Shown here piece after piece: positions 1 through 64,000 of a DNA stretch of 64,000 bases. The translations under genes were made by a program, and so were the position numbers. Each line of letters begins with the position of its first letter. Positions within the stretch are counted from its first letter, which is position 1. The notes under the pieces were generated by a model, which saw only the letters and a list, made by a program, of their open reading frames with translations, did not search any database and was not told the DNA's origin. The stretch spans positions 168,029 through 232,028 of IMG/VR virus record IMGVR_UViG_3300030329_004647; one strand, 5' to 3'.

Positions 1-2
1 CG

Positions 3-737
3 TATCCAGTAGGATACCAAGCTCTTTTAATGAGTGGTGGTACTTTTTCTGGCACTGTAGAGTTTTTATCAGGAGCAACTTTTGGTGGGTTGACTGCTGA
101 TACAGGAAACTTCTTATCAGGAATGACATCTAGTACTGGTATATTTTCAGGTATTAGTACTGGTTTTATCACAGCAACTACAGGTGTCTTTACAGCGATA
201 ACAGCAACTGACGGCATAACTGGTGGTACAGGTTGTGTTTTCTCTGCTGTAACAGTAGCAGGTTCAGGTCTAACCGCTGATACTATATACGCTACAACAG
301 GTGTTACTGTAATAGGTGGATTAACAGCCACTACTAGTGGAACTACCTTCCCACCGAACCAAACAGTATCATTTACTACAGGAGCAACAATAAGTGCTTG
401 TGTTGAAACTTATATTTGTACAGCACAAACGCAGTCTTTAGTAATCGCACCATCCCCAACCTTAACAACTAGTAGTACGGGTACCACTGGCAGCTATTCT
501 TTCTATAAAGTTAATACTACTGGAGGTGATTTTGGTACTCAGTTACCAGACGCGGCAGATGGAGAATTAAAATATTTTGCTGTAGTAGCTGGGACTAATG
601 AATTTGCTATACATGGAGTTAATCTTAATGGCACAAAACTAGTTTTAGATGCTATAGGAGAAGGGGCTACCCTTATTTATGATTCTACTACTACTAAATG
701 GACTGTATTAGGCACAACAGGAACATTGACAGTTTAA
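3..737 (+). CDS. Tail fibre/appendage protein, 5'-truncated by window edge
   Basis: Frame is open upstream of ATG 30 to the window edge (TAT CCA GTA GGA TAC CAA GCT CTT TTA ATG). Gly/Thr/Ser-rich ~10-residue repeats, then a C-terminal LPDAADG...LIYDSTTTKWTVL module typical of phage fibre ends. Confidence 0.7.
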   Translation, partial: YPVGYQALLMSGGTFSGTVEFLSGATFGGLTADTGNFLSGMTSSTGIFSGISTGFITATTGVFTAITATDGITGGTGCVFSAVTVAGSGLTADTIYATTGVTVIGGLTATTSGTTFPPNQTVSFTTGATISACVETYICTAQTQSLVIAPSPTLTTSSTGTTGSYSFYKVNTTGGDFGTQLPDAADGELKYFAVVAGTNEFAIHGVNLNGTKLVLDAIGEGATLIYDSTTTKWTVLGTTGTLTV

Positions 738-740
738 ATT

Positions 741-1127
741 ATGGAATTTTTCGTTAGAAAAGAATCACTAGAACCAATTCTTAAGTTACAACTTGTACAA
801 GACGGTAGAAATGACTTTGATGCATTTTATGATAAGTTATCTAATTCTACTATAAAATTTTCTATGAGAAAAGTAGAAAATGGTGTTTATAAAATTTTAA
901 ATAGAGCCGGTGGAATTGTACAAAAAACAAAAGAAAGTATTAATGCTCCTACAGAATATTACATTTATTATAGATGGAGAAAAAGTGATGTTAACAAAGT
1001 AGGTAGATTTCAAGGAATGTTTTCTATATATTTACACGACGAGTGTACAGAACTTAAAGTACCAATCAGAGAAGACCTATTTATTAATATAACAGATTCT
1101 TTTGTTCAAACTTCTTGTGACTGTTAA
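741..1127 (+). CDS. Hypothetical virion-associated protein (BppU-N-like beta sandwich?)
   Basis: 128-aa ORF directly downstream of the fibre gene. Beta-rich pattern ending GRFQGMFSIY...LKVP resembles BppU N-terminal domains (recollection only). Confidence 0.4.
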   Translation: MEFFVRKESLEPILKLQLVQDGRNDFDAFYDKLSNSTIKFSMRKVENGVYKILNRAGGIVQKTKESINAPTEYYIYYRWRKSDVNKVGRFQGMFSIYLHDECTELKVPIREDLFINITDSFVQTSCDC

Positions 1128-1156
1128 TTGAATTTCCAACTTTTTATTATTACTTT
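1128..1156 (+). promoter_or_regulatory. Sigma70-like promoter upstream of DNA polymerase
   Basis: TTGAAT (1128-1133), 17 bp, TACTTT (1151-1156); 27 nt before ATG 1184. Confidence 0.45.
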
Positions 1157-1183
1157 TACAGTATAATATAAAAACGAAATTTA

Positions 1184-3904
1184 ATGCACATCCCAACTCA
1201 AAAAGACATAGAACAATTTCTACACGGTAATGACCCAGAAAAATACATAGTATCCTTAGAATTTGGTTATCGTTCAGGTAAAATATACAAAATTAAAGAG
1301 GACCCTAAAAGAGGAAAAATTGTAGAACCCGATACCTTTGTACCATTTTGTTGGGTAGGTGACCTAAGAAGTAAAAATTTTTACCAAAATAATAAAATCC
1401 TCCAAAAACAAGCAATTTCTAAATATGGAATTTTAATAGAGCCATTAGACACAGCTAATGATGAAAGATTAGAATCTGGATTAAAATACTTAGTAAAAAC
1501 AACCAAAACTTATAGAGACTTAGTTACGTTTTTTAGACAGGGTGGGTTGGAACCGTGGGCTCAAGACAATAGGGATACTATTCTTATTTTACCACCTATA
1601 GAACAATATTTAATACAAAAACAAAAAAGATTATTTAAAGGATTTGAAGATTATGATAATATCCATAGGTTTGTTTTTGATTTGGAGACCACAAGTTTAA
1701 GACCTTCAGATGGTAGAATTTTTATGATTGGTATGAAGGACAATAGAGGGTTCGAAAGAGTTATAGAAGTCAAAAACGATAATGAAAGTGAAAAAGACGC
1801 TATTATACAATTTTTTGAAACTATTGATGTAATACGACCAACAATTATTGGTGGTTATAATTCAGCAAACTTTGATTGGGATTGGTTATTTGAAAGAGCA
1901 CAAATTTTAGGTGTAGACACCACTAAATTTAAAACACTTAATCCAAATGAAGGATATAAATTAAAAAAAGGGGTTTTAAAGTTAGGTGCAGAAGTAGAAG
2001 AATACAATCAACTTAAAATATGGGGATACAATTCAATTGATATAGCACACGCGGTTAGAAGAGCACAAACTATTAATTCAGACATTAAAAGTTGGGGACT
2101 AAAATATATAACCCAATTCACCAATTCTGAAAAACCAAACAGGGTTTATGTTCCTGGTGATAAAATTGCGTCAACTTATAGTGAAAATAAAGAGTATTAC
2201 CTAAATAAAGATAATGGTAACTATAAGTTAACCACAGAACCAGGTTTACACAATTTAGATAAAAAATTTCCTAATGTTTATGAAAAGGTTAATGGTGAGT
2301 ATATTATAGAAAGATATCTTATGGACGATTTATGGGAAACAATGGAGATTGACGCTCAATTTAACCAAGCTTCCTTTCTACTAGCTTCTATGGTACCCAC
2401 TACCTATGAAAGAGTTTCTACTATGGGGACAGCTACATTATGGAAAATGTTAATGTTAGCTTGGTCCTATACAAATAATTTAGCTATCCCTAAGAAAAAG
2501 GAAAAAAGACCTTTTGTCGGCGGACTATCACGATTAGTTAAAACGGGTTACTCAACTAAAGTTTTAAAATTAGATTTTAGTTCACTATACCCTTCAATAC
2601 AATTAGTACACGACGTATTCCCAGAATGTGATGTTACTGGAGCTATGAAATGTATGTTAAAATATTTTAGAGATACTAGGATAAAATATAAAAATTTAGC
2701 TTCAGAATATTATGAAAAAGATAAAAAAAAGTCTGAATCTTTTGGGAGAAAACAACTACCTATTAAAATTTTTATTAATTCTATGTTTGGTTCTTTATCA
2801 GCACCTCAGGTATTCCCTTGGGGTGACATGGATAGAGGTGAAGAAGTTACTTGTACCGGAAGACAATATTTAAGACACATGATAAAATGGTTTATCTCAA
2901 AAGGATATAAACCTTTGGTGTTGGATACTGACGGTGTTAATTTCTCATCACCAGAAGGTGTCGAGTCACATTCATATGTGGGTGTCGGTAATAACGAATT
3001 GGTGAAAAACGGAAAGGAGTATACTGGTAGTGATGCTCATGTAGCTGAGTATAACGATTTATATATGGTGGGTGAAATGGGGTTAGATACAGACGGAACT
3101 TGGCCCTCTTGTATTAATGTAGCTAGAAAAAATTACGCTTTACTTACTGATAAAGGAAAGGTTAAATTGACGGGTAATTCTATTAAGTCTAAAAAAATGC
3201 AAGGATTTTTAGAAGATTTTATAGATAAAGGTTTAAGAATTTTATTAGAAGGTAGGGGTTCTGACTTTATAGAATATTATTATGAATATTTGACATTAAT
3301 ATTTAATAAAGAAATTCCATTAGCTAAAATAGCTAATAAGGCAAGAGTAAAACAAAGTATAGAAGCTTATAAAAAACGATGTACACAAAGAACCAAAGCT
3401 GGACATTTAATGGCAAGACAAGCTCATATGGAGTTAGCAATTAGTAAAAACTTAAAAGTAGATTTAGGAGATACAATACATTATGTTAATAATGGTAAAG
3501 TAATGTCTCATGGTGATGTACAAAGAAAAAAGAAAAAAGACGGTACTGAAGAAATTGTTTTAAATTGTTATTTAATTTCAGAAAATGAACTACAAAATGA
3601 AACAACAGGAGAATATAATGTACCAAGATGTATAGCCGCGTTCAATAAAAGAATCGAACCATTATTAGTTTGTTTTAAACCAGAAATTAGAGACAGTATT
3701 TTAGTTAAAAAACCAGAAGATAGACAATACTTCACAAGAAAACAATGTGAATTAATAAATGGTATAGCTAGAAGACAAGGGGACCAAGACTCTCTAGAAG
3801 AAATATTAGAGTTATCTCCAGAAGAAAAAATATTCTGGTCTCAAACTATGGGAGAAAGTGAAAATTATTTTCTTGAAAAATTAGGACTCTTTGATACCGT
3901 CTGA
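1184..3904 (+). CDS. polB: Family B DNA polymerase with 3'-5' exonuclease
   Basis: ExoI DLETT, ExoII GYNSANFDW, ExoIII YLMDD; polymerase motifs LDFSSLYPS, KIFINSMFG, LDTDG. Confidence 0.96.
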   Translation: MHIPTQKDIEQFLHGNDPEKYIVSLEFGYRSGKIYKIKEDPKRGKIVEPDTFVPFCWVGDLRSKNFYQNNKILQKQAISKYGILIEPLDTANDERLESGLKYLVKTTKTYRDLVTFFRQGGLEPWAQDNRDTILILPPIEQYLIQKQKRLFKGFEDYDNIHRFVFDLETTSLRPSDGRIFMIGMKDNRGFERVIEVKNDNESEKDAIIQFFETIDVIRPTIIGGYNSANFDWDWLFERAQILGVDTTKFKTLNPNEGYKLKKGVLKLGAEVEEYNQLKIWGYNSIDIAHAVRRAQTINSDIKSWGLKYITQFTNSEKPNRVYVPGDKIASTYSENKEYYLNKDNGNYKLTTEPGLHNLDKKFPNVYEKVNGEYIIERYLMDDLWETMEIDAQFNQASFLLASMVPTTYERVSTMGTATLWKMLMLAWSYTNNLAIPKKKEKRPFVGGLSRLVKTGYSTKVLKLDFSSLYPSIQLVHDVFPECDVTGAMKCMLKYFRDTRIKYKNLASEYYEKDKKKSESFGRKQLPIKIFINSMFGSLSAPQVFPWGDMDRGEEVTCTGRQYLRHMIKWFISKGYKPLVLDTDGVNFSSPEGVESHSYVGVGNNELVKNGKEYTGSDAHVAEYNDLYMVGEMGLDTDGTWPSCINVARKNYALLTDKGKVKLTGNSIKSKKMQGFLEDFIDKGLRILLEGRGSDFIEYYYEYLTLIFNKEIPLAKIANKARVKQSIEAYKKRCTQRTKAGHLMARQAHMELAISKNLKVDLGDTIHYVNNGKVMSHGDVQRKKKKDGTEEIVLNCYLISENELQNETTGEYNVPRCIAAFNKRIEPLLVCFKPEIRDSILVKKPEDRQYFTRKQCELINGIARRQGDQDSLEEILELSPEEKIFWSQTMGESENYFLEKLGLFDTV

Positions 3905-4846
3905 CGAAACAATCATCCAAGAAGACATAGGTTCATAATATCTAAACTCAACACAACTTTCAGGCAACATCTCTAAAGACTCCCATTGATTATCTATGTA
4001 ACCTTTATCTGGAAATACGTTACAATTTGCTAATGATTTAATAACATATTTTTTAGCAACATGACTGTCTAAGGTATAATCTACATCCTCATCTAAGACA
4101 ATAAAAACATCTTTTTCACAAAGACATTCTTTTTTAGTGGTTTCCGTTGAAGTATTAACCTTAGGTGTGTGACCCTTTTTAAGATATTCTATTATAGCTA
4201 GAGTAAGTAATTTATAGTTAACTCCTCTAGGGGTCTTACCATCTATTTCATATGATACAAAATCAGTTAGTCCTAAATCATGTACTTCTTCCGCTATTAA
4301 TCCTATAGCTTCTGTTTTATCTGCCTTCCACCTAAATCTTTTAGTTTCTAAACTTAATAAATTTTCTAAATTTAGAATATCCGTATTTCTAATATCGTAT
4401 TTAACTCTTTTTGTCGAGGTATCAATGTATATGTTACCATTAGAATCAATACCTAAAGCGTCTTTATCCGCAGCCAATAAATTACTTCTATTAATTTGTA
4501 GGCATGTAGCACTAAACGCGGGAACATTTGGGTTACTCCTATCAATTGGGTCTAAAGGTGCTTGACCAATAGATAAAACTGTAGTCGCACTTGTTATTCC
4601 TGAATATGTTGTTATAGCTACACCGTGAGTACAATCTTCAGTAAGATTTCCAGCACTATTATATATTGAACTACCAACTAACAGTGTAGCTCCACTAGAA
4701 CATCGTGTACATGCACTAGAATAACTAAATCCGTTATTCATAGCTCTGAAATTTCCTAAATAAAAAGTGTTACCAGATAATATAGCGGTTTGACCACTAT
4801 ATTGCCTCATTTGTCTACTATAATCTATCTTTGTATAAAATCCCAT
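3881..4846 (-). CDS. Short tail-fibre protein with peptidase S74 intramolecular chaperone domain
   Basis: TSTKRVKYDI (Ser144/Lys149 spacing of the S-D-x-R-x-K motif), then FRWK...IGLIAEEV...GVNYKLLTLAIIEYLK. Converges on and overlaps polB by 24 nt. Confidence 0.8.
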   Translation of the reverse strand: MGFYTKIDYSRQMRQYSGQTAILSGNTFYLGNFRAMNNGFSYSSACTRCSSGATLLVGSSIYNSAGNLTEDCTHGVAITTYSGITSATTVLSIGQAPLDPIDRSNPNVPAFSATCLQINRSNLLAADKDALGIDSNGNIYIDTSTKRVKYDIRNTDILNLENLLSLETKRFRWKADKTEAIGLIAEEVHDLGLTDFVSYEIDGKTPRGVNYKLLTLAIIEYLKKGHTPKVNTSTETTKKECLCEKDVFIVLDEDVDYTLDSHVAKKYVIKSLANCNVFPDKGYIDNQWESLEMLPESCVEFRYYEPMSSWMIVSSDGIKES

Positions 4847-4847
4847 A

Positions 4848-5978
4848 TTAAATTACGTAAATACTTCCTGGATTCATTGGCCTATATCCTAATGATTTAT
4901 TTAGGTTTTCTGCCTCTAGAGCTTTTCTCTCTAACATTTTATCATTCCTTAATCTTTCTAATCTAGCTACTAACTCCTCTATTAATTTAGCATATTCATC
5001 TTTAGCTTCATTTAATAAACTATCATACTCTAAAGTAAGTTCTGAATCTGGTGTTTTTAAATTACCACCAAACTTTCCTCGGACACGACCTAATATTTCT
5101 TTAGATTTAGCGAAAAAATATCTTCTAACCCATGATTGAGCTGGAGGATTAAGTTCACCAAAATTAATTTCATCCAATCTTACATCACTAGGTAATAATA
5201 CAATATCTTTATTTTTTGCTAAACAATCGTCTCTATCACCACCAGTATCATAATACCAATAATAAACTCTGTGTTGGTTAACATCTATATTACCAAAATC
5301 AAATCTTCCACCAGGTACATTATATAGGTGTAGGTACTTAACTCCATTCACACCACCTGCTCCAGCTGTTATTCTATATGTTAATTCACCACCAATAATT
5401 CTATTTTTAAGATTTCTATCCTGCATTCTTAATAGGATATCAAAAGCAGGCATCATATAATAAGAACCTTGAATCCCCATTTGAGCAAATCCTCCAGGAC
5501 CACCAACACCCATTCCACCAAATCCACCAAAAGCACCTAAAAACGGGTCTAAAAAAGCTTCGTTTAATTCTGCACGACTATACCACAACACTTCATTAAT
5601 CTCTCGACCAGCTGGTATTTCATACATTTGTTGGTTATTAACTAAGGTTACATAGTCTTGTTTTAATTGGTACGGTCCTCCAGCTTGTAAACCTACAATC
5701 TTTGAGTATGCGTAAGTAAATGACGTTTCAAAGTTAAGGTCTCTAGTCATAAAAGCGTTGGTGAGAGAAATAACATCCTGGTCTTGACCATATAAAGAAG
5801 ACCATTGATTTTCTATCAACCAATCCTGTATATACTGACCATAATCCATTATAGCTACTTCTAATGCCGTATCTAACATTTCATCTTCTAATTCAACAGC
5901 TCTTATAGGAGCACCTAACATGTGCTTACACTGTTTAAATAATTTTTCTCTTTTTAAGGGGTCTATTGTTGGTTCCAT
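4848..5978 (-). CDS. Neck/head-tail adaptor protein (T4 gp13-like)
   Basis: N-terminal KHMLGAPIRAVELEDEMLDTALEVA and C-terminal WVRRYFFAKSKEILGRVRGKF...EAKDEYAKLIEEL match the gp13 pattern. Confidence 0.8.
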   Translation of the reverse strand: MEPTIDPLKREKLFKQCKHMLGAPIRAVELEDEMLDTALEVAIMDYGQYIQDWLIENQWSSLYGQDQDVISLTNAFMTRDLNFETSFTYAYSKIVGLQAGGPYQLKQDYVTLVNNQQMYEIPAGREINEVLWYSRAELNEAFLDPFLGAFGGFGGMGVGGPGGFAQMGIQGSYYMMPAFDILLRMQDRNLKNRIIGGELTYRITAGAGGVNGVKYLHLYNVPGGRFDFGNIDVNQHRVYYWYYDTGGDRDDCLAKNKDIVLLPSDVRLDEINFGELNPPAQSWVRRYFFAKSKEILGRVRGKFGGNLKTPDSELTLEYDSLLNEAKDEYAKLIEELVARLERLRNDKMLERKALEAENLNKSLGYRPMNPGSIYVI

Positions 5979-6018
5979 AAGCTAATTCTTTTACTATAAA
6001 TATTAGCAACTACGCATT

Positions 6019-6042
6019 AAAAAAGGTTCAAAAAGAACCTTT
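6019..6042 (-). terminator. Intrinsic terminator
   Basis: 8-bp stem AAAGGTTC/GAACCTTT with 5-nt loop, running into a U-tract on the minus strand, just after the stop at 6067. Confidence 0.7.
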
Positions 6043-6066
6043 CTTATATAAATTAGAATAAATAAC

Positions 6067-6675
6067 TTAATCTTCGTCTGTAATCTTATATTCTAGCTCC
6101 TGTCCTACAAGAGGTTCTTCTTTTTCAATCTCTATATCAACTTCGGATTCTTCTTCAGTTGGTGGAGTCATCATTTCCTCATATTGTGTTAGTAAGTTTT
6201 GAACACCTCTACCAAACAAATCTTCATTACCTATATTATCTCTAAGGTCAAAAATATCTTGTACTAGTCTATCTTGAGGAGAAATAGCCACCTCTGTTTC
6301 TTCCATTACTCTATGGACTATTCTTTTAAGTGTAGACTCATTTATTTTTACAACTTTTTTAGATTCATTCATTCCTAATCCTTTAAATGTTCCATATCCT
6401 TCAGAGTTTTCATTTTTACCCTCAACCTCCATTTCTTTCATTTCTTCCATTTCAGTTTTTTCAGTATCCTCCATTTCAGCTATCTCATCAGCTATTTTTC
6501 GTTGTGCTTTTGTTAACTCCTTAATGTCTGCGTTATACTTACCATGATTTTTTAAACCTTCTTTTGCAATCTTAAGAGCGTTGTATGCTGCTTTTAAGTC
6601 TGTTTTAGTATTCTTTGAATCACCCTCGTATAGGTTCATTAGAGTTTTACGTAGTTTAGATTTTATATTTTCCAT
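6067..6675 (-). CDS. Acidic hypothetical protein, probable head-internal/virion protein
   Basis: Likely start is ATG 6675 (MENIKSKLRK), which follows a TATTTAT motif, rather than 6723. Contains KKVVKINESTLKRIVHRVMEE. Confidence 0.6.
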   Translation of the reverse strand: MENIKSKLRKTLMNLYEGDSKNTKTDLKAAYNALKIAKEGLKNHGKYNADIKELTKAQRKIADEIAEMEDTEKTEMEEMKEMEVEGKNENSEGYGTFKGLGMNESKKVVKINESTLKRIVHRVMEETEVAISPQDRLVQDIFDLRDNIGNEDLFGRGVQNLLTQYEEMMTPPTEEESEVDIEIEKEEPLVGQELEYKITDED

Positions 6676-6924
6676 ACTGTTGTGTTTTAATAATAAATAT
6701 TTACTACACCAATAAAGATACATTAGGATTATAGTATAAATTTTTTCTTTATAAAAAAGCGGTATTTAATTATAATATTTTAATCACATTTAGAGCTAGT
6801 CTTTAAAAAGTAAAAAACAATAAAAAAATAGTTAAGTTTGTCGTAAAAATATTAACAACAGAAATAGTAACATAGCTAAACTTATGACAATTAGCTGTAA
6901 TTAAATAAAAATCACCCTAAAACC

Positions 6925-6952
6925 TTGACTTATTTTACGACAATTTTATATT
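6925..6952 (+). promoter_or_regulatory. Sigma70-like promoter in divergent intergenic region
   Basis: TTGACT (6925-6930), 16 bp, TATATT (6947-6952); the spacer holds one arm of an 11-bp inverted repeat. Confidence 0.4.
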
Positions 6953-7158
6953 AAAACTTGGAAAAATTAGAGTAAATTAGTGAAAATAATGGAAAATAAT
7001 TGATATTAAAAAAAATACGTCTAACGTGTGTATAAACGTAAGTTTTTTAATAATTAAAATTAAGTTTGTATTATTGACTACTATGGTTGGGGTTAAAATA
7101 TGGGTTTTTAGTAATAATAACGGGTATTTATGACTACCAATAACAGTTATAAAAAATA

Positions 7159-7389
7159 GTGATTATGGATTCAGTATTTAAGTATGTAAATGGTTTTATT
7201 AGTGGAGTTGGAAGTCTTTTTATGGCTTTCATACCAGTAACGATTCTATGGTATGTATTGACTGGCGGTGCTGTGTTTAACATGGACGTAGTAGGAAACT
7301 TAACAAATCTTCTAACAAGTTTAGGTGACGGAGGTTTTGTTGGTTTAGTAGTATTAGTTATTCTAGCATCCTTTTTTACAAAAAAGTAA
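7159..7389 (+). CDS. Small membrane protein (2-3 hydrophobic helices)
   Basis: 76 aa with hydrophobic segments (GSLFMAFIPVTILWYVL; GFVGLVVLVILASFF) ending KK. Confidence 0.75.
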   Translation: MIMDSVFKYVNGFISGVGSLFMAFIPVTILWYVLTGGAVFNMDVVGNLTNLLTSLGDGGFVGLVVLVILASFFTKK

Positions 7390-7463
7390 AATAAAAAAAG
7401 GTGAAGATAATTCTCTTACACCTTAAAAAAAAATGAGAATATAAAAAGAGAAAAAATTTTAAT

Positions 7464-7871
7464 ATGAAAAATTTAATTTTAGCAGGGATTTTCAGTTTAG
7501 CCACTTTATGTGGGTATTCACAAACAAAGGGAGACTGGTATGTAGGAACAGGCGACATCGCGAACAGCGCTTGGACTGACTGGGCAGTATCACCAACGAT
7601 TGGATACGGAATTATGGACAACCTAATGATAGGAATGTCTGTATCACAAGCTGATTCTACTGTGGATATGGATTTGGATTTTCACGCAAGATACTTTACA
7701 AAAGGATATTTTGTGTATGTTGCAACAGATGGATTGAGTACTGACAACATGGTTTTAGGAGGTGGTAAAATGTTTGCCTTCAGAAACAATATGTACATCG
7801 ACCCAAAAATTGTATACAACATGGGTGAAAAGACCACAAACCTTACAATGGGATTTGGTTTCAAATTTTAA
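7464..7871 (+). CDS. Outer-membrane beta-barrel protein (8-stranded) with Sec signal peptide
   Basis: MKNLILAGIFSLATLCGYS/Q signal peptide, eight alternating amphipathic strands, and C-terminal MGFGFKF (BAM beta-signal ending in Phe). Confidence 0.85.
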   Translation: MKNLILAGIFSLATLCGYSQTKGDWYVGTGDIANSAWTDWAVSPTIGYGIMDNLMIGMSVSQADSTVDMDLDFHARYFTKGYFVYVATDGLSTDNMVLGGGKMFAFRNNMYIDPKIVYNMGEKTTNLTMGFGFKF

Positions 7872-7984
7872 CAAAATAGTAAAGGATAAATAATTTAAGA
7901 CGGTTGCAAATTAGTGAAAGTTTTTTCCCGCAACCAAAAGATGGAAACTAATTACGGATTTTGAATTATTTAAGAGTTGCGAAG

Positions 7985-8010
7985 AACCCTGACGACGGTC
8001 AGGGTTTTTT
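7985..8010. terminator. Intrinsic terminator between convergent OMP and SOD genes
   Basis: AACCCTGAC-GACG-GTCAGGGTT then TTTT; perfect 9-bp stem. Confidence 0.85.
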
Positions 8011-8662
8011 ATTGCTTAGACTTTAAAGTATCACTAACATTATTCCAGTTAACAACTTTCCAGAAATTTTTTATATATTTTTTTCTATCGGACATGTAAT
8101 TAAGGTAATAAGCGTGTTCCCACACATCTAAACCTAGTAGAGGTTCCCCTAATCCTTCCATTAAAGGATTATCTTGATTGGGTGTTGTAACTATTTTAAG
8201 TCGTCCATTTTTTAACACCAACCAACACCAACCAGAACCAAATACTTTACCTGACTCTTCGTCAAACTGTCTTTTAAAATTATCAAGACTACCAAAATCT
8301 TTATTTATTTTTTGTCTTAGTTCTTTAGACAAGTCTGTTTTGTTGGGGGTGATATAATCTTTAAAAAATAAACTATGATTATAATACCCACCAGCATTAT
8401 TCCTAGTAAAAGTATCATAATTTTTAATACCTTTAATAATTTTTTCTATGTCTTTTGGTGGGTTTTTTCTTTTAGATAGAGCTTCATTTAGTTTTGTTGT
8501 ATACCCCTTATAATGTTTATTATAATGTTCCCACATTGTTTCATAACCCACGAAATCTTTAACAGAATTATAATCATATGGTAGACTAACCCTCTTAAAA
8601 AATGATTTTTTAGCTTCCGCTATAATATTTTCGTTTAATATTTTCTTAATTAAATTTCTCAT
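8009..8662 (-). CDS. sodA: Superoxide dismutase, Mn-type signature
   Basis: Metal ligands in EHYNKH, NNAGGYYNH and DVWEHAYY, plus FGSGWCWL and NQDNP. GG..NH together with QD is the Mn-SOD pattern. Has a ~20-aa extra N-terminal leader. Confidence 0.93.
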   Translation of the reverse strand: MRNLIKKILNENIIAEAKKSFFKRVSLPYDYNSVKDFVGYETMWEHYNKHYKGYTTKLNEALSKRKNPPKDIEKIIKGIKNYDTFTRNNAGGYYNHSLFFKDYITPNKTDLSKELRQKINKDFGSLDNFKRQFDEESGKVFGSGWCWLVLKNGRLKIVTTPNQDNPLMEGLGEPLLGLDVWEHAYYLNYMSDRKKYIKNFWKVVNWNNVSDTLKSKQ

Positions 8663-9114
8663 TGTTTACTAACTTTTTGCCAATAAGGTGACCTTAAAAG
8701 TACTGGGTACAGCTTTTTAGCTATCTCTTTGAATACTTTATTAATATTATCCATGTCGTCAACGTCTTTTTTATTGTCATGAACAAATCTAAGAGCCGCT
8801 CTAGTAAAAATATCTCTTATCTCTTGTGCATTATCCCATAAATATTTAACAGGACCCTCTTGGTCCTCAAAAAAAGAATCTGTATTATAATCGCCAGTTT
8901 CCTTTCCTCGATTTAAAATATCAGAAGAAAAATGATGCTCCAAATTAGACTTACCGTCTGTTAAAAATGGTGAAAGGTCGGTCATTAACATATTATAAGC
9001 ACCCCATAGTCTAAGCTGTTCAATATATCTAGAGACCTCAAAACGGTCTTTTGTTGGTAGTAGTTCTAAAGCATCGTAATTATCTATTAGGTAGTCTATA
9101 TCTGATTTTGACAT
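8659..9114 (-). CDS. Hypothetical protein
   Basis: 151-aa ORF; its stop overlaps the SOD start (ATGA overlap), consistent with translational coupling. Confidence 0.7.
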   Translation of the reverse strand: MSKSDIDYLIDNYDALELLPTKDRFEVSRYIEQLRLWGAYNMLMTDLSPFLTDGKSNLEHHFSSDILNRGKETGDYNTDSFFEDQEGPVKYLWDNAQEIRDIFTRAALRFVHDNKKDVDDMDNINKVFKEIAKKLYPVLLRSPYWQKVSKQ

Positions 9115-9144
9115 ATAAATTAAGTTTAGTTTTTAAATAAATAT

Positions 9145-10878
9145 TTAGAGAGACTGCATTTCCTGTAGTATTTCCGCAAACATGTCTTCTTCTTCCATGT
9201 TATCTCCCATTACAGTGTCTATAATTCTTTTTTTCTGTTGTACTATATTATATATAATACGTTCTATTGTATTTTCAAAAATAGGATATATACATGACAC
9301 ATTTTTCTTTTGTCCTATTCTAAATGCTCTATCTTCCGCTTGAGACATTGTAGCTGGAACAAAAGACAGGTCATTAAATATTACAACCTCAGCCTCTGTA
9401 AGAGTAATACCAACCCCACCAGCAACTATATTTGAAACAAATACTTTTACATTTGAGTCATTTTGAAAATCGTCTACACTTTTTTGTCTATCTTCTTTTT
9501 TCATTTGACCATATAATGGAACAGCTACCTTTTTATATTTTGAAAGAATTTGCATTAGAGGTTCAGTAAAGTTTGTAAAAACAATCACCTTTTTATCTTG
9601 TTCTAAACACTGGTCAATAAGGTCATATGTGTTTTTGAGTTTTTCTAGAGCAATAAGTTGTCTAACCTTCATTAGTTTGGACAGCTGTATTGTTAAACTT
9701 TTATTTTTGTTATCGTTTGCCCAATCCAAATACTCACCAACCTCTCTTTGATATTCCGTAGAATTTAACTCCAAAAAAATTGGCGTTATAATTTTATCTG
9801 GTAAATCTAATATTTCTTCTTTTAGTCTTCTTAAAACTTTTTGTTTAGTTCGGTCCCGTAATTCTTCTAGGTTGGATGCTCCATGAGTTAACCAAATTTT
9901 TCTATTCCCTTTTCTAATCTGATACCCATCACAATATCTTTTAACATAATGAACCCAGTTTTTCGCTACTCTAGAGTCTACTAACTTAAGAATATTATAG
10001 TAATTCATTGGTCTAGAAGTCATAGGTGTACCAGTTAATAACCAAACCTTTTTAATTTTAGAACATAAATTATTCACCAACTTAGTACGTTGAGCTTTAG
10101 GATTAGAAATGTAATGAGCCTCATCTATTATAATTAAATCAAAATTTTCATCTAAAATAGTCGTAATACTCTTATCTATAGAGTGAAAGTTTTTTAATAT
10201 ATCATAATTTATTATTACGAATTTACCACTTTTCCACTTCTTACCCTCAACAATTCCAATTTCTTCTTTACTATAATTTTCTATTTCTCTTTTCCAGTTT
10301 AATTTAAGTGTAGCTGGACATATTACTAATATTTTAGTTGACTTACTCTCAATAGCGGCTATTGTCCCACTAGTAGTTTTACCAACACCCATATCATCAG
10401 CTAAAATAAATTTATCATTACCTAATAATTTTTCTATAGCAATTTTTTGGTGGTCATAAGGCATTCTATGTGAATAAGGAGAGTAGTCTACAGAAACCTT
10501 TCTTTCTGTGTTAACAATAATTTGTGCTTTAGGCACCCAGAAGTCGTTTAAAGGATGAGTATCTATTATCTTCCCCCAAACATGGTAAGCTTTATCACTT
10601 TCACTTAATATTTTTTCTACCCATATTTTTTCTGGTTTTTTTTGTAAAAAGTTTTGTGACATAAGTGTTTCACTTAAATAATCATCTATCTCAATCCACT
10701 TACGAGCTATTTTAGGTACATTTTCATAATTTTTAATAATATAGTCTGCTTGTTTACGAGTGGGCAAAAAGTTTTTAGATAACTTTAAATTGTTTTTTAA
10801 TTTCAATATATAGTTATTTGCCCCCTCATATTTACTTAAGAGACTTAAAGATTCTATTTCAGGAAGTAAGTTATCCAT
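9145..10878 (-). CDS. SNF2/SWI2-family helicase-like ATPase
   Basis: ADDMGVGKT (Walker A), DEAH, LTGTP, QAEDRAFRIGQ (motif VI). Likely start is ATG 10878 (MDNLLPE). Confidence 0.93.
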   Translation of the reverse strand: MDNLLPEIESLSLLSKYEGANNYILKLKNNLKLSKNFLPTRKQADYIIKNYENVPKIARKWIEIDDYLSETLMSQNFLQKKPEKIWVEKILSESDKAYHVWGKIIDTHPLNDFWVPKAQIIVNTERKVSVDYSPYSHRMPYDHQKIAIEKLLGNDKFILADDMGVGKTTSGTIAAIESKSTKILVICPATLKLNWKREIENYSKEEIGIVEGKKWKSGKFVIINYDILKNFHSIDKSITTILDENFDLIIIDEAHYISNPKAQRTKLVNNLCSKIKKVWLLTGTPMTSRPMNYYNILKLVDSRVAKNWVHYVKRYCDGYQIRKGNRKIWLTHGASNLEELRDRTKQKVLRRLKEEILDLPDKIITPIFLELNSTEYQREVGEYLDWANDNKNKSLTIQLSKLMKVRQLIALEKLKNTYDLIDQCLEQDKKVIVFTNFTEPLMQILSKYKKVAVPLYGQMKKEDRQKSVDDFQNDSNVKVFVSNIVAGGVGITLTEAEVVIFNDLSFVPATMSQAEDRAFRIGQKKNVSCIYPIFENTIERIIYNIVQQKKRIIDTVMGDNMEEEDMFAEILQEMQSL

Positions 10879-10932
10879 TATATACAAATATAATAAATTC
10901 TCTAATATAAACAATTAAGTATTTATCTATAT

Positions 10933-11451
10933 ATGGCAAAACAGAAAAAAATACCTATTACAAGGATATCTCGATTTTTTGGGTCGGAAGATTTTGACCT
11001 AGAACAACAAATGGGGATGGAATGGTTACATGGTGACATGCATTTCACATTAGTATTATTTAGGGTAGATAGAAGACAATCAGACGTAGATGATGTTTAT
11101 GGTGAATCAGGTCCAGAAGAAATTAGATATTTTGCTCCTGTAGAATTTAACGCTTACGTCAAAATAGATGAACCACAAAATAAAAGCTACGCCGATGGAC
11201 TTGTAAATCAGATGGAGCCAGGAAATCTTACCTTTGGTGTTTATACTAAACATTTAGATGAATTAGATATTGATATTTCTTATGGTGATTACATTGGTTA
11301 TCAAGAAACCGAAGATAGGATGAGATATTATAGTGTAACTAATGATGGAAGAGTAACATCCGATTTAAAACACACCATTGGTGGATACAAACCTTTTTAT
11401 AGGACAATAAAATGTGCTTACGTAACACCAAATCAATTTAAAGGAATATAA
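10933..11451 (+). CDS. Neck/head-closure protein (T4 gp14-like)
   Basis: DDVYGES...APVEFNAYV...FGVYTKHLDELDIDISYGDYI pattern; sits next to the gp15-like gene. Confidence 0.65.
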   Translation: MAKQKKIPITRISRFFGSEDFDLEQQMGMEWLHGDMHFTLVLFRVDRRQSDVDDVYGESGPEEIRYFAPVEFNAYVKIDEPQNKSYADGLVNQMEPGNLTFGVYTKHLDELDIDISYGDYIGYQETEDRMRYYSVTNDGRVTSDLKHTIGGYKPFYRTIKCAYVTPNQFKGI

Positions 11452-12539
11452 TGGCATTACCTAAAAAAGTTAAAAAGAATTTAGATATTACTTCTAGAAA
11501 GGTACAAGAAGAGTATCCGTTTGGTTATAACGGAATACAAGTTCCTGACAGAAGAAAAGAATTAGCAGGACTCATAACAGAAGACGGTACATTTTTACCT
11601 AAATCGGTATTACATGAAGACCTAGACGGGGGTATGTTAAGTTTTGTACAAGAACAACTAAAAGTAGCACTTAACGGAAAACAACTTCCTGTCATAGATA
11701 GAATTTTAACCATTCAACGATGGGGAGAATTTGCACAAACTTGGAGTTTTGCTAATGAAGATAAAAATGTAGAACTACCTTTTATTGTTGTAGTAAGAAA
11801 ACCAGATGTACAATACGGTAGTAATCCAGCTTTAAGATATACAATCCCAAATAGAAAACAGTTTCATTTTGCCAAAGTACCAACTTGGGATGGAACTAGA
11901 AAAGGTATGGACGTTTATACAATTCCACAACCCGTACCTATAGACATTACTTATGATGTTAAAATCGTATGTAATAGAATGAGAGAACTTAACATTTTTA
12001 ACAGAAAAGTAATGCAAACTTTTACTTCTAGACAAGCCTATACTTTTGTTAAAGGACACTATGTTCCAATAATACTTAATTCTGTAGGTGATGAAAGTGT
12101 TATAGATACTGACGATAGAAGGTACTATCAACAAAATTATAGTTTTATCTTATTAGGATTTTTAATTGACGAGGAGGAGTTTGAAGTAAAACCAGCAATT
12201 ACCAGAAACTTAATGTTATTTGATTTTGATGTTAAAAATAAAAGAAAAAATATACAGGTTATGGATGGGAAGGTTAACCCATACAAATATAGAAGAAAAT
12301 TAAATTATGAAATAGGGTCAACAACCCCAGAAGTAGGAACTATAACTTATCAGTATAGAGCTAATATAAAAACTGTAAGAACAAGAAACGTATCGTCAGT
12401 AACATTTAAAATTAATGGTGTGACGGACAACTCACCAGAAATAGAAATAAAGAAGTTGGATAAATTAGAAGTGATTATTGATATAGACGATAACTCTAAA
12501 ACATCTATGGTTGTATTAGAAGAAACTCTTTTACCTTAA
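11451..12539 (+). CDS. Tail terminator/sheath-stabilising protein (T4 gp15-like)
   Basis: PQPVPIDITYDVKIVCNRMRELNIFNRKVMQTF and downstream FILLGFL resemble gp15; position between neck and sheath genes. Confidence 0.65.
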   Translation: MALPKKVKKNLDITSRKVQEEYPFGYNGIQVPDRRKELAGLITEDGTFLPKSVLHEDLDGGMLSFVQEQLKVALNGKQLPVIDRILTIQRWGEFAQTWSFANEDKNVELPFIVVVRKPDVQYGSNPALRYTIPNRKQFHFAKVPTWDGTRKGMDVYTIPQPVPIDITYDVKIVCNRMRELNIFNRKVMQTFTSRQAYTFVKGHYVPIILNSVGDESVIDTDDRRYYQQNYSFILLGFLIDEEEFEVKPAITRNLMLFDFDVKNKRKNIQVMDGKVNPYKYRRKLNYEIGSTTPEVGTITYQYRANIKTVRTRNVSSVTFKINGVTDNSPEIEIKKLDKLEVIIDIDDNSKTSMVVLEETLLP

Positions 12540-12700
12540 CCCTCTCCGTATATATCACTTTTTTGTTTACAATTTTTTTCTATTAACTTTTCTATATACC
12601 TGGATAGGAGTAAACCATGTTTTTTACAATACCTTTTAAGTATTCTATGGTATTCTTCTCGAATCTTTAAATTTTTTATTTTTTTGTTGTTTTCTTTCAT
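12536..12700 (-). CDS. Small ribbon-helix-helix-like DNA-binding protein (absent from ORF track)
   Basis: Hand translation: MKENNKKIKNLKIREEYHRILKRYCKKHGLLLSRYIEKLIEKNCKQKSDIYGEG* (54 aa). Beta strand KNLKI, then two helices separated by G. Confidence 0.7.
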   Translation of the reverse strand: MKENNKKIKNLKIREEYHRILKRYCKKHGLLLSRYIEKLIEKNCKQKSDIYGEG

Positions 12701-12721
12701 AGGTAGAAAAAAGGTAGAAAA
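12701..12721. repeat. Tandem direct repeat AGGTAGAAAA x2, 11-bp period (candidate operator)
   Basis: Copies at 12701-12710 and 12712-12721, abutting the RHH start codon. Confidence 0.6.
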
Positions 12722-12827
12722 TATTCATACTTTACAATAAATAGTACGTTTTTAGCAATACCTTTTCGGTTGGGAAAAAGTATTTATCTAATGATAAAAT
12801 AAATTTATTTAGTAAAAAAAGACAAAT

Positions 12828-15800
12828 ATGGCTAACGGTAATAATAGAGTATTCGTATCTCCAGGGGTATACACCTCGGAAAAAGATTTAAGTTTTGTAG
12901 CACAGAGTGTTGGTGTTACAACATTAGGTTTGGTCGGAGAGACCAAAAAAGGGCCAGCTTTTGAACCAATCTTTGTAAGTAATTATAGTGACTTTACAAC
13001 TAGATTTGGTAGTACATCAGCTGACAAATTTGTTGATACACAAATTCCTAAACACGAATTAGCATTTATAGCAAAATCTTACTTATCACAATCAAATCAA
13101 TTGTTTGTGACAAGAGTATTAGGATTAAATGGTTATGATGCAGGACCATCTTGGTCAATAACAACAATCGGTGAAGTAGACCCACTATACGTTTCTGCTG
13201 CAACATCAGCTCAAACAACGAGTAACTGGAGTGACATTATTTACATTCCAATGACCTCAACTACCGCTACGCCAGACGGAATATATTTAACATATAACTC
13301 TGCGACAGGAAAGTTTAGTGACCCTATCACTGATATGACAACATTTGGGGGTGCCAATTTCCCAATTCAAAATTACCAACTAACAGGCCAAACATTTATT
13401 AATGGGTATGGAACTACTTTAGGTACTTTTATTGATGAAATAACCTCTTTTGTTAACACAGTAAATGGTGGGGACAATATGTCTTGGGATGGTTCAGGAC
13501 TAAGTCAATACTGGTATTATGGTGTATTAGGTACAGGAACAACTGTTGGTGGTGAAGGAGCAAATAGTTTTTGTGAACATTACGCTAACACGTGGATGAC
13601 AGGTAATACATCAGGATTATCCATTCAAGCAATAGACCATGAAAATAGATTAGCTGTTGACGCTTCAAACTTCTATGATGACCAAAATGATGGTTGGTAT
13701 GACACTTTATTCGAGTATGAATATGGTGAAGGTGCTAACTGTTACTGTACTTCTTATTCAGGTTCTTCATTTGATATGTTTGGTTATTCAGCTTTAACAG
13801 CTCAAACATATATAGATGAAGTTGACTTAAGTACTAGTGGAGCAAGTACATTCTTTGCTGGTGGACAATTTAATAATGACCCAACATCAGGAGGAACAAG
13901 TACAGAATGGTCAGGAGCTACAGGAGTAAATGGAACAGGTGGACAAGCTGTAATATCGTTTACGGCTACTAGTAGTGGTGGTCCAGAAACTTGGGCATAC
14001 AGAATTGGTTCAACATCAGCTAACGCAACAGGTGTAGTAGCTAATGTATGGAGTTCCCTATACCAAACACCAGTGGGAACATATGATAGTATAGGACCTG
14101 TAACGACACATCCTTATGTACCATCTGATTTTGACGAGGTATTATCAGGAGGAACAGCATCCACAACAACAGTATTAAAGAGTAATCCATATCCAGTACC
14201 ATTAACGCCATTCGATTTCGCGAAGAGTGGTACAACTTGTGATACTAGTATAGGAGCTTACTCAGCTGTTTCAGTAATTTATAGTGGATTTGCTAATATT
14301 GGTAGTTTAGTAGGTGGTAACTTAGGTGGAGCAGGAACTGGATTCGACCAAGGTAATCTATCTTCAGGTATTTCACATACCTTTGTTGGTTTCTCTGGAG
14401 CTGACGGACCAAACTCATATTCTGGGACACTTGCTGTTAATATGGTATTCTATAGTGCTGATTGTCAATCACAAAATCTGTTAACATTACAATTAAGTGG
14501 TTGTGCAGCTGAATATCAAAATGTAAGTGCAGACACTGAATATCACAACTTAGTAGTGGCAACAATGAGAGCTAGAGGACAAAGTTCACTTTCTACAGGA
14601 GGACCAGTCTATACAATTAGTGGTTCATCATCATCCTCAACAGGAGCTTACGGTGATGTAACATTTAATTGTTTAGGAGCTTACCAACCAATAGTTGATG
14701 ACCCATTCTTTAATTTTGGTATAAGTGCTAGAACGGATGGTGGAGCAACATATAACTTTGATGTGAGCATGAATACATCATCTAAAAATTACCTACCAAA
14801 AGTATTAGGTAGAAATGTATTTGATAAAAAAATGGAGGAAGTTCCTATTTTTGTTGAGGAAGTTTACCCTAATATCCTAAAATATGGATTTAATAGAAAT
14901 AGAATTAGAGGCCTAAACTGTTGTTTATTAAAATTACCAGCAGCAAGATGGAACAATACAGGTATGGATTCTATAGGTTGGTACATGCAACAATGGCAAA
15001 CACCAGAAACACCTTACGTAGTTTCAGAATTACGAGGTGAGGATGTATATAGACTATTTAAATTTGTTTCTATTTCAGACGGTACAGAAGCAAATAGAGA
15101 ATATAAAGTATCAATTATAAACATTTCATTTGAAAGATTAGAGTTTGATGTATTAGTTAGAGATTTCTATGATAGTGACGCTAGTCCTGTTGTTTATGAA
15201 AAATTCACAAGATGTAGTTTAGACCCATCATTACCTTCTTTTATAGGAAGAAAAATAGGTACTTCAGATGGTCAATACGAATTAAGGTCTAAATACACAA
15301 TGTTATATTTAACTGAAGAGGTTTTAGATGGAACACTTAAAGACGCTGTTCCAGCAGGTTTTGATTACTACGATTTTAGAAATTATGAAAACGGTGCTGG
15401 TAAAACGTGTAGAGCTATTCCACCGATGTTAAAATATAAAACAAAATACTTTACGGCTGGAGAAGTAGTTTATGACCCACCTTATGATAACGCTGACGGA
15501 AGTGCTAACTCTTATATATCACCAGGTGACAATGTGAGAAAAACATATTTAGGTATTTCTGACACAGTAGGTGCAGCTATAGATTTTGATTTCTTCGAGT
15601 ATAAAGGTAAGAAAACACCAGTATCGGTTTGTACAGATGTTAATGGTGTAAGTTGGGGAACAATCAGAAAAGGTTTCCATATGGATTCAGGAGCTACAAT
15701 AATTGTTGCGGGTTCTGGAACGTATATAACACAATCGGGTACAACTCTTAGTGGTGACTCTATCTTTGAGGTGGGAGCAGCAGACTTTAGAGGTGAACCA

Positions 15801-16913
15801 GCATCAAGTAATCACCCATACAAAAAACTAAATTCTCGTAAATTTACTTTAGCACCTTATGGTGGTTTTGATGGATGGGATGAATACCGTAAGTTTAGAA
15901 GTAATGGTGATTCCTATAGACTTGGACTACAAGGATTCTTAAATGGAGCGTGTAATGACGCGGTTTACCCGTCAGCTGTAGGAGACGGTTCATTTAAAGC
16001 TCTAAGTAGTACTGAAGCAAATACGGATTATTTTGCATACCTTAGAGGTGTACAAACATTCCAAAACCCAGAAGCGGTTAATATTAATGTATTTGCTACA
16101 CCAGGTATTGACTACGTTAACAACCAATCTCTAGTTAAAGAATCTATAGATATGGTAGAAAGTCAAAGAGCTGACTCGTTATATATTACGACAACACCTG
16201 ACTTTAACATGTACGTACCAACATCTTCAGATGTGACAAATCAAATATCACCAACAGAAGCTGGAGATAATTTAGAGGACTCACTAATAGATTCTAACTA
16301 TACGGCAACGTATTATCCATGGATTTTGGTTAGAGATGACAATAGTAATAAACAAATCTATATACCACCAACATCAGAGGTTACTAGAAACTTAGCATTA
16401 ACTGATAATGTAGCATTCCCTTGGTTCGCTTCAGCAGGTTATACACGTGGTTTAGTAAACGCACAAAGAGCTAGAAGAAAACTGACTCAGGACGAAAGAG
16501 ATACGTTATATGTTGATAGAATTAACCCAATAGCGACATTCTCAGATGTAGGACCAATTATTTTTGGACAGAAAACTCTACAAATTAAAGAGTCTGCTCT
16601 TGACAGAATTAATGTTAGAAGATTATTATTACAAACAAGAAAACTAATTTCCGCGGTAGCTGTTAGACTACTATTCGAACAAAATGATGATGTAGTAAGA
16701 CAACAATTCTTAGACCTAGTTAACCCTATATTAGATTCTATTAGAAGAGATAGAGGTTTAACAGACTTTAGAGTTGTACTTTCTAACGACCCAGAAGAAA
16801 TTGATAGAAATGAATTAAATGGTAAGATTTACTTAAAACCTACAAGAGCGTTAGAGTTTATCTTCATAGAATTCTTGATAACACCAACTGGAGCAGAATT
16901 TGAATCAGTTTAA
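12828..16913 (+). CDS. Contractile tail sheath protein (T4 gp18-like), unusually large
   Basis: N-terminal FVSPGVYTSEKDLS...GPAFEP and C-terminal NINVFATPG...YYPW...WFASAG...DRINVRRLL...IYLKPTRALEFIFIEF. Confidence 0.96.
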   Translation: MANGNNRVFVSPGVYTSEKDLSFVAQSVGVTTLGLVGETKKGPAFEPIFVSNYSDFTTRFGSTSADKFVDTQIPKHELAFIAKSYLSQSNQLFVTRVLGLNGYDAGPSWSITTIGEVDPLYVSAATSAQTTSNWSDIIYIPMTSTTATPDGIYLTYNSATGKFSDPITDMTTFGGANFPIQNYQLTGQTFINGYGTTLGTFIDEITSFVNTVNGGDNMSWDGSGLSQYWYYGVLGTGTTVGGEGANSFCEHYANTWMTGNTSGLSIQAIDHENRLAVDASNFYDDQNDGWYDTLFEYEYGEGANCYCTSYSGSSFDMFGYSALTAQTYIDEVDLSTSGASTFFAGGQFNNDPTSGGTSTEWSGATGVNGTGGQAVISFTATSSGGPETWAYRIGSTSANATGVVANVWSSLYQTPVGTYDSIGPVTTHPYVPSDFDEVLSGGTASTTTVLKSNPYPVPLTPFDFAKSGTTCDTSIGAYSAVSVIYSGFANIGSLVGGNLGGAGTGFDQGNLSSGISHTFVGFSGADGPNSYSGTLAVNMVFYSADCQSQNLLTLQLSGCAAEYQNVSADTEYHNLVVATMRARGQSSLSTGGPVYTISGSSSSSTGAYGDVTFNCLGAYQPIVDDPFFNFGISARTDGGATYNFDVSMNTSSKNYLPKVLGRNVFDKKMEEVPIFVEEVYPNILKYGFNRNRIRGLNCCLLKLPAARWNNTGMDSIGWYMQQWQTPETPYVVSELRGEDVYRLFKFVSISDGTEANREYKVSIINISFERLEFDVLVRDFYDSDASPVVYEKFTRCSLDPSLPSFIGRKIGTSDGQYELRSKYTMLYLTEEVLDGTLKDAVPAGFDYYDFRNYENGAGKTCRAIPPMLKYKTKYFTAGEVVYDPPYDNADGSANSYISPGDNVRKTYLGISDTVGAAIDFDFFEYKGKKTPVSVCTDVNGVSWGTIRKGFHMDSGATIIVAGSGTYITQSGTTLSGDSIFEVGAADFRGEPASSNHPYKKLNSRKFTLAPYGGFDGWDEYRKFRSNGDSYRLGLQGFLNGACNDAVYPSAVGDGSFKALSSTEANTDYFAYLRGVQTFQNPEAVNINVFATPGIDYVNNQSLVKESIDMVESQRADSLYITTTPDFNMYVPTSSDVTNQISPTEAGDNLEDSLIDSNYTATYYPWILVRDDNSNKQIYIPPTSEVTRNLALTDNVAFPWFASAGYTRGLVNAQRARRKLTQDERDTLYVDRINPIATFSDVGPIIFGQKTLQIKESALDRINVRRLLLQTRKLISAVAVRLLFEQNDDVVRQQFLDLVNPILDSIRRDRGLTDFRVVLSNDPEEIDRNELNGKIYLKPTRALEFIFIEFLITPTGAEFESV

Positions 16914-16934
16914 AACTAAATAAAAATTATTACG

Positions 16935-17219
16935 ATGGAATTGAATAAAGAAATTTTAATAGAAAGTTTAGGTGTGAAGTCGACTGGAGCTAAACATTTT
17001 ACTAATAATAAAAAACAATCAGTTATTATAAGTGAAAAACAACTCGAAAGATTAGTAGAAAAATATGTCAATGAAGATGAAAATGTTGTTAATATCGACA
17101 TACCATCGGGAAGTAACGTAGAAGTTACCCCAAAAGATGAAGATATGGCAGAAGATGTTGTAGCAGGAATCGACAATGACATGATTGATGAGGAAGAATC
17201 TTGTCCAGACGATGTTTAA
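16935..17219 (+). CDS. Small acidic hypothetical protein
   Basis: 94 aa; contains KKQSVIISEKQLERLVEKYVNE. Confidence 0.7.
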   Translation: MELNKEILIESLGVKSTGAKHFTNNKKQSVIISEKQLERLVEKYVNEDENVVNIDIPSGSNVEVTPKDEDMAEDVVAGIDNDMIDEEESCPDDV

Positions 17220-17246
17220 TCTACATTAAGTTTACTTCTTAATATT

Positions 17247-17280
17247 ATATAAAAAACTCCTACACAGGAGTTTTTTATAT
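17247..17280. terminator. Bidirectional intrinsic terminator
   Basis: Perfect 15-bp inverted repeat ATATAAAAAACTCCT-ACAC-AGGAGTTTTTTATAT. Confidence 0.85.
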
Positions 17281-17337
17281 TATAACCATATAGTTTATGT
17301 AAGTTGTATTAACAAAATGTTTTAATATTTATAAGAT

Positions 17338-18198
17338 ATGAGTAAAATTATCATAACAGCAAAACAACTAGAACATCTAAGTAATGTAGTTAAAGAACAA
17401 GCTAGAGCAAATAATGGTGCTGTAAGAGCTTATTCTTTTGATTGGGACGACAATATCCTCCATATGCCTACTAAAATTGCAATTGATTACAATAACGGCA
17501 CAGAATGGGTACCAACCCTCATAACCACTGAAATGTTTTCTAAGGTAAGAGAAAATGAAAATTTTAGGGTAAATGAAGATTCCTTTGTTAATTTTAGAAA
17601 TGATAATGTTTTTTTTGACGACCTTAATGAAGCTTTACAAAAAAGAAGTTTCGCTCCTTCTTTTGAAAAATTTAAAGAATCTTTAATATACGCTAATCCT
17701 TTTTCTATTATTACAGCAAGAGGACATACACCAGAAGTTTTTCCTAAAGGTATAAAAGTAATAATTGGAAATACTTTTAGTGAGGGAGAACTAGAAGATA
17801 TGTTATTTAACATTAAGAAGAAATATCCAGAAACTGTGGACTATTCACCGTGGGACGCGATTGATTTTTATTTAAATGAAAATGAATACCACCCTGTAAC
17901 ATCCGAAGAATTCGGTAAAAAATTCGGAAATAGGTTCATCAATACGGATAACCCTGAAGAAGCTAAAAAAACAGCACTTAGAAATTATATAGAAAAAGTT
18001 GTAAACGGTGTTAGTAAAATAGAAGATGGTAATTATTCACAATTATCTATAGGTTTTAGTGACGATGACTACGGTAATATAAGTGCTGTAATAAATTTAA
18101 TAAAAGATGAACTAAACCAAAAGTATCCACAAGTAAATTTTGTTGTATATGACACATCTAGTGGTGACATAAACAAAATTGTAGTTAAAAGAGAATAG
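17338..18198 (+). CDS. HAD-superfamily phosphatase-like protein
   Basis: Motif I FDWDDNI (DxD), motif II IITARG, conserved Lys (EAKK), motif IV GFSDDD. Confidence 0.75.
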   Translation: MSKIIITAKQLEHLSNVVKEQARANNGAVRAYSFDWDDNILHMPTKIAIDYNNGTEWVPTLITTEMFSKVRENENFRVNEDSFVNFRNDNVFFDDLNEALQKRSFAPSFEKFKESLIYANPFSIITARGHTPEVFPKGIKVIIGNTFSEGELEDMLFNIKKKYPETVDYSPWDAIDFYLNENEYHPVTSEEFGKKFGNRFINTDNPEEAKKTALRNYIEKVVNGVSKIEDGNYSQLSIGFSDDDYGNISAVINLIKDELNQKYPQVNFVVYDTSSGDINKIVVKRE

Positions 18199-18268
18199 AA
18201 ACAAGAAAGTTTTCAAATATAGATATATTTATAATAGTAAATAAAAGAAATTTTTAAAAATACACAAT

Positions 18269-18757
18269 ATGGCTGATTTATTAATGAAAATGCCCGTTCC
18301 TTATGAACCGAAAAGAAAGAATCGGTTTATTTTGAGATTTGATTCTTCACTGGGTTTAAACGAGTGGTACGTTGAAAGTACATCAAGACCACAAGTAACA
18401 ATAAATTCTGTAGAAATACCTTTCCTAAACACATCTACTTATGTGGCAGGAAGATTTACATGGAATACTGTTAATGTAACATTCAGAGACCCAATCGGTC
18501 CTTCAGCAGCACAAGCGTTGATGGAGTGGGTTAGACTACACGCTGAGTCAGTTACTGGTAGAATGGGATATGCTGCGGGATATAAGAAAAATATCGATTT
18601 AGAATTATTAGACCCTACAGGAGTTGTTGTAGAAAAATGGGTAATGCAAGGTGTATTTTTAACAGATGTTAATTTTAATGACTTATCTTATAGTGATGAC
18701 GGACTATCTAACATTTCTGCTACACTAAGACCAGACAGATGTATATTAGTTTACTAA
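18269..18757 (+). CDS. Tail tube protein (T4 gp19-like)
   Basis: YEPKRKNRFILRF...RPQV...GRFTWNTVNVTFRDP...LDPTGVVVEKW; 162 aa. Confidence 0.92.
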   Translation: MADLLMKMPVPYEPKRKNRFILRFDSSLGLNEWYVESTSRPQVTINSVEIPFLNTSTYVAGRFTWNTVNVTFRDPIGPSAAQALMEWVRLHAESVTGRMGYAAGYKKNIDLELLDPTGVVVEKWVMQGVFLTDVNFNDLSYSDDGLSNISATLRPDRCILVY

Positions 18758-18778
18758 AACTATAAAACATACAATATT

Positions 18779-18805
18779 AAAAAACCCCAGTTATGGGGTT
18801 TTTTT
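18779..18805. terminator. Bidirectional terminator between tube gene and Mom-like gene
   Basis: AAAAAACCCCA-GTTA-TGGGGTTTTTT; the loop contains the minus-strand stop of the Mom-like gene. Confidence 0.85.
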
Positions 18806-19417
18806 ATTTAAAGGGGCAACATTTTTATTTTTGGGATAAGGTTGTTTAATCCACTTAGTTTTAAGGGTTTTATCAAAAACTAACATGTATCTATGTTTTC
18901 TAGTCCTATCCCTCCATTCACCTCGTTTATTTTTTACGGGTCCTCGAGAATGTTTTATAAACGTACCATCACCCAACTCAAACCAAAAATCTTTCTTTTT
19001 ATCTGTTAATCCATAATACGAAAAATTGGTTGCCTGATAAATGTAACCATTATGTAGTTTGGAATCAGCATAAGATATTACAGCTTTAAGAACTGTTTCT
19101 TTTTTAAGAAGTTTAATAGATTTTGAGACGAACCAAGATAATAAATTTTTAAAATTGTGTTCGGGATGTACACACAGTCTTCCCAGTTCATATATTCCCT
19201 CCTGAGAACTCCTATCTAAACCAAAACAACCTTTAACTAATTCAGGCACAGAGGGAGCATGAAAGATACATACACTTATTAACTCATCTTGTTTAAAAAT
19301 TCCGTAATTAAAACCACATCTGAAACCTTTACTTTCTTTTGACAAGTAATGATATTCATTAAGTAGCTTAGCGCATTCGGATTTAGTAATAGCTCTAATG
19401 CTTAAATTTTGAAACAT
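18791..19417 (-). CDS. Mom-like (GNAT-fold) DNA modification protein
   Basis: LLNEYHYL...YELGRLCVHP...SWFVSKSIKLLK...VISYADS...GYIYQATNFSYYG...KHRY resembles the phage Mu Mom family. Confidence 0.75.
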   Translation of the reverse strand: MFQNLSIRAITKSECAKLLNEYHYLSKESKGFRCGFNYGIFKQDELISVCIFHAPSVPELVKGCFGLDRSSQEGIYELGRLCVHPEHNFKNLLSWFVSKSIKLLKKETVLKAVISYADSKLHNGYIYQATNFSYYGLTDKKKDFWFELGDGTFIKHSRGPVKNKRGEWRDRTRKHRYMLVFDKTLKTKWIKQPYPKNKNVAPLNKKTP

Positions 19418-19487
19418 ATAATAATTATATTTTATAATGTTGATATAAAATTATAATAAACTTAAATTAGTATTTAAACGCAAAAAT

Positions 19488-20249
19488 ATGGATTTACAAC
19501 AAAACACACCAGAAATGGAACCACAAGTAGCTTATGACATGGTAGAATTGCCTTCTAAGGGCGTATTTTATCCTGGCAATAAGAAAAGTGTAAAGGTTAG
19601 CTACCTCACAGCTGAAGATGAAAATATTTTAACAGCACCTAATCTTGTACAATCAGGAGAAATGATGGACATTTTATTAGGTAAGAAAATTTTAGATAAA
19701 GATATTGATATAGCAACTTTAGCTGAATGTGATAGACAAGCGGTCCTAATCTTTTTAAGAAACACCGCTTTTGGTTCGGAATACACTTTTAATCTTGTAG
19801 ACCCAGTAACTAATGAAAGTTTTGAACACATAGAAGACTTAAGTAATTTAACATTCAAAGAAGTTAAAATAAGTCCAAACAAAAAAGGAGAATACGAAAC
19901 CACACTCCCAAAAAGTGGACGAAAGGTAATGTTAAAAACCTTGTCACCAAAAGATGAACAAGAATTAAATGACCTTAGAAAAGCTTATGAAAATATTAAA
20001 ATACCACCATCAGTAACCAAAAGAATAGAAAAAATGGTAGTAGAAATAGATGGTATTAGAGACGTAGGTGAAATAGCAAGAACTGTTTCACAATTACCTA
20101 TTGCAGACTCTAAATATATTAGAAAATTTATCGCAGACGCTGAACCTGGATTAGATTTAAGAAGAGAAGTAGTTTCCCCAGCAGGAAACGCTGTATCGTT
20201 CCAGATTAACTTTGGCGTAGAGTTTTTTCGTCCTTTCTTCGGCGTATAG
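19488..20249 (+). CDS. Tail assembly chaperone / baseplate-hub assembly protein (gp26-like; 'G' product)
   Basis: YDMVELPSKGVFYP...VSYLTAEDENILT...LIFLRNTAFGSEY; lies between tube and tape measure genes. Confidence 0.75.
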   Translation: MDLQQNTPEMEPQVAYDMVELPSKGVFYPGNKKSVKVSYLTAEDENILTAPNLVQSGEMMDILLGKKILDKDIDIATLAECDRQAVLIFLRNTAFGSEYTFNLVDPVTNESFEHIEDLSNLTFKEVKISPNKKGEYETTLPKSGRKVMLKTLSPKDEQELNDLRKAYENIKIPPSVTKRIEKMVVEIDGIRDVGEIARTVSQLPIADSKYIRKFIADAEPGLDLRREVVSPAGNAVSFQINFGVEFFRPFFGV

Positions 20250-20256
20250 GGGCAGT

Positions 20257-20421
20257 ATGCTCGAGGAAATATACTACATAGCCCGACATCTTAATTTTAC
20301 CCGTTCAGATGTTTTAAGAATGCCTATTTTCGAAAGAAGATTCTATCTAAAAATGTTATCTGATGAATTTGAGAAAAAGAACAAAGCAATAGAACAAGCA
20401 AATCAAAAAGCGAGACGGTAA
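20257..20421 (+). CDS. Short downstream chaperone ORF ('T' part; absent from ORF track), possibly expressed by frameshift
   Basis: Hand translation MLEEIYYIARHLNFTRSDVLRMPIFERRFYLKMLSDEFEKKNKAIEQANQKARR* (54 aa). Frame is open back to 20221, overlapping the chaperone 3' end. Confidence 0.75.
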   Translation: MLEEIYYIARHLNFTRSDVLRMPIFERRFYLKMLSDEFEKKNKAIEQANQKARR

Positions 20422-20458
20422 AAATATCTTTGTAAATATTTATCAATAAAGATTTAAT

Positions 20459-22417
20459 ATGACTATAAATCAATATGACCAGCTCGTACAAGATGTTATC
20501 GCTAGTGGTAGAGCCTCCGACCAAGCGGGAGCGGAAAGATATATCCGTAGTACTTATGGTGTTTCACGACCTTCTGCTATAAGTTCATCACCACCTTCTA
20601 GTAGTAATGTTAGTGCTACAAATCCTCTCACCAAAACCTTACAAACTGTAGCTACTGAGTATAGAAAACAAAACATGGCTATGAACGATGTAATCGACCT
20701 TAGTCAAAAGTTAATATCTACAGACCCTTATGAAAAGTTAGACGCTTACAAAGAAATGGTTGAGTCTACCGACCAACTAAGAGTTGGGTTGTCTCAGACA
20801 TTCGGTATGACCGAACAGCTCATAATGGAAAATATGGCCCTTTATCAAGAAGGAGCTGAAGCGTTCGACCAGTTTGGTATCACCGCAAGAGACGTATTTA
20901 TGACGGTTTCTGATGCTACACAAGATATAGGTAGGAATTTAAGAATACCACCAGATGTAGCGGGTCAATTAACATTAATAGGTGATTTATATGGTACGGT
21001 AGCCCAACAATCCGTTCCAGTTTTTGTTGCTGGTTTTGAAAAAATAGGTAGAGGTTCTTATGAAGCAGCTGAAGCGATGGAAAACGCTATTGTTACTTCA
21101 CAAAAAATGGGACTGGTTACAGAAAAATTATTACCAGCAGTTGGTAAACAAATTGAAAAAGTTAATTTATACGGATTTAAAAATGGGGTACAAGGATTAA
21201 CCTCAATGGTGGCAGAAGCAGAGTTATTGGGTACAAACTTTGATAATGTAACACAATTAGCTGAAAAATTCTTTGACCCTGAAGCTGCAATAGATTTTGC
21301 TGCGGGAATGCAAATGATTGGTGGAACCAACATGACTGACCCCCTAAAATTAATGTACCAGTCTCTATATGACATAGATGGTTTAATGGATGACATGAAT
21401 GAGAACGCTAAAAGTTTCGCTACATTTAATGAAACTACTGGTGAATTCGAAATTGACCCAGCTAACATGATAAGAATGAGAGATTACGCTAAACTAACGA
21501 ATCAATCATTAGAAGAATTACAAACTACAGCTATAAGAGGTCAAAAAATGGACTTAGCAAAAAGTATGTTAAGTGGATTTGACGATGAAGAAGTTAAAGG
21601 ATTAATTGCTGGAATGTCAGATTTTGCTGAAATTGATGGTGAGAAAAAAATGGCGATTAGTTTACCTGGATATGGAGAAATACCACTAGAAAACTTAGCT
21701 AGTTTAATGGAAGAAGACGCGACAATCCTAGAAGCTTTAAGAGAACAAGCTCATACCGATTCCTTATCTAACGAACAAATATTCAAAGACCAATTAACAG
21801 CTAATAAGGCAACTGCAGTAGCTGCCGCTAATATAGAAAATATGATAACAGGTGGGGTGATAATGGAAGGTATGGAATCAGGTACTCTAGGTGCTGGACA
21901 AAACTTAGCTGAAAGTGTGTTAACTATGTCTAGAGACTTTTCTAATAAAATGTTACCAGGATTAGACACTTTAGTATCTGACTCTTTGTCTGGTATAGGA
22001 GATATTGTAGGCATGGTTCAAGCCATAGCTGATGATATAGGAGTACTAATTAAAACAGCTATAGATGCAAATACTATAGACCCCATAATAGTAAATGATG
22101 GTACTTTTGGACCAACTAGTGAGAAAAGAACTTTACAAATAGGACCCAAAGGTTCCAACCCAATTTATGAATTTTCACCAGACGACACAATTCAAGCTAG
22201 TACAGTAGTAAAAAGTTTTAGTGAACTAACACCACTTGGTGGTGAAGGAAATACCGGCGGTGGAGGCGGTTTAAGAGATATTAAAATGACCGTAAGTGGT
22301 AATGTAACTGTTAATGGTGGTGATAGCATATCAGGCAAAAAATTTGTACAACTGGTAAATGAAAACGCTAAAGATATTGTATATGCTATTGACGGAGCAA
22401 CTAGTTATGGTGGGTAG
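20459..22417 (+). CDS. Tape measure protein
   Basis: 652 aa, predicted helical and Ala/Met/Gln/Glu-rich; canonical position after the chaperone. Confidence 0.75.
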   Translation: MTINQYDQLVQDVIASGRASDQAGAERYIRSTYGVSRPSAISSSPPSSSNVSATNPLTKTLQTVATEYRKQNMAMNDVIDLSQKLISTDPYEKLDAYKEMVESTDQLRVGLSQTFGMTEQLIMENMALYQEGAEAFDQFGITARDVFMTVSDATQDIGRNLRIPPDVAGQLTLIGDLYGTVAQQSVPVFVAGFEKIGRGSYEAAEAMENAIVTSQKMGLVTEKLLPAVGKQIEKVNLYGFKNGVQGLTSMVAEAELLGTNFDNVTQLAEKFFDPEAAIDFAAGMQMIGGTNMTDPLKLMYQSLYDIDGLMDDMNENAKSFATFNETTGEFEIDPANMIRMRDYAKLTNQSLEELQTTAIRGQKMDLAKSMLSGFDDEEVKGLIAGMSDFAEIDGEKKMAISLPGYGEIPLENLASLMEEDATILEALREQAHTDSLSNEQIFKDQLTANKATAVAAANIENMITGGVIMEGMESGTLGAGQNLAESVLTMSRDFSNKMLPGLDTLVSDSLSGIGDIVGMVQAIADDIGVLIKTAIDANTIDPIIVNDGTFGPTSEKRTLQIGPKGSNPIYEFSPDDTIQASTVVKSFSELTPLGGEGNTGGGGGLRDIKMTVSGNVTVNGGDSISGKKFVQLVNENAKDIVYAIDGATSYGG

Positions 22418-22442
22418 TTAAAATTAATAAAATAAAAAATAT

Positions 22443-25430
22443 ATGTTTTTAAATACAGAAATAAAATATCCGTGGACACAAGGAGACTTTAACATTTCCT
22501 TAGAAGGCACCCAACTTATTAGAGAAGCTCTTCTTAATAGAAATTTAGATGGAGCGTATTTGAACAGGGGTAATCCTATTCCACCTAATGGTGATATAGC
22601 TCCAGGTACTATTGTTTATACGAATTTATCCGATAAGTCAGTGAGAGACCAACCACAACCAGAGGACGTGACTAATCAGGACGGTATACCGTTACAAGAG
22701 GCTATGTATTTAAATAACAAATACGGACCAACAGACGGTTACGGAGGACTGACAATAATAGATGTTAATAAATTAGTTAGAGACACTCAACTAACATATA
22801 TAAACGCAAATACACTACTTCCTGAAGGATTTTTCTCATCTAGTTATACCGCGATAGAAGTAATGAACACTGTTAACATATCCAATGGTATTATTACTAC
22901 ATTAAACAGTAAAATCCTAGATGACTCTATGTTAATTAAAACCTCTTTTAGTCACTTAAGGAAAAATTTAGGATTCAATCAAGGACAATTTGAAATAAAA
23001 GACAAACCTGATGGGTTATTTAGTTTAAACATTACTAGTCCACCTAGCGAAATAGTAGACGATGATGAAAATTATTTATCTCGTTTAGAGCCATCATACG
23101 ACCCAGAATCTGTTATACCAGGAAGTTATTTTTTACCCACCCAACCACCTAATGTTAACACTTACTTAGAAAACCCAATTAACTTCAATTACTTTAGTAT
23201 AGTTGGTGGAGCAGAGTTTAATCAAATAAGTAATATATTCACACAAGGAAGTTCAATCCCAACCTCACCTTTCGCTACCCCAGCTCCTTCTGAGAGTTTT
23301 ATAGCTTACATGGGAGAAGAGCAACAATCGACTTTATTTGGTGTTTTAAATTATAACTTTTATAGACCAGATTATACACAATCACAAACAGCATTTGGTA
23401 TTGAGGTTCCTGTAGGAAATTATTATTTAGGTAGTAGAAATTTAGAACCAGGATTAATTCAGTCACCACTTGACGCGGTTCCAGCTGATAAATTTGGTCG
23501 ACCAGTACAAGCTTTAGTTTATGGTCCATTCGCTATAGCCCAACAGTATGAAACAGTAGACGGTCAAGCTTTATGGCAAAGATATGAAATGATGGACCAA
23601 GGAAGAGCTTATGTTAATGGAGGAGGTGTTAACGCTGGATTTACTTGGGTAGGAGCCCTTTCGGTACCAGTTACAGATACGAGTTCACAAAATCCTGGTG
23701 TAGCTTCAAATCTCATAATTAATCGTTCTGACGTTTTACCAAAAAAGAAAGGTTCTATTTTAGATGCAACTCAAGCTTTAATAGATTCTACACCAGCTTT
23801 TGGTGGAGCTAAATTTAAACACGCGGGTAACGCAATCGACCAAACAGCTAAAATATTTAATGATGGTTATAAAAATATATCCAAAGGTTCAAGAGTAACC
23901 AACTACCACGATGGAGACGTACCTTGGAATTGTATGGAGTATTGTAGAGTATGGACCAAAGACCAACCATTTATTACGTTTTCTGACTTACAACAAAGAG
24001 GAGTTCATAGAGGATATGTTTGTAGTACAGATTCAGTATTTGAAACACCGTATAACCTGAATATATACCCAACAAGAGGTAAAAGTACTTCTATGCCTAC
24101 AGGTAAAAATGTTAAAAAATATATGTTCTCTATTGAAAATTTAGCTTGGAGAGGTACCAATGAATTTAATAATTTACCCGCAGCAGAAAAAGGACCTAAT
24201 GGTGGAAGAATAATGTGGTTCCCACCTTATGATATTAGTATTGGTGATACTAATTCTGCACAATGGAATTCTACAAACTTTTTAGGTAGACCAGAACCAA
24301 TATACACATACAATTACGCTGAAAGAATTGGTACCTTATCCTTTAAAATAGTAGTAGACCACCCATCAGTACTAAATGTTATAACACAAACTAGACTGAA
24401 AGGTTTAACGGACGCTCAAGCAGACGCAGCTTTAAACGCGTTTTTTGTTGGATGTAAAGAATTTGATTTATTTGAATTGGCAGAAACCTACCAAAATTTT
24501 ACAATGGATGAGTTAAATTATTTATATAATGAAGCTAATGCTACAGATGATAATGATGTGTCTAATAATATAAATTACCAAAATACAGGACAAGATTATC
24601 CTGCTGGTGGTAATTTTACACAAAATGAGATAGATAATTTAGAAGCTCAAAATCAAAATAATCAAAATATATCTAATAGTGTTGATGGGCAACCACCCGC
24701 GGGTTCTGCCGCGGAGGACGCACAAAACTTCCAAGAACAAGAACAACTAACCCAACAGTTTGTATTAAAAAAACTATTAGGTGAAGCAAACTATTTTGAA
24801 TTTTTAGAAGAAAACAACCCATTCATATATAATTCTATAAGAGACCAACTAAAGTATTTCCATCCAGCTTTTCACTCTACTACACCAGAAGGATTAAATA
24901 GTAGATTAACTTTTTTAATACAAACTTGTAGACCAGGAAAAACAATACCTACCATAACAAAAGAAGGTACACAGATTATAGACGCTGATAATACCGCGTT
25001 TGGTCCCCCACCAATATGTGTACTAAGGATAGGGGATTTTTATCACACTAAAATAGTTATAGATTCGGTGAGTATATCTTACGAACCATTATTATTTGAT
25101 TTAAATCCTGACGGGATAGGCGTACAACCGATGATAGCGGATATACAAATGAACTTTAAGTATATTGGTGGACAAGGATTAAAAGCACCTATTAGTAGAC
25201 TACAGAATGCTTTATCATTTGACTATTTTGCTAATACAGAAATGTATGATGAAAGGTCTGGAGTCGAAGTAACCACTCAAACACCTACTAGTGAAGAGGT
25301 TAATAACGAAGTCCTAAATCAAGAAGGTGGTAGTAACCCAGAAGTAAGTAATACGTCAAATAATGCTGGAGGTGACGGTTCTAATCCTGAAATAATTGAA
25401 ACAGGAACAAACCCTGAAGTAACAGGATAA
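22443..25430 (+). CDS. Baseplate tube-initiator protein with two tube-like domains (gp48/gp54-like)
   Basis: Two segments resembling tube-initiator folds: RIMWFPPYD...WNSTNFLGRPEPIYTY...LSFKIVVDHP and FGPPPICVLRIGDFY...IDSVSISYEP...QMNFKYIG. Confidence 0.55.
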   Translation: MFLNTEIKYPWTQGDFNISLEGTQLIREALLNRNLDGAYLNRGNPIPPNGDIAPGTIVYTNLSDKSVRDQPQPEDVTNQDGIPLQEAMYLNNKYGPTDGYGGLTIIDVNKLVRDTQLTYINANTLLPEGFFSSSYTAIEVMNTVNISNGIITTLNSKILDDSMLIKTSFSHLRKNLGFNQGQFEIKDKPDGLFSLNITSPPSEIVDDDENYLSRLEPSYDPESVIPGSYFLPTQPPNVNTYLENPINFNYFSIVGGAEFNQISNIFTQGSSIPTSPFATPAPSESFIAYMGEEQQSTLFGVLNYNFYRPDYTQSQTAFGIEVPVGNYYLGSRNLEPGLIQSPLDAVPADKFGRPVQALVYGPFAIAQQYETVDGQALWQRYEMMDQGRAYVNGGGVNAGFTWVGALSVPVTDTSSQNPGVASNLIINRSDVLPKKKGSILDATQALIDSTPAFGGAKFKHAGNAIDQTAKIFNDGYKNISKGSRVTNYHDGDVPWNCMEYCRVWTKDQPFITFSDLQQRGVHRGYVCSTDSVFETPYNLNIYPTRGKSTSMPTGKNVKKYMFSIENLAWRGTNEFNNLPAAEKGPNGGRIMWFPPYDISIGDTNSAQWNSTNFLGRPEPIYTYNYAERIGTLSFKIVVDHPSVLNVITQTRLKGLTDAQADAALNAFFVGCKEFDLFELAETYQNFTMDELNYLYNEANATDDNDVSNNINYQNTGQDYPAGGNFTQNEIDNLEAQNQNNQNISNSVDGQPPAGSAAEDAQNFQEQEQLTQQFVLKKLLGEANYFEFLEENNPFIYNSIRDQLKYFHPAFHSTTPEGLNSRLTFLIQTCRPGKTIPTITKEGTQIIDADNTAFGPPPICVLRIGDFYHTKIVIDSVSISYEPLLFDLNPDGIGVQPMIADIQMNFKYIGGQGLKAPISRLQNALSFDYFANTEMYDERSGVEVTTQTPTSEEVNNEVLNQEGGSNPEVSNTSNNAGGDGSNPEIIETGTNPEVTG

Positions 25431-25441
25431 AAAAATATATT

Positions 25442-26551
25442 ATGGCTACAACAACAGAAAGAACAGGTATAGTAAAATATAAGAATCAATACAATCAATT
25501 AGTATCCGATTCAAAATACTATATATCAGTTTGTGATTCATTTGCGTCTGACATATATAGAAGATTTGGATTTGGTCATTTAGAATTTATGTATATAGAA
25601 AAAAGATATCACTATGGTGATTTTTTAGACAGTAACTCACATTTTTTAGGATTACCGTTTAAATTTTTAAGTAGATTAGATACCCAGTATAATAGTTTAA
25701 TAACCAATATTAATAGTGGACTAACACACATACAAAGTTTTATACCCAAAGGAGCTTCTATAGAAGACGAGGAGTATGTTAAAACAACTTTGTTAACTCA
25801 TGCACAGGAACAATTTAAATCATTAAAAACAACATACGTAAATAAATTTTTACAAATAAAAGATGCTCAATTAAACTGTAGTACAAGAATAGACAGATTC
25901 AATTTAGTCACTGGTAGTAGTAATGATGGTATAGCGAGTGGAGCTTCAGGTTCTAGAATTATCTGTATGACTTTAAGTGGTGATGAGATTACAACATTAA
26001 CAAATGATATTAGAAATGTAGGTTATAAAATAGAAAAATATACTAGTACATTAGAAAGTCTATTAGATGACTCTTACTTAACATTAGGTACTAAATTAGA
26101 AGAATATATATTCTTTAATAACATAATTTGCAACCAACAAACAATAAATAGAGTAAACGGGGTGGACTATACAGTAAATGCTGGTAAATTATTTGAATAT
26201 AGAAAAGCAATATTGATAGAAGACTTAACAACAACTAAAACTAACTTTAGAGACGGTATACATTCTTACTTAGTTCCACAATTTAAAAGTAGAATAGAAG
26301 AATTTGCTTCTGAACTTATTACTTTTGATGTTAAAAGATACGAACAAATATTTGATGTGGATTATGGATTAAATAAAATAGCTAAAAAACAAATTGATAA
26401 TCTTTTAACGTCGGATAACGATTATAGTGTAAACTATACAGGTAAAACCACAGAAATAAAAGAAGTTATGAAATATTTTGAAAACTCCAGAGTAGGGACA
26501 CTGTCTTCAGATTTTAATTTTAAAACTTCAGATAAAATTTTATTAAGTTAA
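25442..26551 (+). CDS. Hypothetical protein in baseplate operon
   Basis: 369-aa ORF, no recognised motif. Confidence 0.65.
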   Translation: MATTTERTGIVKYKNQYNQLVSDSKYYISVCDSFASDIYRRFGFGHLEFMYIEKRYHYGDFLDSNSHFLGLPFKFLSRLDTQYNSLITNINSGLTHIQSFIPKGASIEDEEYVKTTLLTHAQEQFKSLKTTYVNKFLQIKDAQLNCSTRIDRFNLVTGSSNDGIASGASGSRIICMTLSGDEITTLTNDIRNVGYKIEKYTSTLESLLDDSYLTLGTKLEEYIFFNNIICNQQTINRVNGVDYTVNAGKLFEYRKAILIEDLTTTKTNFRDGIHSYLVPQFKSRIEEFASELITFDVKRYEQIFDVDYGLNKIAKKQIDNLLTSDNDYSVNYTGKTTEIKEVMKYFENSRVGTLSSDFNFKTSDKILLS

Positions 26552-26555
26552 TATT

Positions 26556-26870
26556 ATGTATTATAACAGATATAAAGATTTTACACAAAATGGTGAAATA
26601 AAAACAGTACCATACATTACATTAGCCGATAAACCATCGGACAAATATGTGGTCTATAAACTTGGTAAAACTAGAATGGATAAATTATCACAACAATATT
26701 ATGGGACACCTTACTTCGGGTGGTTAATATTACAAGGCAACCAAAAGTATGGTTCACAAGAATGGAATATTCCTGATGGTACATTAATAAGAGTTCCTTT
26801 TCCCCTAATACCCTCTTTAGAAGAATATAAGTCGGAGCTACAAAATTATTTTCTTTTTTATGGTAGATAA
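26556..26870 (+). CDS. LysM-like baseplate protein (T4 gp53/P2 gpX-like)
   Basis: KTRMDKLSQQYYGTPYFGWLILQGN...IPDGTLIRVP. Confidence 0.8.
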   Translation: MYYNRYKDFTQNGEIKTVPYITLADKPSDKYVVYKLGKTRMDKLSQQYYGTPYFGWLILQGNQKYGSQEWNIPDGTLIRVPFPLIPSLEEYKSELQNYFLFYGR

Positions 26871-26884
26871 AAATCGGGTGAATT

Positions 26885-29800
26885 ATGAGTATTAGTGGAA
26901 ATGAAGATATCCTTACGGAAAAAATTGGTGGTAATCTAACGGTAATCAATCCTAATAAAGTAATAACTAATAAAGGGGTTAAAGATAGGTTAGTTAATCA
27001 TGAAGATTTAGTTATATACGCCAATTTAGTAGCAAAAATAGTACCTAGAAGTAAAATTCTTTTAGGAGACGCGGATACAGAATCAGAAGTTGCTATAGAT
27101 TTATTTGGGGGAGAAGTTAATTTCCTTAAACCAAAAGGTAAAAAAAGTTTAGACAGTTCTTGGACCGAAGCATTCACCAATCCAGATTTTAATAAAATTA
27201 CTTATAGTGAAAATGAAGATTTTGCACAGACAGGAGCGTACACTAAAAGTTTAAAAGAAGCTGAAGATTTTCAAGGGTTTGGAATTACCTCTATAAATGT
27301 GGTAATAAACCAATCATTTGTCCCTGAAGTAACTATAAATTTTACAGATATTAGGGGTAAAACCTTATTTGAACAAGGAGACACAGGTGGCCCTTATACA
27401 GCCTTTTTTCACATGCCTTATCCAGTATTCCACCTAACTTTAAAAGGTTATTACGGAACAGCAGTAAAGTACCAACTTAAATTAATGAAATTTAACGCAG
27501 CTTTCGACTCTAGTTCAGGTGATTATAATATTACGTGTAAATTTATTGGTAATCACTCAGCTTTACTAAATGATTTAAATTTACATCAAGCGATGATAGC
27601 TCCGTATATGTATCCGAGTCCAACTCGAGGTGAAGGTGGTGTTAGTACGGGATTAGGTATGCAAATTATGAACGAAGTCTATCAAACTTATGAAGATAGA
27701 GGTTTAATAAAAAAAGACTTTCCTAGATATACAATTTTTGCTTTAATGAATAAAGTAAATCAGTTTGAAACAGAATTAGCTAGTAATTTTAAAAAGGAAG
27801 ACCTACAATTCATGGATGATAAAAAGACCTATCAAGACGAATTAACAAAGTTTTACAATTCTATATTTGGTACTGGTCAATGGTTTGATACTTTTTTAGA
27901 TAAGACTACCGCGACAGTAATACCAACAAACGTTACAGCAAGCGCGGGAACAGAAAATATAGTTGCTTATCAATTGTTAGATGCTACTGACTCTGGTGTA
28001 GCCGCAGCAAACGACGCTTGGGTTAAAAGAAAGGACACCTATGTAGAAAGATTAAATAGTAATTTAACATTTGGTGAAACAGGTCAAAGACCTATAACAG
28101 TAAGTGGTAGATTTGATGTATCACATCAGATAGCTAGTGGTACCTCAAGTACCCTGGAAGGACCATATTGGTATATAGTAGATAAAAAATCGGAATCATT
28201 TGGAATTCAATGGTTAAACGTACAAAAAGAATTTGAAAAAAACTTTAATGAACTACAAACTGAAGTTAGTAAAAATTTAAATAAAACTTTTGTAGAAACA
28301 TTAGGGTTTTATCCATCTATAAGAAATTTGCACGCTGTTATTCTAGCAGGTTCAGATACCTTTATAAGGTTATTAGATAGAGTACATACAGAAGCCTTTA
28401 AACAAAGAAACAATCAAAAAAGATTAAGGGTGTTAGTTCCGGAAGATGTTAAAAATGAAGAAAAAACAGTATTTCCTTGGCCTATATATTATGAAGAAAC
28501 TGAAGACAATGAAAGAATATTACAATATCCAGGAGCTAGTAAAAGTTTATCTATTACAGGAGCATATGACGCTAAATTATGGCCTGAAGTAGAATTTGTT
28601 GAGGAGTATACTAAAGCTAGTGCATTTCACACGGAATCTATAAACGCTCCATTTGAAAACCAATTTGTAACAATAGATTATATACCACTAAGTGTTAGAG
28701 AATTTCCTTTTGATAATGAAGTTTATGGACAGAGTGCCGTTGATAAAATGGTGATGGAAATTTATGACCGTTCATTTGATTTATTAAATTATGGTAGTTT
28801 AACATGGCAAAACAGAAGTTCTGATGTTATACCAGCGATACAAGAACTAGCTCAATATGATGCTGAGGTTTTAGAAAAAAGAATAAAATTAAATAGTAAT
28901 TTAGCAACATTTTTCGGTAATAGTACAGTTACAGATATTAACAGTATTTTTGAATATTTTAATAATGAAAAAGGACAAGACGTTATTCTTAGATGGCAGT
29001 TAGGGTTACCTAATACATCTTATATCAGTCAAAGAAATATAGAAGGTAAAAATATACCAGGAACAAATTATGGTGTTTATCCTGGATATATAAGTTTTAT
29101 ACAATTAGTCGAAACAAAACCATACACCCAAGTACTAAATTATATTCATGACCAAAAATCTGATAGTACATTTGATATGTACCCACTAAGATGGGACATG
29201 GGTTCCGCGTGGATACAAGAAACATTAGCTAACGGACAAACTGCGGACGAAGGAAGTTTTTACACAACTAAAGAAATACAATTAGACCCAGAAGCTAAAT
29301 TATTCTCGACACAAAATCTTAAATATTTTTTATGTAATCATCATGTTATAAATGAAGACCCAACTAACGAAAGTATTATTAATGATGAAATAATAAGTAC
29401 TAAAGATTTAAAGACTAAAGAGGAATGGGAAAGTCATTACCAAGGTACAGACGGTAAACAAATAAAACATATAACTGAAGGTTTAAATCACAGTGGTGAC
29501 TACACAAAAGTTTTATCACTATTTAACACACCTTACTTTGCAAATGCTTTAGCTAAGGGTTATATAGAAAAAGACCAACCAGGAGCTTTTTTAAATTTAG
29601 GGTACATGTTTTTACAAAGTTTACCTATAGCCACAACTAAAGAAAAAATGTTATGGTCACCAGGAAATTACGGTAGTTACATATCACAAATTTTAAATCA
29701 ATTAGCTGCTCATCACCAGATACCTCTAGCTTTTGCATTAAAAATAGGGAGTATATGGTGGAGATATAAAACCGCGGGTATTACAAATCCTGATACAGAT

Positions 29801-32800
29801 GCTGACAATTGGGACGACGCTATAAACAGTGGTACTTTAGGATATTTTAACACAAGTATTAACACAGGTACAGGTCCTGAATTTCTATATACGGATTCAA
29901 TAATGGGATTAGGTTTTTCATACACCTTACCAGACGGAACAATAGCTACAGGAGATAATGGGTCAGAAATATCTTTAGGGATATATCCTAAGTTAATGGC
30001 CGCAGCTCATTATATGGTTACAGGTCAAGACGTTTTAAGTCCAGTAGTTGATGACGCAACATTACTTAATAATTTTAATATTAGTTCAGGTTTTAGTGTT
30101 AATGTTATAAAAGAAACTGACGCGTCATTTAATGCCAACAACCAACAAGTAAATTACTATACAACCTATGGTACAGGAAATTCAGTTACCGTACAATCCA
30201 CCATAGACACAGCGGTAAGTACAGCAGGAGTTCCTTCTGGTGATTATTATATTTTATATCCGTCAGCTGGTGGAATGTTATCTAACGAATTTGAGTCTGC
30301 CGCTGGAGTTACATCCTATAACAATCAAGTAGGTGGACACAACGGTTCCGTGAGATTTTTATGGTCGTTACCACAGTATGGTTATTTTTCAGGTGACACC
30401 TTCCCAGCTAGAGACCAATACTATAAGAAAATTTTTAATGACAAAGACGAACAAGATATTTTCGCTATAAGTAATGGTGGTACCGAATTGACGCAAAGAT
30501 ATTCTTATATTGATGAGTTACTAGCTGTATTTCCTACAGAAGTATTAAATTATTTTGAGGATATGTTTAAAAATTTCTGTCAAAGAAGAAACCCTTCTAC
30601 AGAAGAGATTGAAGGAGAATATACTAGTCTACACCAAGTTTTAGGACAAATACTATATGTTCCTTTAAGTGATGTTAAATTGCCAGACCAAGGAACGGGT
30701 AAGTTTACCTCTAATATTGCAGCGGCACAACACAAAAAAGCTATTAATATACTAGAAACCTTTACTCAACAAAAAGTGTTTTATAAAAAAGGGTCAGTAA
30801 ATAATCTAGATAACGTTATAAATATTGACGGTAACCCCATACAATCTTATCAAGCTTTGGTTTACTTATTAAGAGCTAATGGTACTAGTTCTATGTCTCA
30901 ATTACCAGAAGCTATACAACAAAGTTGGGACCAACCATTTAAAGATATTTTCTTCCCGTATAACAATAATTTACCACCCGACATACCCTTAGCAACCTTT
31001 ATGGTTAATAATCCAGGATTATATTCTACTTTTCAGTATTATTTCCCATCAGCTTTTGGGGGGATAGATATGGTGACCGTCACCAACTCACCGGTATATG
31101 AGTTTTTTAGAGAAATAAATATAGCACCAACAGAAGAAAATGTACCGCTATTTGCCCCAATTATAAGAACATATTATTCTAATGGTAATAACTTAGAAAG
31201 TTTGGGTGAACTAGAAACTACATTATCACAAACACAAAATCAGTACCTAGAACAACTTTTTAATAACTTAAAAAAAATAGAGCCAGATACAAAAGAGGAA
31301 GATGCTATTATTGAAGATGACAGACCACTAATTGTGGCGGACAATTTAAAATTAGAACTATACCAATCCTTCAAACACCTTAATGACGCTTGGATTGCTG
31401 GATTAACTGGTTTGGAAGATAGGACATTACTTGAAAAATTTTATTTTTTAGATAGAGCTAATGAGGATATTGGTGACGAAGCTGTAATTGATATTTTTAT
31501 TATGCAACAATTAGGTAATCCATTTACACCAGACCCTAGTGCATCAGTAGATAGAACTTTAAACAGTTTTCTAAGTAAAATAGCGATGGACAATAACTTC
31601 TTAAAGTTAGACTTACCTTCATATATTAACTTTTTTGGTGTGGGTGACGCAAATTCAAGCTCTCAAGGAAACGCTATGTTTGGTACTTTTACTGAAGTCG
31701 ACACAACTAAATCTGGTCCAGTATTTCTTTACATCTATATCGGAGAAGAATCAACACACTTATCTGTAAAAACGGATAATTATGGATTTAACAACGATTC
31801 TTTTGATTTAAATAAAACAACCCCTAATCCGTTGGTAAGAACAACACCATTAAGCCCAGAAAAACAAGCTAGAAGTAACGCGATAATGGCATACACAGTT
31901 GATTTTGGAATACCTAATCAAAATGTTTTTACTAGTATAAATTTAGACCAATCACAAAGTGAAAATACCTCAGAAAGTTATATTGTTCTAGATGATTTAG
32001 CTTTAGCGGGTGGTGGTAAAAATGTATCTACTAACTCATTAAATTTATTTAACGTTTATAAAACTAGGTCTTACAACTGTTCGGTAGAAGCTATGGGATG
32101 CGCGTTAATACAACCAACCCAATATTTCCAACTAAGATACGTTCCTATGTTTTCTGGTGTTTACATGATTAAAAGCGTTGAACACAGTATAGCTCCAAAT
32201 ACGATGACTACTAAGTTTGAGGGTGTTAGAATACCGATACCAAATCTACCTAAAGTAACTGATTTAATAACTAGAGTACAAACTAGTTTACTAGAAAAAG
32301 TTAAGAGTGCTGTTGAAAAAGCAGACTCACCAGAAGAAGTTCCAGGTGACATGTTTGATTTTACCGAAGAAGAATTAAATCGTGGACCAGAAGAAGAAGG
32401 CGGACCAACTAATCAAACAGCACCAATTGCTGGAATAACCTTTAGTGCACCTGTTGATATTTCTAAAGTTGAAGACCCTAGAACTATTGATAGTAGTAGA
32501 GTTTCAGGTGGCCCAGAAGTGGGAGACCCAAGAAGTGGAGGTAGAGTACATAAAGGTGTGGACCTATATCCTAAAACCGATTTCATGGGTGAAGAACTTG
32601 AAATTACTGCAGCACATAGTGGTAAAATAACCAAAATTGTTAGAAATTGTCTAGATGATAACACAGTTGGTTCTTGTGGTGGAGGTTATGGAAATCACGT
32701 CAGAATTGTAAGAGAAATTGTAGAATGGCCAAGTAATGTTACCTTAGCAGAAGGTACTATAATAAAGGTTGAGACAAGATATTGTCACCTAAAAAGAGGT

Positions 32801-32995
32801 AGTGTAGCCGCTGGTTTAAGTGAAGGTCAAGAAATAAATGATGGTGTATTTTTAGGTCACATGGGAGCTACAGGAAACGCTTCACCTGGTAAAGAACACC
32901 TACATTATGAAGTAAGGGTCACCAAATTAAATAGTAGATTAGCCCCTATAACTAAAGTAGCTGACCCGCTAGAAGGATATATTCCTGGACTATAA
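26885..32995 (+). CDS. Giant baseplate hub protein (gp27/VgrG-like) with C-terminal M23 peptidase
   Basis: Hub-type GITSINV...PEVTINFTDIRG and TRSYNCSVEAMGCALIQPTQYFQL...GVYMIKSVEHSI. C-terminal HKGVD...GGYGNHV...RYCHL...GHMGATG...HLHYEV is the M23 Zn motif. Confidence 0.8.
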   Translation: MSISGNEDILTEKIGGNLTVINPNKVITNKGVKDRLVNHEDLVIYANLVAKIVPRSKILLGDADTESEVAIDLFGGEVNFLKPKGKKSLDSSWTEAFTNPDFNKITYSENEDFAQTGAYTKSLKEAEDFQGFGITSINVVINQSFVPEVTINFTDIRGKTLFEQGDTGGPYTAFFHMPYPVFHLTLKGYYGTAVKYQLKLMKFNAAFDSSSGDYNITCKFIGNHSALLNDLNLHQAMIAPYMYPSPTRGEGGVSTGLGMQIMNEVYQTYEDRGLIKKDFPRYTIFALMNKVNQFETELASNFKKEDLQFMDDKKTYQDELTKFYNSIFGTGQWFDTFLDKTTATVIPTNVTASAGTENIVAYQLLDATDSGVAAANDAWVKRKDTYVERLNSNLTFGETGQRPITVSGRFDVSHQIASGTSSTLEGPYWYIVDKKSESFGIQWLNVQKEFEKNFNELQTEVSKNLNKTFVETLGFYPSIRNLHAVILAGSDTFIRLLDRVHTEAFKQRNNQKRLRVLVPEDVKNEEKTVFPWPIYYEETEDNERILQYPGASKSLSITGAYDAKLWPEVEFVEEYTKASAFHTESINAPFENQFVTIDYIPLSVREFPFDNEVYGQSAVDKMVMEIYDRSFDLLNYGSLTWQNRSSDVIPAIQELAQYDAEVLEKRIKLNSNLATFFGNSTVTDINSIFEYFNNEKGQDVILRWQLGLPNTSYISQRNIEGKNIPGTNYGVYPGYISFIQLVETKPYTQVLNYIHDQKSDSTFDMYPLRWDMGSAWIQETLANGQTADEGSFYTTKEIQLDPEAKLFSTQNLKYFLCNHHVINEDPTNESIINDEIISTKDLKTKEEWESHYQGTDGKQIKHITEGLNHSGDYTKVLSLFNTPYFANALAKGYIEKDQPGAFLNLGYMFLQSLPIATTKEKMLWSPGNYGSYISQILNQLAAHHQIPLAFALKIGSIWWRYKTAGITNPDTDADNWDDAINSGTLGYFNTSINTGTGPEFLYTDSIMGLGFSYTLPDGTIATGDNGSEISLGIYPKLMAAAHYMVTGQDVLSPVVDDATLLNNFNISSGFSVNVIKETDASFNANNQQVNYYTTYGTGNSVTVQSTIDTAVSTAGVPSGDYYILYPSAGGMLSNEFESAAGVTSYNNQVGGHNGSVRFLWSLPQYGYFSGDTFPARDQYYKKIFNDKDEQDIFAISNGGTELTQRYSYIDELLAVFPTEVLNYFEDMFKNFCQRRNPSTEEIEGEYTSLHQVLGQILYVPLSDVKLPDQGTGKFTSNIAAAQHKKAINILETFTQQKVFYKKGSVNNLDNVINIDGNPIQSYQALVYLLRANGTSSMSQLPEAIQQSWDQPFKDIFFPYNNNLPPDIPLATFMVNNPGLYSTFQYYFPSAFGGIDMVTVTNSPVYEFFREINIAPTEENVPLFAPIIRTYYSNGNNLESLGELETTLSQTQNQYLEQLFNNLKKIEPDTKEEDAIIEDDRPLIVADNLKLELYQSFKHLNDAWIAGLTGLEDRTLLEKFYFLDRANEDIGDEAVIDIFIMQQLGNPFTPDPSASVDRTLNSFLSKIAMDNNFLKLDLPSYINFFGVGDANSSSQGNAMFGTFTEVDTTKSGPVFLYIYIGEESTHLSVKTDNYGFNNDSFDLNKTTPNPLVRTTPLSPEKQARSNAIMAYTVDFGIPNQNVFTSINLDQSQSENTSESYIVLDDLALAGGGKNVSTNSLNLFNVYKTRSYNCSVEAMGCALIQPTQYFQLRYVPMFSGVYMIKSVEHSIAPNTMTTKFEGVRIPIPNLPKVTDLITRVQTSLLEKVKSAVEKADSPEEVPGDMFDFTEEELNRGPEEEGGPTNQTAPIAGITFSAPVDISKVEDPRTIDSSRVSGGPEVGDPRSGGRVHKGVDLYPKTDFMGEELEITAAHSGKITKIVRNCLDDNTVGSCGGGYGNHVRIVREIVEWPSNVTLAEGTIIKVETRYCHLKRGSVAAGLSEGQEINDGVFLGHMGATGNASPGKEHLHYEVRVTKLNSRLAPITKVADPLEGYIPGL

Positions 32996-32996
32996 G

Positions 32997-33026
32997 TTGA
33001 CATTTTATAAAATAACAAATATTTAT
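32997..33026 (+). promoter_or_regulatory. Composite promoter: TTGACA plus TATTTAT motif
   Basis: TTGACA (32997-33002), 17 bp, TATTTAT (33020-33026); ATG at 33043. Confidence 0.5.
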
Positions 33027-33042
33027 TATAAAAAAGAGTACT

Positions 33043-33279
33043 ATGATTAATCAAGATTTAAAATCAAAGTTAGATAATTTCCTAGGAAAGGACACCAACA
33101 TATCAGAAATTTCTAGTAATCCTGAAAGTGAAGAGGTGTGTGATTTAGATACGGGTATCTGTTATACTGTAAGAACTAGAGATGGTCTTATTGAAAGAGT
33201 TGAAAATAGTGTTAGAGTTAATAGAAAAATAAATGTAGAGTCACCAAGTGGTGATGTTAAACAACTTTTAAATGGATAA
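33043..33279 (+). CDS. Hypothetical protein
   Basis: 78 aa containing EEVCDLDTGICY; overlaps the next gene by 8 nt. Confidence 0.7.
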   Translation: MINQDLKSKLDNFLGKDTNISEISSNPESEEVCDLDTGICYTVRTRDGLIERVENSVRVNRKINVESPSGDVKQLLNG

Positions 33280-34072
33280 TAATCTAAAAAACAAACTACA
33301 CGAAGAACTAAAAAGATTTAATAATATAGGAAACTATGTTAAAAATCTAGAAGAACAAATTGTATTAGGTACAGGAAGAAGTTCTGGATTCGTAGAAAAA
33401 CAAGGAAATTCACCAAGAGTAATTCAATTTGCTCAACGTCAAGAAATGGGAGAACAAGAAGAGGTAGCACCTGAAGAAGAGTTAGCGGTTGGAGACGAAG
33501 AGGTTGCTGATGAAGAATTAGCAGCTGTAGGAGATGAAGAAGTAGCAGCTGTAGGAGATGAAGAAGTAGCAGTAGGTGACGAAGCAGTTGGTGCTGAAGA
33601 AGAAGGTGACGCTGCTGTAGAAGATGAATTAGCAGTCGCAGATACAGGTGATACTGATACTGAAGATACTGTGGAAGTAGACGTTACTGATTTAGTTGAC
33701 AAACAGAAAGAAATTGAAACAGCTGTTAAAAGTAGTGAAGAAAATATTAGTGGGGCAAATGATAAGTTATCTAGTTTATTAGACAAACTAGATGAATTAG
33801 AAGGTACTTTAGCTGATATGGATTCACAATTATCTAAAATTGAAACACTAGAAAAAAAGATTGAACAATTCAGACCACGTACCGCTAGAGAAAAAGTAGA
33901 ACAAAGAAAAGATTTTGATAGTGGTCCATACAATACCTCACTTTCCGATTTTTGGCAAGAAGGACAAGAAAGATTTAAAAAACAAGGAAAAGAAGAATAT
34001 GTACTTACTCCTGATGAAGCTAAAGACTATAGTGAAACAGACATCCAACAAAGTTTTAACCCACCTAGTTAA
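33272..34072 (+). CDS. Acidic-repeat/coiled-coil protein, probable head-internal or scaffold-like
   Basis: N-terminal KLHEELKRF...NLEE, a central EEVAAVGD repeat tract, then a heptad coiled coil (KLSSLLDKLDELEGTLADMDSQLSKIETLEKKIE). Confidence 0.6.
   Translation: MDNNLKNKLHEELKRFNNIGNYVKNLEEQIVLGTGRSSGFVEKQGNSPRVIQFAQRQEMGEQEEVAPEEELAVGDEEVADEELAAVGDEEVAAVGDEEVAVGDEAVGAEEEGDAAVEDELAVADTGDTDTEDTVEVDVTDLVDKQKEIETAVKSSEENISGANDKLSSLLDKLDELEGTLADMDSQLSKIETLEKKIEQFRPRTAREKVEQRKDFDSGPYNTSLSDFWQEGQERFKKQGKEEYVLTPDEAKDYSETDIQQSFNPPS
33481..33600 (+). repeat. Coding tandem repeat
   Basis: Exact 24-bp unit GCAGCTGTAGGAGATGAAGAAGTA at 33521-33544 and 33545-33568, with degenerate flanking copies. Confidence 0.9.
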
Positions 34073-34100
34073 ATATAGACATCATTTTTACCCCAACTAG

Positions 34101-34129
34101 TTGACATTACCATAACACTTTATTATTCT
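34101..34129 (+). promoter_or_regulatory. Sigma70-like promoter for replication operon
   Basis: TTGACA (34101-34106), 17 bp, TATTCT (34124-34129); upstream of the SSB gene. Confidence 0.65.
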
Positions 34130-34186
34130 TTTTATAGATTATATTATGTATAAAAATTATGTATTAAAAAAGAAAATTAAAAAGTT

Positions 34187-35056
34187 ATGACAAATTCAAC
34201 AACAGACGCGGTTTTGCAACAATACGAAAAAAACAAAAACGCAGGGGGCTCATCTACCCAACAAAAGATGTCACAAGAAGAAAGAATGAAAAAATATTTC
34301 ACTACTATGTTACCACAGGGTGTTAGCAACGGTGAAAAAATGATTAGAATTTTACCAACAAAAGATGGTAGTTCACCTTTTAAGGAAGTTTGGTTTCACA
34401 ATATCCAGATTCAAGGAAGATGGCAAAAACTTTATGACCCAGGAAAAAATTCAGATGGTTCAGCTACAGGAGAAAGAAGTCCTCTAAATGAAGTAGAAGA
34501 AGCTTTAAGACTTGCTGGAGACGAACAATCAAAAGAATTAGCAAGACAATATCGTTCATCAAAATTTTATATTGTAAAAGTTATCGATAGAAACAATGAA
34601 GAGGATGGTGTAAAATTTTGGAGATTTAAACACAATTGGAAAGGAGATGGTGTTTTAGATAAAATTATCCCTATTTGGAAAAATAAAGGTGACGTTACAA
34701 ATCCTGAAGAAGGAAGAGACTTACTACTAACTTTACAAAAAGTTCCATTACCTAGTGGTAGAGGAGAATATACTACAGTTTCATCAATTATGTATGAAGA
34801 CCCAGCAGTATTATCTCAAGAAGAATCTAAAAAAACAGAATGGTTAGCTAATGATTTAACATGGAAAGATGTTTACGCACAAAAACCAGTAGAATTTTTA
34901 GAAGCTATATCTAAAGGATGTGAACCAGTATGGGATAATGAGTTAAAAAAATATACTTATGATGACCCATCAGCAAAAACCCAAAGTACAACCGAGGTAA
35001 CTCCATCAGCAGACCCACAAGCAGGTCAAAGTGTTGATAAGGATTTACCGTTTTAA
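34187..35056 (+). CDS. Single-stranded DNA-binding protein (T4 gp32-like)
   Basis: IRILPTKDGSSPFKEVWFH...VKVIDRNNEEDGVKFWRF...EEGRDL; acidic tail ending DKDLPF. Confidence 0.8.
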   Translation: MTNSTTDAVLQQYEKNKNAGGSSTQQKMSQEERMKKYFTTMLPQGVSNGEKMIRILPTKDGSSPFKEVWFHNIQIQGRWQKLYDPGKNSDGSATGERSPLNEVEEALRLAGDEQSKELARQYRSSKFYIVKVIDRNNEEDGVKFWRFKHNWKGDGVLDKIIPIWKNKGDVTNPEEGRDLLLTLQKVPLPSGRGEYTTVSSIMYEDPAVLSQEESKKTEWLANDLTWKDVYAQKPVEFLEAISKGCEPVWDNELKKYTYDDPSAKTQSTTEVTPSADPQAGQSVDKDLPF

Positions 35057-35068
35057 TATATTACCAAT

Positions 35069-36070
35069 ATGCCATTGAAAAAAAGAAGTTTTGCGGATAT
35101 AAAAAATAAATTTTCTAAAAAAGCTAAATTTAAACCTGATAGATTTTTTGACCTTGGACCAGCATTCCTAGACGCCACAGGAATTCCTGGTCCAGCAATG
35201 GGTCATTTACAAATGTTTTTAGGTCACTCAGATACTGGTAAAACAACAGCATTAGTAAAAGCTGCTGCAGACGCTCAGAAAAAAGGAGTATTACCAGTTA
35301 TTATTATTACTGAACAAAAATGGGGTTTTGAACACGCTAAAATGTTAGGCCTCGAATGTGAAGAAGTAGTGGACGAAGAAACAGGACAAATAGATTGGGA
35401 TGGATTTTTCTTATTTAATAATAATTTTGAATATATTGAACAAATTACCGATTATATTAATGAGTTAATGGACGCACAAGATAAGGGTGAAATTGATTAT
35501 GATTTACTATTTTTGTGGGATTCTGTTGGTTCTATACCATGTAAAATGACGTATGATGGAAAAGGAGGAAAAATGCATAACGCTGCTGTTTTAGCAGACA
35601 AAATAGGAATGGGAATAAACCAAAGAATAGGAAAGTCTAGAAGAGAAGACTCTAAATATACAAACACGCTGGTTGTCGTTAATCAACCATGGGTAGAATT
35701 ACCAGACAACCCATTTGGTCAACCTAAAATTAAAGCGAAGGGAGGTGAAGCTCTATGGTTAAACTCTACTTTAGTTTTTAGATTTGGTAATCAAAAAAAC
35801 GCTGGTACAAATAACATTTCCGCTGTAAGAGATAAAAGAAAAGTTAAATTTGCAACAAGAACAAAAATTACTATCATGAAAAATCATGTAAATGGACTAG
35901 GTTATGAAGATGGTAAGATTTTAATTGCACCACATGGTTTTCTAGCAGCAAGAGAACCTTCAGAAGAAAAAAAATCAATCGAATCATACAAAAAAGAACA
36001 CGCTGAATTTTGGTCACAACAATTAGGTGTTGGTGGTGATTTTGATTTGAAAGAAGAAAAAGAATTGTAG
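35069..36070 (+). CDS. recA: RecA/UvsX-like recombinase
   Basis: Walker A GHSDTGKTT, Walker B LFLWDSVG, VVNQ, KAKGGEAL. Confidence 0.9.
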   Translation: MPLKKRSFADIKNKFSKKAKFKPDRFFDLGPAFLDATGIPGPAMGHLQMFLGHSDTGKTTALVKAAADAQKKGVLPVIIITEQKWGFEHAKMLGLECEEVVDEETGQIDWDGFFLFNNNFEYIEQITDYINELMDAQDKGEIDYDLLFLWDSVGSIPCKMTYDGKGGKMHNAAVLADKIGMGINQRIGKSRREDSKYTNTLVVVNQPWVELPDNPFGQPKIKAKGGEALWLNSTLVFRFGNQKNAGTNNISAVRDKRKVKFATRTKITIMKNHVNGLGYEDGKILIAPHGFLAAREPSEEKKSIESYKKEHAEFWSQQLGVGGDFDLKEEKEL

Positions 36071-36089
36071 AACCCACTAATGTATAAAA

Positions 36090-37103
36090 TTGAAAACAAA
36101 AACATTAATAGTTGATGGTAATTCATTACTAAAATTAGGATTTCATGGTGTTAAATCTTTATTTGTTAAAGATAAGCACATTGGGGGTCTATTTCATTTT
36201 TTAAATACTCTTAGAAAATATATTGTTGAGGAATCTTTTAATAAGGTTGTAGTTTTTTGGGACGGTAAAAACAATAACGCTCAAAGAAGAGAAATATATA
36301 AAGAATATAAGAGTAATAGAAGAAATAGATTTAAAGACCAAGATGCAGAAAATTCATTTAACTATCAAAAAGTAAGGACTCAAGAGTATCTAGAAGAACT
36401 TTTTGTTAGACAAGGTATATTTGAAAAATGTGAAGCAGACGATTGTATAGCTTATTATTCACAAATTACCCCTAATGAAGAAAAAACCATTCTTACCGCC
36501 GACAAAGACCTAACTCAATTAATATCACCAACAGTTAAGGTTATACTAACTTCCACAGGCAAAGTTTATTCCGAAGGAGATTTAATTAAAATGAAAGATG
36601 TGAGCATACCTTCTTTTAATATTCCTTTGTATAAAATTATATGTGGTGACAGCTCAGATAATATTCCTGGTGTTAAATTAGTTGGTGGTAAAACATTAAT
36701 GAATTCTTTTCCTGAAATAAAAAATAAAAAAGTAGAAATAGAAGAAATATTAGATTTAACTTCTAAATTATTAGAAAAAAATAATAATTTTAGATTAAAT
36801 AATATTAAAAAAGGTGTAACGAGAAACGGAGAATTAGGCTCCACTCTTTATGATATTAACAAAAAATTAGTAGACTTATCAACACCTCTTTTAACAGAAA
36901 CAGCTATTAATAATATTAAATTAATATCTGAAGAAACCATCGACCCAACAGACAGGGGATGGAAAAACATTATCAAAATGATGATGGATGACGGAATGTT
37001 TGAAGTATTCCCGTCAAATGACGATGCTTGGATACAATTTATCCAACCATTTTTAAATATAATTAAAGTAGAAACTAAAAAATTTAAGAAAAATGAGAAA
37101 TAG
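36090..37103 (+). CDS. 5'-3' exonuclease/flap endonuclease (Pol I N-terminal / T4 RNase H-like)
   Basis: LIVDGNS, VVVFWDG, YKSNR, EADDCIA, TADKDLTQL, GDSSDNIPGVKLVGGKT; TTG start. Confidence 0.92.
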   Translation: MKTKTLIVDGNSLLKLGFHGVKSLFVKDKHIGGLFHFLNTLRKYIVEESFNKVVVFWDGKNNNAQRREIYKEYKSNRRNRFKDQDAENSFNYQKVRTQEYLEELFVRQGIFEKCEADDCIAYYSQITPNEEKTILTADKDLTQLISPTVKVILTSTGKVYSEGDLIKMKDVSIPSFNIPLYKIICGDSSDNIPGVKLVGGKTLMNSFPEIKNKKVEIEEILDLTSKLLEKNNNFRLNNIKKGVTRNGELGSTLYDINKKLVDLSTPLLTETAINNIKLISEETIDPTDRGWKNIIKMMMDDGMFEVFPSNDDAWIQFIQPFLNIIKVETKKFKKNEK

Positions 37104-37527
37104 TGAAAATATGGACATGACAAAATTTGAATTCCTATTAAGTATGGGAAACAATATTATATGCCAAAGATACTTTATGGTTAGGTCACACATACCCCAA
37201 TCTTTAAAGTCGGTAGATTTATATGAAGTTATAAAAGAAATTTCTGATGACATTCAAGGTACATTAAAACTAAAAACCACAGATGTTTTAGAAATTTTTC
37301 ACAGAGAAGATATGTCAAAACTTCCTACAGAATCAAGCTATTTTACGATAAGCTTAAAAAAAGAAAACGAGATAATAATGCAAAGAATATTCCCCTCAAA
37401 CCTCTATCCCCCAAAGGTGAGGTATTCTGTGGATATTAGACCACAAATTTCTTATTTTCTCCACAGGCTTACTGACGTTTTGTCACGTAAAAAATTAGAA
37501 ACAATCTACCTAGACCAGGTGATTTAA
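37093..37527 (+). CDS. Hypothetical protein in replication operon
   Basis: 144-aa ORF overlapping the exonuclease stop. Confidence 0.7.
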   Translation: MRNSENMDMTKFEFLLSMGNNIICQRYFMVRSHIPQSLKSVDLYEVIKEISDDIQGTLKLKTTDVLEIFHREDMSKLPTESSYFTISLKKENEIIMQRIFPSNLYPPKVRYSVDIRPQISYFLHRLTDVLSRKKLETIYLDQVI

Positions 37528-37536
37528 GAGAGTAAA

Positions 37537-38940
37537 ATGACTATTTATAATAACACAAATATGAGCAACGATATGACAGAAAATTTTGGATATTTAGGAT
37601 ACGTTTTCCAACAGAAACTTTTAAATATAATCATAACAGACAACTCATTTGCACAGTCAATTCTAGACGTTATTAAAGCAAAATATTTTGATAACCAATA
37701 TTTTAGATTAATAGTACAAATGATAAAAGAATATTATGAGACTTATGAAACTACACCTTCTTTTGATGGGTTAGACCAACTTACTAGGTTAGAGATTAGT
37801 TCTGAAATGGCAAGAAAATGTGTTTTTGATATGCTAAAAGAAATTAAAGACGCATCATTTGAAGACCATAACTTTATTAAAGAAAAATCTATAAAATTCT
37901 GTAAACAACAAGAACTAAAAAAGGCTATTAAAAAAGTAGAGTCTATTATGGAACAAGGAGATTTTGAAAGTTATGACAAATGTGAAGAATTTATTAGAGA
38001 TGCAATTCAAATAGGTGAAACTGATTCTAATAGCTTTGAAGTATTTAATGATTTAGAGGAAGTTTTAAGGGAAGATTACCGTCATCCTATCCCTACGGGG
38101 TTAAATGGGATAGATAATCTACTTAATGGGGGTCTAGCAAAAGGTGAAATTGGTGTTATACTAGCACCTACAGGAGTAGGAAAAACAACAATATTAACTA
38201 GATTCGCGAATACAGCTTATAATTTAGGTTATAATGTTTTACAAATATTTTTTGAAGACAATCCTAAAATCATACAAAGGAAACATTTTACTTGTTGGAC
38301 AGGTATAGTACCAGACGAACTTAGTAAACATAAAGAGGAAGTATTAAAAAAAGCTAGTGAAATAAAAAAGAATGGTGGTAGATTAGTATTAAAAAAATTA
38401 CCATCAGACGAACTAAATATATTACAAATAAAACACCAGTTAAGAAAACTTATTTCAGAAGGAATGAAAATTGACATGGTGGTTATTGACTATATAGACT
38501 GTGTCCTTCCAGATAGAAAACATAATGATGAATGGAAAGGAGAAGGTTCAGTAATGAGAAAATTTGAAGGTATGTGTCATGAATTAAATTTAGTAGGATG
38601 GACAGCTACACAAGGTAATAGGTCCTCTATTTCTTCAGAAGTTGTAACTACAGACCAAATGGGTGGTTCTATAAAGAAAGCTCAAGTGGGGCATGTCATA
38701 ATTTCAGTCGCTAAAACTCTACAACAAAAAGAAATGGGTCTAGCGACAATAGCACTAACAAAATCCAGATTAGGGCAAGATGGTATTATTTTTGAGAATT
38801 GTAAATTTGACAATTCTTTATTAGAAATAGATACCGAACAATCACAAACATTTTTAGGTTTCGAAGAAGACAAAACAGAAAGAAACCGACAAAGAGTATT
38901 AGACGCTCTACAAAGAAGAGAGAGAATAGTAAAACAATAA
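37537..38940 (+). CDS. dnaB: Replicative DNA helicase (DnaB/T4 gp41-like)
   Basis: IPTGLNGIDNLLNGGL, Walker A APTGVGKT, Walker B VVIDY, TATQGNR, KSRLG. True start may be ATG 37561. Confidence 0.93.
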   Translation: MTIYNNTNMSNDMTENFGYLGYVFQQKLLNIIITDNSFAQSILDVIKAKYFDNQYFRLIVQMIKEYYETYETTPSFDGLDQLTRLEISSEMARKCVFDMLKEIKDASFEDHNFIKEKSIKFCKQQELKKAIKKVESIMEQGDFESYDKCEEFIRDAIQIGETDSNSFEVFNDLEEVLREDYRHPIPTGLNGIDNLLNGGLAKGEIGVILAPTGVGKTTILTRFANTAYNLGYNVLQIFFEDNPKIIQRKHFTCWTGIVPDELSKHKEEVLKKASEIKKNGGRLVLKKLPSDELNILQIKHQLRKLISEGMKIDMVVIDYIDCVLPDRKHNDEWKGEGSVMRKFEGMCHELNLVGWTATQGNRSSISSEVVTTDQMGGSIKKAQVGHVIISVAKTLQQKEMGLATIALTKSRLGQDGIIFENCKFDNSLLEIDTEQSQTFLGFEEDKTERNRQRVLDALQRRERIVKQ

Positions 38941-38967
38941 AAATAAAATAAATAATAAAATTAAAAT

Positions 38968-40872
38968 ATGGAGATTTCGAATAAAATTTTGTCTGATATT
39001 ACTGTTTACATGAAGTACGCAAAATATCTACCAGAACTAAACAGAAGAGAAACTTGGGAAGAGTTAGTAACGAGAAATAAAAATATGCACATCAAAAAGT
39101 ATCCACACTTAAAAGAGGATATTGAGGAGAAGTATAAGTTTGTTTATGATAAGAAGGTATTGCCATCTATGAGGTCTATGCAATTTGGTGGAAAACCAAT
39201 TGAGATAAGCCCAAATAGAATTTATAATTGTGCATATATGCCAATTGACCATATAGATTCTTTTGCTGAATGTATGTTCTTATTATTAGGAGGTACGGGA
39301 GTAGGTTATTCCGTACAAAAACACCACGTAGCTAAATTACCCGTAATTCAAAAACCATACCCAAAAAGAAAACGTAGATTTTTAATCGGTGACTCAATCG
39401 AAGGTTGGGCGGACTCGATTAAAGTTCTTATGAAATCATACATGAATGGTGGAGGAAGTAGAGTGGAATTTGATTATTCAGATATTAGACCTAAAGGAGC
39501 AAGATTAATCACATCAGGTGGTAAAGCACCAGGCCCACAACCATTAAAGGAGTGTCTGGTTAAAATAGAAGGATTATTAAACGCAAAAGAAAATGGAGAA
39601 CAACTTACAACAATTGAGGTACATGATATTATATGTTATATCGCAGACGCGGTATTGGCCGGAGGTATTCGTAGAGCAGCTCTTATTAGTTTATTTAGCG
39701 CTGATGACGATGCAATGATTGGATGTAAAGCTGGTAACTGGTGGGAACTAAACCCACAACGTGGTAGAGCAAATAACTCAGCTGTATTGATGAGACATAA
39801 GATAACTCAAGAATTTTTCTGGGAATTATGGAAAAGAGTTGAACTATCAGGAGCAGGAGAACCAGGAATATATTTCAATAATGATAAAGATTGGGGCACA
39901 AATCCTTGTTGTGAGATTGCTTTAAGACCCTATCAGTTCTGTAACTTATGTGAAGTAAATGTTTCAAACATTGAGTCCCAAGAAGATTTAAATATAAGAG
40001 TTAAAGCAGCGGCATTTATCGGAACACTTCAGGCAGGATATACAGCTTTTCATTATTTAAGAGATGTGTGGAGAGAGACAACAGAGAAAGATGCACTAAT
40101 TGGTGTTTCAATGACAGGTATTGGTTCAGGTAAAGTTCTTAATTATGATATGAAAAAAGCTGCTAGTTTAGTAAAAAGAGAAAATACCAGAGTATCTAAA
40201 TTACTAGGAATTAATCAAGCAGCAAGAACAACCACGGTTAAACCAGCTGGAACTACTTCATTAACGTTAGGAACATCATCAGGTATTCATGCGTGGCATA
40301 ATGATTTCTATATTAGAAGATTACGTGTTGGTAAAAATGAAGCGATTTATTCTTATCTTTCACAAAATCATCCAGAATTAGTGGAGGATGAATATTTCAG
40401 ACCACACGACACAGCAGTAATTAGTATACCACAAAAAGCACCTAAAGGTTCAATAATGAGAACAGAGTCACCATTTGATTTATTAGAAAGAGTTAAAAAA
40501 GTAGCTACTGAATGGGTTAACTCTGGACATAGAAAAGGTTCTAACTCTCATAATGTATCTGCAACTATTTCTCTAAAAGAAGGTGAGTGGTTATCAGCAG
40601 GTAAATGGATGTGGGAAAATAGAAAATATTATAATGGGTTATCTGTACTACCATATAATGGTGGAACTTATACACAAGCTCCATTTGAAGATATTACCGA
40701 AGAAAAATATAATGAAATGATGAAGTCATTAAAAGATGTAAATCTATCTAATGTGGTAGAGTTAGACGATAATACAGATTTATCAGGAGAATTAGCCTGT
40801 TCGGGAGGAAGTTGTGAAATTGATGTAGATTTAAAAACTATAGAAAAGGAAGAAGAGCTTGATGAAGCATAG
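38968..40872 (+). CDS. nrdJ: Ribonucleotide reductase, class II (adenosylcobalamin-dependent)
   Basis: RIYNCAY, GTNPCCEI, CNL, TTVKPAGT, C-terminal ACSGGSC. No C-terminal YY pair and no adjacent nrdB. Confidence 0.9.
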   Translation: MEISNKILSDITVYMKYAKYLPELNRRETWEELVTRNKNMHIKKYPHLKEDIEEKYKFVYDKKVLPSMRSMQFGGKPIEISPNRIYNCAYMPIDHIDSFAECMFLLLGGTGVGYSVQKHHVAKLPVIQKPYPKRKRRFLIGDSIEGWADSIKVLMKSYMNGGGSRVEFDYSDIRPKGARLITSGGKAPGPQPLKECLVKIEGLLNAKENGEQLTTIEVHDIICYIADAVLAGGIRRAALISLFSADDDAMIGCKAGNWWELNPQRGRANNSAVLMRHKITQEFFWELWKRVELSGAGEPGIYFNNDKDWGTNPCCEIALRPYQFCNLCEVNVSNIESQEDLNIRVKAAAFIGTLQAGYTAFHYLRDVWRETTEKDALIGVSMTGIGSGKVLNYDMKKAASLVKRENTRVSKLLGINQAARTTTVKPAGTTSLTLGTSSGIHAWHNDFYIRRLRVGKNEAIYSYLSQNHPELVEDEYFRPHDTAVISIPQKAPKGSIMRTESPFDLLERVKKVATEWVNSGHRKGSNSHNVSATISLKEGEWLSAGKWMWENRKYYNGLSVLPYNGGTYTQAPFEDITEEKYNEMMKSLKDVNLSNVVELDDNTDLSGELACSGGSCEIDVDLKTIEKEEELDEA

Positions 40873-41053
40873 AGTCTCTAAAGAAATTTTGTACCATTTT
40901 AGTTGTGGTAATTGTAATAAATGGTGGTCAATAGCTGACTACCATTTATTGTCTATAGACAACAATAAAGATTTAAATTATAATAATGAAATAACATGTC
41001 CTCACTGTGGACATAGAGAAAAATTAATAGAAATAAAAAATGATAAGAAATGA
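40862..41053 (+). CDS. Small zinc-ribbon protein
   Basis: CGNC...CPHC pairs; ATG at 40862 (the track starts at TTG 40859). Confidence 0.7.
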   Translation: MKHRVSKEILYHFSCGNCNKWWSIADYHLLSIDNNKDLNYNNEITCPHCGHREKLIEIKNDKK

Positions 41054-41282
41054 CGATTGGATAACAGAGTTATACCACCAAGAAGGAAGAAAAGTAGAAT
41101 TTAATCAAAAAGATTTTTATAAAAGCAAGGAAGGGGCTATGGTAATGACAGAGGATTATCATATTCGGAGAGGTAGTTGTTGTGGTAGTGGATGTAAACA
41201 TTGTCCATACTGGCCACCACATCAAAAGATGAATAGAGAGTTAAGAGAGGATTTAAAATCAAAAGACCACAGACTTATATAA
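41040..41282 (+). CDS. Small Cys-rich protein (DUF5522-like)
   Basis: VMTEDYHIRRGSCCGSGCKHCPY. Confidence 0.75.
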   Translation: MIRNDDWITELYHQEGRKVEFNQKDFYKSKEGAMVMTEDYHIRRGSCCGSGCKHCPYWPPHQKMNRELREDLKSKDHRLI

Positions 41283-41302
41283 CAATTATATATTTATAAT
41301 AG

Positions 41303-41503
41303 ATGAAACCATTAATTAAAAAGGTATTAAGAGAATATTGGGAAAAAGAACCAGATAAATGGGATTTGGTAGCTGAGGACCTTAAAGAATGCCTAGAAAA
41401 TATAATTCAAAAACATAAATCTAATTTTTATGACGACCAGTACGCGGTAATCAGTGCTATAGAGGATATAATGGAGAATATGTTCGCAAAAGTACCACGA
41501 TAG
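41303..41503 (+). CDS. Hypothetical protein with leader motif
   Basis: 66 aa starting MKPLIKKVLRE; preceded by TATTTAT (41291-41297). Confidence 0.65.
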   Translation: MKPLIKKVLREYWEKEPDKWDLVAEDLKECLENIIQKHKSNFYDDQYAVISAIEDIMENMFAKVPR

Positions 41504-41525
41504 GTATTTATAATAAAAACCAATT

Positions 41526-41987
41526 ATGCCATCAAAAAGATTTGGAATAGCGTTCCCATTTTCAGATAGTCCAGACGGATTATTTTTGAAAACTACTAAA
41601 ACACCTTCAGAAGAATTACGTGCTAATTTTATTCATTTAATACTTACTAAAAAAGGTAGTAGATATTTTTTACCTGATTTTGGGACGAGATTAATGGAAT
41701 ATGTTTTCGACCAATTGGATGAACCTACACTCAAGGCTATAGAATCAGAACTACAAGATGCGGTAGATAAGTACCTACCAAACCTACAAATTTTAGGTAT
41801 ACACGTTACCATTTTAAAAGACGCTAACGACGCAGAACTAAATCCAGTAATAAATAGTGATGAAGATGCTAGAGTTTTTAGAGTAGCTGGAACATCTGCT
41901 CAGGAACACACAGCTAAAATTAGAATAGAATATACTTTAAAAGATAATGTTTTTCAAACTAAAGACTTTGTAATTATTAATATATAA
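41526..41987 (+). CDS. Baseplate wedge protein (T4 gp25/GPW-like)
   Basis: FGIAFPF...HLILTKKGSRYFLPDFGTRLMEYVFD. Confidence 0.9.
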   Translation: MPSKRFGIAFPFSDSPDGLFLKTTKTPSEELRANFIHLILTKKGSRYFLPDFGTRLMEYVFDQLDEPTLKAIESELQDAVDKYLPNLQILGIHVTILKDANDAELNPVINSDEDARVFRVAGTSAQEHTAKIRIEYTLKDNVFQTKDFVIINI

Positions 41988-41988
41988 T

Positions 41989-43827
41989 ATGGCACAGAAA
42001 AAAATATCATATACGGAAAGAGATTTTTTGGGTCTAAGGAATGAACTTCTAAGACTAACAAATATCTATTACCCTGATTTAATTCAAGACGCGAGTGACG
42101 CTTCTATATATTCTTTATTTCTAGATTTAAATGCGGCGGTAGCAGACAATTTACACTATAGTATTGATAGAAGTTTACAAGAAACGGTTTTACAATTTGC
42201 CCAGGAAAGAAGTTCTTTATATAATATAGCTAGAACTTATGGTTTAAAAATACCAGGCAAAAGACCATCTGTTGCTTTATGTGACTTATCGGTTATTGTA
42301 CCAGCCAGAGGAGACCAAGAAGATACTAGATATCTTGGATTATTAAAAAGTGGTTCACAATTTAGAGGAGCGGGACAAGTTTTCGAACTTGTAAACGACT
42401 GTGATTTTTCTTCCCAATATTCCGTAGACGGTACACCTAATAGAACAAAAATACCTAATTTAGACGCTAACGGGATAATTGTTAATTATACCATTACAAA
42501 AAGAGAACCGGTAGTTAACGGAGTTACAAGAATCTTTAAAAAAGAAATAAGAGATATTGATTCTAAACCATTCTTTAAACTATTTCTTCCAGAAAGAAAT
42601 GTGTTAGGAGTTACAAATGTGATATATAAAGAGGGTACAAACTTCCAGTCTTTACCTTCTGGTTTAGAATTCATCAACTCACCTAACAAGTATTATGAAA
42701 TGCAGGCTCTTGCGGAACAAGATGTTTTTATTATAAATCCATCGATGCCTGCGGATGATGCTGGACTAAAAGTCGGTAACTATATCCAAACAGATAATAG
42801 GTTTATTACAGAACATACACCTGAAGGTTACTTCTTTTTAACTTTTGGTGGTGGTAATAATACACCACAAGAGTTATTGGACGATTTTAGTAGGTATGGA
42901 ATGCCTTTAGATTTAAATAGATTTATGAATACAGCCTCTATGGGTACCGCTGTTAGACCTAACACTACTATTTTTGTACAATATAGAGTTGGTGGTGGTA
43001 CCACATCCAATGTTGGTGCTGGAGCTATAAATTCTGTAGGTGTAATAGATTTTGTGGTTTATGGCCCAAATACAACTCAAAATAATAGAGTCATAAATAG
43101 TTTAGCTGTAAACAATGTTACAGCAGCTGTAGGTGGAGCAGACCAAATGACAGAAGAAGAAGTTAGAAATTACGTTTCTTTTAATTTTGCTGGACAAAAT
43201 AGAGCGGTAACTATTAATGATTATGTAAATAAAATCAGAACAATGCCTGCAGTATTTGGAGCTGCTGCTAAAGTAGGTGTTACTGAGATTGAAAATAAAG
43301 TTAAAATAGATATTTTATCATATAACCCAGATGGTACACTAACCTCTAATGTTAGTAATACACTTAAAAGTAATATAGTAACGTATCTATCCAACTATAG
43401 AATGTTAAATGATTATATAGAAATTGCTTCTGGTAATGTAATCGATTTAGCTTTTGAGGTTGATTTAATTATTGAACAAGGAGTAAATCAGTCTGAAATA
43501 ATAACTAATGTCATAACTAAAGTAGGTGATTACTTTGGTGTGAGTAAAGTTGAAATGGGAGCGCCTGTTAATATGGGTAACCTAAGAAGACAGATAATGG
43601 AACAACCAGGAGTAATAAACATAGTAGATATTAAAGTATTTAATAAGGTGGGTAATGGATACTCAAGCAGTGAAATTAGTCAAGCATATGTAGACCCAGA
43701 AACTAAACAAATAGCTTTAATTGACGAGACTATTTTTCTACAACCAAACGAGATAGCAGCCATCCGAGTACCGCAAGTAGACATCAACGTTAGATTTAAA
43801 CAACCTAGCCAACCTATAATATATTAG
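41989..43827 (+). CDS. Baseplate wedge protein (T4 gp6/baseplate J-like)
   Basis: ISYTERDFLGLRNEL...AQERSSLYNIARTYGLK...YRVGGG...GGADQ...QNRAVTINDY. Confidence 0.9.
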   Translation: MAQKKISYTERDFLGLRNELLRLTNIYYPDLIQDASDASIYSLFLDLNAAVADNLHYSIDRSLQETVLQFAQERSSLYNIARTYGLKIPGKRPSVALCDLSVIVPARGDQEDTRYLGLLKSGSQFRGAGQVFELVNDCDFSSQYSVDGTPNRTKIPNLDANGIIVNYTITKREPVVNGVTRIFKKEIRDIDSKPFFKLFLPERNVLGVTNVIYKEGTNFQSLPSGLEFINSPNKYYEMQALAEQDVFIINPSMPADDAGLKVGNYIQTDNRFITEHTPEGYFFLTFGGGNNTPQELLDDFSRYGMPLDLNRFMNTASMGTAVRPNTTIFVQYRVGGGTTSNVGAGAINSVGVIDFVVYGPNTTQNNRVINSLAVNNVTAAVGGADQMTEEEVRNYVSFNFAGQNRAVTINDYVNKIRTMPAVFGAAAKVGVTEIENKVKIDILSYNPDGTLTSNVSNTLKSNIVTYLSNYRMLNDYIEIASGNVIDLAFEVDLIIEQGVNQSEIITNVITKVGDYFGVSKVEMGAPVNMGNLRRQIMEQPGVINIVDIKVFNKVGNGYSSSEISQAYVDPETKQIALIDETIFLQPNEIAAIRVPQVDINVRFKQPSQPIIY

Positions 43828-43899
43828 GTATTTACTTAAGCACCCCTAATTTTATCTTTAATTATTGAAGGAATAAATATTTATTCTTAAAGACACAGA

Positions 43900-46800
43900 A
43901 TGCCTAGGAATATAAGAATTAGAACAAAAATTGGGGTAGACAAGGAAGTTAAGGTAAACCTCGACCAAGATTTTGATAGATTGGAGATATTAAGTTTGAA
44001 TCTCCATCAGTCTGACACATACAGAAGAGATTGTGCAGATTTTGGTGTTATAGCTGGTAGAGTTGTAACAAATGGAGGGTTTGGAGTACCAAATGCAAAG
44101 GTAGCTGTGTTTGTACCTTTAGACAATGAAGACGAAAGTAATCCAGTAATATCACAATTATATCCTTATAAAAGAACCAGTTTTAGAAACGAAGAAGGTT
44201 ATAGTTATAATCTACTATCCTCAACACCAAACTACGAAGGACACAAAGCAACTGGAACCTTCCCGACAAGAAGAGAAGTACTACTTAATCAAGATGTAGA
44301 GTACGTTTATAAAAAATACTATAAATTCACAGTTAAAACCAATCCAAGTGGTGATTATATGTTATATGGTATTCCTCCAGGAAACCAAACATTAATAATG
44401 AATTTAGATTTAAGTGACATGGGTTGTTTTTCATTAACACCAGAAGACTTAAAAAGAATGGGGAAACCTGAAGCACAATTTGATGGTGCGGATTTTATGA
44501 GTGGAACAACACTAGAAACTTTACCACAAATAGTATCACAAGCTAAGGTAATTGAAGTTAGACCATTTTGGGGTGATGACGAAGCTTGTAACGCTGCAAT
44601 AACAAGAGTAGATTTTGATTTAAGAGATTCTAGTATAGAAATAAAACCTGTAGCGGTTTTTATGGGGTCCTCAGCTAGTGATGATGGTAAAAACTCTGTT
44701 AATAAAAACTGTATTCCTAGAAGAAGACAAGGTAATTTATGTGAGCTAGTTACCGGACCAGGTGATATAGAATCTATAAGACACACAATAGCTTATACTA
44801 CTGGGGGTACGATAAACGCACCCCAAGTAACCCCAATTTTACAAAGAAAAGATTATCCTGGAGCTTTAGATGGGGATGGAGCTTTTTTAATAAATGTTCC
44901 TATGAATATGGACTATGTTTATACTAATGAATTTGGTGAACAAGTTTTAAGTCCAGACCCAAAAGTAGGGATACCAACAAAATCTAAAAGTAGATTTAGA
45001 ATTAAATTTTCACAAGATGGGTCAGGATTTAGATTAAGAAAACGTGGAGAATACTTATTACCTAATATTAAAGAGTACAACGCTATACCTGCCGATGCTG
45101 GAGAAAATGTTGTTAATGGTAATATTACAATAGAAGAAGCTTCATATTCATTTTCTACAGACATAGAAAACTATGCGTCTAAATACGATGTTTTAGCTAC
45201 TAATGATTATTTTTATACCTTTCGGTATAATAGAGTATACACCCCATCTTTATATTTACACAAACATAGAGACAGTATAAATATTTTAGGTTTTATACCT
45301 TTCGGTAATAACAAACATAGGTTTGTGGGTATAAAATCTATTAAACCAGACCCTAAAGACGCTTGTACAGATATTGTTACTGAGTTTCCAGCAAATGATG
45401 CGTATAGGGACACTAATTTGATGTTTATAATTGCACAACTAATGTTCATTTTTATGCAAATTATTTTTATAGTCTTATTTTTATATTTGGGTTATATCAC
45501 TATTAGTTGGTTATTAGCTTTTGCTGCAGGTATAGGTTCAGAAGTTTATTTTGGTACTTTACTAGGTGGTATTATGGCTTACGCGATTAATTCTATAGCT
45601 AGAGGGTTTGATGTTAATTTACCATTAACTAAGTATTCAGAATGTGAGTCGTGTGATTGTGGTGGTAATCCATTTTTCGACTTTAATCTTGGAGCGTTTA
45701 GTATGAGTTACGCCGCGTCAAGTGTGTCGATGCCTTCCGTAGACTCCTCATTTGTAGGGTCTAGTTTTTCTGCTCCACCAGGTCAATCAGGAAGTGCAGC
45801 CGCCGGGGGACCAACACCTAATGTAAGTTTAACCGCACCAACCAACGCAGAGGCAAACTGCGCAGATTTGGTACATTTACCAGCTGGAAACTGTAACGCT
45901 TGTGCTGGTGGGCTAAACACAAATTTCTATGATAACGGATGTTATCAACTATCTTTTGGTAATTACGGAATTATTAACACTGCTGGTAACGCGATAAATG
46001 GAACAATTGTAGCTATAACAGTAGCACTTGCACTTTATATATTTCTTTGTATTGTAGGTACAGTAGGTAGTTTTGGTACAGCTGGACCCATTATTTGTCA
46101 AGGTTTAAATTTCATAGTAGGACTAGTTACAATATTACTTTATATAGCTATTATAACTTTATTTGCTGGGTTTTTAATTGCGATATTCACTGGTACAGGA
46201 GGATGCAACAGTATTGTCCACCTAAGTAGTTTTTGGAGAGCTAGAAAAACAGTATATCAAGCACTATGTGGTGGGATAATTAATCAAATATTTGCTAATA
46301 ATTGGATACACGGATTTCTATACCACTTTCAATTTAAAGCTAAAACTATAACAGATGCTCAGGCAGCTAGTTTAAATTGGATACCTTTTGGCTGGGCTCC
46401 ACAAGCGGGGACTAAATTCTGTGAATCAGTAGTGTATCTATCCGATAAACAAAAAAAATATTATTATAGGAGTTCTAAATGGGCACCAGGAGCTAATTAT
46501 CCACAAGGAACGTTTAATAAATTAAGGTTTTCCACAACTGTAAGTGAAATAGGATTGACTAAAGGTTATTTATTAGACACATGTAACGACTTATCTATTT
46601 GTGATGATTGTTATGTATTACCAAAAATGGGGTCCACCTCAGCTCAAGATAATGATGATTTATTAGAATATATAGCCAATTCAAGGTACCAATGGGAAAT
46701 TGAAGATATTAATAACCCTTATTTCCTAGGGAGCGTTACCATTAGAAATTTATTCTTCAATATTAGAAATAACAGCAAAGTAGACGGTGATATAGCTCAA

Positions 46801-47406
46801 GCTATTTCACAAAACAATGAATTTGGAATGGCTCAGTTCGTTTCACCTGATGAACCAGGAAACTCACTCTCAAACCCAGGTTCACTTACAAACTTTGAAG
46901 TTGCTTTAACTAACCCATACTATTTTGAATTACTAGACTCATCTCAATGTCAAACACCGAATAGTGTTGGGTTTACAGGTCCTGAAGGTACCATAGATAC
47001 TAATGGTGGTGTTGTTACTATTCCATTCGCTGTAGAAGGTCCTGAAACAAGAGATTGTTTATTAGGAAAAGCAGATGGGTTTGATTGGAGTCAAGATACA
47101 TATTGGGGACATTGGTCAACAGCTGGTGGAGCTGGTGGATGGGGTGATAGAGGTAATGATTATTCATTAACATCTAATGATGGTGTACAAGCACCAGGGG
47201 GTATAACACAATTTGTTAGTCAACCAGGATACCAATATTCTCCTAACACTTTACCACCTATTGGACCAACAACCGCTGATGACATGAGAATAGCTAGACA
47301 TTTCCACTATTATTTCGGGCATAAAGTAGGTTTTACGTCCTATAATTTATTTGAAGAAAAGTACATAAATAAACCAGAAGATGATTTAGATTTAACAACA
47401 TTATAG
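43900..47406 (+). CDS. Large structural protein with Ig/carboxypeptidase-regulatory-like N-domain and internal hydrophobic helices
   Basis: GRVVTNGGFGVPNAKVAVFVP and VKTNPSGDYMLYGIPPGNQTL; two long hydrophobic clusters. Confidence 0.6.
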   Translation: MPRNIRIRTKIGVDKEVKVNLDQDFDRLEILSLNLHQSDTYRRDCADFGVIAGRVVTNGGFGVPNAKVAVFVPLDNEDESNPVISQLYPYKRTSFRNEEGYSYNLLSSTPNYEGHKATGTFPTRREVLLNQDVEYVYKKYYKFTVKTNPSGDYMLYGIPPGNQTLIMNLDLSDMGCFSLTPEDLKRMGKPEAQFDGADFMSGTTLETLPQIVSQAKVIEVRPFWGDDEACNAAITRVDFDLRDSSIEIKPVAVFMGSSASDDGKNSVNKNCIPRRRQGNLCELVTGPGDIESIRHTIAYTTGGTINAPQVTPILQRKDYPGALDGDGAFLINVPMNMDYVYTNEFGEQVLSPDPKVGIPTKSKSRFRIKFSQDGSGFRLRKRGEYLLPNIKEYNAIPADAGENVVNGNITIEEASYSFSTDIENYASKYDVLATNDYFYTFRYNRVYTPSLYLHKHRDSINILGFIPFGNNKHRFVGIKSIKPDPKDACTDIVTEFPANDAYRDTNLMFIIAQLMFIFMQIIFIVLFLYLGYITISWLLAFAAGIGSEVYFGTLLGGIMAYAINSIARGFDVNLPLTKYSECESCDCGGNPFFDFNLGAFSMSYAASSVSMPSVDSSFVGSSFSAPPGQSGSAAAGGPTPNVSLTAPTNAEANCADLVHLPAGNCNACAGGLNTNFYDNGCYQLSFGNYGIINTAGNAINGTIVAITVALALYIFLCIVGTVGSFGTAGPIICQGLNFIVGLVTILLYIAIITLFAGFLIAIFTGTGGCNSIVHLSSFWRARKTVYQALCGGIINQIFANNWIHGFLYHFQFKAKTITDAQAASLNWIPFGWAPQAGTKFCESVVYLSDKQKKYYYRSSKWAPGANYPQGTFNKLRFSTTVSEIGLTKGYLLDTCNDLSICDDCYVLPKMGSTSAQDNDDLLEYIANSRYQWEIEDINNPYFLGSVTIRNLFFNIRNNSKVDGDIAQAISQNNEFGMAQFVSPDEPGNSLSNPGSLTNFEVALTNPYYFELLDSSQCQTPNSVGFTGPEGTIDTNGGVVTIPFAVEGPETRDCLLGKADGFDWSQDTYWGHWSTAGGAGGWGDRGNDYSLTSNDGVQAPGGITQFVSQPGYQYSPNTLPPIGPTTADDMRIARHFHYYFGHKVGFTSYNLFEEKYINKPEDDLDLTTL

Positions 47407-49188
47407 ATGAGTTATAGTGAAGGAATAAGAATAGTAAGGGGAAGTAAACGTTTTATTGGAGGCGTTGACAAAGACGTATCGATACCATACGCTCTTGAAG
47501 CACAACAACTCAATTTAATTGAAGGCGATAGAAATAAGGTACTAGACTTAAGTGAACAGTTTTTAAGAGAAAGAGACTCGTCTTCAATATATAGATTTTA
47601 CGGTAAGATTTCACCTTTATATGAAAACTTTTTAACGGGGTGCACAGAGGACACAGTATTAATGCAACACCACATGGAGTTTACTTCTCCACACCCTAAC
47701 ACAGCTACTACTACCTGTGGATACCCATCTTTTGAGATATTTGATTTTGTACCTAGCACAGGATTTACAAACTCGTCCCTGCAAGGTTCACCCAACCCCT
47801 ATGAAGAACAATTAGCCTACCAATATAACTGGACAATTTATGAGTCTTACGTTTATAGTGCAGACACAGAAGAAAAAATGCATTGGGTAGCTCAATTTAC
47901 ACCACCAAACTACCAAATATTACAGTTTACCGCTCACGACGGAATACCTTTTACTGTTAACAATGTACAAGTAGAAGGTAAAAATTTATTAAAATGTACT
48001 TGCCCAGTAGAACATGGTTTAAATGTGGGAGAATATATACTTTTAGCAGATGGTACCACCAATAATGCAATTAATCAAAATCTAGTAACTATAATAAATG
48101 GAGACTCTTTAGTTCCAGTTTATTCTTTAGGTGATGCAACAGTAGGTTCCGATACAACTATATTTAACATCTTATTAGATGGTAGTAGTAACGTACCACC
48201 CAACTTCTCACTAGGAAATTTTAAAAGAGTTATTAACCCCGATAATTTAGAGGAAACAACCTCACAATATTATGTGCACCAACATAAATTAATAACAACA
48301 CCTAGGGATTATATTTTAGATAATTGTGCGTTTGAGTTAGGCATATATGACGCTGATAAAAAGGTTTATTGTGAACACGACTCACCACCTAACGGAATAC
48401 CACATAAAGTAACTAAACAAGAATATAGAAGTTTTTTATGGAACTTTACAAATGATTTAAACACAGCATTTTTATCTGACAATTTAAATAGACCTATAAC
48501 TGAAATATATACTAGTATTTTTGTTACCAATTACTATAATATATGGGACCAAATTACATTACTAAATTCACAACCAGCACCATACCTAGCAACAGGTTCA
48601 TCACCAGCTGGGTACGGATGGTCTTGGAATTTCCAACCAAATGGAACTCTAGATTCCTATCCAAGTAGCCACCCAACTAATCTACAAACACCAACTACAT
48701 ATCCTACAAGTGGTGACACCTTTAGAGGGGCATACGCAGAATATAATCCATCAGAAGTAAAAGAAAGAGTAGTTTCTGAAATTTATCATAAATTACAGTA
48801 CAATCTAGCTCTTATGGATATTGGAATTGAGTGGTATCCAGCTACTATGGGTGGACAATGGGACCACCCACCACCAGGATACTACTACCAACCTCATAAT
48901 AGAATGATAACTAGAAAATATTCTAACCAGATATCTACAAATCCAGATTATAACTACGCTCCGCCTTATGCTTATTATTCAGTATACGAAAATACTTTTA
49001 AGTGGAGAAATATTTTAGATTTGGGTTATTATGAATCTGAAACAAATGGGGTTAATTATCCTTTTTTAAACGGAATACAATATGTTTATAATAACATAAT
49101 GTTTAACATAAAACCATTACTTGGAGACCTAAGATTTAGAGGTGCTACAAGTCCAATAGAAATACCTGACTTTGATGACTGTCAATAG
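47407..49188 (+). CDS. Structural protein, unknown function
   Basis: 593-aa ORF in the tightly packed baseplate-distal operon. Confidence 0.65.
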   Translation: MSYSEGIRIVRGSKRFIGGVDKDVSIPYALEAQQLNLIEGDRNKVLDLSEQFLRERDSSSIYRFYGKISPLYENFLTGCTEDTVLMQHHMEFTSPHPNTATTTCGYPSFEIFDFVPSTGFTNSSLQGSPNPYEEQLAYQYNWTIYESYVYSADTEEKMHWVAQFTPPNYQILQFTAHDGIPFTVNNVQVEGKNLLKCTCPVEHGLNVGEYILLADGTTNNAINQNLVTIINGDSLVPVYSLGDATVGSDTTIFNILLDGSSNVPPNFSLGNFKRVINPDNLEETTSQYYVHQHKLITTPRDYILDNCAFELGIYDADKKVYCEHDSPPNGIPHKVTKQEYRSFLWNFTNDLNTAFLSDNLNRPITEIYTSIFVTNYYNIWDQITLLNSQPAPYLATGSSPAGYGWSWNFQPNGTLDSYPSSHPTNLQTPTTYPTSGDTFRGAYAEYNPSEVKERVVSEIYHKLQYNLALMDIGIEWYPATMGGQWDHPPPGYYYQPHNRMITRKYSNQISTNPDYNYAPPYAYYSVYENTFKWRNILDLGYYESETNGVNYPFLNGIQYVYNNIMFNIKPLLGDLRFRGATSPIEIPDFDDCQ

Positions 49189-50107
49189 AATTAAAATATT
49201 AAGAAAAGATTTAGAACAAAACGACAAAAGAATTGTAGTGCCTTTTGCAACTGATTTTGATGAAGTAGGGAGAAATCAATTAGTGCAATTGTATGAAGAT
49301 TCTGAAATGCAAGATGCGATAAATTATATACAAGATTTTGAAACAGTAAGATATTCTCATGAGGAAACCCTTAATAATGCTGACAACAGTCATATATTTT
49401 ACGATATGAATTTTATAACAACTATTGGGGGTTTAGATTATACTAATTCTTATTCAGCGATGGACATATCAAATCAAGATGTAAGAGACGCACAAAACAG
49501 TTTTACTAAAAGTTTTTTTAAGTTTGATTTTTATAATACACCTAACAGGTCACAACAAAGACTTATGTTTTCTACAATTATGCCTTGCGACGCATCCAAA
49601 AAAGTTGAAGTTCCTATATCGAGTGACCCAAACGACATTAATTTTGACCCATTTGCCTATATCAACGCTATCTCATTAGACCCTACAAACGCCAATCCAA
49701 CCTATCTAATCAATCAAGCGTTATTTGATTTAGGGCCTCATAGAACTAATAACGAAAATTATTATCTTCATTGGTTAAAAGGAACCAATATATTTGATAG
49801 TGTAGAATTTTATATGTCTTGTACTTTCTTTAATGCACAAACAGGTGAATTTTATCCATTACTAACAACACACCAGTTTGATTTTAACGGAAACCTCACC
49901 CCAATGAATGATATATACACTTTTAATTTTGCGGATTGGAGATATTATAAAGTAACATTAGATAGAAATCATTTAGGTCAAAATGCTGATTATAGAAAAT
50001 ATACTTACAAAGTAGAAGAATATAATGAATCACAAGGAGGAGTTGGTAATAGAGTGGGAACCACCAGTGCCAATCCGATAAAGTTTTTTGAATACCAAAG
50101 CCCATAA
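49175..50107 (+). CDS. Structural protein, unknown function
   Basis: ATG 49175 overlaps the upstream stop; contains FTKSFFKFDFYNTP. Confidence 0.65.
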   Translation: MTVNRIKILRKDLEQNDKRIVVPFATDFDEVGRNQLVQLYEDSEMQDAINYIQDFETVRYSHEETLNNADNSHIFYDMNFITTIGGLDYTNSYSAMDISNQDVRDAQNSFTKSFFKFDFYNTPNRSQQRLMFSTIMPCDASKKVEVPISSDPNDINFDPFAYINAISLDPTNANPTYLINQALFDLGPHRTNNENYYLHWLKGTNIFDSVEFYMSCTFFNAQTGEFYPLLTTHQFDFNGNLTPMNDIYTFNFADWRYYKVTLDRNHLGQNADYRKYTYKVEEYNESQGGVGNRVGTTSANPIKFFEYQSP

Positions 50108-52728
50108 TGGACATTTATAAATACAGAGTACTCACAGGTAATATACCAGGCAAATACACTCCATTTCCTTGTGGAGATGTAATATATGGGTGTACAGATA
50201 CTGACGCGGTAAACTTTAACCCAGCGGCTACTGTCAATCAAGTTTCAGAAACTAATACCGCTAATCCCTGTACGTATACAGTTAATTTAAGTGGTATGTG
50301 TTGTGGGACTTGTTTAGACTGTTTTGACTTTACAGGTGATGGTGTTATTAGTGTAGGTGATTTAAATGTGTTTCTACAATACTATTATACAGTACAACCA
50401 GACTGTACAAATGGTGATGCTACAAATAGTGGTTATGTTAATGAAGAAGACTTAAATATATTTTTACAATGTTGGAATTTAACTAATAATCCTATAGATT
50501 GTCAAACCACTTTTGCTGGTCAACCAGATGCTATTCAGGCTTGTTTAGATGCAAATAGTGTAAGTGAAATCCCACAAGAAGAAGAAAAAGAATATTTGGT
50601 ACAAGTTTACCTAGACCAAGATTTTAATGATATAGGTCATTACTCACTTACAGATGGTAAAATACAACATAAAAGTGACTTTTCAAATTTTGCCGTATTT
50701 TGTGATGATACAAACCCAAATATGGTTACAGTTGAAAACTCAACAAATTTTAATTTATGGGCAGACACACAAAACTATGAATATACGATAGAATGGGGTG
50801 ACGGAACAACAACTGTCGCACAATACCCAACTATACTAAATAGTCATACGTATAATCCACCACCACCCGCATTTACTGGAACCTATGAGATTAACATTAC
50901 AATGGTAACCAACTGGAGTACTTTATCTGTAACACAAACTCACGCTATACCATGTGAGACACCAGATATAACTGGTAGTAATATAACTCAAACCTACCAA
51001 TTTACTCCATTAGGTGGAGCTCCAATAAGTTTAGATTGGTATAACACAAGTTGGGGTCCACTAGATAGTGGATTTTATGCAGAGGACTATATAACAGGTA
51101 ATTATACTACAACACCATTTATCATTACAGGTATAACTGATAGTGTGCTAAGTAATTTCCAAACTTATTCCCAAGCTCCATCTAATAACGCATATTTACC
51201 TAACGGTTATTTTGTAGGACCTAATTTTTTAGTTCCTTTTGGTGGTGAAGTCGCTATAGATAATGGTGGGGTTACAATATATGAAGATGGATTAGTAGGA
51301 TATATAATGAATGCAACACCAAACTATACAGCATATACCATAAGTGATGGTACAGGACAAAATGGTGGAATTGTACTAACCGACCAAATGATAGATGGAG
51401 AGTTAATTACAATTTATGAAGCGACTAGTGAAGGATTAAATCTACAAAATATGGGTTGGAAATATTGTTATAAACCTTGTGATGATTGTATGGGGCCACA
51501 AATGTGGATTAATGGTCAGATGGTTAACGTAAGTATTGAAGCGGGAGAATGGGATGAAAATGTATTATATAGTCAAGGTTCACTCGTAACATCTAAAGGG
51601 TGTTGTTATTTTAATTATGATACTGCTCAAGGTCAAAGTAATAATACTTCCAATACAGACATCTGGCAACCTTGTCCATCACAACCAAGCACATGTACTT
51701 CAGTTTTAGTTTGTGAATGTCAGGGATGGACAATCCAATATGGAGCAAGTCCACTCGCTACCATGTGTCAGGAATTTGACGCATTACAAGCTGCTGGATT
51801 TGGTTACCCAGCGGGGTCTATAGTTGAATTTCCAGTTGGTAGTGGTGTGTACTATTGGAACGTCATAGCTGAAGCTAACACCCCACCAAACGGTACTTGG
51901 GAATTGTGTGATGCTCCAGTTAACAGTCCTATAGTGGTAGAATTAAATTTAGAGTGTTGTGATTTAGTAGCAGAAGTAACCAATGGTATAGCACCATTTG
52001 AGTACACCTTTACGGATAATTTCAATAGTGGCGCTATTATAGTACAAGTACCAGGTGTATATAACACAACTCAAATGTTACAACAAAATTTATTTGCACC
52101 AGGACCAACTAATTTTTTAGTAGGTCAAAACATTACTGTTACTGTTACAGATTCACAAGGAAACACGTCGACTGATTCTATTAGTATAGCTGGATTACAA
52201 TGGGACCAAACAGGTAGTGTGATGTATCCACCAACAAATCAACAAGGAAATCAAGGTGGGTATACCGCACTTTTAACAGGGGGTGTATTTGATATTAATT
52301 GTGCACCAATATCTTTCTACTGGGCAGTATATCCACCTGCACAAGGAACTCCACCGACAACTACTTTTAACTACTCTACACAAGAAATATATATTGGATG
52401 GCACCCAACACAACAACCTAATGGTTTATTAGTGCCAGGACAGTACAATCTTAGAGTTGTAGATAGTTGTGGGACTAATATTGACGTGACCTTCATGGTT
52501 CCAAATATACCAAGTCCACCAGGGCCACAACAACAATATATTTTATACGATAACAATTGTCTGCCTTACTCATCACCTTTTGCTCAACAGTATATAGCTA
52601 ATGGTGGGGTTATATTTGATAGTCTACAAGCGTGTCAAGCTAATATTAGTCAAACACCACCACCTCCACCACCACAAAACGGTGCTGGCTGGTCACCCAA
52701 TAATCAAGGAAACTTATATAATACTTAA
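50107..52728 (+). CDS. Multidomain appendage protein (dockerin-like Ca-binding pair, PKD, CBM-like modules, SprB-like repeat)
   Basis: GCTDTDAVNFNPAAT; DFTGDGVISVGDL and DATNSGYVNEEDL; YTIEWGDGT; YPAGSIVEFPVGSGVYYW; AEVTNGIAPFEYTF. Confidence 0.65.
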   Translation: MDIYKYRVLTGNIPGKYTPFPCGDVIYGCTDTDAVNFNPAATVNQVSETNTANPCTYTVNLSGMCCGTCLDCFDFTGDGVISVGDLNVFLQYYYTVQPDCTNGDATNSGYVNEEDLNIFLQCWNLTNNPIDCQTTFAGQPDAIQACLDANSVSEIPQEEEKEYLVQVYLDQDFNDIGHYSLTDGKIQHKSDFSNFAVFCDDTNPNMVTVENSTNFNLWADTQNYEYTIEWGDGTTTVAQYPTILNSHTYNPPPPAFTGTYEINITMVTNWSTLSVTQTHAIPCETPDITGSNITQTYQFTPLGGAPISLDWYNTSWGPLDSGFYAEDYITGNYTTTPFIITGITDSVLSNFQTYSQAPSNNAYLPNGYFVGPNFLVPFGGEVAIDNGGVTIYEDGLVGYIMNATPNYTAYTISDGTGQNGGIVLTDQMIDGELITIYEATSEGLNLQNMGWKYCYKPCDDCMGPQMWINGQMVNVSIEAGEWDENVLYSQGSLVTSKGCCYFNYDTAQGQSNNTSNTDIWQPCPSQPSTCTSVLVCECQGWTIQYGASPLATMCQEFDALQAAGFGYPAGSIVEFPVGSGVYYWNVIAEANTPPNGTWELCDAPVNSPIVVELNLECCDLVAEVTNGIAPFEYTFTDNFNSGAIIVQVPGVYNTTQMLQQNLFAPGPTNFLVGQNITVTVTDSQGNTSTDSISIAGLQWDQTGSVMYPPTNQQGNQGGYTALLTGGVFDINCAPISFYWAVYPPAQGTPPTTTFNYSTQEIYIGWHPTQQPNGLLVPGQYNLRVVDSCGTNIDVTFMVPNIPSPPGPQQQYILYDNNCLPYSSPFAQQYIANGGVIFDSLQACQANISQTPPPPPPQNGAGWSPNNQGNLYNT

Positions 52729-52744
52729 ATGAAAAATAATTAAA

Positions 52745-54175
52745 ATGGTAGAACCACAATTTCATATATACAAACTTTGTGACATGGATACAGGACAAGA
52801 CCCTGTTACTAACCAATATACTATGGCTAGTGCGTTCACCATGGGACACCAACACCTAGACCCACCTGGTGCACAACAATGGATTTTTGGGACATATGGT
52901 ATGGGTAGTGATAAGTGGGAAGTGGCACAAATGGGTGATGTTACTTACAACCTGTTATTTGGTCTATCTAATCCACCAAATCCTGGAGAGTTTATAAAAC
53001 TTCAAACCATGACATCCGCACAACTACCAACAGGAATTATTACCTGGCAAAATGTTGCTTACGGATACCCCGCGTATCCAGGATGTGATAACGACCCTAT
53101 AACCCAAAATCCTGATTGTTATAGTAGATGTTATCAGTACTTAGGAAAATATAGTTGTGGTGACACTATGATAGATGGGACCATTAATGAATGTTTTGGA
53201 TATGCACCAACTGGTCCTTTTCCACCAACAGCTATTATTAATGACCCAATACTTTACGTTCATTCAGTTCCAAATACACAAGCCAATCAACACATAGCGA
53301 CATGCTCAGAGTGTGCCGGTTTTGGTCCACCACCTCCACCACCACCTGTGGTTCCGTGTCCTGATGCTGCTGCACAAACCCCACCTGTTAGCACTACTTT
53401 TGTGGGTTCATGGACACTTCCAGGAACATATTATTTAGGTGATGTAGTAGAATACCCAACAAATTCGGGTGTTTATTATTGGCACAATAGCTATCCTGGA
53501 GGTTTTACATATTCGGACTTATCTGGTGGCGGGATGCAAACTTATAATCCACTTTTATTGACTCAATGGCAACCATGTGTACCAGTGGTTCCCCCACCAC
53601 CCCCACTATCAGTACCATGTACTTCAGCTCAACAACAATACCCTAATCAAACATTTTCTTTTTCAGGAGCTTGGGATTCCGTAGCGTATGCTAATGATAT
53701 TTGGTACTATAGTGCGTTTTCTATAGTAGAATTTCCTCCAGCTTCTGGAATATATTGGTGGACAGATAGTGGTAGTTCACAAGGACAACCTGATATACTT
53801 ACAAATAATAAATGGTATCTATGTGAACCAGGAGGAGGACCAGGACCACCACCAATAGCAGGATGTACAGACTCAACGGCTTTAAACTATGACCCCGCTG
53901 CAGACGGTTGTTTAGACCCTCAAGGAATTGTAGTACCGGGAGACTTTAGTTGTTGTTTATATCCACAACCTAAAGAAAAACATTGTTTACCTTATTTAGT
54001 AAAAGAAGAGTTTTTAATGAATGTTGCACAAGCACCAGAAACTCGTTCCAATGTATTTATTGAAAGAGGTAAAGCTTCTGTATTCCAAAGAGCACAACGA
54101 TTATCCGAAATTAAATCAATCGGAGATTTAGAAACTCATGGATATGGATATTATAAAATACAAAATGAAACTTAA
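52745..54175 (+). CDS. Pro-rich appendage protein with CBM-like repeats
   Basis: Poly-Pro linkers; YYLGDVVEYPTNSGVYYW and AFSIVEFPPASGIYWW; GCTDSTALNYDPAAD. Confidence 0.65.
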   Translation: MVEPQFHIYKLCDMDTGQDPVTNQYTMASAFTMGHQHLDPPGAQQWIFGTYGMGSDKWEVAQMGDVTYNLLFGLSNPPNPGEFIKLQTMTSAQLPTGIITWQNVAYGYPAYPGCDNDPITQNPDCYSRCYQYLGKYSCGDTMIDGTINECFGYAPTGPFPPTAIINDPILYVHSVPNTQANQHIATCSECAGFGPPPPPPPVVPCPDAAAQTPPVSTTFVGSWTLPGTYYLGDVVEYPTNSGVYYWHNSYPGGFTYSDLSGGGMQTYNPLLLTQWQPCVPVVPPPPPLSVPCTSAQQQYPNQTFSFSGAWDSVAYANDIWYYSAFSIVEFPPASGIYWWTDSGSSQGQPDILTNNKWYLCEPGGGPGPPPIAGCTDSTALNYDPAADGCLDPQGIVVPGDFSCCLYPQPKEKHCLPYLVKEEFLMNVAQAPETRSNVFIERGKASVFQRAQRLSEIKSIGDLETHGYGYYKIQNET

Positions 54176-54180
54176 AAAAT

Positions 54181-55098
54181 ATGGCACTAGGAACTTACGG
54201 AATTAAAAGACCAGCAGACGTATCACCAGCAGACGTGGAAATAATTGTACACTACACGTCTACTAGAGATTATACTACAAATTATACATTAAGAAAATTA
54301 AATACATCTCAAGTATTAACACCATATCTACATAATGCACAGACAGGTGGAAACGCGGGAGTTGAAATCTTGGGAGGACTATATAATTTAAAATTACCAT
54401 CTTCTGTTTTTAATAAAAAAGGATATTATACGGTATACATAAGACCTATAGAAATAAGAACCAAAATAGTAGATTGTGGTATTTTATCATCTTTACCTAA
54501 TGTTAAAGGATTGGTATTTGACATAAACCAAGTACCGTCTTCATTTATTAATAGATTTGTTAATTCAGGTCTTGTAGGATATAGAATTGAGTATTTAGGA
54601 CAAGCAGGAACTAAGATACCAAACTTTTATAGATTAGTAACATCTAATTTTTATTGTGAACCTGTACCAGCTAATTTAACTAACCCAAATCAAGTATCAC
54701 CTAGATATGTTTATACTGATGGTACCAGTAATTTAATGTTTTGTACTTTAACACCAACAAGTGCACCAACAACTAAACCAAATGCTATTCCATTTATAGG
54801 TCAACCAAACCAAGATGTTATAATAACTAATACATTCTTTAATCCTATTATTTTAGATATAGAAATGGTAGACCATGATTTTGAAACACTTGCAATTGCT
54901 CTATATGGTAACCAAACTAAATCTATGGAAGATGGAATATACACAGTATACGATTTATCTGGTAACAATAACATTTATAAACAATACAACATATTTGAGA
55001 TTAGAAATGACTTCGATAATAAACTATTTGAGGTAAGACAAGATAGAGGAACCAATATCGATTTTTCTAAAAACTTTAATAGCGTTTTAACTAGTTAA
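54181..55098 (+). CDS. Structural protein, unknown function
   Basis: 305-aa ORF in operon, starting MALGTYGIKRPADVSP. Confidence 0.7.
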   Translation: MALGTYGIKRPADVSPADVEIIVHYTSTRDYTTNYTLRKLNTSQVLTPYLHNAQTGGNAGVEILGGLYNLKLPSSVFNKKGYYTVYIRPIEIRTKIVDCGILSSLPNVKGLVFDINQVPSSFINRFVNSGLVGYRIEYLGQAGTKIPNFYRLVTSNFYCEPVPANLTNPNQVSPRYVYTDGTSNLMFCTLTPTSAPTTKPNAIPFIGQPNQDVIITNTFFNPIILDIEMVDHDFETLAIALYGNQTKSMEDGIYTVYDLSGNNNIYKQYNIFEIRNDFDNKLFEVRQDRGTNIDFSKNFNSVLTS

Positions 55099-55109
55099 TA
55101 CTAATTTAG

Positions 55110-58100
55110 ATGGCAAAATACTATTATCCACCAGCGCCACCGAGCGGAGAAGACACATTCAGTAACAACCTAGTAGGGTTACAGTTTGTTAATGGGTCAT
55201 CGCAAATGACGCTCGGTAATTTTAGTATGACCCAATCAACTGGTGGTAGGGATGAAAGAGGATATAGTTTAGGTAACTTTAGTGAACCAATTAACTTATC
55301 CAACCTAAGTATAGAAAATTTAAAATTAGCTCAATTAAATTTAAATTTTAATTTACAAATTTCTTTTAATTATAACTTAGAGTTCGTACAAGATTTTGTA
55401 TTATATGGTTCATTAAAAGAAAGATTTAGGGTTAGTACTAAAAATATAATTAATTTTTTTCCAGCTTCATTATATCTAAATAAAGTTGATAATGGAGGTC
55501 AGACAGGGTCCACAACACTATCATTACTGTATGATGATATAAATGATAGAACAACACTGGTAATACCAACCGCTAATATAAAAAATCCTTTTGGTATTGA
55601 AATCACAGATTTGGGTGTTAATAAAATTACTCTTACAGCTGGGGATGGTTTAATAGATACTTCAGACTTAACAGCTGTTAAGGCAGAAAGTGGACAAATA
55701 TCTGATTTAAGAAATTTTTCTCTACAATATAAAAGGTATGTAATTTCCTTAAGTGGTTCATCATTAGAAACAGAATACCCTATAATTGATTATACCCCTA
55801 TAAAAAGAACCGATGATAGATTAACTATTGTTGTTTCAGGGTCACCATTAGGTACCGCTGATACAGCTAGTACCCTCTCCTATTATATAAAACCAAATAA
55901 TTTAGAAACACAAACTAGTTTTAAAGAATTTGATGAAGTAGAAAATTTTTTACTAAATAGAGAAATTGTTCCAGAATACACAGCACAATTTAAGGTACCT
56001 AGAGAAAGTCAATTAGGTAGTACCTATCTAGAAACAAAAAACATAACTTGGCCTAAAGTAGACTTAGTTAATTTAGATATTGTAAGCACTGCTTATACTG
56101 AGTATCTTACATCTTTAGCAGAAATAGGTGATGAGTTTGATTCTTATAAAACAAACTTAGTATCAAGATTTCTAACCACGGACCCAATAAAAGAATTTGA
56201 CACAGGCAGTAGAAAAGTAGAAAAAACATTACAAATATACGGTAGAAGTTTTGACGATATTAAAAAGTTTATAGATGGTATAGCTTACATGACCCGTGTA
56301 ACTTACGACACTAAAAATAATATTCCAGATAACTTATTGAAAAAGTTTGCTAGAATGTTAGGCCTTAAGACACCTTCGGTAATTTCAAAAGAAGACTTTT
56401 TAAATTCTTTACTTACCCCAGCAATACCACAATTTTCAGGAACCACAATAGGTAAAACACCATTCCAACTGGACACCGAATTGTATAGAAAAATATTAAT
56501 GAATCTAGCTTACCTGTACAAATCTAAAGGTACTAGAACAGCTATAGAGTTTATTTTAAGATTTGTAGGTGCCCCAGAAGCATTAATAGAATTTGATGAA
56601 CACGTTGTTATAGCAGACTCTAAAATAAATCTTAATAAATTTAATCAGTATTTTAGTGTAATATCTGGTGGGTCCTACTGTAATTACACATATCACCAAA
56701 ATCCAGTAGATAATACGATTACGACAAGTTGTTCTACAGTTACACAAGGATTTCAGAGAGATGATTATCCTATGAATGATGAAGGATACCCAACTCAACC
56801 AAGAGAAACAACCAACTACTACTTCCAAAGAGGAGCTGGATGGTATGAAGAAACAATGGAACATAGAGGTGAAGTAGTATTAGATTTAGAAACTTCAACT
56901 TTTTCTGGATGTAGTCCTATAATTAATACAAAACTAAATCAATTTACATGGGGTGGTTTCTTTGGTGACGGTTCAAAAGCTAACGACCCAGGAGGACCTT
57001 ACCTAGAAAGATTTTTTAGATTTCCACATTTACATTTTGGTTATGGTACACATAAAATAGTAGATGATAAAAAAGCATGGTTTCAAACTACACAATACGA
57101 AACTAGAGAATATGACCTAGGAGTAAGATACGCCAACTATGATGTTAGAGACGAAAAATTAATTATTAATGTTAAAAATGTTGATATATTTTTGAATATA
57201 GGACAAGGATTGGTATATGACGTTTGGAATCCTAAACATAGTTTTTTAACTGGAACCACTTTACCTTACCCATATCCTAATATTGGAGGACCAGATTGGA
57301 CTCAACCTAAAACAGATAGCAGAGAAGTTAGTTTTAAACGATTTATAAAAGATTTTTGGAGATATTATATAAATGTTAAAAATAGATTAACTATAGACGA
57401 TGGAAAAACAGGAGGATACCCAACCCTACTTAAAATTTATTTAGATTATTTAAATCAAGTTTATAGTAAAAACAATCAATATACCTATCAAAAAATGATA
57501 GAGTATGCAGAGTCTTTAGGTGATTATTGGATTAAATTAATAGAACAATTTGTACCAGCTACTACATTATGGCAAGGAGGGGTAAAAATAGAAAATTCAT
57601 TATTCCACAGAGATAAATTTGTTTACAAACATTTTAATTTATTAACTGGGATTACCACAACCGCTGTAACTGGACAAACAGCTGGAATGTCAGCGTTTGG
57701 ATATTCGGGATATAGTTTAAGTATGCCAGACGACCCTTTAATTAGTGGGTCAACACAACAAACATCCTCAAAAGGATGTAATGTGGAAACAGACCTGATT
57801 GTGCAAATAAGGAAAAAAATAGCTCAACAAGGAATCTACGCTATAGATGATTATACATGTGATTCTACATGGTTCCCAACTGTAATATATACAGGACCAC
57901 AAAACCTACAACTTAATGGTAACGCAAGAGCGGGTGTACAAAATCAAAATTTATATTATAATAGCCAATTATATGCAACCAATACTCAAAAAATGGGAGG
58001 TATTAAACAACACGCTAAATCAGGTCCCTTACAAGGTGTTGTAAAAATCTCTAAACCACAAAAAGTATTGACTAATAATTACCCATGGGACTATAATTAC

Positions 58101-58112
58101 ATTATAAAATAG
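55110..58112 (+). CDS. Baseplate wedge/fibre-anchor protein with P2 gpI/gp7-like segment
   Basis: LYRKILMNLAYLYKSKGTRTAIEFILRFVG resembles the gpI 'xKGTxxxI' motif. Confidence 0.6.
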   Translation: MAKYYYPPAPPSGEDTFSNNLVGLQFVNGSSQMTLGNFSMTQSTGGRDERGYSLGNFSEPINLSNLSIENLKLAQLNLNFNLQISFNYNLEFVQDFVLYGSLKERFRVSTKNIINFFPASLYLNKVDNGGQTGSTTLSLLYDDINDRTTLVIPTANIKNPFGIEITDLGVNKITLTAGDGLIDTSDLTAVKAESGQISDLRNFSLQYKRYVISLSGSSLETEYPIIDYTPIKRTDDRLTIVVSGSPLGTADTASTLSYYIKPNNLETQTSFKEFDEVENFLLNREIVPEYTAQFKVPRESQLGSTYLETKNITWPKVDLVNLDIVSTAYTEYLTSLAEIGDEFDSYKTNLVSRFLTTDPIKEFDTGSRKVEKTLQIYGRSFDDIKKFIDGIAYMTRVTYDTKNNIPDNLLKKFARMLGLKTPSVISKEDFLNSLLTPAIPQFSGTTIGKTPFQLDTELYRKILMNLAYLYKSKGTRTAIEFILRFVGAPEALIEFDEHVVIADSKINLNKFNQYFSVISGGSYCNYTYHQNPVDNTITTSCSTVTQGFQRDDYPMNDEGYPTQPRETTNYYFQRGAGWYEETMEHRGEVVLDLETSTFSGCSPIINTKLNQFTWGGFFGDGSKANDPGGPYLERFFRFPHLHFGYGTHKIVDDKKAWFQTTQYETREYDLGVRYANYDVRDEKLIINVKNVDIFLNIGQGLVYDVWNPKHSFLTGTTLPYPYPNIGGPDWTQPKTDSREVSFKRFIKDFWRYYINVKNRLTIDDGKTGGYPTLLKIYLDYLNQVYSKNNQYTYQKMIEYAESLGDYWIKLIEQFVPATTLWQGGVKIENSLFHRDKFVYKHFNLLTGITTTAVTGQTAGMSAFGYSGYSLSMPDDPLISGSTQQTSSKGCNVETDLIVQIRKKIAQQGIYAIDDYTCDSTWFPTVIYTGPQNLQLNGNARAGVQNQNLYYNSQLYATNTQKMGGIKQHAKSGPLQGVVKISKPQKVLTNNYPWDYNYIIK

Positions 58113-61100
58113 ATGGCAGTAAAAAAATATAATAGTAGATTAGTATTCGGAGATTCTTATAATAGTTTAAGAATAAATGTTTATGCTACTGGAACATATA
58201 AACAAAAACATTATAAAAAAGACAGGTTTATAACGTTTATCTATGATATTAATTATCCAGTTGATGTTTATGTTGGGTGTGATAACAATGACACACCTTA
58301 TGAGTTATTTTTATACTTTAAAAAAGAAGGTATTAAGAATACAATTTGTCCACCTTTAAATAATTTAGAAAGTGATGTGGTACTAAAGATAAAACCAAAA
58401 AATCACTTATTCATACTTGAACAACTAAAAGGAAGTAGACTAACCACTCACGAATTATTTTTACCAGGAAAACAATCGGCTCTAAAAAAGTTTTCATCTC
58501 CTATAGCTGGAAAAAAACATCCTATAGAGATGGTTATACCGGGGATAGCGAATAAAATGTCAAACCAACTAAGTAATCTAGGTTTTGATATTGATTTAAC
58601 AATAAAAAATATTAACACCCCCATAACTAGATTAAATTTTGATGTTGATATTGATAGTAATATAGTTACGGTAGGTGACGTACCCAACATAAAATATTCT
58701 AATGTTAAAGGAACACCGAATATACCTGATTTACCAACTACCTATCTTCCTTTAAAAAATAGTGATTTAAACACAAGATACTTTAAGTTTAATTATGGGT
58801 CTTTTTTTAAGAAAAATAATTTTGATTTTGGTGATTTTAAATATTTGAATACACAGGTTTACGCTGTTCATAATGACGAAAAATATAATGTTAACGTTTG
58901 TGGTATATTAGAAAATGAACAAAAAGAAATTCCTTATAATATATCTAGATTTATTAACGATAAAAATGAAATAAAACCTACTTACCCTTCATATAAAAAT
59001 GGTATTAAAATGTACCCCTTAACCTGGGTAGATGAAATAAGAAATAATCAGTATTTTAATGACTGTAATAGATGTTTAGATATAGAATTTTATTGTAATA
59101 AACAATATGAAGCATTTAAAGCTGCATTAAAAGAGAATCAAATAGCTGAATTAGAGGAAGAATTTATAGTTTCAAATGATGTTCTAAGATATACTCCTAA
59201 ATTTTATACACATATAAATCAATGGATAGAAAGAACTACTTTAAATCCTTTTAATGATGTACAATTTTTTTATAAAGACGATGGTGAAATAAACTATATC
59301 AGAATTTGTCCAGAAAAAGAAATAAAAATAAATCAAAATGAAGACGAAAAAGGTAGGTGTAATTGTTGGTGTAGTGATGGGTATAATTACATACAACCAG
59401 TAGGGCCATATAGTAGAGATTGTGGTGACGAAGATTGTAATGATTGTTGTTGGGATTACTGTAAAAAAATAGGATATAAAGTTGGGGTTAGTGATGAAAT
59501 ATTAGCGCCATTATCTAATTTACGAACAGATTTAATGGCTACTACTTTTTCACCTTACTTAGAGACTTATACTGGTGAAACAATATCCTACACAGGTTAT
59601 AGTAGCACCACTAATGGGGTTTATATTGATACAGGTCAAAATAAAAACCCTGACTTTGATTTATACTTTGATTACGATAATTTTGTAGGTTCCACCCAGA
59701 TTCCAATAGGGGCGTTTGCTGATTCAGCTAAAAGATTACCATTAATTGGTGTACCAGACCTACGTTACCGACCTTACATAGACCCCACAATAAAATATCA
59801 AAGAGGTGGACCACTAAAAACAGGACAGAATGCTGACCTACATACAACATATACTACATTAAGTGCTGGAACTTTTAGGTTTACATACAATGCTTCATTA
59901 GATGTAAAATATTTAGATTCTACTTGGTGTCAATATCTAGCTACAAATTACTATTCTGGAGGAACAATAGATACTGGATTCCCAAATAACGACTACGATT
60001 TAAAAGGTTTAATAAACACTACTTTAATAGACGGAGGAGCTGGTAGTGGTGAAGTTATAAGAGAGGCCACGGACGGAAAATTTTATACGGGTAAAGATGG
60101 AATATCGGGAGATACCGGTATTCTAGATTTTAAATTTGAAATTAGTTTTATATCAACATCATCAGGAGGCACGGAAGAGACACTTAAAACATATAGTGTA
60201 GCTAATAGTGAACTTATCAATCCAGGGTTTGATGATTATCTTACTCTAGATAGAAACATAGTAGAAAAAAATTATAGTGGGTTTAATAGTTGTTACACTA
60301 GTGGTACCACAGGCAATACAATTTTTAGAAAAGATTTTGACATTAATTTGGATACAGGTTTAGTCGCTTTAGGTAGTGGAACTACAGTGGAATTAAAATA
60401 TACAGCTTCATGGAACACCAAGTCAGTATTTTTTGCTGGAAAACCTAGGGTGGTTGTAAATTTAGGACACAAATTAAATGTAAGTGGTGATAGTGAATAT
60501 GCACCGTGGTTAAGAATAACACAACAGGACCACAATCCCGTTCCGTTATCTAAAAAACTATTTTACAATGCCACTAAAAAATCTAGAGCGTTTAGGTTTT
60601 TTAAAGAAGACGAAAAAACAGAACGTAAAAGAAGTACAACTGGTACAATGTTTTTAATAGATAAAGAAAATGAACCTATTTCTATTCCTAATATTACTCA
60701 CGAAACTTTTAACAACCAATTAACTTTTATAGATAATAGTGCGTCTGAACATAGATTATTATTCGACGAAGTATCTTCTAGACCAACTAATAAGTGGCAA
60801 AGTCAAATAGAACAAGGAGAAGTAAAAGACTATTACTTACCTATGGGTAAAACAAAAATGATTGAACGTAATGATGATAGTATAGAATTTTACATGCCAC
60901 AATACGACCAATCGTTAAGTTTAAATTGTAATTACATATTTCCACAAATTAATCATAGTTATATTTTGAGGACAGAATTTATAACTCCTACACAAAATAC
61001 CTTTTATCATAATTTAGTTTTAACACCTAATAGTTGTTTTGACGTACCATGTGAAACACTACCTTTAAATGAAAAGTATAAAATAATACAATCACCTAAA

Positions 61101-61649
61101 TTTAATCCTAGACAATTAACCTATACTGATAATGTCTTAACTATTGATGGTGAACAAATTGTTATAAAAACTGGAACTCCTTCTAGAACAAATCCTCGTC
61201 ATAACGATGGTGGATTTGAGTGTAAGTATTATTGTATATGTGACCCATCTAGAGCTCCAAACACACACCCATTTTATGGCACAAGTGTGGTGTATAGAGA
61301 TGTAAACGCAACTAATTGTGATGAATGTAAACAAAAAGCAGAAAAACATTGTAAGGAACTATCCACAACATGTCTTGCAAAAGTATATTTAGATTGTAGT
61401 GAAGACGAATCTAATCTGTATACAAATGGTACAGAATATTTACTTCCTAATGGACAGAATTATGTTGGGTTTTATCATACACATGATGGTGTAGCAATGG
61501 TTGGAGCTTACCACACCACAAAACCACACGATACTTTAATTCCTATAGGACAGGATAGAAAAGATAGAGTTGGTAGAACGACAATAAGAACAAACACAAA
61601 TAATACAGGAAGTTCGTCTAATACGACTTCAACAACATCATCATATTAA
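58113..61649 (+). CDS. Large Cys-rich structural/appendage protein
   Basis: 1178 aa with two Cys-rich modules, many SGxT motifs and a His-rich C-terminal segment. Confidence 0.6.
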   Translation: MAVKKYNSRLVFGDSYNSLRINVYATGTYKQKHYKKDRFITFIYDINYPVDVYVGCDNNDTPYELFLYFKKEGIKNTICPPLNNLESDVVLKIKPKNHLFILEQLKGSRLTTHELFLPGKQSALKKFSSPIAGKKHPIEMVIPGIANKMSNQLSNLGFDIDLTIKNINTPITRLNFDVDIDSNIVTVGDVPNIKYSNVKGTPNIPDLPTTYLPLKNSDLNTRYFKFNYGSFFKKNNFDFGDFKYLNTQVYAVHNDEKYNVNVCGILENEQKEIPYNISRFINDKNEIKPTYPSYKNGIKMYPLTWVDEIRNNQYFNDCNRCLDIEFYCNKQYEAFKAALKENQIAELEEEFIVSNDVLRYTPKFYTHINQWIERTTLNPFNDVQFFYKDDGEINYIRICPEKEIKINQNEDEKGRCNCWCSDGYNYIQPVGPYSRDCGDEDCNDCCWDYCKKIGYKVGVSDEILAPLSNLRTDLMATTFSPYLETYTGETISYTGYSSTTNGVYIDTGQNKNPDFDLYFDYDNFVGSTQIPIGAFADSAKRLPLIGVPDLRYRPYIDPTIKYQRGGPLKTGQNADLHTTYTTLSAGTFRFTYNASLDVKYLDSTWCQYLATNYYSGGTIDTGFPNNDYDLKGLINTTLIDGGAGSGEVIREATDGKFYTGKDGISGDTGILDFKFEISFISTSSGGTEETLKTYSVANSELINPGFDDYLTLDRNIVEKNYSGFNSCYTSGTTGNTIFRKDFDINLDTGLVALGSGTTVELKYTASWNTKSVFFAGKPRVVVNLGHKLNVSGDSEYAPWLRITQQDHNPVPLSKKLFYNATKKSRAFRFFKEDEKTERKRSTTGTMFLIDKENEPISIPNITHETFNNQLTFIDNSASEHRLLFDEVSSRPTNKWQSQIEQGEVKDYYLPMGKTKMIERNDDSIEFYMPQYDQSLSLNCNYIFPQINHSYILRTEFITPTQNTFYHNLVLTPNSCFDVPCETLPLNEKYKIIQSPKFNPRQLTYTDNVLTIDGEQIVIKTGTPSRTNPRHNDGGFECKYYCICDPSRAPNTHPFYGTSVVYRDVNATNCDECKQKAEKHCKELSTTCLAKVYLDCSEDESNLYTNGTEYLLPNGQNYVGFYHTHDGVAMVGAYHTTKPHDTLIPIGQDRKDRVGRTTIRTNTNNTGSSSNTTSTTSSY

Positions 61650-61650
61650 T

Positions 61651-64000
61651 ATGTTTATAAACAAATACATATCGACACCTAGTCAAACAACAAGTAATTT
61701 TCCACCTAGTGGCACTGACTTTTGTTCAGGTTCAATAGAAGTGTTAAATGTCTCTGGCCTTACTTCTTTAGCTACTGTATCTTGGACAGGTCCAGGAGGA
61801 TTTACTAGTGATGAATGGAACATAACTAATTTATGTGTGGGTTCCTATACTGGAATTAGTAGTACTCCTGATGGTGGTGATAGAGGACAGGTAATTGTAG
61901 ATGTATCTGGTTACACATTACCAGTTTTTTCAGCTGGTACATTTGACGACACAAAACCTACTGAAGATAATAACGCTTGTATAACAGACCCAACTAAGTT
62001 TTGTAAAGTTATAGTATATTCCGCAGCAAGCAATACTGGACAACCAACACTTAACTATAGTTTATACAAAGATGGTGAGTTGTTTAGAGAAAAAATAATT
62101 AATAGTGGTGATACTAGAGTAGAGTTTTCAGATTTACCTAATGGATTATATACCATAAGTGTAGGTGACACTAGTTTATTTGTTGAAGAAAGTAGAGTTA
62201 GTTCAGCATGTTCTGGGTCAAGTGAGGTATTAGGTTTACTTAATTCTGTAGTTTTTAGTTCTAACACAGCATTTAGTTCGATTACTTCTGCCGATACAGT
62301 GATTAATCAACTACAAATTCATCCAGGAACCGAGAAGAGTTACCAAAGAATATCTCCTAATGCTCCTGGAGTATTTAGATTTGATAGATTTGCAGCAACT
62401 CTAAGTGGCTCTGAGCTTGATGATGATGGAAGATACGGGCCTTTTGGAGCATTTAATTCAGGAATATGGAATAACGGGATTATTACCAATGACCCAAGTT
62501 TATGGTTATATACAGGAAGTAGTCCTAGTCAAGGGGTTAATATAAATGAGGACCCAAACACTGGTAGAACTACCGATAACTCAAAATATTGGTACTTAGG
62601 ACAATCCGCGTTTACAGAAACTCCTCTGGCCAACCAACAAGGTACACAAGGCCCTGATAGGGATTTGGCTGGAAATTCATTTTCCAACAATCCTATACCT
62701 TATGTAGGTTCTTTTTACTATAACACCATTTCGGAAAAGTTTATGATGCTTGACACCGTAAGTAGTGGTGGAACAGGATATGGGGGTAAATATAGTGACT
62801 ATGCTTGGAGAACAATTGAACCACTAATAGATGCTGGTTACTCTGGTAACCCAACATCATCTACAGGATATACCGCACTACTTGGTAGTTCTACTGGAAA
62901 TCGACATCATGTTTTTAGATTTTTAGGACAAGGTGGTGACACTCCATGGATGACGGGAATAGAACCTTGGGGTACAGCTCACAATCTCCAAACCTGGTAT
63001 GATATAAGTAATACTTGGGGGCTTGGAAACCAAATGGGACAACTATTAGTATGTAACCCAATTGTCAGACAAGGGCCACTTCACTATATAAGTCCTTGTC
63101 ATTACAACAATTATGAACACAAAGTATATTTCAGTATGAGTGGTAATAATGTAAATTTAACTTATAGTGCTGGACAGTATTTAGGTTCGGGTATTGGAGG
63201 ACCTACAACCACATCGGGAGGTTTAGTTTTAGCAGCTTTTAAAGATGATTCTGGTTTATACGGCACCAGTGGAGTTACACACACAATAACTTTAGAATTG
63301 GATAACATTTCTGGAGCGACCGTTTATCACAATAAAGGTAATGAGGCTCATGGTTTCCAAAGAAGTATAAGAGGTAGAGAAATTGTAGACAGTGATTACG
63401 CTAATCCTGAATCAGTTAAACCTACTACCACTAAACCTTATAAAACATCCACAACAGCAGTAAGAGAAACAACTTTTAGGGAGTTTAGTAATGTTATATT
63501 AAGAAATTGGGCATCAGGAGCAACAGACATGGGTCCTAATTTAGCTAGAGTGCATGATGTGGGTCCCTTTACAGCGAATAGCTATTATTATTCGGGTACT
63601 TTAGACGGAAACGATACAGTAAGAAACCAAGGACAAGTTTATATTGGGGTATCCCGTACAGGTCAATATGGACAACATTTCAAAATTCAGATGACTAAAA
63701 CAATGATGCCAAGTGGTGCCGGCCGTCCGTATAATAGAGCTCAAATACAGTCAGGTTCAAATAGGTTCTATCCTGATTACGAAATAAATTTTAACTTAAT
63801 GGATAAGACCACTTGGTCGGGAAGTGCACAGTCAGCTCCTAGTTGGACAGACGGTACCGAACTTTATAAATTTTTGGGTGGAACAAGAGTAGGTTATACT
63901 CATTCATCTAACGCACTAAGTGGTGTGAGTTATTGGTACGGTGCAGGATTTACTGGTACACCATCAAATAGTATTGTTAATGTGACGGAACCACCACTCG
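61651..64000 (+). CDS. Appendage/adhesin-like protein with SprB-like repeat, 3'-truncated (absent from ORF track)
   Basis: ATG 61651: MFINKYISTPSQTTS...CSGSIEVLNVSG...VSWTGPGGFTSDEWNITNLCVGSYT. No stop in the stretches translated (61651-62460 and the last line); appears to run off the window. Confidence 0.75.
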   Translation, partial: MFINKYISTPSQTTSNFPPSGTDFCSGSIEVLNVSGLTSLATVSWTGPGGFTSDEWNITNLCVGSYTGISSTPDGGDRGQVIVDVSGYTLPVFSAGTFDDTKPTEDNNACITDPTKFCKVIVYSAASNTGQPTLNYSLYKDGELFREKIINSGDTRVEFSDLPNGLYTISVGDTSLFVEESRVSSACSGSSEVLGLLNSVVFSSNTAFSSITSADTVINQLQIHPGTEKSYQRISPNAPGVFRFDRFAATLSGSELDDDGRYGPFGAFNSGIWNNGIITNDPSLWLYTGSSPSQGVNINEDPNTGRTTDNSKYWYLGQSAFTETPLANQQGTQGPDRDLAGNSFSNNPIPYVGSFYYNTISEKFMMLDTVSSGGTGYGGKYSDYAWRTIEPLIDAGYSGNPTSSTGYTALLGSSTGNRHHVFRFLGQGGDTPWMTGIEPWGTAHNLQTWYDISNTWGLGNQMGQLLVCNPIVRQGPLHYISPCHYNNYEHKVYFSMSGNNVNLTYSAGQYLGSGIGGPTTTSGGLVLAAFKDDSGLYGTSGVTHTITLELDNISGATVYHNKGNEAHGFQRSIRGREIVDSDYANPESVKPTTTKPYKTSTTAVRETTFREFSNVILRNWASGATDMGPNLARVHDVGPFTANSYYYSGTLDGNDTVRNQGQVYIGVSRTGQYGQHFKIQMTKTMMPSGAGRPYNRAQIQSGSNRFYPDYEINFNLMDKTTWSGSAQSAPSWTDGTELYKFLGGTRVGYTHSSNALSGVSYWYGAGFTGTPSNSIVNVTEPPL

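What the first reader, a model, noticed from the sequence alone, without database searches (positions are those of the whole stretch)
50107..54175. Dockerin-like Ca-binding pair, PKD and CBM5/12-like modules in two adjacent appendage proteins
Seen: a duplicated EF-hand-like loop at 50320-50475 (CFDFTGDGVISVGDLNVFLQYY / GDATNSGYVNEEDLNIFLQCW); a PKD-like WGDG; four aromatic modules of the form W...Y..G(S/D)(I/V)VE(F/Y)P..SG(V/I)Y(Y/W)W...W..C spread over both ORFs; a GCTD..A.N(F/Y).P.A motif in each ORF; poly-Pro linkers. Known: the duplicated Ca loop is the type-I dockerin architecture, and W/Y-rich ~40-aa modules resemble chitin-binding CBM5/12. Inference: a bacterial-adhesin-like, possibly plug-in (dockerin-cohesin) glycan-binding appendage letting virions attach to particles or capsule. 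The shared modules suggest the two ORFs arose from a split or duplicated gene.
Basis: partly seen in the sequence, partly recalled or inferred. Interest (0 to 1): 0.6.

Follow-up and report, generated by a model that had tools for sequence, protein, structure and literature searches.

The report
Modular tail-fibre pair of marine jumbo phage
Two neighbouring genes in the baseplate gene block of an uncultured ~280-kb marine phage encode mosaic tail-fibre-type proteins built from a dockerin-like calcium-loop pair, a PKD-type Ig domain, small aromatic CBM5/12-like modules and a cysteine motif shared with Bacteroidota surface proteins; this is an unusual variant of ordinary phage host-attachment proteins, and it is not a split gene.

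Summary
ORF-A (50107-52728, 873 aa) and ORF-B (52745-54175, 476 aa) lie downstream of gp25-like and Baseplate-J-like genes in a T4-like myovirus structural block.

- **Dockerin-like pair (ORF-A aa 72-124):** supported but below the family threshold. NCBIfam dockerin_GC gives E 1e-4, 22.5 bits against a cut-off of 29. An exhaustive search hits bacterial proteins that carry Pfam Dockerin_1 at the matched place. The pair occurs only in this phage's closest clade, and no cohesin was found.
- **PKD-like domain (aa 188-287):** supported at fold level.
- **Aromatic modules:** real, in two related sub-types. They resemble CBM5/12 only weakly. The best structural match of the conserved one is the wedge-binding joint domain of the cyanophage A-1(L) short tail fibre.
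- **GCTD motif:** an unannotated repeat of Bacteroidota T9SS cargo proteins. It also occurs in a T9SS-tagged protein of this phage.
- **Split-gene idea:** not supported. In 48 relatives A and B are separate genes wherever both are visible.
  - A is a fibre with a conserved N-terminal part, over 2,400 aa in many relatives.
  - B is a conserved 73-aa protein that carries a ~400-aa N-terminal display extension here.

Most likely function: multivalent surface or glycan adhesion from the baseplate periphery.

The parts
50107..52728 (+). ORF-A, 873 aa: fibre-type protein with a conserved N-terminal part and a variable C-terminal part
   Evidence: ORF. Homologues cover aa 1-50 and 165-526 only. 48 loci carry the core, in ORFs of >2,400 aa in many relatives.
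50107..50172 (+). Conserved N-terminal peptide (aa 1-22, MDIYKYRVLTGNIPG...C), a putative attachment peptide
   Evidence: M1, P14 and C22 are invariant or nearly so in A1. A related ME[IV]xK[YF]xI motif heads the ORF in all 48 relatives (29 fit the strict pattern; the rest seen by eye).
50188..50286 (+). GCTD cysteine motif, copy 1 (aa 28-60)
   Evidence: Regular expression. The exhaustive search hits multi-repeat proteins, most of those scanned carrying a T9SS sorting domain, over query aa 17-67.
50320..50478 (+). Dockerin-like duplicated Ca-loop plus helix pair (aa 72-124)
   Evidence: NCBIfam NF041540 dockerin_GC, E 1.1e-4, 22.5 bits (cut-off 29), aa 74-124. phmmer hits E 4e-8 to 1e-3 to proteins with Pfam Dockerin_1 at the matched place. 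The AF2 model has helices at 83-93 and 113-123, pLDDT 53-69.
50599..51696 (+). Conserved core or 'shoulder' (aa 165-530)
   Evidence: Conserved in all homologues. AF2 pLDDT 70-97 over aa 190-530.
50668..50967 (+). PKD-type Ig-like beta-sandwich (aa 188-287, WGDG at 230)
   Evidence: Foldseek: 6aem_A and 4l9d_A PKD1 domains, TM 0.71-0.72, prob 1.0. VIA: Z 7.7-8.3 to PrtV PKD1 and the Bacteroides SGBP-B Ig domain, 27-30% id. Small homologues give borderline Pfam PKD hits.
50989..51441 (+). Beta-rich domain of unassigned fold (aa 295-445)
   Evidence: Nine predicted strands with high pLDDT. Not tested on its own, because the Ig domain filled the fold-search lists. No Atlas lead.
51523..51684 (+). 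A1-type aromatic module (aa 473-526), conserved at the end of the core
   Evidence: Present in all 48 relatives. It is the only Pfam CBM_5_12 match in the genome, E 0.053, 12.3 bits. VIA: Z 6.8, rmsd 1.7 A over 51 aa to A-1(L) tail fibre 8kec_a residues 134-184. hhalign against the same residues of A-1(L) gp33 (the short tail fibre) gives P 0.011, which is why 8kec_a is read as gp33.
51697..52725 (+). Hypervariable distal part of ORF-A (aa 531-873), including an A2-type module (aa 556-601, window 51772-51909), two weak Ig-like repeats and a Pro-rich tail
   Evidence: No relatives anywhere. A2-type HMM E 1e-12. Weak Big_6/Invasin_D3 hits at aa 672-726. GC 0.39 against a window mean of 0.33.
52745..54175 (+). 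ORF-B, 476 aa: conserved C-terminal anchor with a lineage-specific N-terminal display extension
   Evidence: ORF. Only aa 371-476 are conserved in orthologues. Orthologues range from 73 to 1086 aa.
52745..53326 (+). Variable N-terminal domain of ORF-B (aa 1-194), fold unknown
   Evidence: Matched only by P0023. pLDDT <50.
53393..53578 (+). A2-type aromatic module B1 (aa 217-278), flanked by poly-Pro linkers (aa 195-201 and 283-287)
   Evidence: HMM E 4e-16. pLDDT about 80. The only PDB chains reaching Z>=2 are tail-fibre, baseplate and chitin-binding domains, Z 2.0-3.1.
53657..53827 (+). A2-type aromatic module B2 (aa 305-361)
   Evidence: HMM E 2e-17. Related copies lie in the N-terminal extensions of ORF-A homologues P0006, P0007, P0009 and P0010.
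53861..53956 (+). GCTD cysteine motif, copy 2 (aa 373-404)
   Evidence: Regular expression. pLDDT 74-88. Conserved upstream of the anchor in many orthologues.
53957..54172 (+). Anchor domain (aa 405-476: CLPYLVKEEFLMNV..PETRS.VFIERGK..HGYGYYK)
   Evidence: 28 invariant columns in A2. 55-62% identical in distant relatives, where it is a stand-alone ORF of 73 aa in the one read through (open frames of 74-75 aa in all five).
41526..43827 (+). Context: gp25-like (41526-41987) and Baseplate-J/gp6-like (41989-43827) genes upstream
   Evidence: Pfam GPW_gp25 E 3e-9. Baseplate_J E 8e-6. The same order is seen in relatives.
54181..55098 (+). Context: conserved 305-aa gene directly after ORF-B
   Evidence: 71% identical in a relative whose A core is about 33% identical. 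Always follows B.

Best explanation
ORF-A and ORF-B are two distinct, separately conserved proteins of the baseplate periphery or tail fibres. They belong to an uncultured marine myovirus of roughly 280 kb, probably infecting a T9SS-bearing Bacteroidota host. Their conserved parts hold them on the virion and their variable parts carry adhesion modules.

ORF-A has this layout:
- an invariant N-terminal peptide;
- an insertion-tolerant N-region, which in this lineage holds one GCTD knot and a dockerin-like Ca-loop pair;
- a conserved 'shoulder' made of a PKD-type Ig domain, a beta-rich domain and a small aromatic joint module like the one in the wedge-binding joint of the cyanophage A-1(L) short tail fibre;
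- a hypervariable distal part with another aromatic module, Ig-like repeats and a Pro-rich tail.

ORF-B is built on a ~70-aa anchor domain that in relatives is a free-standing small protein. In this lineage its N-terminus has been extended by about 400 aa: a novel domain, two aromatic modules separated by poly-Pro linkers, and a GCTD knot.

Inferred mechanism: the linker-separated modules act as several weak binding sites for host surface polysaccharide or glycoprotein during the first, reversible adsorption step. The contiguous variable cassette (the 3' end of A plus the 5' end of B) is where host-range variation accumulates.

Shown: the gene context, the conservation pattern, module homology, the PKD fold, and dockerin-type sequence similarity. 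Inferred: virion location, which end is attached, and any binding activity.
For: **Context.** gp25-like and Baseplate-J-like genes lie just upstream. The window also holds sheath, tube, gp32, UvsX-like and DnaB-like genes. The gene order is the same in relatives.

**Conservation.**
- The ORF-A core, aa 165-526, and the N-terminal peptide are conserved, while aa 540-873 is unique.
- The core heads ORFs of >2,400 aa in many relatives.
- Only the ORF-B anchor is conserved. It is a 73-aa stand-alone ORF next to giant A genes.
- Identity to distant relatives is 55-62% for the anchor and 71% for the downstream 305-aa gene, against about 30-33% for the A core.

**Modules.**
- PKD fold.
- Dockerin-type similarity.
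- Aromatic modules.
- A1-type module against the A-1(L) short-tail-fibre joint: Z 6.8, rmsd 1.7 A. The source paper says this joint binds the wedge periphery (PMC10966104).
- The variable cassette has raised GC, 0.39-0.42 against 0.33.

**Host.** A T9SS sorting domain sits on a GCTD-repeat protein in the same record. Most of the GCTD-repeat proteins scanned carry a T9SS sorting domain.
Against: - There is no direct evidence that either protein is in the virion. No PHROG, Pfam or PDB sequence match names them.
- Both models are poor outside the core and a few modules, with mean pLDDT 55 and 44.
- No oligomer or A-B interaction test could be run.
- A conserved C-terminus with a variable N-terminus, as in ORF-B, is the reverse of the usual fibre polarity.
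- Glycan binding is inferred only from weak CBM5/12 likeness: 12.3 bits, HH probabilities 1-9%, Z about 2.
- The host assignment rests on a T9SS tag and one weak Cytophagaceae match.
Confidence: 0.6

Rival explanations
1. Plug-in appendage. The dockerin-like pair binds a cohesin-like module in a Ca-dependent way. The partner could be on another virion protein, on a phage-encoded secreted protein or on the host surface, so that the adhesin or the virion is docked non-covalently.
For: - Dockerin-type similarity with correct loop-helix duplication.
- The relative's copy also scores on the same NCBIfam model.
- The nearest bacterial hits are secreted or surface proteins with PEP-CTERM anchors or SASA esterase domains.
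Against: - No Pfam Cohesin match in the 232-kb record at E<=1.
- The segment is below both family cut-offs.
- It is present only in the window and two closely related loci (L002, L013) out of 48; other relatives have a Cys-rich segment there. It therefore cannot be the family's assembly mechanism.
- From general knowledge, many non-cellulosomal dockerin-like modules have no known cohesin partner.
- Ligand positions 3 and 5 are T/D and T/S, not the canonical D/N.
Confidence: 0.12
2. The aromatic modules are purely structural fibre 'beads' or joints. They would serve for trimer packing and baseplate contact and would not bind carbohydrate. The CBM5/12 likeness would then be a shared small beta-hairpin fold only.
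For: - The best structural match of the A1-type module is the A-1(L) short-tail-fibre joint, which binds the wedge.
- Other matches are the Pa193 tail-fibre bead and the Milano and 7-7-1 fibres.
- The A1-type module is invariant in position in all 48 relatives.
Against: - A2-type modules sit in hypervariable regions, are sporadic among relatives and are set off by poly-Pro linkers like the CBMs of glycoside hydrolases.
- The W/Y..G[DS].V.[YF]..G.Y[YW]W signature aligns in register with a Pfam-verified CBM_5_12 of E. coli ChiA, P 0.004 and 0.04.
- Chitin-binding domains are among the very few PDB chains reaching Z>=2.
Confidence: 0.3
3. The two ORFs are halves of one split gene, or recent duplicates of each other.
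For: They share the GCTD and A2-type modules, are adjacent, and are separated by only 16 nt.
Against: - A and B are separate genes in every relative where both are visible, and no fused form was seen.
- B's conserved part is an independent 73-aa ORF in relatives with a giant A.
- The conserved parts of A and B share no similarity.
- No DNA-level repeats beyond the poly-Pro runs.
- The shared modules also occur in the N-terminal extensions of other A homologues, which indicates cassette shuffling.
Confidence: 0.03

Closest known systems
Short tail fibre gp33 of Anabaena myophage A-1(L) (PDB 8KEC; PMC10966104)
   Same: - It is a fibre gene directly after the wedge genes.
- ORF-A's conserved A1-type module superposes on 8kec_a residues 134-184 (Z 6.8, rmsd 1.7 A, 51 aa, 20% id). 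gp33 has the same aromatic signature at those residues, which is why the chain is read as gp33's joint domain.
- The ORF-B module matches the same place more weakly (Z 3.1).
- PolB is also distantly related to this phage group.
   Different: - No overall sequence homology; the hhalign P is only 0.011 for the module.
- ORF-A has a PKD domain, a dockerin-like pair and a GCTD motif that gp33 lacks.
- That chain 'a' is gp33 is inferred from its length and sequence, not stated by the tool.
Type I / 'GC-type' dockerin modules (Pfam PF00404, NCBIfam NF041540), non-cellulosomal kind
   Same: - Two tandem ~22-residue segments, each a 12-residue D-x-[TDN]-x-[DSN]-G-x-[IV]-x-x-x-D loop followed by a helix.
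- The nearest library hits carry Dockerin_1 at the aligned place.
- The segment aligns column for column with the short proteins P0094 and P0096, which score 26.7-28.8 bits on NF041540.
   Different: - Below both curated cut-offs (22.5 against 29 bits; no PF00404 hit at E<=1).
- Thr at loop position 3.
- No cohesin in the record.
- It sits inside a phage baseplate-block protein; no GenBank phage record matches it by tblastn at E<=1.
CBM5/12 chitin-binding modules (Pfam PF02839), including those reported in phage adhesion devices (e.g. PMC8540738)
   Same: - About 45-60-aa modules with a W...Y..G[DS].V.[YF]..G.Y..W aromatic signature, set off by Pro-rich linkers.
- In-register alignment to the E. 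coli ChiA CBM_5_12.
- Chitinase and chitin-deacetylase CBMs are among the few structural matches.
   Different: - The Pfam score is 12.3 bits against a cut-off of 26.2, on half the model only.
- HH probabilities are 1-9%.
- Z is only 2.0-2.2.
- The modules end in a conserved W..C that CBM5/12 lacks.
- No binding data exist.
PKD domains of bacterial secreted proteases and Bacteroides surface glycan-binding proteins (4L9D, 6AEM, 7KV5-7)
   Same: - Ig-like sandwich with the WGDG signature.
- Z 7.7-8.3, TM 0.71-0.72, up to 30% identity to the SGBP-B N-terminal Ig domain.
   Different: - Pfam PKD does not reach significance on ORF-A itself.
- Z near 8 is in the range common for Ig-like folds.
T4 baseplate periphery proteins gp10/gp11/gp12
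   Same: Position in the gene order after the gp25- and gp6-like genes. The lengths of neighbouring genes loosely parallel gp7-gp12.
   Different: No sequence or fold evidence was obtained. This is a positional analogy only.

Membership tests
Dockerin (Pfam PF00404 Dockerin_1 / NCBIfam NF041540 dockerin_GC) | Score at or above the curated family cut-off | tested here: not met
   NF041540 gives 22.5 bits against a cut-off of 29, E 1.1e-4, aa 74-124. PF00404 is not listed at E<=1.
Dockerin (Pfam PF00404 Dockerin_1 / NCBIfam NF041540 dockerin_GC) | Duplicated ~22-residue segment: a 12-residue Ca loop followed by a helix, twice | tested here: met
   Loops at aa 74-86 and 104-116. Predicted helices at 83-93 and 113-123. 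The segment aligns column for column with P0094 and P0096.
Dockerin (Pfam PF00404 Dockerin_1 / NCBIfam NF041540 dockerin_GC) | Acidic or amide Ca ligands at loop positions 1, 3, 5 and 12 | tested here: inconclusive
   Loop 1 has D,T,D,D and loop 2 has D,T,S,D, read directly from the sequence. Positions 1 and 12 are canonical. Positions 3 and 5 are hydroxyl residues in part.
Dockerin (Pfam PF00404 Dockerin_1 / NCBIfam NF041540 dockerin_GC) | A cognate cohesin partner | tested here: not met
   No PF00963 match at E<=1 in the 232-kb record. The record is estimated 72% complete, and a host-encoded partner was not searchable.
Dockerin (Pfam PF00404 Dockerin_1 / NCBIfam NF041540 dockerin_GC) | Ca2+-dependent folding or binding | not testable with these tools
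   Needs ITC or CD on the expressed segment.
PKD domain (PF00801 / PF18911) | Ig-like beta-sandwich superposing on solved PKD domains | tested here: met
   4l9d and 6aem: TM 0.71-0.72, prob 1.0. Z 7.5-7.8, rmsd 2.5-2.9 over 76-80 aa.
PKD domain (PF00801 / PF18911) | Pfam score at the gathering threshold | tested here: not met
   No PKD hit on ORF-A at E<=1. Small homologues are borderline, with P0064 at 23.3 against 23.5 bits.
PKD domain (PF00801 / PF18911) | Conserved W-x-x-GDG type signature | tested here: met
   WGDG at aa 230-233. W230 and G231 are invariant or nearly so across homologues.
CBM5/12 (PF02839) | Pfam score at the gathering threshold | tested here: not met
   The single genome-wide match is 12.3 bits against 26.2, E 0.053, model positions 1-22, at ORF-A aa 481-502. 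None is listed.
CBM5/12 (PF02839) | Profile-level homology to a verified CBM_5_12 | tested here: inconclusive
   hhalign against the E. coli ChiA CBM_5_12 (39.3 bits on Pfam): A1-type P 0.0036 (prob 9%), A2-type P 0.041 (prob 1%), both in register. A profile of the four modules finds no chitinase in the PDB sequences.
CBM5/12 (PF02839) | Small three-stranded fold superposing on solved chitin-binding domains | tested here: inconclusive
   4tx8_A, 2rts and 4nz1/4nz4 give Z 2.0-2.2 over 36-41 aa. Phage fibre and baseplate segments score as well or better. The domains were not folded alone.
CBM5/12 (PF02839) | Binding to chitin, cellulose or another glycan through exposed aromatic residues | not testable with these tools
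   Needs pull-down or glycan-array experiments.
Phage tail fibre / baseplate-peripheral receptor-binding protein | Encoded in the baseplate or fibre gene block | tested here: met
   GPW_gp25 and Baseplate_J lie upstream, and synteny is conserved.
Phage tail fibre / baseplate-peripheral receptor-binding protein | Conserved attachment part plus a hypervariable distal part | tested here: met
   ORF-A: the N-terminal peptide and core are conserved and aa 540-873 is unique. ORF-B: only the anchor is conserved.
Phage tail fibre / baseplate-peripheral receptor-binding protein | Oligomeric (usually trimeric) assembly on the virion | not tested

The most novel reading that the evidence does not exclude
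The virion's dockerin-like pair and GCTD knots mediate protein-protein docking rather than glycan binding. The partners would be T9SS-displayed surface proteins of the Bacteroidota host, which carry tandem GCTD repeats, or the phage's own T9SS-secreted 1123-aa GCTD-repeat protein. This would be a cohesin/dockerin-like or homotypic 'plug-in' adsorption or superinfection-control system built from host surface-protein modules.
Probability: 0.08. Interest if true: 0.8.

Novelty: new variant of a known kind. Interest (0 to 1): 0.42.

Why it matters
- **Mosaic construction.** Mosaic receptor-binding proteins are the main determinants of phage host range, and here the mosaic is easy to read. A conserved fibre shoulder and a 73-aa anchor protein serve as platforms. 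Onto them marine jumbo phages graft cassettes such as a dockerin-like pair, CBM5/12-like modules and the GCTD knot.
- **Host clue.** The cassettes are partly shared with surface proteins that carry T9SS sorting domains. This suggests a host phylum for an uncultured, globally distributed phage seen in Tara Oceans samples.
- **Annotation gap.** The GCTD repeat has no Pfam or NCBIfam model although it occurs up to 18 times per protein.
- **Rarity.** A dockerin-type module in a phage baseplate-block protein appears rare. No GenBank phage record matches it, and the paper library returned no report of a true dockerin module in a phage tail or baseplate protein.

Tried and rejected
Searches and tests that gave nothing:
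- Pfam, PHROGs and NCBIfam on both ORFs and their neighbours gave no significant family except the sub-threshold dockerin_GC.
- PDB sequence searches were empty or chance-level. This covers ORF-B, profile A1, the four-module profile and three neighbouring genes.
- tblastn of ORF-A, the dockerin segment and the 305-aa neighbour against 50,697 GenBank phage records found no match.
- The word search restricted to ORF-B aa 205-365 found nothing.
- The Atlas feature search of ORF-A aa 288-450 found nothing. The Atlas structure search for ORF-B gave low TM only, although several CBM_5_12 clusters appeared.
- The Pfam Cohesin search of the phage's own record found nothing.
- The genome search 'relatives' is not available for a virus record.
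- The first hhalign run against all five ChiA repeats failed because MAFFT misaligned them. It was redone with the verified repeat alone.
- The host search with the phage's TonB-dependent receptor gave one weak Cytophagaceae hit.

Ideas considered and dropped:
- Split or duplicated gene: dropped.
- T4 gp10/gp11 homology: kept only as a positional analogy, because no sequence or fold link was obtained.
- SprB-type repeats in ORF-A aa 603-850: seen by eye only. The internal repeat is weak, pairwise E 0.05, and there is no Pfam support.

Not used: read laying and the look-up of sequencing runs. No genetic code other than table 11 was used.


Full report
**What is there**

The window is the 3' end (positions 168029-232028) of a 232-kb IMG/VR virus record. 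CheckV estimates the record at 72% complete, and contigs of up to ~280 kb carry the same proteins. The window encodes:
- PolB, an SNF2 helicase, a sheath-like protein, a DnaB-like helicase, ribonucleotide reductase and a Baseplate-J protein;
- a gp19-like tube protein, gp32, a UvsX/RecA-like protein, RNase H, gp25, and a 2036-aa protein ending in an M23 peptidase.

It is therefore a large T4-like myovirus. The finding's two ORFs are real: ORF-A at 50107-52728 (873 aa) and ORF-B at 52745-54175 (476 aa). They lie in one long co-directional block that starts with gp25-like (41526-41987) and gp6-like (41989-43827) genes and continues through large genes to the window's end. The same phage, with 3-9 SNPs in 7.4 kb, occurs in many marine metagenomes, including Tara Oceans projects.

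**Check of the observation**

The patterns are not chance. In all six frames of the 232-kb record, the EF-loop pattern occurs only twice, both times in ORF-A. The GCTD pattern occurs only in ORF-A, ORF-B and one further protein. Cluster representatives P0001 and P0022, used in searches and folds, each differ from the window's proteins by one residue.

**Conservation pattern**

ORF-A:
- The word search and an exhaustive HMMER search found about 25 full homologues. They share aa 1-50 (a subset of them) and aa 165-526.
- Nothing anywhere matches aa 540-873.
- A scan of IMG/VR added 45 loci.
- In all 48 loci the core, plus one aromatic module at its end, sits near the N-terminus behind a conserved ME[IV]xK[YF]-type peptide.
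- The region between that peptide and the core is 143-184 aa in most loci and about 665 aa in one clade.
- In many relatives the ORF is longer than 2,400 aa.

This is the pattern of a tail fibre: a conserved proximal part and a variable distal part.

ORF-B:
- Its orthologues share only the last ~105 aa, which is a GCTD motif plus a ~70-aa 'anchor' with 28 invariant columns.
- Their total length runs from about 215 to 1086 aa.
- In five relatives with giant A genes, the anchor lies in an open frame of only 74-75 aa. In the one read through, it is a free-standing 73-aa ORF between the giant fibre gene and the conserved 305-aa gene.
- Identity to such distant relatives is 55-62% for the anchor and 71% for the 305-aa neighbour, against about 30-33% for the A core.

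ORF-B is therefore a small conserved structural protein that has gained a ~400-aa N-terminal extension in this lineage. The 3' end of A and the 5' end of B form one contiguous hypervariable cassette. Its GC is raised, at 0.39-0.42 against a window mean of 0.33.

No relative with a fused A-B gene was seen. The conserved parts of A and B are unrelated, and no DNA repeats other than the poly-Pro codons exist. The split-gene or duplicated-gene inference is not supported. The shared modules are shuffled cassettes: A2-type module plus GCTD also occur in the long N-terminal extensions of the A homologues P0006, P0007, P0009 and P0010.

**Dockerin-like pair (ORF-A aa 72-124)**

- Pfam lists only weak EF-hand hits.
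- NCBIfam NF041540 (dockerin_GC) matches aa 74-124 over nearly its whole length, with E 1.1e-4 and 22.5 bits, below the cut-off of 29.
- The exhaustive search returns about 20 proteins matched only over aa 72-131, with library-wide E from 4e-8 to 1e-3.
- Of the ten of these that were scanned, seven carry Pfam Dockerin_1, at the matched place where checked (P0057, P0071, P0087). Several have PEP-CTERM anchors or SASA esterase domains.
- Two short hits, P0094 and P0096, align column for column with both loops and helices. They score 26.7-28.8 bits on NF041540.
- The AF2 model puts a helix after each loop, with moderate confidence.

The module is therefore of the non-cellulosomal dockerin kind, though it fails the curated thresholds. 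It exists only in the window and the two closely related loci L002 and L013. Other relatives have a Cys-rich segment there. No cohesin (PF00963) is detectable in the record. No GenBank phage record matches the segment. A plug-in role is possible but untested, and it cannot be general for this protein family.

**PKD-like domain (aa 188-287)**

The core is confidently modelled, with pLDDT 70-97. Foldseek and VIA-align place aa 188-287 on PKD1 domains (4l9d, 6aem: TM 0.71-0.72, Z 7.5-7.8). They also place it on the N-terminal Ig domain of a Bacteroides surface glycan-binding protein (Z 7.7-8.3, 27-30% identity). The top BFVD hit is a 364-aa 'PKD domain-containing protein' of an uncultured phage, E 4e-14. 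Small homologues give borderline Pfam PKD hits. The fold label is supported. The beta-rich domain at aa 295-445 remains unassigned, because the Ig domain filled every hit list.

**Aromatic modules**

- Three modules (ORF-A 556-601; ORF-B 218-278 and 306-360) are mutually related. With eight copies from relatives they form a family I call A2-type.
- The fourth module (ORF-A 471-524, A1-type) is conserved at the end of the core in all relatives and is often duplicated downstream.
- Profile-profile comparison links A1 and A2, with P 1.5e-4 over 50 columns in register.

Evidence against CBM5/12 membership is weak similarity only:
- The Pfam HMM's only match in the whole genome is the A1 module, at 12.3 bits and E 0.053 over half the model.
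- hhalign against a Pfam-verified CBM_5_12 of E. coli ChiA gives in-register alignments with P 0.0036 for A1 and 0.041 for A2, but HH probabilities of 9% and 1%.

Structural searches:
- For the ORF-B model, only aa ~220-255 and 365-410 are confident. Just four of 48,161 representative chains reach Z>=2, all on aa 209-264. Two are chitin-binding domains and two are baseplate or fibre proteins.
- A second look at Foldseek's own matches adds a chitin deacetylase's CBMs and three phage fibres, at Z 2.0-3.1.
- For ORF-A, the A1 module matches cyanophage A-1(L) tail-fibre chain 8kec_a residues 134-184, with Z 6.8 and rmsd 1.7 A over 51 residues.
- That stretch is in the joint domain of short tail fibre gp33, which the authors show binds the periphery of the wedges (PMC10966104). 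The gp33 sequence there has the same aromatic signature, and hhalign gives P 0.011.
- The Pa193 match is a fibre 'bead' (PMC11456595).

The modules therefore have a CBM5/12-like signature and a small fold that is also a recurrent structural unit of phage fibres. The conserved A1 copy is more likely structural. The linker-flanked, sporadic A2 copies are the better candidates for binding modules. Family membership is not established.

**GCTD motif**

Query aa 17-67 hits proteins with up to 18 tandem copies. Of the ten that were scanned, six carry T9SS C-terminal sorting domains, and no Pfam or NCBIfam model covers the repeat itself. The ORF-B copy is confidently modelled as a small Cys-containing knot. 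Outside the window, the same phage record encodes a 1123-aa protein with at least seven GCTD repeats and a T9SS sorting domain (E 3e-10, above the cut-off). Three genes further on it encodes a TonB-dependent receptor. This points to a Bacteroidota host. A weak Cytophagaceae match to the receptor and Salinibacter phages as the nearest cultured PolB relatives are compatible with that but do not prove it.

**Mechanism**

Best-supported reading, confidence about 0.6:
- Both proteins are baseplate-peripheral fibre or adhesin components.
- The N-terminal peptide, the core and the anchor fix them to the virion.
- The variable, linker-separated modules provide multivalent, probably low-affinity contacts with host surface polymers.
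- The variable cassette carries host-range variation.

Virion location, polarity, oligomeric state and all binding activities are inferred.

**Comparison with known systems and novelty**

Modular phage receptor-binding proteins carrying Ig/PKD and CBM-type modules are well known. Three things are unusual here:
- a dockerin-type module inside such a protein;
- a 73-aa anchor protein used as a platform for N-terminal display;
- a still unannotated repeat shared with T9SS-tagged surface proteins.

I rate this a new variant of a known kind, of moderate interest.

Noticed in passing
L012 = G000:C1:22000-34000 (outside the window); ORFs L012:4047-7418 and L012:9524-11929: The same virus record encodes a 1123-aa protein with at least seven tandem GCTD repeats and a T9SS C-terminal sorting domain (Por_Secre_tail, E 3e-10). 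It also encodes an 801-aa TonB-dependent receptor (Plug + barrel + CarbopepD_reg_2). GC is phage-like. This implies a T9SS-bearing Bacteroidota host, or a host-derived island.
   Followed up: partly
L025-L057 (IMG/VR relatives); e.g. L048:5524-12891 and L060:1474-1695: In many relatives the ORF-A homologue is a giant Cys-rich protein of >2,400 aa. In the five checked, the ORF-B homologue is reduced to an anchor-only open frame of 74-75 aa, a 73-aa ORF in the one read through.
   Followed up: yes
window 43900-47406: The 1168-aa protein in the gp7 position of the baseplate block contains two long, strongly hydrophobic stretches that look like several transmembrane helices. This was seen by eye in the translation and is unusual for a baseplate protein. 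It has no family match.
   Followed up: no
window 26885-32995: A 2036-aa protein with a C-terminal Peptidase_M23 domain (E 2e-8). It may be a tape-measure or tail-lysin type protein.
   Followed up: no
window 51697-53854: The hypervariable cassette (the 3' end of ORF-A plus the 5' end of ORF-B) has GC 0.39-0.42 against 0.33 for the window. This is partly due to Pro and Gly codons. It is the GC maximum of the window.
   Followed up: partly
window 1184-3904: PolB's nearest cultured-phage relatives are Salinibacter phages (23-25% identity) and the Nostoc/Anabaena N-1 and A-1(L) group. No GenBank phage matches the structural genes that were tested, so the lineage appears to be uncultured.
   Followed up: partly
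window 51912-52650 (ORF-A aa 603-850): Two stretches ending in G.Y/N..V.V.DS.G.. look by eye like tandem Ig-like (SprB-type) repeats. Support is weak: pairwise E 0.05, and Big_6/Invasin_D3 at E about 0.08.
   Followed up: partly
window 50107 and 47406-47407: Gene junctions in the block overlap or abut. The stop of the 311-aa ORF shares base 50107 with ORF-A's ATG, and 47406/47407 abut. This suggests translational coupling through the baseplate operon.
   Followed up: no
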